DNA from: Nautiliaceae bacterium
GTDB taxonomy: Bacteria > Campylobacterota > Campylobacteria > Campylobacterales > Nautiliaceae
Assembly: GCA_027035735.1 (NCBI GenBank)
Contig: JALVUH010000079.1
Coordinates: 1 to 38,016 of the forward strand
DNA: 38,016 nt
Direction of reading: 5' to 3'
Below are positions 1 through 38,016 of the stretch, one piece after another (the first letter of the stretch is position 1; each line of letters begins with the position of its first letter). The position numbers were made by a program, and so were the translations under genes. The notes below the pieces were generated by a model. The model ran no database searches, had not been told where the DNA came from, and worked only from the letters and a program-made list of their open reading frames with translations.

Positions 1-1029
1 TTTTTTCAAAAGAGTGGAAATGTATTAAATTCTAATGTTTCTCAAATAATTGCTGATAAAAAATATTTATATAAAGATGGAGAACTTGTTATTGAAAACA
101 ATCCTGAAGCTCAACAATATGCAGGAGAAAATAGTGTAATAGCAGATACGTTAAATCTCTCTCCAAGTAATTATCCTCAGCAAATAGAAGTGAGATATTA
201 TGATATTAATGGGAATTTTAAAAGAGCTATTATTACTTTAAGAGATACACCAGATAGCAATGGACATCTTTCTACATTTGAAGTTGATGGGAATGTTTAT
301 GATATTTTAAATGAGAATGGAGAAAAAACTCCAGCACATACTCAAATAACAACTCAAGAGTATTTGGATAAAGATACATGTAAAATGTGTAAAAAAGAGA
401 AAATTACAAAAGGTGTAACTTTTAAGCAATTAGGAGATATCATTTCAATGCTTACAACTGATACTCTTCCAAGTTCAACCCTTTCATATAAAGATGCTAT
501 AAAAGAAGCAGAGCAAAAAGTTGTAGCAGGGGTAGATGAAAAAGGAAGATTTTTTGTAAAAGATTTACAAAATCAAAATACAAATTTAAGAGTTAGTATG
601 TTTAATAGCGATGATAATTTTTCTTTTCAAGAAAATAATGCTATTACAATAGATGAACCTCAAACAGACTTTTTTCAAACACTTCAAAATGCAATTGAAG
701 CGGTTAAAAATGGAAATGATTATGCAAATAGTAATTCTAAAGATCCTAGAAATTATGGTATTCAAGGAGCAATTGAAGCAATTGAGCATGTAATGGATAG
801 AGTAAGAAGAGAAGATTCAAAAATAGGGGCAGTATCAGAAGAATTTAATTTGAGTATCCAAAGAGTGGATATGTTAAAAAATCATGTAATAGAACTTCAA
901 TCTCAAAATATTGATACAGATATAGGAAAAGCTACAATGAGGCTCAATTCTATTCAAACTTCATATCAAGCACTTTTAGCAAGTATTGCAAAAGTAAATA
1001 ATTTGACGCTTCTTAATTATTTAAGATAA
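1..1029 (+). CDS. flgL: flagellar hook-associated protein 3 (FlgL family), 5' end outside window
   Basis: Frame 1 has no stop from base 1 to the GTG at 190 used by the ORF track, so the gene enters from upstream. The C-terminus ...ATMRLNSIQTSYQALLASIAKVNNLTLLNYLR is a flagellin/HAP3-type C-terminal helix. Flagellar genes are nearby. Confidence 0.7.
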   Translation, partial: FFQKSGNVLNSNVSQIIADKKYLYKDGELVIENNPEAQQYAGENSVIADTLNLSPSNYPQQIEVRYYDINGNFKRAIITLRDTPDSNGHLSTFEVDGNVYDILNENGEKTPAHTQITTQEYLDKDTCKMCKKEKITKGVTFKQLGDIISMLTTDTLPSSTLSYKDAIKEAEQKVVAGVDEKGRFFVKDLQNQNTNLRVSMFNSDDNFSFQENNAITIDEPQTDFFQTLQNAIEAVKNGNDYANSNSKDPRNYGIQGAIEAIEHVMDRVRREDSKIGAVSEEFNLSIQRVDMLKNHVIELQSQNIDTDIGKATMRLNSIQTSYQALLASIAKVNNLTLLNYLR

Positions 1030-1107
1030 AATTCCATTTAAAAAGGATTTGGGATTTTAAAAAAGGCTTTTTTCCTCTTTTTATTAGCTGTTGTTATTTT
1101 TATAGGT

Positions 1108-3195
1108 GTGGCTACTTTAGTTCCTAATTTCCACTATGTAGGGAAAATTGGTGAATTTATTGGAAAATTAAATTTAGTTTTATTTGGGTATTTTGGGTAT
1201 ATTGTATTTTTGTATTTATTATGGATTTTATATTTAGCTTATAAAAACAAATTTGATTTTAAAAATTCTTTAAGAGTTTTAGGGGTATTAATACTTTTTT
1301 TTGATTTTTTATTTATTCAGAGCTTGCTTATAAAAAAAGGAGTTATTGGAAATTTATTTGTTAAAACATTAAGTTCTTTTATAGGAATTTTGGGAGTAAT
1401 TCTTTTGGTGTTTGTTATTGGAGGATGGGGATTGTTTATGATTTTTGAAGAAGAAATATTTGATTATTTTAAAAATCTAGGAAAAAAATCTCATCAAAAA
1501 ATTTCAGATGTGATAGAGGAAAATGATAATTTTGAAGATGAAAAAAAGGATTTTAACGAGGATAATTATGAAGATAGTAATTTTAATGTAGAAAATATAG
1601 AACTTGATGAAGAGGATTTTAAAGAGGCAAACTCTAAGGAAATTGAAGAAAAAAAAGAAGAAAATAATCAAAAAGAAATAAAATCAAAAAATATAAACGA
1701 AAAAGAAAAACAAAAAAATAAAGAAGCAAAAGAGGTAGAAGTAAAAAAAGCAGTAGAGCTTGAAGATACTAAAAAACTTCTTAGTCAAATAGAAATAGGA
1801 GAACGTGAAAAACCAAAAGATTGGAAATTCCCTTCACTTGAATTTTTAACAAAACCTCCAAAGAAAAGAGCTGAGATTAATGAAGCAGAAATTGATAAGA
1901 AGATAAAAATATTAATAGAAAAATTAAAACAATTTAAAATTGAAGGAGATGTTGTTAGATATTATGTAGGACCAGTAGTTACTACATTTGAATTTAAGCC
2001 TCTGCCTCATATAAAAGTTAGTAAAATTTTAGCTCTTCAAGATGATTTGGCTATGGCACTTAAAGCCAAATCCATAAGAATTCAAGCTCCAATTCCTGGA
2101 AAAGATGTTGTAGGAATTGAAATTCCAAATGAAAAGCAAGAAACTATTTATCTTAGAGAAATACTTGAGAGTGATATTTTTAAAAAATCAAAATCTCCTC
2201 TAACTTTAGCTCTTGGAAAAGATATAGTAGGAGCTCCTTTTGTTACAGATTTGGCAAAACTTCCTCATCTATTAATAGCTGGGACTACAGGAAGTGGTAA
2301 AAGTGTGGGTATTAATGCTATGATTCTTTCACTCCTTTATAAAAATTCTCCAGATGAACTGAAATTTGTAATGATTGATCCAAAAATGCTTGAATTTTCT
2401 ATTTATAATGACATTCCTCATCTCCTAACTCCTGTAATAACAGAACCTAAAAAAGCAATAACTGCTCTTAATGCAATGGTTAAAGAGATGGAAAGACGTT
2501 ATAAACTTATGGCAAAAATGAAAGTTAAAAATATAGAAAACTATAATAAAAAAGCTGATGAAAAATTACCATATATTGTAATTATTATTGATGAACTTGC
2601 AGATTTGATGATGACTAGTGGAAAAGATGTGGAATATTCTATTGCAAGACTTGCTCAAATGGCAAGAGCAAGTGGAATTCATTTAATAGTAGCTACTCAA
2701 AGACCAAGTGTTGATGTTGTAACTGGACTTATTAAAGCAAATCTTCCAAGTAGGATTTCTTTTAAGGTTGGGCAAAAAATAGATTCAAAAGTTATTTTAG
2801 ACCAATTTGGGGCTGAGAGTCTGCTAGGACGTGGTGATATGCTATTTACTCCTCCAGGTATTAGCGGACTTATTCGTCTTCATGCTCCTTTTACAAGTGA
2901 AGAAGAAATAGAAAAAATTGTAGAATTTTTAAAATCTCAAAGGGAAGTAGAGTATGATAATTCAATAATTAACACTATTGAAAGTACAGAAATAGAAGAT
3001 GATTTGGATGAAGTAGATGAATTATTTGAAGAAGCTAAGAAAATAATACTTACAGAAAAAAGAACGAGTATAAGTTATCTTCAAAGAAGACTTCAAATTG
3101 GGTATAATAGAGCAGCAAATATAATTGAACAGATGGAAAGAAAAGGTATCCTTTCACCTCCAAATGCAAAAGGGCAAAGGGAAATATTAATTTAG
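1108..3195 (+). CDS. ftsK: DNA translocase FtsK
   Basis: N-terminal TM segments and a long acidic/lysine-rich linker. Walker A GTTGSGKS and Walker B IIIDELAD. C-terminal gamma winged-helix SISYLQRRLQIGYNRAANIIEQME. The frame is open back to 1042 and encodes further hydrophobic residues without an ATG/GTG/TTG, so the true start is uncertain. Confidence 0.93.
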   Translation: MATLVPNFHYVGKIGEFIGKLNLVLFGYFGYIVFLYLLWILYLAYKNKFDFKNSLRVLGVLILFFDFLFIQSLLIKKGVIGNLFVKTLSSFIGILGVILLVFVIGGWGLFMIFEEEIFDYFKNLGKKSHQKISDVIEENDNFEDEKKDFNEDNYEDSNFNVENIELDEEDFKEANSKEIEEKKEENNQKEIKSKNINEKEKQKNKEAKEVEVKKAVELEDTKKLLSQIEIGEREKPKDWKFPSLEFLTKPPKKRAEINEAEIDKKIKILIEKLKQFKIEGDVVRYYVGPVVTTFEFKPLPHIKVSKILALQDDLAMALKAKSIRIQAPIPGKDVVGIEIPNEKQETIYLREILESDIFKKSKSPLTLALGKDIVGAPFVTDLAKLPHLLIAGTTGSGKSVGINAMILSLLYKNSPDELKFVMIDPKMLEFSIYNDIPHLLTPVITEPKKAITALNAMVKEMERRYKLMAKMKVKNIENYNKKADEKLPYIVIIIDELADLMMTSGKDVEYSIARLAQMARASGIHLIVATQRPSVDVVTGLIKANLPSRISFKVGQKIDSKVILDQFGAESLLGRGDMLFTPPGISGLIRLHAPFTSEEEIEKIVEFLKSQREVEYDNSIINTIESTEIEDDLDEVDELFEEAKKIILTEKRTSISYLQRRLQIGYNRAANIIEQMERKGILSPPNAKGQREILI

Positions 3196-3204
3196 GAGAA
3201 AAAG

Positions 3205-3819
3205 ATGAAAAAATTTTTACTATTTTCATTAGGAGCTTTATTTATTGTAGGATGTGCAGATAAGCCATTGGCTACGAATGTAGTTCAATTAGCTGGAAAT
3301 CAAGAAGTAGCAGGATGGAAAACTCCTACACCTCCAAAACCTAAAGTAATTATCAAAAAAATTTACATAAAAGAAAAAATAAAAGATAGTGATGGTGATG
3401 GAGTACCAGACAATATAGACAAATGTCCAAATACTCCAAAAAATGTATTAGTTAATCATTATGGATGTCCAATAATCACAACTCTTAGAATTAATTTTGA
3501 TTTTAATAAAGCTACAGTTAAAAAAATATATTATCCACAAATTAAAAAAGTAGCAGAAATTTTAAAAGCAAATCCAAAATTAAAAATAGAAATTGATGGA
3601 TATACAGATAATATAGGAAATCCAAAATATAATTTAAAACTTTCTTTAAGAAGAGCTGAAGCCATAAAAAATATATTAGTTAAAGTTTATCATATAAATC
3701 CAAAAAGAATAGTTGTAAAAGGATATGGTGAAAAATATCCTTTAGTTCCAAATACTACTGCTACTAATAGAGCATTAAATAGAAGAGCAGAAATAATAAA
3801 TATTACAAACGAGAAATAA
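3205..3819 (+). CDS. OmpA-family peptidoglycan-associated lipoprotein
   Basis: Signal peptide with lipobox FIVGC. Thrombospondin-type-3-like Ca-binding repeat DSDGDGVPDNIDKCP. C-terminal OmpA domain (GYTDNIGNPKYNLKLSLRRAEA...NRRAEI). Confidence 0.85.
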   Translation: MKKFLLFSLGALFIVGCADKPLATNVVQLAGNQEVAGWKTPTPPKPKVIIKKIYIKEKIKDSDGDGVPDNIDKCPNTPKNVLVNHYGCPIITTLRINFDFNKATVKKIYYPQIKKVAEILKANPKLKIEIDGYTDNIGNPKYNLKLSLRRAEAIKNILVKVYHINPKRIVVKGYGEKYPLVPNTTATNRALNRRAEIINITNEK

Positions 3820-5025
3820 TTAAATTTTTTCTCCGTTTATATAAAGCTCTTCTACTTCGGTTGTATGTAAAATTATATGCATAGGAATTAATTCTTTTTC
3901 TTTTACTTTTCCAGGTAATTTAAAAGTTATTAAATCTGCATCTTTATCTTTTTCTAAAGAGCCGTTATTTAAATGTAATTGTTTTGCAGCATTTTTTGTA
4001 ACTGCTTTTAATAAATCTTTTGCTAAATATTTTGGATGAAGATCAGTATGCATTAAAAGTGCTGCTCTTATTTCTTTAAAAAGATTTAAAGAATAATTGC
4101 TACTCATCCCATCTGTTGCTACAGAATAAGGGATTGATTGATTTTTTACTCTCTCAAGGTCTAATTTGCCTACATTAAGAAGTCTATTTGATACAGGACA
4201 ATGTGCTATTGAAGCATTTAATTGACTAATTTTTTCTAATTCTTTTTCATTTGCATAAACGCAATGTATAAAGGTTGTATTTGTATTTTTGAATTTTTCT
4301 AAAAATTCTATAGGTTTAATTAAAGGTTTTGCATTTTTAAAATGTTTTTCAAAAAAAAGTTTAAATTCTCCTTCACCCTTATCAAGCCAGCTTCTCTCAG
4401 CTTTACTTTCCATAAAATGGGCTTGGATAGGTAAATTTTCATTTTTAGCTAATTCAATTACTTTATCCATTAAAATAGGATGTACAGAATAAGGAGAATG
4501 AATAGAAACTCCTATTTTAAATTTTTCATTTTGATATTGTTTTGATTCATTTACTCTATTTAAAAAATCTTGATACATTGCATCTACAATTGCAGGATTT
4601 GTTCCAATAATTTCATTAAAATATACTACTTTTAAAGGAGAGTACTTTAAATATTTTAAATCATTTCCTGTTGAACTTATCTCTCCAAAAGCACAAACTC
4701 CACTTTTTTTCATCTCTTCTATTGCATTTTTATAACACTCTCCTTTACAAGAGATAAAAAGCTCTTCTCTTGAATTAATAACAGAATCAAGCCATGTAAT
4801 AAAATCCCCGTAGTTTAAAGAAGTTTTATTTTTGCTAAATTCAAGATGAGTATGAGTATTGATAAGAGCTGGCATAATAACAGAATTTTTACCTAAATAA
4901 ATACTTTCTCCAGGAAGATTATACCCTATGTCTATAATCTTATTTGAAAATAAAATTTCAGCATTTAATAAAATTTCATCTTTTTCATTCATTGTTAATA
5001 CATAATCGGCTTTTAGTTTTATCAA
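3820..5025 (-). CDS. metal-dependent amidohydrolase (chlorohydrolase/deaminase family; possibly an aminofutalosine-type deaminase)
   Basis: N-terminal metal-binding motif LINTHTHLEFS, internal H residues (IHSPYS, QAHF) and C-terminal ATDG aspartate motif typical of the amidohydrolase superfamily. The specific substrate is inference only. Confidence 0.75.
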   Translation of the reverse strand: MIKLKADYVLTMNEKDEILLNAEILFSNKIIDIGYNLPGESIYLGKNSVIMPALINTHTHLEFSKNKTSLNYGDFITWLDSVINSREELFISCKGECYKNAIEEMKKSGVCAFGEISSTGNDLKYLKYSPLKVVYFNEIIGTNPAIVDAMYQDFLNRVNESKQYQNEKFKIGVSIHSPYSVHPILMDKVIELAKNENLPIQAHFMESKAERSWLDKGEGEFKLFFEKHFKNAKPLIKPIEFLEKFKNTNTTFIHCVYANEKELEKISQLNASIAHCPVSNRLLNVGKLDLERVKNQSIPYSVATDGMSSNYSLNLFKEIRAALLMHTDLHPKYLAKDLLKAVTKNAAKQLHLNNGSLEKDKDADLITFKLPGKVKEKELIPMHIILHTTEVEELYINGEKI

Positions 5026-5101
5026 ACTTTCTCCTTTTTTATTATCTTAGCAATATTTATGCCAAAATTTTAGTAAAATAACAATAAAAAAAGGAGAAAA
5101 A

Positions 5102-5581
5102 TTGAAAATTAAAGTAATTCATGGACCAAATTTAAATCTTTTAGGTATTAGAGAAGTAAATATTTATGGACCTGCAAAATTAGAAGATATTAATAAAAAT
5201 TTAGAAGTAGTAGCAAAACAGAATGGATTTGAGATTGAGTTTTTTCAATCAAATCATGAAGGTGATATAGTAGATGCTATTCAAGAATCACTTACAGATG
5301 GAACTAATGGAATTATTATAAATCCAGCAGCTTTGACACATACATCAATTTCAATTAGAGATGCTTTAGCAGCAGTTAGAGTAAGAATTCCTGCAGTTGA
5401 AGTGCATATGAGTAATGTAGCTGCAAGAGAAGAATTTAGACATAAATCTATGATTAGTGATATTGTAGCTGGAACAATTACAGGATTTGGACCTCTTAGT
5501 TATCATTTGGGGCTTATTTCAATGATGGAGATTTTAAATCAACTTAAAATGGCACAACAATCACAAGGACAAAACCAATAA
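5102..5581 (+). CDS. aroQ: type II 3-dehydroquinate dehydratase
   Basis: TTG start after AGGAG. Motifs [31 protein letters not shown] and HMSN are diagnostic of AroQ. Confidence 0.95.
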
Positions 5582-6582
5582 TGAATTATATTCTAAATAA
5601 AGAGAATGAAATTTATTATGAGTGTGGATGGAGTAGCGATAATGCTATTTTCCTCTCTCTCAATGAAGAAAAGTATGTAATTACTGATGGAAGATATACT
5701 CTTGATGCAAAAGAAAATGCAAGAGCTGAGGTAATTGAAGCAAGAGATTTAATAAAAAAAGCAAAAGAATTAATTTTAAAAAAAAGAATTAAAAAATTAA
5801 AAATTGATCCAAATAATTGGAGTTATAAAAATTATGTTTCTTTACAAAAAGTAGTAAATCTTATAAATGAAGAGAACTTTTCTTTTAAAAAAAGAATGAT
5901 TAAAACTCCTAAAGAACTTGAGATTATAAAAGAAGCGGTAAAAATTGGAGCTAAGGCTTTTGATGAATTTGCAAAAGTTATAGAGGTTGGAATTGATGAA
6001 TTTGAGCTTAGTTTTAGATTCAAAGAAAAACTTACCAATAGAGGAAGAAGGCCTTTAAGTTTTGAACCAATTGTAGCTATTAATGAAAATGCAGCAAAAC
6101 CCCATGCTGAAGTTAGTGAAAAAATTCTTAAAAAAGGAGATTTATTACTTCTTGATGCAGGTATTAAACATAAAAGATACTGTTCTGATAGAACAAGAAC
6201 TATTTATATAGGTGAAAATATTTCTATGAATAAAAATCAAAAATTTCCAAAAGAGATTCAAAAAGTTTATGATGTAGTATTGAAAGCTCAAGAAGAAGCA
6301 ATTAAAGCAATAAAAGTAGGTATTAAAGCATGTGAACTTGATAAAATAGCAAGAGATATTATTGAAAAAGCTGGATATGGGAAATATTTTGTTCATTCTT
6401 TAGGTCATGGAGTAGGGCTTGATATTCATGAATGGCCTTTTATTAATTCAAAAAATGAAATTGAGCTTAAAGAAGGTATGGTATTTACAATAGAACCGGG
6501 TATTTATATCCCTGGAAGATTTGGTATTAGAATAGAAGATATGGTTGCAATTAATTATAATGGAGAGGTTGAGATATTATGA
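5581..6582 (+). CDS. M24-family Xaa-Pro aminopeptidase/dipeptidase
   Basis: Creatinase-like N-domain plus pita-bread catalytic domain with metal ligands (LLLDAG, SDRTRT, HSLGHGVGLDIHEWP, TIEPGIY, IRIEDM). Confidence 0.9.
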   Translation: MNYILNKENEIYYECGWSSDNAIFLSLNEEKYVITDGRYTLDAKENARAEVIEARDLIKKAKELILKKRIKKLKIDPNNWSYKNYVSLQKVVNLINEENFSFKKRMIKTPKELEIIKEAVKIGAKAFDEFAKVIEVGIDEFELSFRFKEKLTNRGRRPLSFEPIVAINENAAKPHAEVSEKILKKGDLLLLDAGIKHKRYCSDRTRTIYIGENISMNKNQKFPKEIQKVYDVVLKAQEEAIKAIKVGIKACELDKIARDIIEKAGYGKYFVHSLGHGVGLDIHEWPFINSKNEIELKEGMVFTIEPGIYIPGRFGIRIEDMVAINYNGEVEIL

Positions 6583-6743
6583 GTATAAGTAAAATTCGCT
6601 CAATTCTTTATAAAGTAGCAAAATATTTAGGGGATATAAATGCTATTAAAAGAGCAATAAAAAAAGGAGATTTTACTCCTATAATAAAAAGGATTATTCG
6701 TAGAATTTATGGGTATATAACTTCTAGAGGAATGCCTAAATAG
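6579..6743 (+). CDS. small basic hypothetical protein (54 aa), not in supplied ORF track
   Basis: The ATG at 6579 overlaps the peptidase TGA stop (ATGA, 4-nt overlap). It reads MSISKIRSILYKVAKYLGDINAIKRAIKKGDFTPIIKRIIRRIYGYITSRGMPK and ends at TAG 6741-6743. It fills the only unexplained gap between the peptidase gene and folK. No family recognised. Confidence 0.4.
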   Translation: MSISKIRSILYKVAKYLGDINAIKRAIKKGDFTPIIKRIIRRIYGYITSRGMPK

Positions 6744-6751
6744 GTGTAAAT

Positions 6752-7207
6752 ATGAAAAAAATAATAAAAACTAATTTTTTCCCAGCTAAAATGAAAAAAT
6801 CAAATAAAACTCACAAAGTCTTAATAGGAATTGGATGTAATATAGGAAATTGTGTAAGAAGATTTAAAAAAGTTTATAAATTTTTAAATTCTCATCCAAA
6901 AATAGATATAGTTCAAACCTCTATTATTTATAAAAATCCTCCTTTTGGATATTTGAATCAACCTGATTTTTATAATTCAATTTTAGTAATTTATACAGAT
7001 TTTTCTCCTTATGAACTTCTTAGATTTTTGCTTTATACAGAAAAAAAATTTGGAAGAAAAAGAAGCTTTAAAAATGCTCCAAGAACATTAGATTTGGATA
7101 TAATTATTTATGATAATTTAAAAATAAATAAAAAAAATTTAATTATACCTCATCCATATTTTAAAAAAAGAGATTCAGTTTTGGTACCACTTGCATTAAA
7201 GGATTAA
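6752..7207 (+). CDS. folK: 2-amino-4-hydroxy-6-hydroxymethyldihydropteridine pyrophosphokinase (HPPK)
   Basis: Motifs IGIGCNIGN, PPFGYLNQPDFYN, RTLDLDII and IPHPYFKKRDSVLVPL. The start may instead be the second Met (MKKSNK). Confidence 0.85.
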   Translation: MKKIIKTNFFPAKMKKSNKTHKVLIGIGCNIGNCVRRFKKVYKFLNSHPKIDIVQTSIIYKNPPFGYLNQPDFYNSILVIYTDFSPYELLRFLLYTEKKFGRKRSFKNAPRTLDLDIIIYDNLKINKKNLIIPHPYFKKRDSVLVPLALKD

Positions 7208-7208
7208 A

Positions 7209-8405
7209 TTGAAACTAAAAACTTATACAGCACCTACATATACCGAAGCACTCAATAAAATAAAACAAGAGCTTGGAGATGATGTTGTAATTGTCTCAAG
7301 TAAAGAGATTAAAAGAAAAACTTTAAGCTCTCCTGGATTGTATGAAATTGTAGTGGCTATAGAAGATGAGAAATCTATAAAAAAAGCTTCTGAGGATGAA
7401 GATGTTTTATTAAAACTTTCAACAGCTGCTAAGGAGATAAATTCTTTATCTAAAAAAAATGAAATTAAAGAAAAAATACCTGTTTCAATTAAAAATGATG
7501 AAATTAAAGCTTTAAAAGAAGAAATAAGTAAAATTGCAGATACTCTTAAATATCTTCAAGCTACTGTTTGGGATATAACTAATAAAACAGAACTTGAATT
7601 ACCACCTGAATTTAGTGAAATTTATGCTCTTGCAAAAGCTAGTGGTATGGCTTCAAAACATTTAGATGAAATTATGAGGTTAACTATTAAATATATGCCT
7701 CTTAAAATGAGAAAAAATAGAAATGCAATAAAAAGATACTTTCATACTCTTCTTAAAAAAATGATTCCTATAAGAATTGAGAGAGAAATAAAACCACCAC
7801 ATAAAAAAATTTTAATGTTTGTAGGACCTACAGGAGTTGGAAAAACTACTACTATTGCAAAACTTGCTGCAAGATATGCTTATAAATTGAGCACTCGTCA
7901 TAAAGTAGGAATTATTACTCTTGATACTTATAGAATTGGAGCAGTAGAGCAGCTTATGACATATGCAAAAATGATGAGGCTTCCAATTGAGACAGTAGTA
8001 GACCCAAGTGATTTTGAAGAAGCTTTGAATGCTCTTAGACATAATGATTATATTTTGATTGATACGGTTGGAAGTTCTCAACATGATAAAGAAAAAATTG
8101 AAAAACTTTCAAGCTTTTTAAAAGTTAATACATTTGCAGAAATAAATATCAATTTGGTTTTATCTGCTATAACTAAATATGAAGATTTAATTGATATTTA
8201 TAATAATTTTTCTATTCTCCCTATAGATACTTTAATCTTTACCAAACTTGATGAAACGAGAAGCTATGGGAATATGTTTTCTTTGCTTTTAGATACTAAA
8301 AAACCAGTGAGTTATTATTCTATAGGACAAGAAGTTCCAGATGATTTAATGGAAGCTAATGCAGAGTATCTTCTTAGAGGTATTTTAGAAAAGGAGCTTA
8401 ATTGA
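7209..8405 (+). CDS. flhF: flagellar biosynthesis SRP-type GTPase FlhF
   Basis: TTG start. G1 GPTGVGKTTTIAKLA, DTYRIGA, DTVG, TKLDET. Position immediately upstream of flhG. Confidence 0.92.
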   Translation: MKLKTYTAPTYTEALNKIKQELGDDVVIVSSKEIKRKTLSSPGLYEIVVAIEDEKSIKKASEDEDVLLKLSTAAKEINSLSKKNEIKEKIPVSIKNDEIKALKEEISKIADTLKYLQATVWDITNKTELELPPEFSEIYALAKASGMASKHLDEIMRLTIKYMPLKMRKNRNAIKRYFHTLLKKMIPIRIEREIKPPHKKILMFVGPTGVGKTTTIAKLAARYAYKLSTRHKVGIITLDTYRIGAVEQLMTYAKMMRLPIETVVDPSDFEEALNALRHNDYILIDTVGSSQHDKEKIEKLSSFLKVNTFAEININLVLSAITKYEDLIDIYNNFSILPIDTLIFTKLDETRSYGNMFSLLLDTKKPVSYYSIGQEVPDDLMEANAEYLLRGILEKELN

Positions 8406-9265
8406 AAACTCAGGCTGATAAATTAAAAGAATTAGTAGAATCTACTACAAAAAAAGAGCTTCCAACTAGAGTTATTGCAATAACTAGTGGAAAAGGGGGA
8501 GTTGGAAAATCTACTATTAGTGCAAACTTGGGATATGCTCTTCATGCTCTTGGATTTAAAGTAGCTCTTTTTGATGCAGATATAGGACTTGCAAACCTTG
8601 ATGTTTTACTTAGAGTAAATGCAAAGAAAAATATTTTTCATGTTTTAAAAGGAGAGTGTGAATTAAAAGATGTAGCTGTTGATATTGAAGAGGGTTTTAC
8701 TTTAATTCCTGGAGAGAGTGGAGAAGATATCATAAAATATGCAGATGAAAGAAATTTAAATAACTTTTTTACTCAGCTTGATTTTTTAAAAAGTTATGAT
8801 TTTTTTATTATTGATACAAGTGCAGGAATTGATAAAAGAGTTCAAGTTTTTTTAGATGCAGCTGATGATGTATTGGTTGTTACAGTTCCTGAGCCTGCAG
8901 CTATTACAGATGCATATGCGATGATAAAAGTAATAAGCGAAAAAAGAGATATTGTTTATATGATTTTGAATGAAGTAGCAAATGAAAAAGAAGCAAGAAA
9001 TGTATTTAAGACTATTTTTAATGTAGCAAAAAGTAATATAAAAAGAGATTTTAGACTTCAAATGTTAGGATTTATACAAAAGAATAAGATAATTTCCTCT
9101 TCTTCTATAAAAAGAGAACTTTTTGTAAAAGAATTTCCAAATACAAGTGTTAGCGAACAGATTTTTAATATAGCTAAAAAAATTGCAAAAATTTCGGAAC
9201 GAAATGTGCTTGAAAGTAAAAGTGGAATAAAAGGCTTTTTTAAAAAAATTTTTGCTGGATTTTAA
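8402..9265 (+). CDS. flhG: MinD/ParA-type ATPase FlhG (flagellar number regulator)
   Basis: Deviant Walker A SGKGGVGKST, DADIGLANLD, IIDTSAG. 4-nt overlap with flhF. Confidence 0.9.
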   Translation: MKTQADKLKELVESTTKKELPTRVIAITSGKGGVGKSTISANLGYALHALGFKVALFDADIGLANLDVLLRVNAKKNIFHVLKGECELKDVAVDIEEGFTLIPGESGEDIIKYADERNLNNFFTQLDFLKSYDFFIIDTSAGIDKRVQVFLDAADDVLVVTVPEPAAITDAYAMIKVISEKRDIVYMILNEVANEKEARNVFKTIFNVAKSNIKRDFRLQMLGFIQKNKIISSSSIKRELFVKEFPNTSVSEQIFNIAKKIAKISERNVLESKSGIKGFFKKIFAGF

Positions 9266-9274
9266 GGGAGGGAA

Positions 9275-9616
9275 ATGAGAGGAGAAAATTTTGTATATTT
9301 TGCTACAATTAGTGGATTTTTTATAGGAATAATTTTTGCTATTTTAAATAATTTGGATTTTTTTAATTTTTTATTTGCTACTTTCTTAGTAACGGCAATT
9401 TTTTATCTAATTTCATTAGCTACAGTAGCATTTTTTATTAAGTTTGTAAATATTAGACAAATTGTATTTTTTAATAAAAGCCAAGTTGATGAAATATTAG
9501 ATATGCAAATAAAAGATTTGGAAAAATGTGAAGATTTTATTATTGAAAGTTTTAACTTTATCAAAAAAGTAGAAGAAGAAGAACTTGAAATAATAAGAAA
9601 GAATAAAAATGTATAA
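9275..9616 (+). CDS. small membrane protein conserved between flhG and fliA
   Basis: Two predicted TM helices (FVYFATISGFFIGIIFAIL; FLFATFLVTAIFYLISLATVAFFI). It occupies the same slot as the hypothetical gene between flhG and fliA in Helicobacter and Campylobacter. Confidence 0.6.
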   Translation: MRGENFVYFATISGFFIGIIFAILNNLDFFNFLFATFLVTAIFYLISLATVAFFIKFVNIRQIVFFNKSQVDEILDMQIKDLEKCEDFIIESFNFIKKVEEEELEIIRKNKNV

Positions 9617-10286
9617 TCCTTATTTGAAAGAGTTAGAAGAGTATAAAAAAAGTTTGGCTATTGATTATATGCCTGCTGTAAAATCAATGGCTGCAAAGTT
9701 AAAAGAGAGACTTCCTGATAGTGTGGATTTTAATGATTTAGTTTCAATTGGATATGAGGAACTTGTAAAATTATCTCATAGATATGATCCAAAAATAAAT
9801 GATAATTTTTGGGGATATGCTCAAAAAAGAATTTATGGAGCAATGCTTGATTTTTTAAGAAAACTTGATACATTAAGTAGAGGAGATAGAAGGTTAGTTA
9901 AAAAGATTGAACAAATTATACAAGAATATACATCAAAATATAATCATGAACCAAGTAATGAATATTTGAGCGAAATTTTGGATGTAGATATTGAAAAAAT
10001 AAAAAGTACAAGAGCTGCTAGTGAAATTTATAGCGTAATGCCAATAGAAGATCAATTAAATTATTTTGAAAATATAGAAAAAAAGATTGAAGAAGAAGAG
10101 TTAATTGAAGCTATAAAAAATGTTTTGAAAAAATTATCTGAGAAAGAGCAGTTGGTTATTCAACTTTATTATTTTGAAGAGTTGTCTCTAAAAGAGATAG
10201 CAGAAATTTTAGAAGTTAGTGAAAGTAGAGTATCTCAAATTCATAAAAAAGTTATAAAAAAAATAAGGGAAGAATTAAATGGCTGA
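9609..10286 (+). CDS. fliA: flagellar sigma factor sigma-28 (FliA)
   Basis: Sigma-70 family region 2 (DLVSIGYEELVKLSHRYD...YAQKRIYGAMLDFLR) and region 4 HTH (SLKEIAEILEVSESRVSQIHKK). Flagellar operon context. Confidence 0.9.
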   Translation: MYNPYLKELEEYKKSLAIDYMPAVKSMAAKLKERLPDSVDFNDLVSIGYEELVKLSHRYDPKINDNFWGYAQKRIYGAMLDFLRKLDTLSRGDRRLVKKIEQIIQEYTSKYNHEPSNEYLSEILDVDIEKIKSTRAASEIYSVMPIEDQLNYFENIEKKIEEEELIEAIKNVLKKLSEKEQLVIQLYYFEELSLKEIAEILEVSESRVSQIHKKVIKKIREELNG

Positions 10287-11349
10287 AATTTTATCTCAAG
10301 AAGAGATTGATGCTCTTTTAGAAGTTGTAGAAGATGAAGAAGTAAATCCAGAAGAACTTGAAAAAACACCAGATATTTTAGAACAGCGCCAAATAACTCT
10401 TTATGATTTTAAAAGACCAAATAGAGTTTCTAAAGAGCAATTAAGAAGTATAAGAGCACTTCATGATAAAATGGCTAGAAATTTGGCAAGTGATATTTCT
10501 TCTTTGATGAGAAGTATTGTTGAGATTCAACTTCATTCAGTTGATCAAATGACTTATGGTGAATTTTTAATGAGTTTACCATCTCCTACTTCGTTTAATG
10601 TCTTTTCTTTTAAACCTTTAGATGGAAAAGGTGTAATTGAAATTAACCCTTCTATTGTTTTTCCTATGATAGATAGATTGCTTGGTGGTCCTGGAATGCC
10701 TTTTGATGCAAATAGAGAATTTACCGATATTGAATTAAATTTACTTGATCAGATTTTAAGAGTTATTACTCAAAATATGAAAGAAGTGTGGTCTCCTATT
10801 ATGGAGGTATTTCCTGTTATTGAAGCAAAAGAGAGTAGTCCAAACGTAGTGCAAATTGTCGCTCAAAATGAAATTGTTATTATGGTAGTAATGGAAATAA
10901 TTATTGGTCAAACAAGCGGTATGATGAATATATGTTATCCTGTAATATCAATTGAATCTCTTTTGCCAAAACTTGCAAGTAGAGATTTGATGCTAAGTGA
11001 GACTAGTTCTAGAAAATCAAGAAATAAAGAACTTAGAGCACTTCTTAGAGGTGCAAAAATTGAGCTTGAAGCAGTGCTTGGATATGCTAAACTTAATATG
11101 AAAGAAATTTTAGATTTAGAAGTTGGAGATATTATAAAATTAAATAGACCTGCTGATGATACAGTAGTAGTAAAAGTAGATGGAAGAGAAAAATTTATAG
11201 CAGATTTTGGGGTTAGAAGATATAGAAGATGTATTAAAATAAAAGAAAAACTTAAAACAGAGCATGATGAGGTTAAAGAGATTTTAGAATATTTAGAGCT
11301 TAAACGTAAACAAAAACTTGAACAAATAACAGGAGAAGAAAGTGAATAA
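10279..11349 (+). CDS. fliM: flagellar motor switch protein FliM
   Basis: N-terminal CheY-P-binding peptide LSQEEIDALL, FliM middle domain, and a C-terminal SpoA/FliN-like domain (LEVGDIIKLNRPADDTVVVKVDG). Confidence 0.92.
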   Translation: MAEILSQEEIDALLEVVEDEEVNPEELEKTPDILEQRQITLYDFKRPNRVSKEQLRSIRALHDKMARNLASDISSLMRSIVEIQLHSVDQMTYGEFLMSLPSPTSFNVFSFKPLDGKGVIEINPSIVFPMIDRLLGGPGMPFDANREFTDIELNLLDQILRVITQNMKEVWSPIMEVFPVIEAKESSPNVVQIVAQNEIVIMVVMEIIIGQTSGMMNICYPVISIESLLPKLASRDLMLSETSSRKSRNKELRALLRGAKIELEAVLGYAKLNMKEILDLEVGDIIKLNRPADDTVVVKVDGREKFIADFGVRRYRRCIKIKEKLKTEHDEVKEILEYLELKRKQKLEQITGEESE

Positions 11350-12145
11350 TTTTATAAATTTACTTCAAAATGAAATTAAATCTACAATTGAAGGTCTTAT
11401 AGGACTTTCACCTGAGATAAATATACTTTCACAATCAAAAGATATAGGAGAGCCAAAACCTCCTTTTGTAAAAGTAGAAGTTAAAGTCACTCCTAAAGGA
11501 AGAATGTGTTTTTTACTTCCTCCTGCTTTTTCAACAGCTGTTTGTGATTTAATGTTAGGGGGTGAGGGAGAGAGTAAAGAAGAAGTGGATAATGATGATT
11601 TAGATGCAATAAAAGAGATAGTTTCAAATATTTTAGGAGCTTTATCAACTACTCTTGAGGCACAATCAGATATGCCTGAATTGAAATTTGAGATACTTGA
11701 TATAAAATTTGTGACAGATAAAGATGATTTTTCTATTTATTCTTATATAGTGAATTTTAATTGTAAAGTAAAAGAAATTTCTGGTATTTGTTCTGTTCTT
11801 TTTGATGATGCTTTTTTATCTCTTTTTAAAGAAGAGAGTCATGAAGAGAGTGTATCTAGTTCTGGAGTTGTTTCTGAAGAAGTTAAAAATCTTGAAATGT
11901 TAATGGATATTAAACTTCAACTTAGAGTTAGAATTGGAAGTAAAATAATGCTTTTAAAAGATGTAATAGCTATGGATATTGGAAGCGTAGTAGAGCTTGA
12001 TCAATTAGCAAGCGAACCTCTTGATATTTTAATAGAAGATAAAAAAATAGGAGAGGGTGAGGTTGTAATAGTAGATGGGAATTTTGGTATTCAGATAACT
12101 TCTATTGGAAGTAAAGCTGATAGGTTAAAGACTCTTAAAAAATAA
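11342..12145 (+). CDS. fliY: flagellar motor switch protein FliY (FliN-domain)
   Basis: GTG start overlapping the fliM end. C-terminal FliN/SpoA domain (LQLRVRIGSKIMLLKDVIAMDIGSVVELDQLASEPLDILIEDKKIGEGEVVIVDGNFGIQITSI). Confidence 0.8.
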   Translation: MNNFINLLQNEIKSTIEGLIGLSPEINILSQSKDIGEPKPPFVKVEVKVTPKGRMCFLLPPAFSTAVCDLMLGGEGESKEEVDNDDLDAIKEIVSNILGALSTTLEAQSDMPELKFEILDIKFVTDKDDFSIYSYIVNFNCKVKEISGICSVLFDDAFLSLFKEESHEESVSSSGVVSEEVKNLEMLMDIKLQLRVRIGSKIMLLKDVIAMDIGSVVELDQLASEPLDILIEDKKIGEGEVVIVDGNFGIQITSIGSKADRLKTLKK

Positions 12146-12196
12146 ACTTTACTTTTTGATTTTATTTTGATAAATTGCACTTAAAAAAGGCTAGAG

Positions 12197-13474
12197 GTGT
12201 TTAAATTTAGCGATATTAGCGATATGTGCATTAAATGTGGTAAATGTATTCCAGGATGCACAATTCATAGAGTAAATCCTGATGAAGCCACTTCTCCTAG
12301 AGGTTTTTTGGATATTTTAAAAGGAGTTGAAGAAGGAGAAATTGAAATAGATAAAACTTTTAAAGATACAGTTGAATCATGTTTTTTATGTAATCAATGT
12401 GTTGAAGTTTGTCCAAATTCACTTCCTACTGATTTTATGATAGAAAATGCTAGAGCAAAAGTTGCCAAAAAGTTTGGTATAGCTTGGTGGAAGAGGGCAT
12501 TTTTCTTTATGCTAAAGCATAGATGGGCTTATGATTTAGTTAGTAAGCTTGGATTTTATTTTCAAACATGTGGTTTTAAAATAGAAGAAGAAAAAAAATC
12601 AATTAGAAGTAAATTTTCTCTTCCTATGCTTCATAAAGGTAGATTACTTCCAGCTTTTAGAAAAAAAAGCTTTTTAAAAAAATATCCAGAAAAAATTCCT
12701 GCTAAAAATCCTACTAAAAAGGTTGCAATCTTTATAGGATGTCTGGCAAATTATAATTATACAGAAGTTGGGGATAGTTTAGTTGAAATTCTTAAATTTT
12801 TAAATATTGATATTTTTATTCCTAAAAAACAGTCGTGTTGTGGAGCTCCTGCTTATTTTACAGGTGATTTTAAAACAACTGAATATTTAATTAAAAAAAA
12901 TATTGAATATTTTGAAAGTTTTATAGATGAGGTTGATGCTATTTTAGTGCCTGAAGCTACATGTACAGCAATGCTTAAAAAAGATTATGAAGAATATATC
13001 AAATATTATATGCCTGAATGGCTTGAGAGACACAAAAAAGTAAAAGCTAAAATTTTTGGGACTACTGAGTGGCTTTATAAATACACAGACCTTGAAAAAA
13101 GACTTGAAAACATTAAAAAAAGCGATAAAAAAATAACCTATCATGATGCATGTCATTTTGGAAAAGTTTTTAATATAAGAAAAGAGCCAAGAAATTTAAT
13201 TTCTAAAAATTATGTAATAAATGAAATGGAAGATCCGAATGTTTGTTGTGGATTTGGTGGTATTACAATGCAGAGTGAAAAATTTGATTTAGCACGAAAA
13301 GAAGGTCTTATTAAGGCTGAGATGATTAAAAAGGTTGATGCTGATATTGTAAGTGCAGAGTGTAGTGCATGTAGAATGCAGATAACTGAACATCTTGATA
13401 AGGTAGGGGATAATAAATTATTTAAACACCCACTTGAACTTATTGCTGAGGTGATTAGAGAAAATAAACATTAA
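12197..13474 (+). CDS. Fe-S oxidoreductase, GlcF/GlpC-like (2x[4Fe-4S] plus two CCG domains)
   Basis: Ferredoxin motifs CIKCGKCIPGC and CFLCNQCVEVCP, then two cysteine-rich CCG motifs (CCGAPAY, CCGFGG). Start is ambiguous: GTG 12197 or ATG 12224. Confidence 0.8.
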   Translation: MFKFSDISDMCIKCGKCIPGCTIHRVNPDEATSPRGFLDILKGVEEGEIEIDKTFKDTVESCFLCNQCVEVCPNSLPTDFMIENARAKVAKKFGIAWWKRAFFFMLKHRWAYDLVSKLGFYFQTCGFKIEEEKKSIRSKFSLPMLHKGRLLPAFRKKSFLKKYPEKIPAKNPTKKVAIFIGCLANYNYTEVGDSLVEILKFLNIDIFIPKKQSCCGAPAYFTGDFKTTEYLIKKNIEYFESFIDEVDAILVPEATCTAMLKKDYEEYIKYYMPEWLERHKKVKAKIFGTTEWLYKYTDLEKRLENIKKSDKKITYHDACHFGKVFNIRKEPRNLISKNYVINEMEDPNVCCGFGGITMQSEKFDLARKEGLIKAEMIKKVDADIVSAECSACRMQITEHLDKVGDNKLFKHPLELIAEVIRENKH

Positions 13475-13484
13475 AGGCTTTATT

Positions 13485-14300
13485 TTGATAGAATATTGGC
13501 AACATATTTACTCTCACATTAATCCTATAGCTTTTTCTTTTTTAGGATTTAAGGTTCATTGGTATGCTTTAATGTATATTACTGCTTTAATTGTAGGATA
13601 TTTTCTTGGAATTAAATTTGGCCAAAAGCTTGGATTTGATAAAAAGATAATTGATGAATATTTTGTTTGGGCAGAAATTGGTGTGATTTTGGGTGCAAGA
13701 TTTGGGTATGTGCTTTTTTATATGCCAGGTATGCAAACATATTATTTACTTCATCCATGGCAAGCGTTTAATCCTTTTGTAAATGGTAAATTTGTTGGAA
13801 TTGCTGGGATGAGTTATCATGGAGCTGTTATTGGATTTGCTATTGCTACTTTTCTTTTTTGCTATATTAAAAAAGTTGATTTTTGGAAAATTTTAGATGT
13901 AGTGGCTTTGGCTGTACCACTTGCATATATTTTTGGAAGAATTGGTAATTTTTTAAATGGTAGAATTGTTGGAAGAGTTACAGACGTTCCTTGGGGAGTA
14001 TATATTGATGGAGCTCTTAGACATCCAATTGGAATATATGAGGCTTTTTTTGAAGGGTTACTTAGTTTTTTAATTATCTATTTTTATTATAAAAAATTTT
14101 ATAAATGCAAAGGTGAACTTATAGGTCTTTATCTTTTAACATATGGTTTTTTTAGATTTTTATGTGAATTTTGGCGTAAACCTGATGTTCAGCTTGGATT
14201 TGTTTTAGGTCCATTTACAATGGGGCAAATTTTGAGTTCTTTTATGATAGTTTTAGGTATAATAGTTTTATTTTATAGGAGAAAATCATGCAAAAATTAG
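13485..14300 (+). CDS. lgt: prolipoprotein diacylglyceryl transferase
   Basis: TTG start. Polytopic membrane protein with HWYALMY and the Lgt signature GRIGNFLNG. Confidence 0.9.
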   Translation: MIEYWQHIYSHINPIAFSFLGFKVHWYALMYITALIVGYFLGIKFGQKLGFDKKIIDEYFVWAEIGVILGARFGYVLFYMPGMQTYYLLHPWQAFNPFVNGKFVGIAGMSYHGAVIGFAIATFLFCYIKKVDFWKILDVVALAVPLAYIFGRIGNFLNGRIVGRVTDVPWGVYIDGALRHPIGIYEAFFEGLLSFLIIYFYYKKFYKCKGELIGLYLLTYGFFRFLCEFWRKPDVQLGFVLGPFTMGQILSSFMIVLGIIVLFYRRKSCKN

Positions 14301-15526
14301 CTATTATAGGAGGAGGAATTAGTGGTCTAAGTCTTGCTTATTATTTGCAAGATAAATTTGAAATTACTATTTTTGAAAAAGAGAAATGGGGAGGTAAGGC
14401 TTATACTCAAAAAGTAGATAATTATCTATTTGAAGAAGGAGTAAATGGATTTTTAAGTAATTCTCCAAAAACTCTTGAGTTATGTAAAGAGATAGGAATT
14501 GAGCCTATTAAGGCAAATGAGAATGCAAAAAAAAGATTTATTTATGATGATAAACTTATAGAAATTCCTCTTAAACCTATTGATTTTATAAAAAGTGATA
14601 TAATGTCCTTTAAAGGTAAAATAAGATTATTAAAAGAATTTTTTATAAAACCAAAATGTGAAGAAGAGAGTGTTGAAGAGTTTGCTGTTAGAAGATTAGG
14701 AAAAGAATTTAATGACAAAATGATGATTCCAATGCTTGCTGGTATTTATGCTTCTACGCCTGAGATTACTTCAATGAATGCTGCTTTTCCTAAACTAAAA
14801 AAGATTGAATGTGAGTATGGGAGTCTTTTTAAAGGGATGATGAAATTAAAAAGAGGAGGTCAGCCAAGCGGAGAGTTACATTCATTTGAATGGGGAATGA
14901 GCGAATTTATAAATAGACTTAAAGAAAAAATAAAAGCAACTTTTGTACAACAAGAGATTAAAGATATAGACGAACTTAAAGATTTTGATAAGATAGTATT
15001 AGCAACTCCTGCTTATGAATCTGCCAGTATTTTAAAAAAATATGAAAAATTAAGTTCTTTACTTAAAAAAATAAAATATAACCCAGTAGCAATTGTAGGA
15101 TTTGATTATGAAGATATTAAGCCTGTGGGTTTTGGTATTTTGACTATAAAAGAAAAATCTCTTGGAATTTTAATGGATAAATATATTTTTCCAAATAGAA
15201 ATGGAATTAGAGTAATGGTAGGTGGAGCTAGATATCCAGAAATTAAAAATTTGAATGAAAAAGAGATTATAGAGATAGCAAAAAAAGATGTAGAAAAAAT
15301 AACAAATTCAAAAAATCCAAAAATTTCTTGGGTAAAGTTTCATAAAAATGCTATTCCAAATTATTCTTTAGGACATCAACAATTAGTAGATGAAATTTTT
15401 GAAGAAGCAAAAAAAGTAGATATAATACTTACAGGTAATGCTTATAGAGGGGTTAGTTTTAATGATTGTATCAAAAATTCTTTTAATCTTGCAAAGGAGT
15501 TAAAAAATGAAAAAATTGCTGGTTAG
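14288..15526 (+). CDS. hemY: FAD-dependent protoporphyrinogen/coproporphyrinogen oxidase (HemY family)
   Basis: N-terminal dinucleotide fold IIGGGISGLSLAYYL. C-terminal GNAYRGVSFNDCI typical of HemY/PPO. Overlaps lgt by 13 nt. Confidence 0.75.
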   Translation: MQKLAIIGGGISGLSLAYYLQDKFEITIFEKEKWGGKAYTQKVDNYLFEEGVNGFLSNSPKTLELCKEIGIEPIKANENAKKRFIYDDKLIEIPLKPIDFIKSDIMSFKGKIRLLKEFFIKPKCEEESVEEFAVRRLGKEFNDKMMIPMLAGIYASTPEITSMNAAFPKLKKIECEYGSLFKGMMKLKRGGQPSGELHSFEWGMSEFINRLKEKIKATFVQQEIKDIDELKDFDKIVLATPAYESASILKKYEKLSSLLKKIKYNPVAIVGFDYEDIKPVGFGILTIKEKSLGILMDKYIFPNRNGIRVMVGGARYPEIKNLNEKEIIEIAKKDVEKITNSKNPKISWVKFHKNAIPNYSLGHQQLVDEIFEEAKKVDIILTGNAYRGVSFNDCIKNSFNLAKELKNEKIAG

Positions 15527-15920
15527 TTTAATGTTGTTAGTATCGTTTTTGTTTGCAGATTCAATTCATTGGATGAAAGATTATAAAAAGGCATTTGAGC
15601 TTGCAAAAAAAGAACACAAATTACTTTTTGTGGATATTTCTGTGCATCATTGTCCTCCTTGCTGGTATTTAGCAAATATTGTTTATAAATATCCTCCTGT
15701 TATTAAGTATATTAATAAACATTTTATTCCAATTTTTTATTATGCAGATACAGATAGAGTACCAATTGCATTTTCTCCTTATTTTACAGGTGCGGCTCCA
15801 AATGTATTGTTAATTACTCCTGATGACAAGCTATATTATAGGATCTTGGGTTCTCGTCCTGCTAAAATCTTTTTAGAAACAATTAAAAATATTAATCAAA
15901 AATATCAAAAAGGTAAATAA
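15507..15920 (+). CDS. periplasmic thioredoxin-fold protein with CPPC active site (paralog A)
   Basis: Signal peptide, then KEHKLLFVDISVHHCPPCWYL. Roughly 40-50% identical by eye to the 32013..32435 product. The TAATG junction overlaps ccdA by 1 nt. Confidence 0.8.
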   Translation: MKKLLVSLMLLVSFLFADSIHWMKDYKKAFELAKKEHKLLFVDISVHHCPPCWYLANIVYKYPPVIKYINKHFIPIFYYADTDRVPIAFSPYFTGAAPNVLLITPDDKLYYRILGSRPAKIFLETIKNINQKYQKGK

Positions 15921-16609
15921 TGGAAAATTTAGTCTATTCTTTATTCAATTATTTTGATTCTATGCCTTTTATTGTTAGTTTGGTAGCAGGACTTTTGTCA
16001 TTTTTTTCCCCTTGCGTTTTACCAATGGTTCCTATTTATTTTTTTTATATTACAGGAATTAGTGCGAAAGAACTTGAAAATAGAGAATTAACTCCAAAAG
16101 AGAGACTTAAAATTTTAATAAATTCAAGTTTATTTATTGCAGGATTTGCTCTTGTTTTTGTTCTTATTGGGGCTGCTGCTGCTAATTTAATAGGAAATAT
16201 TTTTGCTTATAAGTGGATAAATATAATTGCTGGAATAATTATTATAATTTTTGGTATAAATGTTGGAGGCTTTGTTAAATTTAAATTTATGCAATACGAA
16301 AAAAAAATAAATTTTCAAAATGCTGGAAGTTTTCTTTTAGGAGTTTCTTTTGCATTTGGTTGGACTCCATGTATTGGACCTATTTTTGGGACAATTGTAG
16401 GTATGGCTGCTACAAATCCTGCAAAAAGCATTACTATGATGATTCTTTATGTAATAGGTCTTGCAATACCATTTATTTTGATGGCTATATTTACTATTTG
16501 GAGTATGAAATTAATTGAAAGAACAAAAAAATATATGGGAATTATTGAAAAAATAAGTGGTGTGTTTTTAATAATAGTAGGTATTTGGGTATTATTTAAA
16601 GGATTTTAA
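15920..16609 (+). CDS. ccdA: cytochrome c biogenesis thiol-reductant transporter CcdA (DsbD-beta family)
   Basis: Six TM segments with the two conserved Cys-Pro motifs FFSPCVLPMVP and GWTPCIGPIFG. Confidence 0.9.
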   Translation: MENLVYSLFNYFDSMPFIVSLVAGLLSFFSPCVLPMVPIYFFYITGISAKELENRELTPKERLKILINSSLFIAGFALVFVLIGAAAANLIGNIFAYKWINIIAGIIIIIFGINVGGFVKFKFMQYEKKINFQNAGSFLLGVSFAFGWTPCIGPIFGTIVGMAATNPAKSITMMILYVIGLAIPFILMAIFTIWSMKLIERTKKYMGIIEKISGVFLIIVGIWVLFKGF

Positions 16610-16618
16610 AGGAGTAAT

Positions 16619-17461
16619 ATGAAAAAATTTGTAATAAGCGGAGTAGCTGTTTTATTTTTAATAGGATGTGCTAATACAAATATTAATGTAAATAAAAGTG
16701 TAAATCAAAATATGAAAATTATAAAAATAGATAATAAATTAATGAATAAATATCATGTAACAACTAGTGATTTAATTAATTTCGGTAAATATTATATATT
16801 TTTTACACCAGGACCAAATGGAACTGAGATTATATTTTTAGATAAAAATTATAATTTTGTGAAAAAATTTACTACTCCATATTTGCTTGAAACTAAAAAA
16901 ATAGATGTTTATAATGGAGATATCTATATTTTAGGGGTTGATGAAAATGATTATTATCCTGTTTTATTAGTGGTAGATGAAAGTGGTAAATTAAAGAAAA
17001 AATATATAATTCATAAAAAATATGCTTTACCAAAAGATTTGTATTTTGAGAAAAATAATAATTATGTTTTAGTTGATGTATTTAAAAATGGAAAAAGTTA
17101 TATTGAAATTTATAAAAATGGAAAACTTTTGAAAAAAATAGAATTAAATCATTCAATTAACGGAAATTTTGTATTTAAAGATGGAAAAGATTTGTTTGTT
17201 ATTGGAACTATAAAAAATACTACTCAAGATGCTTTTATTATAAATGTAACAAAAGGTTGGATTAGATTTTTTGATTTAGGAATGGATGAAAATTTTGATA
17301 AATATCAAATAAAAAATGGAGAAATAATTTTAGAGCTTCATTCTACAGATGAAATGGGGGCAGATAGTTATTATGAAATTATTATTGATAAAAATGGAAA
17401 AATATTAAAAAATAAATGCAAAGTTAAATTTAATCCATTACCTTTGAGATTTAGAACTTAA
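16619..17461 (+). CDS. lipoprotein of unknown function with internal beta-rich repeats
   Basis: Lipobox FLIGCAN. A recurring unit, hydrophobic run then D/Y-K/E-N/S-G-K-L/I-x-K-K (VVDESGKLKKKY, IYKNGKLLKKI, IIDKNGKILKNK; degenerate FLDKNYNFVKKF), suggests 4-5 repeated beta units. No family recognised. Confidence 0.6.
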   Translation: MKKFVISGVAVLFLIGCANTNINVNKSVNQNMKIIKIDNKLMNKYHVTTSDLINFGKYYIFFTPGPNGTEIIFLDKNYNFVKKFTTPYLLETKKIDVYNGDIYILGVDENDYYPVLLVVDESGKLKKKYIIHKKYALPKDLYFEKNNNYVLVDVFKNGKSYIEIYKNGKLLKKIELNHSINGNFVFKDGKDLFVIGTIKNTTQDAFIINVTKGWIRFFDLGMDENFDKYQIKNGEIILELHSTDEMGADSYYEIIIDKNGKILKNKCKVKFNPLPLRFRT

Positions 17462-17463
17462 TT

Positions 17464-17472
17464 TGCTATAAT
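17464..17472 (+). promoter_or_regulatory. extended -10 promoter element (TGcTATAAT) for the small cytochrome c gene
   Basis: TGCTATAAT lies 32 nt upstream of the ATG at 17504 in the 42-nt intergenic gap. AGGAG RBS at 17493-17497. Confidence 0.4.
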
Positions 17473-17503
17473 ATTATTTGAATCTTGCAAAAGGAGAAAA
17501 AAT

Positions 17504-17740
17504 ATGAAAAAATTTTTATCATTAGTGGCTTTTGGTGCTATGGCGTTTGCTTATCAAAATTGTGCAATGTGTCATAATGGTGGTATGGCAATTAAACTTG
17601 ACAAATTAACTCCTGCTCAAATTGAAGCAAAATTGAAAGAATTTAAAGCAGGAAAAGGTAATCCTATGATGGTTAATATCGCTAAAAGTATGAGCGATAA
17701 AGAAATAGCAGAAGCTGCTAAAAAATATGGGAAAAAATAA
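17504..17740 (+). CDS. small monohaem class I c-type cytochrome (c553-like)
   Basis: Signal peptide, a single CAMCH haem-binding motif near the mature N-terminus, and a candidate distal Met in GNPMMVNIA. About 60 aa mature. Confidence 0.8.
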   Translation: MKKFLSLVAFGAMAFAYQNCAMCHNGGMAIKLDKLTPAQIEAKLKEFKAGKGNPMMVNIAKSMSDKEIAEAAKKYGKK

Positions 17741-17759
17741 TTTCCCTTTTTATTTTTTT
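17729..17759 (+). terminator. rho-independent terminator of the cytochrome c gene
   Basis: GGGAAA (17729-17734) pairs with TTTCCC (17741-17746) around a 6-nt loop containing the stop codon. It is followed by TTTTTATTTTTTT. Confidence 0.65.
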
Positions 17760-17792
17760 AAAATTTTAGTGTCAAAGATTATTATTTAAAAT

Positions 17793-17812
17793 AAAAAAAG
17801 CCCAAAAAGGGC
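17793..17812 (-). terminator. weak rho-independent terminator of haoA
   Basis: The minus strand reads GCCC-TTTTT-GGGC followed by TTTTTTT, starting 8 nt after the haoA stop. The stem is only 4 bp, so confidence is low. Confidence 0.4.
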
Positions 17813-17819
17813 ATGAGAA

Positions 17820-19358
17820 TTATTCGTGAGTAACAACTGGCATTGGAGGTTCGTTTTCAAGAACTTTTTTAGCATCATGATATTTTTTATACATTTTCAT
17901 TCTGTAGTTGTAAATATCATTCATTTCTCTAATGTCTTGCATTACTTCAAATACACCGTGCCAGTGTGCATAATCTGGGCTTCCCATTGCTGCACCTTGT
18001 CTAAATCTTCTTCCTTCATGATGCCATAGATAATAATAAAGTTTGAAGAATGGATCGCTCCATACATCTGATCTTATTAAACCTCTTTCTTTTAAATCTT
18101 TCATCATTTTATTAGCGTAAGCTCTATATTCATTATATACTTTAACTGCTGCATCTACTCTTTGGAAATAGTTATTTACAAATGTTACTTCGTGACAAGT
18201 CATACATACTTTTTTCATTGCAGCTCTTGCTGCTTCAGGACCTGCAGGGTTACCAGTTTTTGGATTACCTCTAATTACAGTTTTACCACCTATAATTTTT
18301 CCTCCACCTTTCCAGAATGCCCAACCAGCAGTTTCATGTCCTCCAGTTCTTAAGAAGCTTTTTGGTGCCCAAAGATTCCATTTAAGTCTAAGTGATACGT
18401 TGTGAGTTGCTTTAAGACCATTAATTCCACTCATATGACATGTGAAACATGTAGGACCTCTTAAAGTTTTACCAGGGATTTGAGCTCCAGTATTAAAGTT
18501 ATAATCTTCATGATTTGTATCAAAAATATGTCCATGAACACTTGATTCGAATATTTCTTTATCTGGATGGTCTGGTCCTAAGTGACAGTTTGAACATGCT
18601 GCAGGTTGTCTAGCTTCAGCTGCAGAGAATTTATGTCTGCTATGACATGCTAAGCAGTTTCCAACACCTCCATCTGGATACAATGAAGCAATACCATCGT
18701 TTGGCCAAGTTGTAGGATCTGGAACTCCGTTTTTATCAAGTTTGATTGTTGTTCCGTGACATTGGATACAGGTATTTGCAACATTTAGGTTTGCAAGTCT
18801 TGGATTAGCTTGATTTGCTCTATAAAATTTTGAATCGTGTCTTATTCCTTTATCCATTTTTGTAGCACTAAATCCATTTAATGAAGGATTTTTTCCTTTT
18901 AAGCTTTCATAATTGTATGCAAGTTTACTCATAAGGAAACCATGTTTGCTACCATTAATAGCAAGCCATTGAGCACCACCTCTTGCGTGTCCAGAATTTA
19001 GATATTCAATAACTTCTTTTGCGTGACATTTTGCACAAGTTACAGATGAAACTGCGATTTGAACTGTCCAATTTGGTCCTTGATAAGGATGGTTTTTAAA
19101 TGCTGTTGGATAGTCTTTTGGTACTACGTGACATTGAACACAGCCAACTCCAGCTTTTGCATGTTTAGAATGTTCCCAGTCTGATACAATACCTGGGTCC
19201 ATAGTTTTGTGACACATTAGACATTGTTGATTACTTACACCTTTTGGGTGGAAGTTTTTAAGTTTTACATAGTTTGGATTTGAATCTAAGCTGTTTGCTG
19301 CAAATGCTGTTGAAGCGATTGCTGCAATGCTTAGTCCTGCTGTAAGTGTTTTTTTCAT
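17820..19358 (-). CDS. haoA: octahaem cytochrome c of the hydroxylamine oxidoreductase family (epsilon-Hao type, probable nitrite/hydroxylamine reductase)
   Basis: Sec signal peptide. Exactly eight CXXCH motifs (CLMCH, CVQCH, CAKCH, CIQCH, CLACH, CSNCH, CFTCH, CMTCH) and no CXXCK. The C-terminal helical region (WHHEGRRFRQGAAMGSPDYAHWHG) is Hao-like. The ATG at 19358, 5 nt after AGGAG, is preferred over the GTG at 19364 in the ORF track. Confidence 0.8.
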   Translation of the reverse strand: MKKTLTAGLSIAAIASTAFAANSLDSNPNYVKLKNFHPKGVSNQQCLMCHKTMDPGIVSDWEHSKHAKAGVGCVQCHVVPKDYPTAFKNHPYQGPNWTVQIAVSSVTCAKCHAKEVIEYLNSGHARGGAQWLAINGSKHGFLMSKLAYNYESLKGKNPSLNGFSATKMDKGIRHDSKFYRANQANPRLANLNVANTCIQCHGTTIKLDKNGVPDPTTWPNDGIASLYPDGGVGNCLACHSRHKFSAAEARQPAACSNCHLGPDHPDKEIFESSVHGHIFDTNHEDYNFNTGAQIPGKTLRGPTCFTCHMSGINGLKATHNVSLRLKWNLWAPKSFLRTGGHETAGWAFWKGGGKIIGGKTVIRGNPKTGNPAGPEAARAAMKKVCMTCHEVTFVNNYFQRVDAAVKVYNEYRAYANKMMKDLKERGLIRSDVWSDPFFKLYYYLWHHEGRRFRQGAAMGSPDYAHWHGVFEVMQDIREMNDIYNYRMKMYKKYHDAKKVLENEPPMPVVTHE

Positions 19359-19387
19359 TTTCACTCCTTTTTGACTATCTCTTTAAA

Positions 19388-19418
19388 ATTGTATTAAATT
19401 TATGTGTCTTAAAAGTGC
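19388..19418 (-). promoter_or_regulatory. putative haoA promoter: GCAC-N7-ACAC direct repeat, 10-nt gap, TACAAT -10
   Basis: Minus strand reads GGCACTTTTAAGACAC (19419->19404), ATAAATTTAA, then TACAAT (19393->19388). The -10 ends 30 nt before the ATG. It has the same architecture as the element at 31326..31356. Confidence 0.4.
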
Positions 19419-19443
19419 CAAAAGGAGTAAAGGTAGAAAATTT

Positions 19444-19788
19444 TTAATATTTTCCTTTAAGAGAGCCAAAGTAGTTAATTTCTTCTGCTTTTTTTTCTTT
19501 ATTAAGTTCTTCTACAGTTTTTTCAAAATCAATCTCTTCCATCATTTTATCTAACTCTTCTTCGCAGTAACTCATATGCATATCAGCACTTATTATATAA
19601 GGCATCTCTTCAATCTGTCTTAGTTTTTCTATTTCTTCTTCTACACATTCACCTTCAATTGTAATTATTATAATACCTCTTTTTTTATCTCCAAAATGAA
19701 CATCACAAAGTTCACTCTCTTGTAAATTTAGCCATACAGCATCATAATTTTCAGGTTTTGTTTTAACAATAATACTTGATATATTCAT
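19444..19788 (-). CDS. napD: NapD, NapA-specific chaperone
   Basis: Small acidic protein at the end of the nap operon. The preferred start is the ATG at 19788, which forms an ATGA overlap with the napL stop and follows AAAGGAG. The ORF-track start at 19809 is probably a spurious extension. Confidence 0.8.
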   Translation of the reverse strand: MNISSIIVKTKPENYDAVWLNLQESELCDVHFGDKKRGIIIITIEGECVEEEIEKLRQIEEMPYIISADMHMSYCEEELDKMMEEIDFEKTVEELNKEKKAEEINYFGSLKGKY

Positions 19789-20747
19789 TTTTTCTCCTTT
19801 AATTTCCAAATTATTATTTCACTTGGTGAATAACTAATTATTGTATTTTCATTTAAAAATTTCATATTAATAAGGGGCATTTGGTGACCTTTTAGTAAAA
19901 ATAGAGGTTTTCCATATATAGTTGAGACTAAAATATTATTATTTTCATCATATTGAAGTGCAAATTTATCTAATTTTGGAGATAGGGCTACTGCATAAGG
20001 CAAGAATTTATCATCCATTTTATAGACCATATTTTTTGTATTTATATCATATATAGCTACTCTTTTATCATCGCTTCCATTAATTACATAATTTTTTACA
20101 AAATCAAGAGCAATTGTTTTATTTTTATTGTATCCCATTAAATCTTCTATTTTTTTACCTGTTTGTGTATTTACAATATGTGCTACTCCGCTTTCATCTC
20201 CAATTACTGCTTTAGTCTTATTTTCATTAAGAGCAAATGTAGAAAATACATAATTTCCTATTTGATTATCATATAAAAATTTTTTGGTTTTTAGATTATA
20301 AAGTAAAACTTCATCACTTAAAAGAGCTAAAAAAATTTCATTATTATTAATATATCTTGCTTGCATAAATAATTTTTTTGATTGAAAATATTTAGTTATT
20401 TTTTTTGTTTTAAAATTATATATAGATAAAATTCTTGTAGCGTTTTCTCCTTGAGTTAAGATTAAAAGATTTTCACCATTTGGGGATATATCAAGTGAAT
20501 AAATCGGCATTGCCATTAAATTTCCCATAAAATCATGAATTTTTGGCAATGTTATTTCAGATAATTTTTTATTTGTTTTAAAATCATTAATTAAAATATG
20601 ACCATTTTCAAGTCCTACTATTAAATATTTTTTATTGAAAGCTACTTTTGAAATATAATAGTTATATCTATAAAATTTATAAGGTTTTAGTGTAGACAAT
20701 GAAAATGCAAATACTATACTCATTAATAATAAAAATAATTTTTTCAT
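19785..20747 (-). CDS. napL: NapL, periplasmic beta-propeller-like nitrate reductase accessory protein
   Basis: Signal peptide and repeated beta-strand blades (ISPNGENLLIL, DESGVAHIVNTQTGKKI). Its position between napF and napD is characteristic of epsilonproteobacterial napAGHBFLD. Confidence 0.75.
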   Translation of the reverse strand: MKKLFLLLMSIVFAFSLSTLKPYKFYRYNYYISKVAFNKKYLIVGLENGHILINDFKTNKKLSEITLPKIHDFMGNLMAMPIYSLDISPNGENLLILTQGENATRILSIYNFKTKKITKYFQSKKLFMQARYINNNEIFLALLSDEVLLYNLKTKKFLYDNQIGNYVFSTFALNENKTKAVIGDESGVAHIVNTQTGKKIEDLMGYNKNKTIALDFVKNYVINGSDDKRVAIYDINTKNMVYKMDDKFLPYAVALSPKLDKFALQYDENNNILVSTIYGKPLFLLKGHQMPLINMKFLNENTIISYSPSEIIIWKLKEKK

Positions 20748-20756
20748 TTTATCTCC

Positions 20757-21233
20757 TTAAACTATCTTCACTTCTATGGCATAAGTAGGACATACACTTA
20801 TACAAAATCCACAAGCTGTGCATTTATCTAAATCAATGATAGGGTTAAACATTCCTTTGTATATTATAGCATTTTCTTCGCATATATCTTGACAAGAAAA
20901 ACACATAGTTTGATTCCATGCAAGACAAGTTTTAGGATTTATTAAAAATTCAGCATTAAGTTTATTTTTTTTATTTTTTATATTTAATACATCTTTAGGA
21001 CAAGCGATTGCACATTCATCACAAAATGTACATCCGTTTATCCCAAATTTAATCGCTGGTTTTTCTTCTTCAATTTCAATAATTTTTTCAGGACATGCTT
21101 TTATGCAAGGTTTATCTTCACATTCAAGACACTTTAAAAAATCTTCTTTTTTTTCAAAATAGGGAGGATAAATAAAAGATTTAAAAGGAGAAGAGACTCT
21201 CCTAAAAAGATTTCTTTTGCTTTTGTCTATCAT
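20757..21233 (-). CDS. napF: NapF, cytoplasmic poly-ferredoxin
   Basis: Four Cys clusters (CLECEDKPCIKACP, CTFCDECAIACP, CFSCQDIC, CTACGFCISVCP). No signal peptide. ATGA overlap with napB. Confidence 0.85.
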   Translation of the reverse strand: MIDKSKRNLFRRVSSPFKSFIYPPYFEKKEDFLKCLECEDKPCIKACPEKIIEIEEEKPAIKFGINGCTFCDECAIACPKDVLNIKNKKNKLNAEFLINPKTCLAWNQTMCFSCQDICEENAIIYKGMFNPIIDLDKCTACGFCISVCPTYAIEVKIV

Positions 21234-21739
21234 TTCATTCCTACACTAGCTTTCATAGATTCAAATCTATTTTCAACTACAGGATTAAGTTTAGCTTGAG
21301 GAGCATGGCAAGTTGTACAGAAATATCTACTACCAGCTACTCTTCTCACATGTTTTCCATTTTCAAAATTATCAACAAAATGATCAGGTGGCATAGGAGT
21401 AACACCTAAAGCTTTTGCATTTTGTGGTAAGTGACAATTTAGACACATATTATTGTGAACAGTAATTGGAACCATACCTTTAATACTATGAGGAATCATT
21501 GGAGGTGCTGTTACATAAGAAGTTTTATAAAGTTTAACTTTTCCAGGAATTGGAGGTTGATTGTTATATTGAACAACAGGTAAATTTTGTGAATCTTTTT
21601 CAAGTCCAGCTTTTCTAATACCGGTGATTTTTACAGGCTTTTCTGAAACAGTATTATTATTTGCAGATGTCATTTTTTGATTACATCCAGTTAATAATAA
21701 AAGTGCAGTTGCTGCACTAATTAGAGCTATTTTTTTCAT
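21230..21739 (-). CDS. napB: NapB, dihaem cytochrome c subunit of periplasmic nitrate reductase
   Basis: Two CXXCH motifs (CLNCH, CTTCH) with typical NapB spacing. The N-terminal signal ends in a lipobox-like LLTGC. RBS AGGAG upstream. Confidence 0.88.
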   Translation of the reverse strand: MKKIALISAATALLLLTGCNQKMTSANNNTVSEKPVKITGIRKAGLEKDSQNLPVVQYNNQPPIPGKVKLYKTSYVTAPPMIPHSIKGMVPITVHNNMCLNCHLPQNAKALGVTPMPPDHFVDNFENGKHVRRVAGSRYFCTTCHAPQAKLNPVVENRFESMKASVGMK

Positions 21740-22562
21740 TTTTTTCTCCTTTTATAAAATTTCTAAGTGAAAATTTTAAAGCATTATCTTCACATACCTC
21801 AATACATCTTCCACAATTTGTACATTCTATTCCTGTAATATAATCATCTTTTTTATTAATTACAGGTCCTAAAACTTGAGCTTCTGGACATACCATGAAG
21901 CAATTTCCGCAGTTTGTGCAATTTTCTTTTGTATGATATACGCGGATTATATTTTTAGCTCCTATTAGGCTATACATTGCGCCTACAGGACAAATATGTC
22001 CACACCATCCATTTTTAAGAACAAATGCATCAAAAATAAAAATTACTAAAAGCCATACCCATCCAAATCCTAAAGTAAACGCAACTCCTCTTGTAAAAAT
22101 TCCTATAGGATTTATAAATTCATATGCTGCTGCACCTATAATTGTTGAAAAAATAAGCATTGCAATCAAAAATGCATATCTAAATTTTTTGATTTTCATT
22201 GCACTTACTAAGTTATCTTTTTCATGATGGGTTTTTCTTCTAACCCATGCAGCTAAATCTGTAATTAAATTTACAGGACATACCCAGCTACAATAAGCTC
22301 TTCCTCCAATAATTCCATAAAAAAGCAATACTACAATTAATCCAATAATCAAATTTGAACTAATTACAGCTCCTGCAAATAACATTTGTAAAAATGCATA
22401 AGGGTCAGTTAATGGAATAGTATTAAATAATTTTGAAAAACTTAAATTTCCAATTAATACTTTCCATCCATAATAATTTGCTCCAAAATATAAAAACAAA
22501 ATTAAAAATTGTGTAATACGTCTAAGGATAAGATATCTATTTTTTGTAATTAATTTAATCAT
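21717..22562 (-). CDS. napH: NapH, membrane quinol dehydrogenase subunit
   Basis: Four TM helices, two CX3CP motifs (CSWVCPVN, CGHICPVG), and a C-terminal 2x[4Fe-4S] region (CTNCGNCFMVCP, CTNCGRCIEVC). Confidence 0.9.
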   Translation of the reverse strand: MIKLITKNRYLILRRITQFLILFLYFGANYYGWKVLIGNLSFSKLFNTIPLTDPYAFLQMLFAGAVISSNLIIGLIVVLLFYGIIGGRAYCSWVCPVNLITDLAAWVRRKTHHEKDNLVSAMKIKKFRYAFLIAMLIFSTIIGAAAYEFINPIGIFTRGVAFTLGFGWVWLLVIFIFDAFVLKNGWCGHICPVGAMYSLIGAKNIIRVYHTKENCTNCGNCFMVCPEAQVLGPVINKKDDYITGIECTNCGRCIEVCEDNALKFSLRNFIKGEKNEKNSSN

Positions 22563-23370
22563 TCCAATTTACTCCCTGATTTAAGTTTTGAATAGGATTT
22601 TCGCTACTCCAAGGAGTTTTTGTTGTTGTTTTAGTGCTTGCATTTTTGACTCTTTGTTGGTCTTGTTTGCTCCATCCTTTGACGTATCTATTGCTAACTT
22701 TACCAAGAAATACTTCTCTTGGAAAGATTTTAATAGCTGGTTTTTCAGTAATACATGCCATTTCGCACATTCCACATCCTGTGCAATACTTTTCATGAAC
22801 TACAGGTATTCTGTAGGCATGTTCTCCTGTTCTTTCATTTGGTTTCCATTCAATTGTAATTGCTTTATCCATTTCAGGACATGCTCTATAACATGCAGTA
22901 CATTGCAATCCCCAAAATGCAATACAACTACTAGGATCAATTACAGCAACACCCATTTTAGCGTAATCAATTGCTACTTCGCCTTTATCATTTTGACACT
23001 CTTTTGGAGTTAATGCCCCTGTAGGGCAAGCATACATACAAGGAATATCATCGCACATAAAACATGGCCCTGTTCTTGGATGAAAAAATGGTGTCCCAAT
23101 AGGAGCATTATCTCCCGGTGCTGCTAAATACAAAGTATCTATCTCTTTTCCATTAATAATCATTTTATTCTCTCTATTTTTGCAAGCGTCAACACATAGA
23201 CCACATCTAATACATGTTTTTATGAATTCTTTTTCAGGTAAAGCACCTGGAGGTCTAAGTGCTAAAGGTTTATCTTTATTTTCCTCCGCAAATGCACTTG
23301 CAATAGCACCAGCAGCAGTCGCTGCTGCTGATAGCTGAATTAGATTATTAAGGAATGTTCTTCTATCCAA
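22555..23370 (-). CDS. napG: NapG, periplasmic (Tat-exported) poly-ferredoxin
   Basis: Twin-arginine signal MDRRTFL. Four Fe-S motifs (CIRCGLCVDAC, CFMCDDIPCMYACP, CTACYRACP, CTGCGMCEMAC). Confidence 0.9.
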   Translation of the reverse strand: MDRRTFLNNLIQLSAAATAAGAIASAFAEENKDKPLALRPPGALPEKEFIKTCIRCGLCVDACKNRENKMIINGKEIDTLYLAAPGDNAPIGTPFFHPRTGPCFMCDDIPCMYACPTGALTPKECQNDKGEVAIDYAKMGVAVIDPSSCIAFWGLQCTACYRACPEMDKAITIEWKPNERTGEHAYRIPVVHEKYCTGCGMCEMACITEKPAIKIFPREVFLGKVSNRYVKGWSKQDQQRVKNASTKTTTKTPWSSENPIQNLNQGVNWND

Positions 23371-23378
23371 AATATCTC

Positions 23379-26198
23379 CTATGCTTTATAAATTTTAACT
23401 GCTGATTTTTTATAATCTGTTTCTTTACTTAATGGACAAGTTGCATCAAGTGTACATTTATTAATTAATATTTTTTCATCAAACCATGGAAGCATTACAA
23501 GACCTCTTGGAGGTTTATTTCTACCTCTTGTTTCAATTCTTGCTTTAACTTTTCCTCTTCTAGATTCAATAACTACTAAATCAAATCTTTCAAGACCTAG
23601 CTCTTTTGCATCTTCAGGATTCATGTATAATAATGCTTCTGGCATTGCACGATATAATTCTGGAACTCTCATAGTCATAGTTCCTGTATGCCACTGTTCA
23701 AGAACTCTTCCTGTACATAGCCAGAATTTATATCCTTTTGTATCATATTTAGGATCTTCCGGATGCACCATAAACGGTCTCCAGAATATTTTTGCTTTAT
23801 TTGGTAATGGATATTTTTTATGAGTTTTAGGACCTTTTAAATCACCTTTTGGAATTGCTTTAAGAAGTGGTCCATAAAATGCAAATTTATCACCAGGTTT
23901 TGCATATTTTCTTGCATATGGGTCATAATTTACATTGAATCTCCATTTTGTTTCATGTCCATTTACTACTGGCCATCTAAGTCCTCTTACTTTTTGATAT
24001 GTATCAAAGTCTGCTAAATCATGACCTCTACCAAGACCAAATTTTCTATATTCTTCCCACATAGCTTTTTGGATAAAGAAACCATATCCTTTAAATACTT
24101 TACCATCACTTCCTACAACATTTCTGAAATCTCCCTCAGCTTCAGTATTTGGATGCATTCTACCGCCTTCATCTCTAGCAATTGGATCTGGCCATGGGAA
24201 ATTTTTGCGGTATTCTTCTCTATTAAATAATACATCAAATAATGTATCTTCTGGAGAATAACCCATTGCTTTTGCTTCTTCTAATACATCTGGTAAGACT
24301 GTTCCATCAGGAAGTTTCCATTCATGCCATACTTCTTTTAATTTAAATCTTTTAGCAAATTCTGTTAATTGCCATAAATCAGGCATTGCTTCACCAGGTG
24401 CTATTACTTGTTGTCTCCAATGTTGAGTTCTTCTCTCAGCATTACCATAAGCTCCCCATTTTTCATAAATCATAGCAGATGGCAATACTAAATCAGCTAC
24501 TCTTGGAGATACTCCTGGATAACAATCACTAACTACAATGAAGTTATCCATAGTTCTTGCTGCTTTTAACCAGTGATTTGCATTTGCTGTATCTTGCCAA
24601 GGGTTATTTACTTGAGCCCATACCCATTTTAAATTACCAGCTTCAAGTTCTCTCATCATTTTTACATAATGATATCCAACTTTTGGATTAATTGTTCCAT
24701 GAGGAATTTTCCATAATTTTTCTGCTATTCTTCTGTGTTTAGGATTTGCTACAAGTAAATCTGCTGGAAGTCTGTGAGCAAATGTTCCAACTTCTCTTGC
24801 AGTACCACAAGCACTAGGTTGACCTGTAAGAGAGAATGCTCCATTTCCAGGTTCTGATTGTTTTCCAAGAAGTAGATGAATCATATAAATTTGTTCATTA
24901 ACCCAGCTTCCTCTAACATGTTGGTTGAATCCCATTGTCCAGAAAGATATTATTTTTCTGTTTGGATCACAATATAAATCAGCTAATTTTTTAAGTTTTG
25001 CTTTAAAGCTTTCAAGTGATTCGTCTTTATCACCTTTTGCTACTTTTGCTACATAATCAAGTGTATATGGTTCAAGTCCTTTTTTGAATTCTTCAAATGT
25101 AATTTCCCAATGTTTGAATGGGCCTTTTCCATTGGCATGTTTCATATACATAATATCTCCGGCTTTCCATTTACCAATTGGGCTAAGTGCTATACCTTCT
25201 TCTTCTGTTACTACTTTTTCAACTTGTTTTTCTACAGTATCTTTTTCTTTTGGAGTTACATATGGTGAATTTGGATTTCTCATACCATATCCAATATCAG
25301 GGAAACCTGTTGCAAATACTGTGTATTTTTTAACAAAATCCCAATTTACTTTATTTCTATGAACAATTTCTCTTGCGATATAGTTCATAATTGCAAGGTC
25401 AGTATTTGGTCTAAAAATAATTTCCATATCTGCAAGGTTTGAACATCTGTTTCTGTAAGTTGAAAGGTTAACTATATAATATTTATCTGGATTATTTAGT
25501 TTTGCATCAGATACCCTTGCCCATAGAATAGGATGCATTTCTGCCATATTAGCACCCCAAGTAATAACAGTATCAGTAAGTTCAATATCATCATAACAAC
25601 CAGCTGGTTCATCAATTCCAAATGTTTGATAAAATCCAACAACTGCACTTGCCATACAGTGTCTTGCATTTGGATCTAAGTTATTACTTCTCCATCCAGC
25701 TTTTACTAATTTTTCTGCTACATAACCTTCTTCAATTGTATATTGACCCGAACCAAAGATACCTATTGATGTTGGTCCATATTTGTTATAGTATTTTTTA
25801 AATTGTCTTTCCATTTCATCAAATGCTCTTTTCCAGCTAACAGGTCTAAATGGAGCATTTTTATCAAATTCACCATTTTCATTTAATCTAAGTAACGGTT
25901 GAGTTAATCTATCAGCACCATACATAATTTTGGCATTAAAATAACCTTTAATACAGTTAATTCCTCTATTAACTGGATTTAGAGGGTCACCTTTTACTGC
26001 TACACATTTATTATCTTTTGTAGCAATCATAATACCACATCCAGTTCCACAAAATCTACAAACAGCTTTGTCCCAGTGCCAGCCTTGTTGAGCTTCTTCA
26101 GCTTGTGCTTTTGCATCTTCTGGGATAGATAATCCTACAGCGCTTGCTGCTGCAACTGCTGCGGTTGTTTTAAGAAAATCTCTTCTATTCATTGACAT
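23379..26198 (-). CDS. napA: periplasmic nitrate reductase catalytic subunit NapA (Mo-bisMGD, [4Fe-4S])
   Basis: Tat signal [21 protein letters not shown]-terminal cluster motif CRFCGTGCG. About 940-aa molybdopterin oxidoreductase with NapA-like sequence throughout. AGGAG lies 6 nt before the ATG. Confidence 0.96.
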
Positions 26199-26285
26199 AT
26201 TTCACTCCTTTTGGGATTTTAACAATATTATGATAACTCTTTTACAGTCTTTAAACAAGTTTTTAAGTTAAATTTAAGTAAAAAA

Positions 26286-26300
26286 GCACTTATAAGGCAC
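26286..26300 (+). promoter_or_regulatory. GCAC-N7-GCAC direct repeat in the napA/modA divergent region
   Basis: AGCACTTATAAGGCAC, with half-sites starting at 26286 and 26297 (11-bp spacing). It ends 10 nt upstream of the TTGACA -35 of the mod promoter and lies ~90-100 nt upstream of the napA ATG. Confidence 0.4.
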
Positions 26301-26310
26301 TTTTTTTAAA

Positions 26311-26339
26311 TTGACATTATTTTGAATTTAATATACAAT
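26311..26339 (+). promoter_or_regulatory. sigma-70-type promoter of the mod operon leader
   Basis: TTGACA (26311-26316), a 17-nt spacer, then TACAAT (26334-26339). The predicted TSS near 26346 gives a ~150-nt leader. Confidence 0.6.
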
Positions 26340-26345
26340 TATCAA

Positions 26346-26497
26346 AAAGGGTTTCGAGCTATATTTCCTAAGGCTTAAGCTATGGAGGTATAGCCGATAG
26401 GGTTTAATTTGAAAAAATTAAGCCTCCCGAGTTGGAAAGAAACCCTGCCTCCATAAAGGCTTTATTTCCACTCGGGAGAGCCTTTATGGAGGATAAA
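26346..26497 (+). promoter_or_regulatory. structured 5' leader, probable molybdenum-cofactor (Moco) riboswitch with an SD-sequestering helix
   Basis: Complementary segments: 26349-26355/26439-26445 (GGGTTTC/GAAACCC), 26371-26378/26418-26425 (AGGCTTAA/TTAAGCCT), hairpin 26379-26394, 26424-26431/26471-26478 (CTCCCGAG/CTCGGGAG). There is also a perfect 13-bp helix, 26448-26460/26480-26492 (CCTCCATAAAGGC/GCCTTTATGGAGG), that buries the modA GGAGG. Elements such as GCCUCCCGAG, GGAAAG and AAAGGC, and the position before modA, fit the Moco motif as I recall it. Confidence 0.55.
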
Positions 26498-27205
26498 ATG
26501 AAAAAATTTTTATTTTTTATTTTAAGTGTTAGTTTATTTGCTTCTCAAATATATGTAGCAGCTTCTGCTAATCTTACATATGTAATGCCAAGTATTGTTA
26601 AAGCTTTTAATAAAAAATATCCAAATATAAAAGTTAGATTTATAACTTCAAGTAGTGGTAAGCTTACAGCTCAAATTTTGAGAGGAGCTCCTTATGATAT
26701 TTTTTTATCTGCTAATATGAAATATCCAAAATTTCTTTATTCAAAAGGAATAGGGATTTTACCTCCTCAAATTTATGCAAGAGGGAAAATAGGTCTTTTT
26801 TCTCTTAAATATAAAAATTTATCGTTAAAAAATCTTTCAAATTATAAAACTATAGCCATTTCAAAACCTCAAACAACTCCTTATGGAAAAGCAGCGGTTG
26901 AAGCATTTAAAAATTCTAGTATTTATTCTAAAATAAAAGATAAATTAGTATATGCAGAAACAATTCCTGCTGTAATTTCTTATGTAAAAAATGGAGCTGA
27001 TGTGGGTGTTATAAGTAAATCTTTAATTTATTCAAATAATATAAAAAGAATGAAATTTTATTACAAAGATATAAATACATCACTTTATAAACCAATTAAT
27101 CAGGCCGAATTGTTAATTAGTAAAAATTTAGATGCTAAAAAATTTTATCAATTTTTATTAACGAATAAAGCAAGAAAAATATTTAAAAAATTTGGATATC
27201 AATGA
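26498..27205 (+). CDS. modA: molybdate ABC transporter periplasmic binding protein ModA
   Basis: The ATG at 26498 lies 5 nt after GGAGG. Signal peptide MKKFLFFILSVSLFA. Motifs AASANLTYVM and SSSGKLTAQI are typical of ModA. The ORF-track TTG start at 26432 lies inside the structured leader and is rejected. Confidence 0.88.
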   Translation: MKKFLFFILSVSLFASQIYVAASANLTYVMPSIVKAFNKKYPNIKVRFITSSSGKLTAQILRGAPYDIFLSANMKYPKFLYSKGIGILPPQIYARGKIGLFSLKYKNLSLKNLSNYKTIAISKPQTTPYGKAAVEAFKNSSIYSKIKDKLVYAETIPAVISYVKNGADVGVISKSLIYSNNIKRMKFYYKDINTSLYKPINQAELLISKNLDAKKFYQFLLTNKARKIFKKFGYQ

Positions 27206-27567
27206 ATATAATTATCTCAAAGTTAAAAAACATCAAAAGTTTAGATAATTTAAATTTATTGTATTTTGAAGAGGTAAAAGTTTTGATTTTACAAATGAAT
27301 TTAGATATTAAAATTAATCAAAAAGCAAAACTTTATATAAAACCTACAAAGCTTTTTTTAAGTAAAGAAAAGTGTGAATTTGAAAATAGATTAAAAGTTA
27401 ATATCAAAAATATAACAAAGGGAGAAATTTTAGCTTCTATTATATGTGAATATAAAAATTTTGAAATAGAAGTTATAATGCTAAAAGAGTGTATAAATTT
27501 TGAAAATGAAGCATATTTATATTTTAAAGCAAGTGATATTTCTATTGTAGAGGTAATAAATGATTGA
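27202..27567 (+). CDS. stand-alone TOBE/Mop-like (molybdate-binding fold) protein
   Basis: 121 aa, ATGA overlap with modA. The C-terminal half (NRLKVNIKNITKGEILASIICEYKNFEIEVIMLKE...AYLYFKASDISI) resembles a TOBE beta-barrel. I recall a gene in the same slot of the Campylobacter mod locus. Confidence 0.55.
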   Translation: MNIIISKLKNIKSLDNLNLLYFEEVKVLILQMNLDIKINQKAKLYIKPTKLFLSKEKCEFENRLKVNIKNITKGEILASIICEYKNFEIEVIMLKECINFENEAYLYFKASDISIVEVIND

Positions 27568-28237
27568 TTTTACTCCTTTTATTTTATCTTTTAAGTTAGC
27601 TTTTATAGTAACATTGATTTTACTTTTTATAGGTATTCCATATGCATGGTATCTTTCAAATACAAAATCAAAAATCAAACCTTTTTTAGAGACTATTACC
27701 GCTCTTCCTATAGTATTACCTCCTTCTGTTTTAGGGTTTTATTTACTTGTATTTTTATCTCCTGATTCTTTTTTGGGAGGAGTGGTGTATAAATTATTTC
27801 ATTTAAAATTGGTTTTTTCTTTTCCAGGGCTTGTAGTAGCAAGTAGTATTTACTCTTTTCCTTTTATGATTCAGCCTATTCAGAGTGGATTTGATACGTT
27901 AAATAAAAATATTATTGAAGCTTCTTATCTTAGTGGAAAGAGTAGATTAACTACACTTTTTAAAGTTATATTGCCAAATATAAAATCTTCACTTCTTACG
28001 GCGATTGTTATTACATTTGCTCATACTATAGGAGAATTTGGAGTAGTTTTAATGGTTGGAGGATCAATTCCAGGTAAAACAGAGGTTGCTAGTGTGGCAA
28101 TTTATGATTATGTTGAAAATTTAGATTATCATTCAGCTCATATATATAGTGCAATTTTACTTATAATTAGTTTTTTGGTGTTGTTTTTTGTATATTTTAT
28201 AAATCATAATCAAAGAAAGAGATATGATTTATATTAA
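27560..28237 (+). CDS. modB: molybdate ABC transporter permease ModB
   Basis: Five TM helices with the EAA-type loop (IIEASYLSGKSRLTTLFKVILP). Confidence 0.9.
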   Translation: MIDFTPFILSFKLAFIVTLILLFIGIPYAWYLSNTKSKIKPFLETITALPIVLPPSVLGFYLLVFLSPDSFLGGVVYKLFHLKLVFSFPGLVVASSIYSFPFMIQPIQSGFDTLNKNIIEASYLSGKSRLTTLFKVILPNIKSSLLTAIVITFAHTIGEFGVVLMVGGSIPGKTEVASVAIYDYVENLDYHSAHIYSAILLIISFLVLFFVYFINHNQRKRYDLY

Positions 28238-29096
28238 TGTTAGAAAAAAGTTAAGTGGTGTAATTGAAAATATGGAGTTGGAATTTAAATTAAATATTAA
28301 AAAAGGGGAGTTTTTAGCAATTATAGGAGAGAGTGGTAGTGGAAAAACTACACTTCTTAGAATTATTGCAGGCCTTGAAAAAAGTGAAGGTGAAATAATA
28401 GTAGATAAAGAAATATGGCAAAATGAAAAAATTTTTTTACCTCCTCAAAAAAGAGAAATTGGATTTGTTTTTCAAGATTTTGCGCTTTTTCCTAATATGA
28501 ATGTTTTAGAAAATTTATTATATGTAAAAAATGATAAAGATTTAGCTAATCATTTATTAAAAATTAGTGGTATAGAAAATTTAAAAAATAGATATCCAAA
28601 TACTCTTAGTGGAGGTCAAAAACAAAGAGTAGCACTTGCTAGAGCTTTGATGAGAAAGCCTAAAATTTTGCTTTTAGATGAACCTTTTTCTGCACTTGAT
28701 GAGAAAAGAAGAGAAGATTTACAAGATAGATTATATTTTTTTCATAAAGAATTTGATTTAACTACAATAATGGTTAGTCATTCTTCAAGTGAAGTATATA
28801 AATTAGCAGATAATTTGGTAGAATTAAATTATGGAAAAATAAAAAGATATGGAAATGCTAAAAAACTTTTGATAAATTCAAAAACAAGTGAAAAATTTAC
28901 AATAAGAGGAAAGCTTATTGATATAATAAAAGCAGATATTATAAATATTGCAGTAGTGAGTGTGGGGAATAATATTATTGAATGTGTAATATCTCAAAAT
29001 GAAGCAAAAAATTTAAAAATTGGAGATAATGTAATACTTTCAACGAAAGCATTTCATCCAAATATAAGGGTTATTAATGAGAATATTATTAGTTGA
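28224..29096 (+). CDS. modC: molybdate ABC transporter ATPase ModC with C-terminal TOBE domain
   Basis: Walker A GESGSGKTT, signature LSGGQKQRVALARAL, Walker B LLLDEPFSALD, and a C-terminal TOBE-like beta domain (FTIRGKLIDII...IGDNVILSTKAFHPNI). Confidence 0.9.
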   Translation: MIYINVRKKLSGVIENMELEFKLNIKKGEFLAIIGESGSGKTTLLRIIAGLEKSEGEIIVDKEIWQNEKIFLPPQKREIGFVFQDFALFPNMNVLENLLYVKNDKDLANHLLKISGIENLKNRYPNTLSGGQKQRVALARALMRKPKILLLDEPFSALDEKRREDLQDRLYFFHKEFDLTTIMVSHSSSEVYKLADNLVELNYGKIKRYGNAKKLLINSKTSEKFTIRGKLIDIIKADIINIAVVSVGNNIIECVISQNEAKNLKIGDNVILSTKAFHPNIRVINENIIS

Positions 29097-29727
29097 AGAT
29101 GATGAGTTTATTGGTGAATCAATAAAAGAGTATTTAGAGATGCAAGATAATAGGGTAGATTACTATTCTTCTCCAATAAAAGCATTAGAAGAAGTATATC
29201 CAGATCATTATGATATTTTTTTATTGGATATCAATATGCCAGAGATGAATGGATATGAACTTTACAAAGAACTTAAAAATTATGCAAAAGATGTGCCAGT
29301 TATTTTTATAACTGCTTATTCAGATATAGATCATGTAGAAAAAGCATTTGATTTAGGAGCTGCTGATTATATAAAAAAACCATTTGAGCTTAAAGAGCTT
29401 GAACTTAGAATTAAAAGACTTGTTTTTAAAAATACAAATGAAATTAAGATTACACAAAATTATAAATTTGACTTAGATAAATTGAAACTTTTTTATAAAG
29501 ATGAAGAGGTTGATTTAACTCAGAATGAAAAATATTTTCTTGAAATGCTTGTTAAAAATATAGGGCAAGTAGTGGAGCTTGAGAGACTTAAAGATTATGT
29601 ATGGGATGGAAAAGATATTTGTAATAATACAATAAGAACTCAAGTTAAAAAATTAAGAAATAAATTACATGAAAATTTCATTAAAAATATAAGAGGTATT
29701 GGATATAAGATTGAGAAGTTCAAGTGA
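29077..29727 (+). CDS. OmpR/PhoB-family response regulator
   Basis: Receiver domain (ILLVEDDE..., phospho-acceptor in DIFLLDINMPEMNG, conserved K in YIKKPF). C-terminal winged-helix DNA-binding domain (TIRTQVKKLRNKL...IRGIGYKI). The start overlaps modC by 20 nt. Confidence 0.9.
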   Translation: MRILLVEDDEFIGESIKEYLEMQDNRVDYYSSPIKALEEVYPDHYDIFLLDINMPEMNGYELYKELKNYAKDVPVIFITAYSDIDHVEKAFDLGAADYIKKPFELKELELRIKRLVFKNTNEIKITQNYKFDLDKLKLFYKDEEVDLTQNEKYFLEMLVKNIGQVVELERLKDYVWDGKDICNNTIRTQVKKLRNKLHENFIKNIRGIGYKIEKFK

Positions 29728-31336
29728 TTTTAAATTTGATTTAACGTTTGCCTTTGTTATTTTTGCTTTTGTAATTATTGTGATTACTACTTATACTTCA
29801 ATTTATATGTTTACAAGACTTACTACTCAAGAATTTGAAGATAAAATTAAAATTTTGGCTGAAAATATTTATTTGAACTATAAAGCAAAAGAAAATATTA
29901 TAAAAAATACAACTTTAGCTCTTGCTAAAAATGATATTTTTAATTCTACTTTTACTCCTAATGATGCTATTTTAAAATCTGTATTCAAAACAATGCTTTA
30001 TGCTAATAGTGATTTGATTCAAATAGATTATTTTAATAATTATGGAAAAAATATTATTTCTTGTAAAAAGATAAACGGAACAATATATTGTGGAAGTTCA
30101 GATAAATTTTTGAAGGTTGAAAACTTTAAAAGTGATAAAAATATTTTTTTTCAAGAAAAATTTAAAAATAATGCTATAGAATTTATTGCGTTTGCGCCTG
30201 TAAAAATAGAAAAATTCCCAGGATTTATTGAAGTAAAGGCATTAATTAAAGGATTATTTAGAAATAATAATTTTTATCATTTTATTATAATAGATAAAAA
30301 TGGAAATATTTTATTATCAGATGTTTATAAATATAAAAATTTGAATGATATATTTAGTTATTTTTTAAATAAAAAAATTTTAAAAACTAATGAAGGTTTT
30401 GTCACAGAAGGAATATATATTAAAAAATTAAATAATAAAATTAAAATGATTTTTATACAAAATAAAAATCTTATAAATAAAACAAACGAAATTTCAAAAA
30501 CTCTTACTGTTATTATGATAATTTTATCTATTTTTTTTGCTATTCCTCTTGGAATGTTTTTTTCAAGACCTTTATATACTTTTTATCAAGAGTTGGATAG
30601 AAGAGTAAAAGAAGAAATTGAAAAAAGACAAGAAAAAGAACAATTGCTTATTGCTCAAAGTAAGTTAGCAGCATTGGGTGAAATGTTAGGAAATATAGCA
30701 CATCAATGGAGACATCCATTAACTAGATTATCTCTTTTAATTCAAAATTTTGAACTTGCGGCAAGCAAAAATAGATTAACTCCTGAATTTATTGAAAAAT
30801 TTAAGACTCAAGCTAATGCTCAAATTCAATATATGTCTCAAACAATTGATGATTTTACTAATTTTTTTAAAAAAGATACAAAAAAGGTAGAATTCTGTCC
30901 AAAAGAGATAATAGAAGAAGCTTTAAAATTAATTGAGGGGAGACTTAAACAAAATAGAGTAGAAGTTAAGTTGGATTTTATAAAAACAGAATCTATTGTG
31001 GGATACAAAAGTGAATTTTCACAAGTAATATTAAATATTCTTAATAATGCCATTGATGTATTAAAAGAAAGAGATATTAAAAATAGAAAAATTTGGATTA
31101 GAATTAATGGTAAAAAAATAGAAATAGAAGATAATGCGGGAGGAATTCCAGAAGAGATAAAAGATAAAATATTTGAACCATATTTCACTACTAAATTCCA
31201 ATCTCAAGGTACAGGTATTGGACTTTATATGAGTAAAGTTATTATTAATCAACATTTTAATGGAGAACTTTATGCATATAATTCTAAAAATGGAGCTGTT
31301 TTTGTAATAGATTTATCTAAAAAAAGCACTTTTTAA
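29699..31336 (+). CDS. sensor histidine kinase with a ~220-aa periplasmic domain
   Basis: TM1 (FAFVIFAFVIIVITTYTSIYMF), a periplasmic domain, and TM2 (LTVIMIILSIFFAIPLGMFF). H-box NIAHQWRHPL, N-box ILNNAIDV, G boxes EDNAGGIP and GTGIGLYMS. TTG start at 29699 or 29711; either overlaps the regulator gene. Confidence 0.88.
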   Translation: MDIRLRSSSDFKFDLTFAFVIFAFVIIVITTYTSIYMFTRLTTQEFEDKIKILAENIYLNYKAKENIIKNTTLALAKNDIFNSTFTPNDAILKSVFKTMLYANSDLIQIDYFNNYGKNIISCKKINGTIYCGSSDKFLKVENFKSDKNIFFQEKFKNNAIEFIAFAPVKIEKFPGFIEVKALIKGLFRNNNFYHFIIIDKNGNILLSDVYKYKNLNDIFSYFLNKKILKTNEGFVTEGIYIKKLNNKIKMIFIQNKNLINKTNEISKTLTVIMIILSIFFAIPLGMFFSRPLYTFYQELDRRVKEEIEKRQEKEQLLIAQSKLAALGEMLGNIAHQWRHPLTRLSLLIQNFELAASKNRLTPEFIEKFKTQANAQIQYMSQTIDDFTNFFKKDTKKVEFCPKEIIEEALKLIEGRLKQNRVEVKLDFIKTESIVGYKSEFSQVILNILNNAIDVLKERDIKNRKIWIRINGKKIEIEDNAGGIPEEIKDKIFEPYFTTKFQSQGTGIGLYMSKVIINQHFNGELYAYNSKNGAVFVIDLSKKSTF

Positions 31337-31356
31337 GCACACTATCTATTTATAAT
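31326..31356 (+). promoter_or_regulatory. putative promoter of the NapC/NrfH-type cytochrome gene: GCAC-N7-GCAC direct repeat, 10-nt gap, TATAAT
   Basis: AGCACTTTTTAAGCAC (half-sites at 31326 and 31337), ACTATCTATT, then TATAAT (31351-31356). The -10 ends 25 nt before the ATG at 31381. The first half-site lies in the last codons of the kinase gene. Confidence 0.45.
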
Positions 31357-31380
31357 ACAAATTAAAAAAAGGTAAAGCTT

Positions 31381-31938
31381 ATGGCAAGTAAAAAAGCTAT
31401 TTGGGGTTCTCTAATTTGTGGCGTTATTATTGGGCTTGGGTTGGCTTATGTAGCTGCAGTAGCAGTAGAAGAGACTGGAAAACCTGAATTTTGTATGAGC
31501 TGTCATGAAATGAAGCCAATGGCAGAAACTTTTGAAATTAGTGTTCATGGAGGTAATAATCCTCAAGGATTTGCTGCAACTGAATGTACCGATTGTCATT
31601 TACCGCACAATTCAATTGCTGGATATTTAGTAATGAAAGGTATTAGCGGGACAAGAGATTTTCTAGCTCATATTGGATTAATTCACAAAGTAGATTTTAA
31701 AGAAAATTTCAATGAAATGCAAAATTATGTATATGATAGTGCATGTTTAAAATGTCATAAAGGTATAAGAGATCCTGAACATGCAATAGGACTTAGTGAA
31801 AATATTAAAAAAATACATGAAGAGTTTTATTGGAAACCAAAAAATGAAGGACAAAATGTTAGCTGTGTAGAATGTCATAATGACAGAATAATGACTCATT
31901 TTGCTCATCCTAATCTTTTAGAAGTTCTTTCTGAATAA
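31381..31938 (+). CDS. membrane-anchored tetrahaem cytochrome c, NapC/NirT/NrfH family (candidate quinol dehydrogenase partner of epsilon-Hao)
   Basis: N-terminal TM anchor (IWGSLICGVIIGLGLAYVAAVAV). Four CXXCH motifs (CMSCH, CTDCH, CLKCH, CVECH). 185 aa, typical of the family. Confidence 0.88.
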   Translation: MASKKAIWGSLICGVIIGLGLAYVAAVAVEETGKPEFCMSCHEMKPMAETFEISVHGGNNPQGFAATECTDCHLPHNSIAGYLVMKGISGTRDFLAHIGLIHKVDFKENFNEMQNYVYDSACLKCHKGIRDPEHAIGLSENIKKIHEEFYWKPKNEGQNVSCVECHNDRIMTHFAHPNLLEVLSE

Positions 31939-31984
31939 TTTTCTTCTTTTTTTTCTTTTTTTTGTAAATTTAGCATTAAATTTA

Positions 31985-31993
31985 TGTTAAAAT
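31985..31993 (+). promoter_or_regulatory. extended -10 element (TGtTAAAAT) upstream of the thioredoxin-like/ccsBA genes
   Basis: TGTTAAAAT lies 20 nt upstream of the ATG at 32013, after a long T-rich tract. Confidence 0.3.
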
Positions 31994-32012
31994 ACCTAAA
32001 AAAAGGGTAACC

Positions 32013-32435
32013 ATGAAAAAAATGTTGTTATTTTTAGTGGGTGTAGTGTTTGCATTTGCTTTTGATTGGAGTGGGAAAGTAGATTGGGCTATTAGTTATA
32101 ATACTGCAAAAATGATTGCTCAAAAAGAGCATAAGTTAGTAATGGTAGATATTTCTTTATCGCATTGTCCTCCGTGTAGATATTTAGCTTCTCAAGTTTA
32201 TAGTAATGATAAAGTAGCAAATTATATTAATTCTCATTTTATTCCTGTATTTTATTTGGCTGATAGAGATAATATCCCTGTTGAAGTTCAGGCATATTTT
32301 ACAGGTTCAACTCCTACAATTTTATTTATCAAACCAAATGGAGAACTTTATAGAGAAATAATCGGTGCTAGACCTCCACAAGTATTTTTAAAAGGATTAG
32401 AAGAAATATATAATAGTTATGAAGGTAAAAAATGA
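32013..32435 (+). CDS. periplasmic thioredoxin-fold protein with CPPC active site (paralog B)
   Basis: Signal peptide, then KEHKLVMVDISLSHCPPCRYL. Collinear similarity to 15507..15920 (shared HFIP-FY-AD, YFTG, P--L-I-P, G-RP). 4-nt overlap with ccsBA. Confidence 0.8.
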   Translation: MKKMLLFLVGVVFAFAFDWSGKVDWAISYNTAKMIAQKEHKLVMVDISLSHCPPCRYLASQVYSNDKVANYINSHFIPVFYLADRDNIPVEVQAYFTGSTPTILFIKPNGELYREIIGARPPQVFLKGLEEIYNSYEGKK

Positions 32436-34957
32436 ATAATTCAGCTTTAAAAAAAATTTATAATTTCTTTTTTTCTATAGAAATGGCAGTAATTTTGGCT
32501 TTAATTTTTATTGCTGCTATGGCATGGGCTACTCTTGGATTTTATGTAGATTCTATGGGTGTAAAACATGCTTTTAGCATGACTGATTCTTGGAAATATG
32601 TATATGCGACAAAATGGTTTGAAGCTATCATGTGGCTTTTAGGTATTAATCTTATTGGTGTTATGTATAGATATAAAACTTATAAAAAGCCTCCTATATT
32701 TTTATTACATGTTTCAATTATTGTGATTTTATTAGGTGCTGCTATTACTAGATATTTTGGGTATGAAGGACAGCTTCATCTAAGAGATGGCGAAAGTAAA
32801 GATTTTATAATGGTTGAAAAATCTAAAGCAAATCCAACAGATGTATATCCTAAAAAACTTGGATTTACTGTAAGGCTTGATAGATTTGTTTTGCGTAAAT
32901 ATCCAGGAAGTATGCAACCAAGTAGTTATGATAGTTATGTTACGATTATAGATAAAGCTCATCATAAAACTTTTCAATATCATATTTATATGAATCATAT
33001 TTTAGTGTATAGAGGTTATAGATTTTATCAAGCGAGTTATGATATGGATGGAAAAGGAAGTATTCTTTCAGTAAACCATGACCCAGGAATGTATGTAACA
33101 TATCTTGGATATCTGTTATTGGCTATAGGATTTTTCTGGAGTATGGTATATAAAAAATCAAGATTTATGCTTACTGTTAAAAAACTTAAAAAAAGTGGTC
33201 TTTTTGGAATTGCTCTATTTTTAATGAGTGCCCATAATTTGCATGCATTTGATTTGCATGAATATATTAAAAAATCTTTAAAACCTTCTAATCAATGGGC
33301 TCTTACTCTTGTTCAAGAAAGAGGTAGAATTGAGCCAATGGATACATTAGATTTGGATATAGTTCATAAAATGACTTACAAATCTCATCTACTTGGAATG
33401 AATTACAATCAAATAGTTGCAGGAATGGTTGCGTTTCCTCAAGAGTTTCAAAAATTACCTTTAATATATGTAGGACATCCTACTATTAGAAAATTATTAG
33501 GTATTAAAGGAAAATATGCTCCATACAATGCATTTTTTGATGCAAAAGGTAATTTTAAATTTCAAAAACAGGTTGATCAAGCTTTAAGAACTCCTAACAA
33601 AGATAGAAATGTTTTACAAAGAGAATTTTTAAAAGTAAATGAAAGAGTTTATGTAGCTTTTACAGTTTATACAGCATCAATTTTTCATCTTTTCCCAACT
33701 CCTCATGCTTCAAGAATGAATTATAAATGGTTTTCTTTACCAGAGCTTGAACAAGCTGTAAAAATGGGACTTATGAGTCCGATGGATGCAAATTTTTACT
33801 TTAATTTATTTAAAAATTTAGTTTATGGATATCAAACATATAATGCACAAGCAGTAAAAAAAGCAAGACTTAAAATTTATCAGCTTCAAAAAACATATAG
33901 TGGTAAAATTCTTCCAAGTCCTAGTAGAATAAAATGGGAAATTACATATAATAGGTTACAAATTTTCCCAAAATTAATAGGAATTTATTCTACATTAGGT
34001 CTTATTGCTATTATTTTAGGATTTATTGAAATTTTAAAATTAAAAAAATATAAAAAATTAGAATTAATTATAGTTATTTTGGGATGGATTGCATTTTTGC
34101 TTCATACAGGAAATATGATACTTAGATGGTATATAGCAGGACATGCTCCATGGTCTGATGCTTATGAATCTATTATATTTATTGCATGGGGTGCTGCTTT
34201 TGCTTCTCTTATTTTCTTTAGGCGTTCAATGCTTTCTTTTGGTGCAGGATTTTTTGTAGCTGGTATGTTTATGATGGTTGCTCATCTTAACAATATTGAT
34301 CCTCAAATTACAAATCTTGTGCCAGTGCTTAAGTCATATTGGTTGTTAGTTCATGTTGCTGTAATTACTTCAAGTTATGGGTTTTTAGCAGTTGGTAGTA
34401 TGCTTGGATTTCTTAATTTGATTCTTTTTGCTATTGAAAAATATTTTAAAAGAGATTTGGAATTACAAATTAAACAATTAAATAATATTATTTATATTGC
34501 TTTATATATAGGATTGGCACTTTTAAGTATTGGAACATTTCTTGGTGCTGTATGGGCAAATGAATCTTGGGGTAGATATTGGTCATGGGACCCAAAAGAG
34601 ACTTGGAGTTTGATTAGTATGGTAGTTTATGCTCTTGTTATTCATACTAAAATGATTCCAAAAATGAGAGGAGAGTTTATATTTTCTTTACTTTCATTTT
34701 TGAGTTTCTTTTTCATTTTAATGACATATTTTGGAGTGAATTTCTATATTGCTCAAGGACTTCATAGTTATGGTCAAGGTATAGTTAACGGATATTGGTG
34801 GGTAGGAGTATTATTTGCTGGTATGGGTGCTTGGTTTGCAGTTGCTTTGGTAACACTTATTATGGGTATTATGCAAAAAGTAAGTAAACCTATAGAATTT
34901 CATGAAAATAATCAAAACAATGATTACCATCCAGAATTTAAAAAGGAGAATAAATGA
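32432..34957 (+). CDS. ccsBA: fused System II cytochrome c synthase CcsBA (ResB-CcsA fusion)
   Basis: 841 aa. The N-terminal ResB/CcsB-like half has a large periplasmic domain. The C-terminal CcsA half carries the WWD haem-handling motif WGRYWSWDPKETW and flanking conserved His residues. The fusion is typical of Campylobacterota. Confidence 0.9.
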   Translation: MNNSALKKIYNFFFSIEMAVILALIFIAAMAWATLGFYVDSMGVKHAFSMTDSWKYVYATKWFEAIMWLLGINLIGVMYRYKTYKKPPIFLLHVSIIVILLGAAITRYFGYEGQLHLRDGESKDFIMVEKSKANPTDVYPKKLGFTVRLDRFVLRKYPGSMQPSSYDSYVTIIDKAHHKTFQYHIYMNHILVYRGYRFYQASYDMDGKGSILSVNHDPGMYVTYLGYLLLAIGFFWSMVYKKSRFMLTVKKLKKSGLFGIALFLMSAHNLHAFDLHEYIKKSLKPSNQWALTLVQERGRIEPMDTLDLDIVHKMTYKSHLLGMNYNQIVAGMVAFPQEFQKLPLIYVGHPTIRKLLGIKGKYAPYNAFFDAKGNFKFQKQVDQALRTPNKDRNVLQREFLKVNERVYVAFTVYTASIFHLFPTPHASRMNYKWFSLPELEQAVKMGLMSPMDANFYFNLFKNLVYGYQTYNAQAVKKARLKIYQLQKTYSGKILPSPSRIKWEITYNRLQIFPKLIGIYSTLGLIAIILGFIEILKLKKYKKLELIIVILGWIAFLLHTGNMILRWYIAGHAPWSDAYESIIFIAWGAAFASLIFFRRSMLSFGAGFFVAGMFMMVAHLNNIDPQITNLVPVLKSYWLLVHVAVITSSYGFLAVGSMLGFLNLILFAIEKYFKRDLELQIKQLNNIIYIALYIGLALLSIGTFLGAVWANESWGRYWSWDPKETWSLISMVVYALVIHTKMIPKMRGEFIFSLLSFLSFFFILMTYFGVNFYIAQGLHSYGQGIVNGYWWVGVLFAGMGAWFAVALVTLIMGIMQKVSKPIEFHENNQNNDYHPEFKKENK

Positions 34958-35424
34958 TTTGTGAATTATGTGGAAGTGATAAAAATGTAACTGCTTTTAA
35001 AGTAGAACCAAAAGATGAATATGTAAATTTGTGTGAAGATTGTAAATCTCAAATAGAGAGTGGAAATTTAGATGAAAATCATTTTCAATGTTTAAATGAT
35101 ACTATGTGGAGTGAAAAAAGTGCTGTAAAAGTTTTAACATATAGACTTTTAAAAGAGCTTGGAAGAAATGATTTAATTGATATGATGTATTTAGAACCTG
35201 AAGAAGAAGCATGGGCAAATGCAGAGGTTGAAGTTAAAAAAGATGCATATGGGAATGTTCTAAAAAATGGCGATAGTGTGATGGTAATTAAAGATTTGAA
35301 TGTAAAAGGTGGAAATACTATTAAAAGAGGAGAAGTTTTTAAAAATATTCGCCTTGGTGATACTCCAGGACATATATTAGCTAAAAATATTTATATTAAA
35401 ACGGAGTTTGTTAAAAAGGTGTAA
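34954..35424 (+). CDS. zinc-ribbon protein of the PhnA/YjdM family
   Basis: N-terminal CELCGS...CEDC zinc ribbon. C-terminal PhnA-like beta domain (DAYGNVLKNGDSVMVIKDLNVKGGNTIKRGEVFKNIRL...HILAKNIYIKTEFVKK). ATGA overlap with the ccsBA stop. Confidence 0.75.
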   Translation: MICELCGSDKNVTAFKVEPKDEYVNLCEDCKSQIESGNLDENHFQCLNDTMWSEKSAVKVLTYRLLKELGRNDLIDMMYLEPEEEAWANAEVEVKKDAYGNVLKNGDSVMVIKDLNVKGGNTIKRGEVFKNIRLGDTPGHILAKNIYIKTEFVKKV

Positions 35425-35426
35425 AT

Positions 35427-36686
35427 ATGTATTTTGTAATTAGTTTTAATTATAGAAATTCTGATGTAGTGCTTAGGAGCAAATTATCAAAATTAAAGCT
35501 TGAAGATTTTGAAGATTTTAAAGAAGTTATGTTTTTGCATACATGTAATAGAATAGAAATTTTTTTTGATAAAAAAAGAGATTTGAATGAACTTTATGAT
35601 AAAGTTTTTTATAAGGTAGTCTCTCCTAAAGAGTTTTTAAAAGCAGAAATTTATGAAGGAATAGAAGCAGTAGAACATGTTTTTAAAGTTGCTGCTTCTC
35701 TTGATTCTATGGTAGTTGGTGAAACACAAATTACAGGACAATTAAAAGATGCATTTGTAGAGAGTTATGAAAAACATTTTATTTCTCAAGATTTAACAAG
35801 ACTTATTCATTTTTCATTTAAATGTGCTAAAAAAATTAGAAATCAAACTCAAATTTCTGCAGAACCTGTAAGTGTTGCAAGTATTGCTGTAAGAAGTGCA
35901 AAAGAAGAATTAGGAGATTTAAGCGGATATTCTGCTGTGGTTGTAGGAGTAGGGGATACTGCAAGGATTGTTTGTAAAAATTTGATAAAAGAGGGTGTAA
36001 ATATTATTTTGGTAAATAGAACAGTTGAAAATGCTTTTGCTCTAAAAGAAGAGCTTGGAGATGAAGTAAATATTGATGTGCATTCAATAGAGTCTTTACC
36101 TAAATTAATAAATAATTATAGACTTTTATTTTCTGCGACTTCTGCTCCTAGTTATATTATAAAAAAAGAACATATAAAACCTAAAACTTTTAAAAGACTT
36201 TGGTTTGATTTGGCAATTCCAAGTGATGTAGAAGAGGTAGAGTGTGATAATATTAAAGTTATAAAAGTTGATGATTTAAAAGAGATAAGCGAACAAAATC
36301 TTAAAAAAAGAAAAAAAGAAGTAGAAGAAGCTAATAAAGTTATAAAAAAATGTGTAAAAGAGTTTGAAAAATATCTTCAAGCTGTCTCAATTGAGCCTGT
36401 GATTAAGTTTTTACAAGATAAGGCACATGAATGTTCAAAAAGAGCACTTAAAAATGCTGTAAAAAAACATTATATTCCAGAAGAGCTTGAAGAAGAAGTA
36501 GAAAAAGTTCTTCATAATGCATTTAAAAGATTTTTGCATCATCCAAATATGACTCTTAGAAAAATGGCAGATAGTGCAGAAGTTGATATTTTTGTATCGG
36601 TTATTAAAAGACTTTTTGGGGAAAATGGTTTAAAAATGGATATGAATAAATGTGAATATCATATGGAAAAAGGTATTTTTAAATAA
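35427..36686 (+). CDS. hemA: glutamyl-tRNA reductase
   Basis: Catalytic-Cys motif HTCNRIE, VASLDSMVVGETQITGQLK, and NADPH-binding VVVGVGDTARIVCKNL. Confidence 0.9.
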   Translation: MYFVISFNYRNSDVVLRSKLSKLKLEDFEDFKEVMFLHTCNRIEIFFDKKRDLNELYDKVFYKVVSPKEFLKAEIYEGIEAVEHVFKVAASLDSMVVGETQITGQLKDAFVESYEKHFISQDLTRLIHFSFKCAKKIRNQTQISAEPVSVASIAVRSAKEELGDLSGYSAVVVGVGDTARIVCKNLIKEGVNIILVNRTVENAFALKEELGDEVNIDVHSIESLPKLINNYRLLFSATSAPSYIIKKEHIKPKTFKRLWFDLAIPSDVEEVECDNIKVIKVDDLKEISEQNLKKRKKEVEEANKVIKKCVKEFEKYLQAVSIEPVIKFLQDKAHECSKRALKNAVKKHYIPEELEEEVEKVLHNAFKRFLHHPNMTLRKMADSAEVDIFVSVIKRLFGENGLKMDMNKCEYHMEKGIFK

Positions 36687-36699
36687 TTAAGGAGAAAAA

Positions 36700-37725
36700 A
36701 TGGGAAAGGTTTTTGTTGATGCTTGTTTTGGTAAAGAGACGCCTTATACTCCTGTTTGGATGATGAGACAGGCTGGGAGGTATCTGCCAGAATATATGGA
36801 AGTGAGACGTAAAGTTGGTAATTTTCTTGATATGACAAGAAATCCTGAAATTGTTGCAGAAATTACACTTCAACCAATAAAAAGACTTGATGTAGATGCT
36901 GCTATTTTGTTTAGCGATATTCTAAATCTTCCAATGGAAATGGGACTTCCACTTAGATTTGAAAAAGGAGTTGGACCTATTTTTGATAAGACAATAAATG
37001 ATGAAAAAGATATTGAAGAGCTTGATGAGAGGGCATATGAGAAAATTTCATATGTTTATAAAGGAATTAAACTTATTAAAAAAGATTTGCCAGAATCTAA
37101 AGCATTAATAGGTTTTAGTGGTTCTCCTTGGACAGTTTCTACATATATGGTAGAAGGAAGAGGAAGCAAACAATATGCAAAAATTAAAAAAATGGTTTAT
37201 ACAAATCCAAAATTACTTCATAAATTATTAGATAAAGTAACAGACCAGACTATAAAATATCTATCTAAACAAATTGAATCAGGTGCTGATGCTATAATGG
37301 TATTTGATAGTTGGGGAGGGGCACTTGAGAGAGAGAAATTTTTTGAGTTTTCTTGGGAATATATGAAAGAAATAGCAAAAAGTATTAAACAAAATTATAA
37401 AAATATTCCTGTAATTTTATTTTCAAAAGGTGTTGGGCTTTATATGAGTGATATGGATGGAGAATTTGATGTTTTAGGAATAGATTGGAATACACCAATG
37501 GATTATGCTTTAGATATCTTTAAAGATAACTATACCCTTCAAGGTAATATGGACCCAACAAGACTATATTCTAAAGAAGCTACAAAAGAAGCTGTTATTA
37601 AAATTGCTGAAATTATGAAAGGGCATAGGCATATTTTTAATTTAGGGCATGGAATTTTACCTGATGTGCCAGTTGAAAATGCTAAATATTTTGTGGATTT
37701 ATGTAAGGAAGTTACAAGGAGATAA
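36700..37725 (+). CDS. hemE: uroporphyrinogen decarboxylase
   Basis: N-terminal signature [41 protein letters not shown]. Confidence 0.95.
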
Positions 37726-37726
37726 G

Positions 37727-38016
37727 ATGAACTTAAGAAGACTTAGACTTAATAGTAATATTAGAGATTTAGTAAGAGAAAATTATGTTACAAAAAATGA
37801 TTTAATAATGCCTGTTTTTATAAAAGAAGGACTTAAAGGCAAAAATGAAATAAAATCAATGCCTGGGATTTATCAATATGGAGAAAAAGAATTTTTAGAT
37901 GAGATAGCTGAGTGTATTGAACTTGGAATAAAGGCAGTTATACTTTTTGGTATTCCAAAACTAAAAGATTCTTGTGGAAGTGATGCTCTTGATGAAGAAG
38001 GGCTAATTGCAAGAAG
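37727..38016 (+). CDS. hemB: porphobilinogen synthase (delta-aminolevulinate dehydratase), 3' end outside window
   Basis: The ATG at 37727 lies 1 nt after the hemE stop. MNLRRLRLNSNIRDLVRENYVTKNDLIMPVFIKEG...MPGIYQYG...ELGIKAVILFGIP matches the conserved HemB N-terminus. Confidence 0.85.
   Translation, partial: MNLRRLRLNSNIRDLVRENYVTKNDLIMPVFIKEGLKGKNEIKSMPGIYQYGEKEFLDEIAECIELGIKAVILFGIPKLKDSCGSDALDEEGLIAR

Follow-up and report, generated by a model that had tools for sequence, protein, structure and literature searches.

Epsilon-Hao, the octahaem cytochrome c encoded behind the nap genes of this Nautiliaceae bacterium, is probably the nitrite reductase of this nrfA-less organism, expressed from its own transcription unit and controlled, together with nap and cycB, through a shared operator. 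NapAB would make nitrite from nitrate in the periplasm, and the secreted Hao would reduce this nitrite (and hydroxylamine), completing nitrate ammonification. Menaquinol electrons would reach Nap through NapGH, and Hao most likely via CycB, possibly with a monohaem cytochrome c as shuttle. The hao gene would be driven from a conserved promoter, and the island's OmpR/PhoB-type response regulator most likely binds GCAC-N7-RCAC repeats, switching on nap, hao and cycB together; extra hao transcript might here stem from nap read-through, which would be dispensable. The gene identities, the lack of other nitrite reductases, the synteny with its variants and the conservation of the repeat are shown by the analysis; we infer the electron path, which regulator acts and what signal it answers, and the enzymatic activity of Hao by homology to characterised epsilon-Hao proteins.

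Organization of the nap-hao island

The window (the whole 38,016-nt stretch of DNA that was analysed) carries napAGHBFLD (19444-26198) on the minus strand, followed by haoA, as judged from its open reading frames (Table 1). Neighbouring nap genes overlap by up to 23 nt or stand no more than 9 nt apart. This layout, together with the profile matches, agrees with the preliminary description of napAGHBFLD as overlapping or nearly abutting minus-strand genes. In the profile search NapA exceeded the cut-offs of both TIGR01706 (1348 bits) and NF010055 (1391 bits). The position of napF is kept in relatives, and the name napL rests on the conserved place of that gene between napF and napD. The start of napD is probably the ATG at 19788, which gives a 4-nt ATGA overlap with the napL stop.

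The distance from napD to hao had been given as 79 to 85 nt depending on the start chosen, and it is indeed 79 nt from the GTG and 85 nt from the ATG. Only the ATG is conserved in relatives, one of which reads TGA where the GTG would be; Hao is therefore 512 amino acids long and starts 85 nt from the napD stop. The napD-hao junction is crossed by contigs from four vent metagenomes, which shows that the adjacency is not an assembly chimera.

Table 1. Features of the island, in order of position in the window
Feature	Position	Strand	Description
ccdA	15920-16609	+	reductant export for cytochrome c maturation; Pfam DsbD_TM E=9e-15
monohaem cytochrome c	17504-17740	+	78 aa; one CXXCH; Pfam Cytochrome_CBB3 E=2.5e-5, just under cut-off
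hao terminator	17793-17812	-	weak intrinsic; GCCC-TTTTT-GGGC (4 pairs), then T7; read from sequence
haoA	17820-19358 (ATG) or 17820-19364 (GTG)	-	epsilon-Hao octahaem cytochrome c, 512 aa from ATG
hao promoter	19388-19418	-	direct repeat GCACTTTTAAGACAC (19404-19418), 10-nt spacer, -10 box TACAAT (19388-19393)
napD	19444-19809	-	chaperone; Pfam NapD E=1e-20 over residues 8-84
napL	19785-20747	-	periplasmic beta-propeller protein; Pfam matches generic WD40/beta-propeller only
napF	20757-21233	-	Fe-S maturation protein; TIGR00402 E=1e-19, under cut-off
napB	21230-21739	-	dihaem cytochrome c; Pfam NapB E=3e-31; two CXXCH
napH	21717-22562	-	membrane subunit, NapGH quinol dehydrogenase; NF007013 349 bits (cut-off 234)
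napG	22555-23370	-	ferredoxin-type subunit, NapGH quinol dehydrogenase; NF007012 302 bits (cut-off 269)
napA	23379-26198	-	periplasmic nitrate reductase catalytic subunit; Tat signal (Pfam TAT_signal)
napA-promoter repeat	26286-26300	+	GCACTTATAAGGCAC; antisense to napA, ~102 nt before napA ATG
response regulator	29077-29727	+	OmpR/PhoB type; Pfam Response_reg, Trans_reg_C; candidate binder of the repeat
sensor histidine kinase	29699-31336	+	HisKA and HATPase_c only
cycB promoter	31326-31356	+	GCACTTTTTAAGCAC, 10-nt spacer, TATAAT; architecture as in the hao promoter
cycB	31381-31938	+	cM552-like NapC/NrfH-family tetrahaem cytochrome; Pfam Cytochrom_NNT E=1e-24
thioredoxin-like protein and fused CcsBA	32013-34957	+	cytochrome c synthase (System II)

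The hao gene sits behind napD because the whole pathway occupies one island of ~19 kb, which comprises ccdA, the cytochrome c gene, hao, nap, mod, the two-component system, cycB and ccsBA. The ccsBA region matched Pfam Thioredoxin_7, ResB and Cytochrom_C_asm, and TIGR03144 over its cut-off. The nap-hao adjacency on which a contiguous nitrate-to-ammonium module had been proposed is real, but the module reaches beyond 17820-26198 to include CycB and the two-component system. Adjacency of hao to nap is typical of the Nautiliaceae and has already been reported. The operon-level arrangement, singled out earlier as the point of interest, is not new, as a preprint describes synteny of nap and a multihaem gene with epsilonproteobacterial DNRA genes.

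The monohaem cytochrome c gene is convergent with hao. The back-to-back terminators described for this pair were recovered, in that both genes end in a hairpin and a T-run: that of the cytochrome c gene is a short hairpin (17729-17746), and the hao terminator folds weakly (z = -1.9). The terminator scan demands five pairs and thus missed the 4-pair hao hairpin. In every relative with a visible flank the cytochrome c gene adjoins hao, and ccdA is syntenic with both. In an N. profundicola-like genome (G022) it lies beside hao although hao is far from nap; that it travels with hao even there favours the suggestion that this cytochrome is a redox partner of Hao, for which it is a candidate.

Probable route from nitrite to ammonium

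No NrfA-type, copper-type or cd1 nitrite reductase was found in the window, as first noted, or in the whole 1.34-Mb metagenome-assembled genome (MAG), and the proposed check of the rest of the genome for nrfA, nirS, nirK and nirBD likewise returned no NrfA, NirK, NirS or NIR_SIR. Among 30 family genomes, none had NrfA (Pfam PF02335) or NirK, and NirS was represented by one marginal match in one relative; all three were absent from the 15 of 15 high-quality relatives searched. The MAG is 86% complete, and a missing contig could hide another nitrite reductase.

Epsilonproteobacterial Hao proteins, among them NAMH_1280 of N. profundicola, have been described previously (Campbell 2009, PMC2628731; Hanson 2013, PMC3701875; Haase et al. 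2017, summarised in PMC8042395). In vitro reduction of both nitrite and hydroxylamine has been reported for four epsilon-HAOs. During growth of N. profundicola on nitrate the haoA transcript rose 8.5-fold and the cycB transcript 7.1-fold, and members of the Nautiliaceae grow by nitrate ammonification. Haase et al. 2017 reportedly found ammonium to be the product of the purified epsilon-HAOs.

A strict reverse-HURM pathway, in which Hao would reduce nitrite to free hydroxylamine only and cytoplasmic Har/Hcp would make the ammonium, is possible, if on balance doubtful. It was proposed for N. profundicola, where har, hao and cycB transcripts are nitrate-induced, and Hcp is present in 26 of the 30 family genomes, including 15 of 15 of high quality. 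Yet the purified epsilon-HAOs are summarised as reducing nitrite and hydroxylamine alike, and hcp was not detected in the organism's own 86%-complete MAG. The two routes are compatible with each other.

A conserved promoter and a shared repeat

The claim that the napD-hao gap carries a promoter-like element of its own was borne out, and the element proved to be conserved in all readable relatives. Its -35 region is formed by an 11-bp-phased direct repeat, which a 10-nt spacer separates from the TAnAAT box downstream, and the consensus across relatives is GCAC-N7-RCAC-N10-TAnAAT. The 1.34-Mb genome contains only two copies of the core motif. A generalised form occurs four times, against a mean of 1.0 in shuffled genomes, and three of the four are the hao, cycB and napA promoters. 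The napA-promoter repeat lies 96-113 nt before the gene in 16 of 18 relatives, and in one Lebetimonas genome it is extended to four GCAC units, 11 bp apart. The cycB promoter repeat is conserved in 26 of 26 relatives with upstream sequence.

The hao promoter was kept in every readable upstream region regardless of gene order. In 18 of 27 family genomes hao lies downstream of nap on the same strand; in four, two of them of the same genus, it is inverted in place and convergent with napD; and in five there is no napD nearby, as in the N. profundicola-like genome, where the hao-cytochrome c-ccdA group lies ~685 kb from nap. The promoter motif was present in all three groups (18, four and five genomes, respectively). 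These results are at odds with the idea that hao is appended to nap as an obligate transcription unit. The preliminary description had also read linkage as the sign of co-regulation; any co-regulation is better explained by the repeat common to the nap, hao and cycB promoters. Because the same repeat is found at these three promoters and the hao promoter is kept when the gene is inverted or unlinked, co-regulation most likely acts via a shared operator and not via read-through.

Expression of hao mainly by read-through from the nap promoter, with hao as the terminal gene of a napAGHBFLD-hao operon, is improbable against this dedicated promoter and the four convergent and five unlinked arrangements. 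It draws on the common strand and 85-nt gap of the two loci, on the prevalence of the same-strand orientation, on joint expression of an analogous nap-plus-multihaem cluster in a cable bacterium, and on the lack of a terminator-like hairpin of at least five pairs between napD and hao in the terminator scan. In this strain, moreover, a read-through RNA is predicted to pair an upstream ACUCCUUUU with the hao Shine-Dalgarno sequence (-20 kcal/mol, z = -3.4), which speaks against read-through expression; this anti-Shine-Dalgarno sequence is not conserved in relatives. The sequence context suggests that hao is transcribed from a conserved promoter of its own and not as part of the operon.

Candidate regulator and quinol dehydrogenase

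In each island inspected, the response regulator gene separates nap (or mod) from cycB. In the neighbouring kinase, hydropathy analysis placed two transmembrane helices on either side of a periplasmic domain of ~225 amino acids, for which no Pfam match was obtained. No described system was found that matches the GCAC repeat or the sensor domain of the kinase. CycB has four CXXCH motifs and is membrane anchored by an N-terminal transmembrane helix. Its gene lies 12 kb from hao, beside the two-component system; outside the family, ~61 of 80 hao loci have a gene of the NapC/NrfH type immediately upstream. CycB is likely the menaquinol dehydrogenase that feeds Hao.

In one relative of the same genus (G018, 99% complete), the loss of hao and cycB is accompanied by that of the response regulator, the kinase, napGH and the napA-promoter motif. 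We infer from this co-loss, from adjacency and from the repeat geometry that the response regulator binds the repeat. The loss of hao together with quinol dehydrogenases also makes it quite unlikely that Hao chiefly detoxifies Nap-derived nitrite, NO or hydroxylamine without energy conservation. Such a stress-defence role is ascribed to Wolinella NrfA in the title of a paper, and several N-oxides are substrates of Hao-family enzymes; however, if the marginal NirS-like match in one relative is set aside, Hao is the sole candidate for a nitrite reductase in this family, whose members grow by nitrate ammonification.

Placement of the octahaem protein

Hao begins with what looks like a Sec-type signal peptide (MKKTLTAGLSIAAIASTAFA/A), and the protein has exactly eight CXXCH motifs, no CXXCK and no CX15CH. 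The motif count and the conserved ATG are in line with the 512-aa, eight-CXXCH secreted protein first described. Orthologues that are 73-90% identical occur in 28 of 30 family genomes, with 79% identity to that of the N. profundicola-like genome. The AlphaFold model was poor (mean pLDDT 60).

The profile placement suggested in the preliminary description was carried out with a profile of 19 Hao homologues against the whole PDB (E<=0.01). The closest matches, both reductive enzymes, were IhOCC (4qo5, 5.9e-64) and Kuenenia HAOr (6h5l, 4.6e-42), and the C-terminal domain of Hao aligned with these two only. NeHAO followed at 1e-32, and NeHAO, KsHOX and HDH ranged from 1e-32 to 4.5e-21. Beyond HAO-family chains and IhOCC there was one marginal match, to NrfA, and none to Otr, MccA or ONR. 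Taken with these profile matches, the sequence supports assignment of the protein to the HAO/epsilon-Hao family. That it is instead a tetrathionate- or sulfite-type reductase (Otr, MccA) or ONR, unrelated to nitrogen metabolism, is hardly credible, the eight haems and the sulfur-rich vent habitat notwithstanding, and was disfavoured by the profile search and the motif content.

Comparison with known systems

The epsilon-Hao proteins of N. profundicola (NAMH_1280), Caminibacter mediatlanticus, Campylobacter fetus and C. curvus resemble the present one in their eight CXXCH motifs and Sec signal peptide. Also shared is an nrfA-less genome with nap, a cytochrome of the NapC/NrfH type, ccdA and a monohaem cytochrome c encoded next to hao. 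The hao-cytochrome c-ccdA group of N. profundicola and Nautilia sp. PV-1, however, is far from nap, whereas here it abuts napD. Campylobacter-type Hao is shorter (~450 aa), ~46% identical to the present Hao, and encoded directly after a NapC/NrfH-type gene.

In the cable bacterium Ca. Electronema sp. GS a nap cluster is followed by pMHC, syntenic with epsilonproteobacterial DNRA genes (bioRxiv 10.1101/2020.02.22.960823). There, too, a multihaem nitrite-reductase candidate sits immediately downstream of a nap operon, but pMHC falls into a sister clade of epsilon-Hao, the nap genes run in the order napFDDAGHB, and neither a promoter of its own nor a shared operator was described for pMHC.

By sequence profile the best structural relatives are IhOCC from Ignicoccus hospitalis and HAOr (Kustc0458) from Kuenenia stuttgartiensis, with low overall similarity to the present Hao and local alignments only. 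HAOr, a reductive enzyme without the Tyr-haem cross-link, forms NO, not ammonium, and acts together with a partner subunit; IhOCC is archaeal. NrfHA is likewise a periplasmic multihaem nitrite ammonifier supplied by a NapC/NrfH-type quinol dehydrogenase, although NrfA has five haems and an active-site CXXCK. Finally, while the repeat here is GCAC and its binder only a candidate, the arrangement resembles Pho-box-like OmpR/PhoB regulons, in which the gene of a winged-helix response regulator lies beside its target genes and 11-bp-phased direct repeats, one helical turn apart, overlap the -35 region.

The nap genes and the adjoining hao gene

The window, with a G+C content of ~28%, belongs to a MAG of 1.34 Mb in 206 contigs (86% complete), and near-identical DNA was present in hydrothermal-vent metagenomes. 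It carries an island that runs from ccdA to a CcsBA cytochrome c synthase and includes the nap genes, hao, a mod cluster, a two-component system and cycB, which encodes a NapC/NrfH-type tetrahaem cytochrome. The seven nap genes are closely packed; at their junctions they overlap by as much as 23 nt or lie up to 9 nt apart. With the NapA equivalog models, NapA, which has a Tat signal, reached 1348-1391 bits; NapG and NapH scored 302 and 349 bits, respectively, all three above the NCBIfam cut-offs. NapB and NapD matched their own Pfam families, and the NapF score fell below the cut-off. The sixth gene encodes a generic beta-propeller protein and was named napL from its fold and position alone. 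The order napA-G-H-B-F-L-D, with a NapGH quinol dehydrogenase and no napC in the operon, is that of the epsilonproteobacterial Nap type.

The hao frame opens with a GTG at 19364, which is not kept among relatives, and contains an ATG at 19358, which is. Because this ATG is the conserved start, the napD-hao gap is 85 nt; the database copy of Hao is 512 aa long. Contigs of four metagenomic runs spanned the napD-hao junction, three of them without differences. The preliminary description of a nap cluster with an octahaem cytochrome gene behind napD was confirmed by the gene identities, the eight CXXCH motifs, the 85-nt gap and the metagenome contigs across the junction. In two runs (X2 and X3), some contigs matched as far as the hao start (window position ~19369) and then continued into unrelated sequence, which suggests that co-occurring strains differ in what precedes hao, as would be the case with the inverted layout found in two congeners.

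Given the position of the Moco riboswitch, the true modA start is probably the ATG at 26498. If this reading of riboswitch and modA holds, molybdate uptake for NapA would be under cofactor feedback, adjoining the nap promoter.

Features of the nap-hao-cycB island, with positions in the window
Feature	Position	Strand	Remarks
Whole island	15920-34957		ccdA to CcsBA cytochrome c synthase
ccdA; 280-aa ORF; 78-aa monohaem cytochrome c	from 15920	+	ORF without significant family match
hao	17820-19364	-	frame from GTG
hao promoter repeat	19404-19418	-	in the napD-hao gap
napDLFBHGA	19444-26198	-	napD nearest to hao
napA-promoter repeat	26286-26300		antisense to napA
Moco riboswitch	26340-26458	+	Rfam RF01055 at 77.8 bits (gathering score 36); upstream of modA
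modA-(121-aa ORF)-modBC			after the riboswitch, between nap and the response regulator
OmpR-type response regulator	29077-29727	+	between modBC and cycB
Histidine kinase	29699-31336	+	between modBC and cycB
cycB promoter repeat and TATAAT	31326-31356		
cycB	31381-31938	+	membrane-anchored NapC/NrfH-family tetrahaem cytochrome; Cytochrom_NNT, E = 1e-24; four CXXCH; TM anchor
Thioredoxin-like protein; CcsBA cytochrome c synthase	to 34957		

Family placement of Hao

The N-terminal residues of Hao look like a Sec signal peptide. CXXCH occurs exactly eight times, at residues 48, 75, 110, 199, 237, 257, 306 and 387 (numbered in the 514-aa frame), and a motif count of the protein found no CXXCK. The PDB was searched with the single sequence and with a profile of 19 homologues; apart from the marginal NrfA match given below, both searches yielded HAO-family chains alone. 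The profile matched IhOCC of Ignicoccus (4qo5, 5.9e-64) and HAOr of Kuenenia (6h5l, 4.6e-42), followed by Nitrosomonas HAO (1fgj, 1.4e-32) and, weaker yet significant, KsHOX and HDH (4n4j, 1.2e-29; 6hif, 4.5e-21). NrfA appeared as one marginal match (0.0028). The preliminary description would have been refuted by placement with tetrathionate- or sulfite-type octahaem reductases; the profile placed Hao with the HAO family, and no Otr, MccA or ONR chain was among the PDB matches of either search.

Orthologues of Hao were found in 28 of the 30 family genomes at 73-90% identity, including the N. profundicola-like genome G022 (79% over residues 2-514), and one close match was from Lebetimonas sp. 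JH292. A search of 1.84 billion proteins returned 1279 relatives, of which the best 150 do not extend to the oxidative HAOs. Alignment of the Tyr cross-link position was attempted against the PDB with the single sequence, the full-length profile and a C-terminal profile. Past haem 8 the C-terminal profile aligned only with IhOCC (1.4e-8) and HAOr (6e-4) and with no oxidative HAO, hence the column of NeHAO Tyr467 is not assignable by sequence. An AlphaFold2 model built from 19 sequences was poor (mean pLDDT 60.5). The N. profundicola Hao lacks the cross-linking Tyr (PMC2628731), and four epsilon-HAOs without it reduce nitrite and hydroxylamine in vitro, according to the summary of Haase 2017 in PMC8042395. 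As judged from its sequence, the window Hao is a member of the epsilon-Hao subgroup of the HAO family, with predicted nitrite and hydroxylamine reductase activity.

Search for other nitrite reductases

Six-frame searches for nitrite reductases were performed on all 30 family genomes, the MAG included. NrfA (PF02335) was found in none of the 30, with detection in control genomes, and NirK likewise in none; NirS gave one marginal cd1-like match, in a genome other than the MAG. The absence of NrfA, NirK and NirS, noted earlier for the window, thus extends to the 86%-complete MAG, in which nrfA, nirK, nirS and NIR_SIR were all without a match. By CXXCH count, the only multihaem frames of the MAG are Hao (8), the NapC/NrfH-like protein (4), NapB (2) and a 115-aa tetrahaem protein on another contig (C109:6352-6696, plus strand). 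The last, a cytochrome c3-like frame with four CXXCH motifs, is the sole other multihaem candidate of the genome.

Hcp, the proposed cytoplasmic hydroxylamine reductase, was present in 26 of the 30 family genomes. No Hcp/Har gene was found in the 86%-complete MAG, and eight of nine congeners carry one; the gene probably lies on a missing contig.

Linkage of hao to nap across the family

The preliminary description had read hao as extending the nap operon, and this locus was compared in all family genomes. In 18 genomes from four genera, hao follows napD directly and in the same orientation. It is inverted in place, convergent with napD, in four others, two of them congeners of the window strain (G015 and G019). 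Five have no napD within 1.5 kb upstream of hao, among them the N. profundicola-like genomes G022 and G023; in G022 the hao-cytochrome c-ccdA group lies ~685 kb from nap. A further congener, G018, retains a hao remnant only. Co-orientation is thus not kept, and hao has a conserved promoter of its own, which together speak against a single nap-hao operon. Judged by this comparison, what has been conserved is a shared neighbourhood of hao and nap and not an operon.

One genome (G003:C1:60000-77000, locus L067) has a second, tandem hao downstream of the first, 75-79% identical to the window Hao; as this copy is split over two frames, it probably represents a duplicate that has undergone a frameshift. 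The locus also contains a second gene for a monohaem cytochrome c.

The hao promoter

Phylogenetic footprinting revealed an element upstream of hao in every relative with readable upstream DNA, consisting of (T)GGCAC-TTTT-N-RR-ACAC, 10 nt, TAnAAT, ~20 nt and a GGAG ribosome-binding site. The promoter-like element proposed earlier for the napD-hao gap was therefore borne out by its conservation. A sigma-70 consensus scan of the gap on the hao strand gave no promoter because there is no -35 hexamer, the repeat occupying its place. The conserved promoter and the inverted or unlinked copies of the gene argue that hao is autonomous, and it appears to be a transcription unit of its own.

Read-through from nap into hao may occur in the window strain, since a scan found no terminator in the gap, although it is evolutionarily dispensable. 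A search of RNA runs for this sequence found it in none. In a read-through RNA (window 19359-19460, minus strand), the segment ACUCCUUUU just past the napD stop codon would pair with the hao Shine-Dalgarno sequence (-20 kcal/mol, z = -3.4); RNA initiated at the hao promoter would not contain this segment. An anti-Shine-Dalgarno hairpin was rejected as a mechanism: the fold is significant in the window strain, but the anti-Shine-Dalgarno segment is not kept in relatives, and the pairing may be fortuitous. A sigma-54 reading of TTGGCAC in the gap was also rejected, as relatives do not all keep the GG (AAGCAC in some) and a -12 GC is absent.

A repeat shared by the hao, cycB and napA promoters

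The hao promoter architecture recurs before cycB as GCAC-N7-RCAC-N10-TATAAT, and the cycB repeat was kept in all 26 relatives with upstream sequence available. In 16 of 18 islands, the window's among them, a third copy, GCAC-N7-GGCAC, is found antisense to napA and 96-113 nt upstream of its start; in one Lebetimonas genome this site has four units with 11-bp phasing. The strict core motif occurs twice in the whole MAG, at hao and cycB, against a shuffled-genome mean of 0.25. A generalised motif occurs four times, three of them the hao, cycB and napA promoters, against a mean of 1.0. No match was found at the hcp loci of the two relatives scanned.

Direct repeats spaced by one helical turn are a usual mark of OmpR/PhoB-type regulators. 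The traits of such a regulon are present in the island: an ~11-bp-phased repeat at the hao, cycB and napA promoters, and nearby a winged-helix response regulator with Response_reg and Trans_reg_C domains. In each of the islands examined, the regulator and kinase genes immediately precede cycB. Two TM helices of the kinase flank a periplasmic domain of ~225 aa, for which no Pfam family was found even at E<=1. This domain is a candidate new sensor domain for the signal governing nap, hao and cycB.

A 99%-complete congener, G018, is a natural knock-out of hao, cycB and the two-component system. At its locus (L061, C3:8000-27999), cycB, the response regulator, the kinase, napG, napH, napF, napL, modA/B and the napA-promoter repeat have been lost, and hao is reduced to ~105-aa fragments with stop codons. 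The genes napA, napB, napD, cyt c, ccdA and ccsBA are kept, and no NapH was found elsewhere in the genome. This co-loss supports both a partnership of Hao with CycB and a link between the regulator and the repeat, and proves neither.

These results bear on the earlier interpretation in two ways: the position of hao next to nap stood and its status as an operon extension did not, and nap, hao and cycB would most likely be co-regulated through a shared operator instead of operon membership. We tentatively propose, at slightly less than even confidence, that an undescribed Nautiliaceae two-component system responsive to nitrate or nitrite, comprising the sensor kinase, with its periplasmic domain that matches no family, and the OmpR-type regulator, acts through binding of the regulator to the GCAC repeats and governs a three-promoter nap-hao-cycB regulon. 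If so, the pathway would be tied together by a shared operator and not by operon structure, which would explain how hao kept its control after parting from cycB, its usual upstream partner, and through later inversion or relocation. In the searchable literature, as distinct from subscription papers, no published statement was found on the hao promoter, on the repeat shared with cycB and napA, or on the pattern of inversion, relocation and co-loss.

CycB and Hao outside the family

A cycB-type gene was present in 28 of the 30 family genomes and was lost together with hao in G018. The HURM-type trait, a membrane-anchored NapC/NrfH-family tetrahaem cytochrome co-occurring with hao, is thus found in the window. 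A scan of GTDB species genomes yielded at least 595 Hao relatives in many phyla, and 80 loci (L079-L158) were examined. Relatives occurred in Desulfobacterota, Chloroflexota, Gammaproteobacteria, Verrucomicrobiota, Kiritimatiellia, Nitrospirota and Hydrothermarchaeota, with 33-67% identity in most loci examined. Some are labelled 'beta-ketoacyl-ACP synthase' or 'hydrogenase' in their records, which are evident annotation errors.

In ~61 of the 80 outside loci, hao is directly preceded on its own strand by a NapC/NrfH-type gene. Linkage to nap is rare among the 80; in one Sedimenticola MAG, napAB follows hao. As the NapC/NrfH-hao pairing is usual outside the family and nap linkage is rare, the Nautiliaceae layout looks derived, the cycB-hao pair having been separated and hao placed at the 3' end of nap, both halves with the same operator. 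Co-occurrence, co-loss and the shared promoter support the NapC/NrfH-type cytochrome as the conserved partner of Hao.

Comparison with known systems

The Nautiliaceae are thermophiles that abound as primary producers at deep-sea vents and retain nitrogen as ammonium without NrfA. The comparison corrects the assumption that hao is an extension of the nap operon, and a concrete, testable regulatory model is gained, built on a repeat at three promoters and an adjacent two-component system.

The pathway of Nap and epsilon-Hao has been published (PMC2628731, PMC3701875), its gene inventory has been given for all Nautiliales genomes (Waite et al., PMC5401914), and the epsilon-Hao work of Haase 2017 is drawn on here through PMC8042395. 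The same pathway in an uncultured lineage adds one more member and no new chemistry, and the nap-linked hao layout is also already in print (bioRxiv 10.1101/2020.02.22.960823). In N. profundicola, hao lies beside a monohaem c552 gene and ccdA, and cycB lies near resB and nap (Campbell et al., PMC2628731); the island described here agrees with this grouping and extends it.

Follow-up and report, generated by a model that had tools for sequence, protein, structure and literature searches.

A phased direct repeat at nitrate-respiration promoters of Nautiliaceae is a candidate operator of the OmpR-type regulator encoded nearby

How do vent bacteria of the family Nautiliaceae switch on nitrate ammonification? 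In Nautilia profundicola on nitrate, transcripts of napA, haoA and cycB rise 4.6-, 8.5- and 7.1-fold, and no regulator was named (PMC3701875). We analysed a 38,016-nucleotide stretch of DNA from a Nautiliaceae bacterium (hereafter the window) that offers a candidate explanation. The original prediction was that three of its intergenic regions share a 15-base direct repeat, and that this repeat is an operator of the OmpR-family regulator encoded among them. Our analysis indicates that this two-component regulator most likely docks on the repeat. We found no published description of this regulon in the literature, and the conclusion that it is a new nitrate-respiration regulon of Nautiliaceae is well supported.

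The three near-identical repeats, S1, S2 and S3, match the predicted coordinates and strands exactly. The gene names given to the surroundings (hao, napAGHBFLD, modABC, OmpR-type regulator, histidine kinase and NapC/NrfH cytochrome) are also right. Two of the repeats lie at the hao and cycB promoters:

17820..19364, minus strand: hao, octahaem hydroxylamine-oxidoreductase-type cytochrome c gene, proposed target (Pfam Multi-haem_cyto, Cytochrome_C554)
19393->19388, minus strand: hao -10 hexamer TACAAT, exactly 10 nt downstream of S3
19418->19404, minus strand: S3, direct repeat GCACTTTTAAGACAC, exact match, in the napD-hao intergenic region (hao promoter)
31326..31340, plus strand: S2, direct repeat GCACTTTTTAAGCAC, exact match, at the NapC/NrfH (cycB) promoter
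31351..31356, plus strand: cycB -10 hexamer TATAAT, exactly 10 nt downstream of S2
31381..31938, plus strand: cycB, NapC/NrfH/cM552-type tetrahaem cytochrome gene, proposed target (PF03264, Cytochrom_NNT)

The pattern GCAC-N7-RCAC occurs exactly three times on the two strands of the whole window. Dinucleotide-preserving shuffles give a mean of 0.18 matches, and none of 100 shuffles reaches three. Intergenic DNA makes up just 4.5% of the window, and all three matches fall in it. The original prediction described GC-containing tetramers as rare in this DNA; that does not hold for GCAC alone, which occurs 107 times on both strands, but it does hold for the phased pair. Positions 12177 and 34516, which had been called isolated half-sites, are indeed lone half-sites. 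In a position weight matrix search, S1-S3 are the sole window sites scoring at least 21.5 bits. About 170 kb of Nautiliaceae loci yield 22 matches at that threshold, every one at a hao, cycB or nap promoter, and 1.09 Mb of other loci yield none; these specificity figures describe loci rather than whole genomes, and they are partly circular because the matrix was trained on these very sites. The half-sites start 11 bp apart in 22 of 22 genome and MAG sites, as direct rather than inverted copies of the unit RGCACTTTTWR (core GCACTTT).

The repeat is also kept upstream of nap, hao and the NapC/NrfH gene in related genomes. Repeat and phase are retained, with diverged flanks, in Caminibacter mediatlanticus TB-2, C. 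profundus, Lebetimonas natsushimae, Lebetimonas sp. JH369 and three MAGs; C. profundus, which has no hao, carries the repeat at two of the three places. Position and phase are conserved at 11 related S1 loci and at least 38 distinct hao and cycB sites. Counterparts of S3 stand at the same place in loci L001, L002, L003, L083, L085 and L086, and counterparts of S2 in L002, L003 and L083-L086. A scan of metagenome contigs, many of them from vents, for the motif followed by 10 nt and TAnAAT found it before hao in at least 16, before cycB in at least 12 and before napA in at least one.

What might the repeat do at these promoters? The predicted spacings were correct, both for S2 and S3 and for S1, which ends 10 nt before the mod -35 (TTGACA). 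The 10-nt gap to TAnAAT recurs in 14 of 14 genome and MAG sites at hao and cycB: all seven hao loci have it, and at cycB the hexamer is invariably TATAAT (7/7 loci). The second half-site of hao sites is always ACAC. In the hao and cycB alignments no variation occurs in GCACTTTT, in CAC within the second half-site or in most positions of the -10 hexamer. At 17 nt upstream of the -10 stands ACTTTT, with none of its six positions matching TTGACA; Campylobacterota promoters often have no canonical -35. These alignments strongly support the view that the repeat takes the -35 position at hao and cycB, in a pho-box-like geometry. S2 also overlaps the final four codons and the stop of the kinase gene. 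The stop-codon overlap had been remarked on before; it is real in this window, but it is peculiar to this genome and not a general trait.

The third repeat has a different setting:

19444..26198, minus strand: napAGHBFLD, periplasmic nitrate reductase operon, proposed target (NCBIfam equivalogs NapA, NapG and NapH; matches for NapB, NapF and NapD)
26227..26235, minus strand: nap -10 box TATCATAAT, conserved, 28 nt upstream of the napA ATG
26286..26300, plus strand: S1, direct repeat GCACTTATAAGGCAC, exact match, between napA and modA, inverted relative to nap
26311..26339, plus strand: mod promoter TTGACA-17-TACAAT, for context (11/12 match, the best sigma-70-type promoter in 17500-32600)
26340..26458, plus strand: Moco (molybdenum cofactor) riboswitch ahead of modA, for context (Rfam RF01055, 77.8 bits)

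S1 does not share the -35-replacing arrangement of S2 and S3. On the nap strand, TATCATAAT lies 50-51 nt downstream of S1 in 11 of 11 loci (50 nt in the window), three of which came from a search pattern that left S1 out. Conservation makes this box the putative nap -10. The distance from S1 to mod varies among relatives, mod is missing in three loci that retain S1, and the distance to the regulator gene is not conserved. Because only the distance to the nap box is fixed, we conclude that S1 serves nap and not mod. The mod genes, once listed as possible members of the regulon, are thus not a conserved target. In Lebetimonas sp. JH369 (L086), S1 comprises four half-sites in 11-bp phase.

The proposed binder and its partner are encoded between S1 and S2:

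29077..29727, plus strand: OmpR/PhoB-family response regulator, proposed binder of S1-S3 (Response_reg and Trans_reg_C)
29699..31336, plus strand: sensor histidine kinase (two transmembrane helices, periplasmic double-Cache-like domain, HisKA, HATPase)

The regulator has an N-terminal receiver domain (PF00072, E 2e-29) and a C-terminal winged-helix domain (PF00486, E 3e-15), and it resembles solved OmpR-family regulators over its full length; NCBIfam PhoB matches are far under the cut-off. The kinase gene starts at 29699, before the regulator gene ends at 29727, and the pair is kept in all related loci. The kinase is of canonical build, its domains being identified by Pfam as PF00512 (HisKA) and PF02518 (HATPase). 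An AlphaFold2 model of the periplasmic domain of about 225 aa (pLDDT 79.7) matches dCache sensor domains in Foldseek, with E-values down to 1.8e-8. We know of no nitrate-binding dCache domain, and the fold gives no clue to the ligand. In the window both genes of the two-component system overlap modC. They probably ride on the riboswitch-controlled mod transcript, which would complicate a simple nitrate switch.

How closely do regulator and repeat keep company? Regulator orthologues in Caminibacter and Lebetimonas are 76-83% identical and share the same synteny, and the recognition helix NT[IL]RT[QKRH][VI][KR]K[LI]R co-occurs with the repeat. Wherever the contig is long enough, regulator and/or kinase genes adjoin the repeat, in at least four gene layouts that include some without nap. 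An independent association comes from paralogous regulators that are 44-52% identical and share the recognition-helix pattern: next to them, the motif stands in the same geometry in front of an unrelated gene for a multihaem cytochrome of about 780 aa; this protein is ExtM-like (its best family match is ExtM, below the family cut-off) and has no sequence match in the PDB. Around lower-identity homologues with a different recognition helix, 1.09 Mb holds seven motifs against about two expected, which we judge to be roughly the chance rate, the expectation being a hand estimate at 28% G+C. One locus departs from the pattern: in L004 the regulator is 70% identical and has the same recognition helix, but no motif lies within its 6.9 kb. 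The association is correlative. Positional conservation and the constant pairing with one regulator subfamily strongly support the central proposal, that the repeat is an operator of the co-located OmpR-family regulator. The idea of a local regulon stands for nap, hao and the NapC/NrfH gene; as a private local circuit it does not, since motif and regulator subfamily also occur in other layouts and at another multihaem cytochrome.

We consider it likely that S1-S3 are operators of the adjacent OmpR/PhoB-type regulator, which, partnered with the double-Cache kinase, would co-induce nap, hao and cycB. The kinase would respond to nitrate or nitrite, or to a related signal in the periplasm, and the phosphorylated regulator would then occupy S1-S3. 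The tandem of two 11-bp units (four in one relative) would suit a dimer bound head to tail along a single face of the helix. At hao and cycB, the bound dimer would most likely recruit RNA polymerase via sigma region 4, like PhoB at pho boxes. At nap the site is distal and in the opposite orientation; taking TATCAT as the -10 places it at about -63 to -77, from where it would most likely activate. Nitrate reductase, the nitrite-reducing Hao and the quinol-oxidising partner of Hao would be induced together; CycB is the probable quinol-side partner, a role assigned after PMC2628731 and PMC3701875. That the regulator binds, that control is by activation and that the signal is nitrate or nitrite, we infer. 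A broader proposal, which we offer tentatively and think somewhat more apt to fail than to hold, is that the double-Cache domain is a newly recognised sensor of nitrate, nitrite or hydroxylamine, that the kinase and its OmpR-type partner form the master switch of the Nautiliaceae reverse-HURM pathway of nitrate ammonification (Nap + Hao + CycB), and that they belong to a regulator subfamily with further branches in the Campylobacterota. Across that subfamily a single type of operator, with GCACTTT repeats ending 10 nt short of the -10, would be combined with swapped sensor domains to control different multihaem-cytochrome respiratory modules.

Could a genuine operator be bound by another protein, encoded elsewhere? 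A global nitrogen or redox regulator might read the repeat and leave the local two-component system to control something else. The link between regulator and motif is wholly one of association, and L004, with its close homologue and no motif nearby, agrees with such a reading. We think it unlikely: the adjacency holds in every long-enough contig, the paralogue that shares the recognition helix is paired with this motif at an unrelated gene, and an 11-bp-period tandem repeat is the signature of an OmpR/PhoB winged-helix dimer. A Crp/Fnr (NssR-type) operator was rejected; the palindrome TTGA-N6-TCAA is absent from all three promoters, and its three window matches, all coding, are at chance level (2.6 expected). 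It is quite improbable that the local regulator binds and represses hao and cycB, with induction by release. A site over the -35 region, such as S2 or S3, could repress instead of activate by occlusion, and S1 of C. mediatlanticus and of L003 is flanked upstream by a TGn-extended -10 and downstream by a Shine-Dalgarno sequence, a place where bound protein would block read-through. Steric occlusion, however, needs no fixed spacing, and ACTTTT offers no -35-like hexamer to occlude. The invariant 10-nt gap is the activating pho-box geometry (PMC4971064), the constant, face-of-helix site about 51 nt upstream at nap is typical of activation, and PceP sites of the same layout have been interpreted as activating (PMC7755780).

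Two further readings have little left to commend them. A sigma-54 (-24/-12) promoter comes to mind because TGGCAC-N5-TTGC resembles tGGCAC-N6-GCAc, and, counting the 5'-flanking G, GG-N10-GC is present in 8 of 9 ExtM-like cytochrome sites and in a few S1 and S2 sites. Yet the near-invariant GG and GC dinucleotides are not kept: GC is found at the -13/-12 equivalent in none of the 21 hao sites listed (always AC), and GG in just 2 of the 17 cycB sites listed. Nor would sigma-54 explain the second-unit CAC or the four in-phase units of JH369. A -10 hexamer of sigma-70 type is conserved at exactly 10 nt beyond the repeat, S1 is directed away from nap, and the cluster has no gene for an NtrC-type enhancer-binding protein. 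Contradicted by the sequence data, this reading is very improbable and was rejected. That the repeats are functionless, chance resemblances of AT-rich intergenic DNA we regard as practically negligible. In its favour, the sites are short and number just three in a single window, and DNA of 28% G+C would be expected to have T/A-rich spacers. But the shuffles never reach three matches, and position, phase and spacing are kept across genera and dozens of metagenome contigs whose flanks have diverged; the comparative data refute it.

How does the favoured reading, S1-S3 as operators of the adjacent regulator, compare with known systems? Like NarXL/NarQP and Nss (Crp/Fnr), the system would co-induce nap and nitrite-reducing machinery in response to nitrate or nitrite (PMC8139620, PMC12285233). 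Unlike them, its regulator is OmpR-type, not NarL/LuxR-type or Crp/Fnr-type; its sensor matches dCache domains, not the four-helix bundle of NarX with its P-box; and in place of heptamer pairs (7-2-7) or a TTGA-N6-TCAA palindrome, its proposed operator has direct repeats of 11 bp. On these grounds a NarX/NarL-type system was rejected. SulR/SulS of Sulfurimonas (sox) is likewise a Campylobacterota OmpR-type system that adjoins and controls a periplasmic energy module, and SulR binds two direct repeats of TTACA type (PMC12936845). Its motif, signals and targets are different. The same differences separate our system from MccR/MccS of Wolinella succinogenes, reportedly an OmpR-type system for sulfite respiration that adjoins its controlled module, and the paralogue-linked cytochrome is not MccA-like by sequence.

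PceP/PceS (TCS2) of Sulfurospirillum is a Campylobacterota OmpR-type system encoded inside the tetrachloroethene-respiration region that it controls. PceP direct repeats either cover the -35 or stand some 50 bp farther upstream, in several transcription units (PMC7755780), and this two-position logic matches S2 and S3 versus S1. It is unlike our system in its motif (CTATW-N17-CTATW), its kinase with seven transmembrane helices, its signal (PCE) and its regulon; PceP binding was observed by EMSA, whereas binding by our regulator is predicted. Finally, there is PhoB of Escherichia coli, whose pho box of two 7-bp repeats with 4-bp AT spacers replaces the -35 (PMC4971064). The core here is GCACTTT instead of CTGTCAT, the kinase carries a large double-Cache sensor in the periplasm where PhoR-type kinases have none, the targets are respiratory nitrogen genes rather than pst/pho, and the nap site is distal and inverted. 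Pho regulon membership was rejected, there being no CTGTCAT repeats, PhoR-type kinase or phosphate-acquisition targets. What the two systems have in common is an OmpR/PhoB-family regulator, direct repeats of 11-bp period (core plus AT-rich spacer), arrays of more than two tandem units (PMC4971064) and, at hao and cycB, a site that replaces the -35 at a fixed short distance from the -10.

Among the abundant primary producers of deep-sea vents are the Nautiliaceae (Caminibacter, Lebetimonas, Nautilia), whose reduction of nitrate to ammonium takes an unusual path through a reversed hydroxylamine oxidoreductase. We show that nap, hao and cycB share a conserved tandem-repeat element whose placement in their promoters is fixed, and that it is always accompanied by one subfamily of regulator. 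The original prediction had named three such repeats (S1, S2 and S3) as the candidate operator of the OmpR-type regulator encoded between S1 and S2. Reading the sequence directly confirmed all three positions and strands, and the gene map agrees with NCBIfam and Pfam.

Sites and genes of the window (repeats as placed by the original prediction; genes by NCBIfam and Pfam)
17820-19364, minus strand: hao (octahaem cytochrome)
19418->19404, minus strand: S3, GCACTTTTAAGACAC
19444-26198, minus strand: napAGHBFLD
26286-26300, plus strand: S1, GCACTTATAAGGCAC
26311-26339, plus strand: mod promoter TTGACA-17-TACAAT, the region's best sigma-70-type match
26340-26458, plus strand: Moco riboswitch (RF01055, 77.8 bits), between mod promoter and modA
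26432-29096, plus strand: modA, a 121-aa ORF, modB, modC
29077-29727, plus strand: OmpR-type response regulator
29699-31336, plus strand: histidine kinase
31326-31340, plus strand: S2, GCACTTTTTAAGCAC
31381-31938, plus strand: cycB (NapC/NrfH-type tetrahaem cytochrome)
3' of cycB, plus strand: thioredoxin-like gene, ccsBA, yjdM, hemA, hemE

The pattern GCAC-N7-RCAC has exactly three matches on the two strands of the window, S1, S2 and S3. All are intergenic, in DNA of 28% G+C with an intergenic share of 4.5%; the kinase gene overlaps S2 with its stop codon and the four codons before it. Dinucleotide-preserving shuffles gave a mean of 0.18 matches, and none of 100 reached three. The half-sites noted at 12177 and 34516 do stand alone, as had been said of them.

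The window belongs to a vent bacterium not yet in culture; its motif is conserved in relatives. A protein-guided scan, with one genome per species, retrieved three syntenic Nautiliaceae MAG loci (L001-L003) with regulators 81-82% identical to that of the window, and a protein search added orthologues (76-83% identical) from the genomes of four cultured bacteria: Caminibacter mediatlanticus TB-2, C. profundus, Lebetimonas natsushimae and Lebetimonas sp. JH369. The cultured relatives (L083-L086) were compared over 20-kb loci and have the same gene order as the window; the C. mediatlanticus regulator is encoded at L083 10001-10648. Conservation upstream of nap, hao and cycB, which the original prediction called for, was borne out: the motif is present at orthologous places in all of these loci, with the sole exception of C. 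profundus, where no hao follows napD and S3 is accordingly absent. Lebetimonas JH369 carries a double site upstream of nap, with four GCAC units in exact 11-bp phase (L086 9920-9956). Several nap accessory genes and hao look fragmented in this assembly, by frameshifts or as pseudogenes.

In alignments of the napD-hao and kinase-cycB spacers, what stays invariant is GCACTTTT, the second unit's CAC, the greater part of the -10 hexamer and some of the ribosome-binding region; outside these columns the spacers have diverged. Counting the purine invariably found before it, the motif forms two 11-bp units, RGCACTTTTWR RCAC.... It is followed by exactly 10 nt and then TATAAT at the cycB promoter (7/7 loci), and by exactly 10 nt and then TATAAT, TACAAT, TAAAAT or TAGAAT at the hao promoter (7/7 loci). 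At both, the motif stands where a -35 would; 17 nt upstream of the -10 the hexamer reads ACTTTT, which does not resemble TTGACA. The second unit is ACAC in 21 of 21 distinct hao sites and GCAC in 12 of 17 cycB sites, with GACAC in the lineage whose regulator is 68-74% identical. In the 5' flank, G predominates at hao and A at cycB. An AAAGAG at 19379-19384 (minus strand), 4-9 nt 3' of the hao -10 and around the expected transcription start, is conserved in most hao promoters examined, most metagenome contigs included.

A position weight matrix built from 21 sites (pattern RGCACTTTTWRRCAC) gave 22 matches of at least 21.5 bits, our threshold, in ~170 kb of Nautiliaceae loci, all at the three promoters, and 1.09 Mb of loci chosen solely for encoding a regulator homologue, from other phyla as well as other Campylobacterota, gave none; these statistics are partly circular for the positives and are informative on the background rate and the absence of extra sites.

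S1 is inverted relative to the nap strand. It lies 50 nt upstream of a conserved TATCATAAT-like box in the window (26227-26235, 28 nt before the napA ATG), and 51 nt upstream in ten other loci. What follows S1 on the plus strand varies: the mod -35 after 10 nt in the window and after about 45-60 nt in L001 and L002, the modA Shine-Dalgarno directly in C. mediatlanticus, and the Shine-Dalgarno of the regulator gene directly in L003. The mod operon is absent altogether in L003, L085 and L086, which keep S1. We therefore drop mod, which had been put forward as a possible target, as a conserved member of the regulon; on these distances, S1 is predicted to serve nap, not mod. If TATCAT is the nap -10 hexamer, as its conservation and the plausible ~24-nt leader that it implies would suggest, S1 spans about -63 to -77. 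Of the eleven loci with this spacing, the metagenome contigs L113, L116 and L172 were retrieved with the search pattern for S2 and S3, so that their S1 is independent confirmation.

The regulator and kinase genes are probably co-transcribed with the molybdenum-cofactor-controlled mod operon in the window, given the Moco riboswitch before modA and the 20-nt overlap of the regulator gene with the end of modC (29077-29096). L001 and L002 also have the riboswitch; it is absent from the Caminibacter loci (L083, L084) and from L113, L116 and L172.

The motif extends well into metagenomes. Scanning for RGCACTTT-N3-RRCAC-N10-TANAAT gave at least 120 loci, which we sorted by first downstream gene: hao at 16 or more sites, cycB at 12 or more, a ~780-aa multihaem cytochrome c at nine or more (L168 being a frameshifted fragment) and napA at one at least (L120, with a divergent regulator 65% identical). 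About 30 of the matches listed belong to a repeated gut-bacterium sequence and were set aside, as were the remaining matches listed, which are isolated, mostly without a called downstream ORF, and in many cases chance. Among the matches listed, regulator and/or kinase genes adjoin the motif in every hao or cycB contig that is long enough.

A nap-less layout runs from hao, read outwards from its motif, through a small monohaem cytochrome c gene, the regulator and the kinase to a second motif that reads into cycB, ccsBA, hemA and hemE (L139, L140); L089, L143 and L152 have the hao-regulator part only. Here hao is divergent from the regulator-kinase genes (L139 1430-1910, L140, L143, L089, L152, L004 4786-5016), and in L139 and L004 the small cytochrome gene (about 76-80 aa, CxxCH) is immediately 5' of the regulator gene. 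On L120 (2999-4306), from a lineage of higher G+C (42%), regulator and kinase are divergent from napA. Its motif faces nap from a class-II position, 10 nt ahead of TATAAT and 41 nt ahead of the napA start, in contrast to the distal, inverted S1 of the window.

The arrangement of motif, 10 nt and -10 also precedes the ~780-aa cytochrome in L114, L138, L183, L188, L190, L199, L200 and L205, flanked in the first five by regulators 44-52% identical to that of the window. The best family match of this protein is ExtM, below cut-off, and a PDB sequence search gave no match; we call it an ExtM-like multihaem cytochrome and, on the same two results, reject its assignment as the sulfite reductase MccA. 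The haem lyase gene ccsBA lies 3' of it in L183 and L199.

The window regulator (NTIRTQVKKLR) and these paralogues share the recognition-helix pattern NT[IL]RT[QKRH][VI][KR]K[LI]R; homologues of 31-44% identity have other sequences, for example ANIRVQINKLR. GCACTT-N5-NCAC occurs in 23 of the 24 loci with the helix pattern; 13 of the 24 were retrieved by a motif-containing search. The exception is the short contig L004 (regulator 70% identical), with no motif within its 6.9 kb. Loci selected by regulator and lacking the helix pattern have a single loose match in 7 of 75 cases. This is near the chance rate, which we put by hand from base composition at about two for 28% G+C and more in richer genomes. 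Operator specificity seems to persist across different sensors, since the L183 kinase, beside the ExtM-like gene, is only 29% identical to that of the window.

With its REC and Trans_reg_C domains and its acidic pocket EDD, D51 and K101, the regulator is a canonical member of the OmpR/PhoB family. The kinase has two transmembrane helices around a periplasmic domain of about 225 residues, roughly 40-265, an HQWRHPL H-box and an ATPase domain; domain and sequence analysis revealed no HAMP domain. The AlphaFold2 model of residues 5-304 (pLDDT 79.7) rests on a shallow six-sequence alignment, because a search for sensor-domain homologues gave only 5 proteins. Foldseek aligns it with double-Cache sensor domains from chemoreceptors and kinases (E down to 1.8e-8, TM about 0.6).

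We propose that the phosphorylated regulator binds the repeat head-to-tail. At hao and cycB it would replace the -35 and recruit RNA polymerase; at nap it would activate from a distal, inverted site. Repression at the -35-overlapping hao and cycB sites is possible, but fits poorly both with the rigid spacing and with the lack of a -35 element to occlude. Binding by a different, unlinked protein is disfavoured by the repeated co-localization of regulator and motif across four gene layouts and the paralogous system. The motif does resemble a sigma-54 promoter (TGGCAC-N5-TTGC), but this explanation fails: the -13/-12 GC is in no hao site, the -25/-24 GG is in only 2 of 17 cycB sites, and 10 nt beyond the motif stands a conserved sigma-70-type -10. 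A Crp/Fnr-type operator was also considered and rejected, with no such palindrome in the three promoters.

The signal is likely to be nitrate or nitrite. Transcripts of napA, haoA and cycB rise 4.6-, 8.5- and 7.1-fold in Nautilia profundicola on nitrate (PMC3701875). That study named no regulator for them. In N. profundicola nap is NAMH_0556-0553 and cycB is NAMH_0559, with two genes between (PMC3701875); by this numbering the arrangement would be that of L003, L085 and L086. The haoA gene there is NAMH_1280. No Nautilia protein is among the listed regulator or Hao homologues.

Genes for haem and cytochrome c maturation are dense at 12197-17461 and 32013-37725 (protoporphyrinogen oxidase, two thioredoxin-like genes, a DsbD/CcdA-like membrane protein, ccsBA, hemA, hemE), and hemB, hemC and hemN come next in relatives. 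This density is in keeping with how much haem Hao, CycB and NapB require. Between cycB and the thioredoxin-like gene, 74 nt apart, lies an extended -10, TGtTAAAAT, at 31985-31993 (plus strand), so that trx-ccsBA-yjdM-hemA-hemE may have a promoter of its own instead of depending on S2; we do not claim the haem-biosynthesis and ccsBA genes as part of an S2 operon. Among the matches listed, the nearest non-Nautiliaceae relatives of Hao (17820-19364, minus strand) are 65-69% identical and labelled Geopsychrobacter, Desulfobacterales or 'Deltaproteobacteria', whereas Hao of Campylobacter, Helicobacter and Arcobacter is only about 44-48% identical, a hint that this type of hao may have been transferred horizontally.

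Comparative genomics solidly supports the proposed system. The reviews of nitrate respiration that we searched name no regulator for the Nautiliaceae route (PMC8139620, PMC12285233), and the Crp/Fnr-type Nss proteins of Wolinella and Campylobacter are the sole regulators they cite for Campylobacterota (PMC8139620). Our full-text literature searches found no description of the motif or of the regulator-kinase system. The proposed circuit is now concrete, with an operator and its consensus, three promoter architectures, and a candidate regulator and sensor, both present in the cultured and sequenced C. mediatlanticus TB-2 and L. natsushimae. The motif can be used to annotate the regulon in vent metagenomes, and it hints that one regulator subfamily serves several multihaem-cytochrome systems through one operator. 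A more novel reading would be a dCache nitrate/nitrite sensor with a regulator subfamily that reuses one operator for several such modules.

Systems of this kind, in which an OmpR-type two-component pair is encoded next to the respiratory genes it targets and has a direct-repeat operator, are already well known. The geometry of the motif is that of the pho box, in which two 7-bp repeats with 4-bp AT spacers replace the -35 (PMC4971064). PceP of Sulfurospirillum has some sites that cover the -35 and others about 50 bp upstream of that position (PMC7755780), the same two-position logic as here, and SulR of Sulfurimonas is a further example from the Campylobacterota (PMC12936845). NarX and NarQ sense through a four-helix domain, whereas the sensor here is predicted to be a double Cache.
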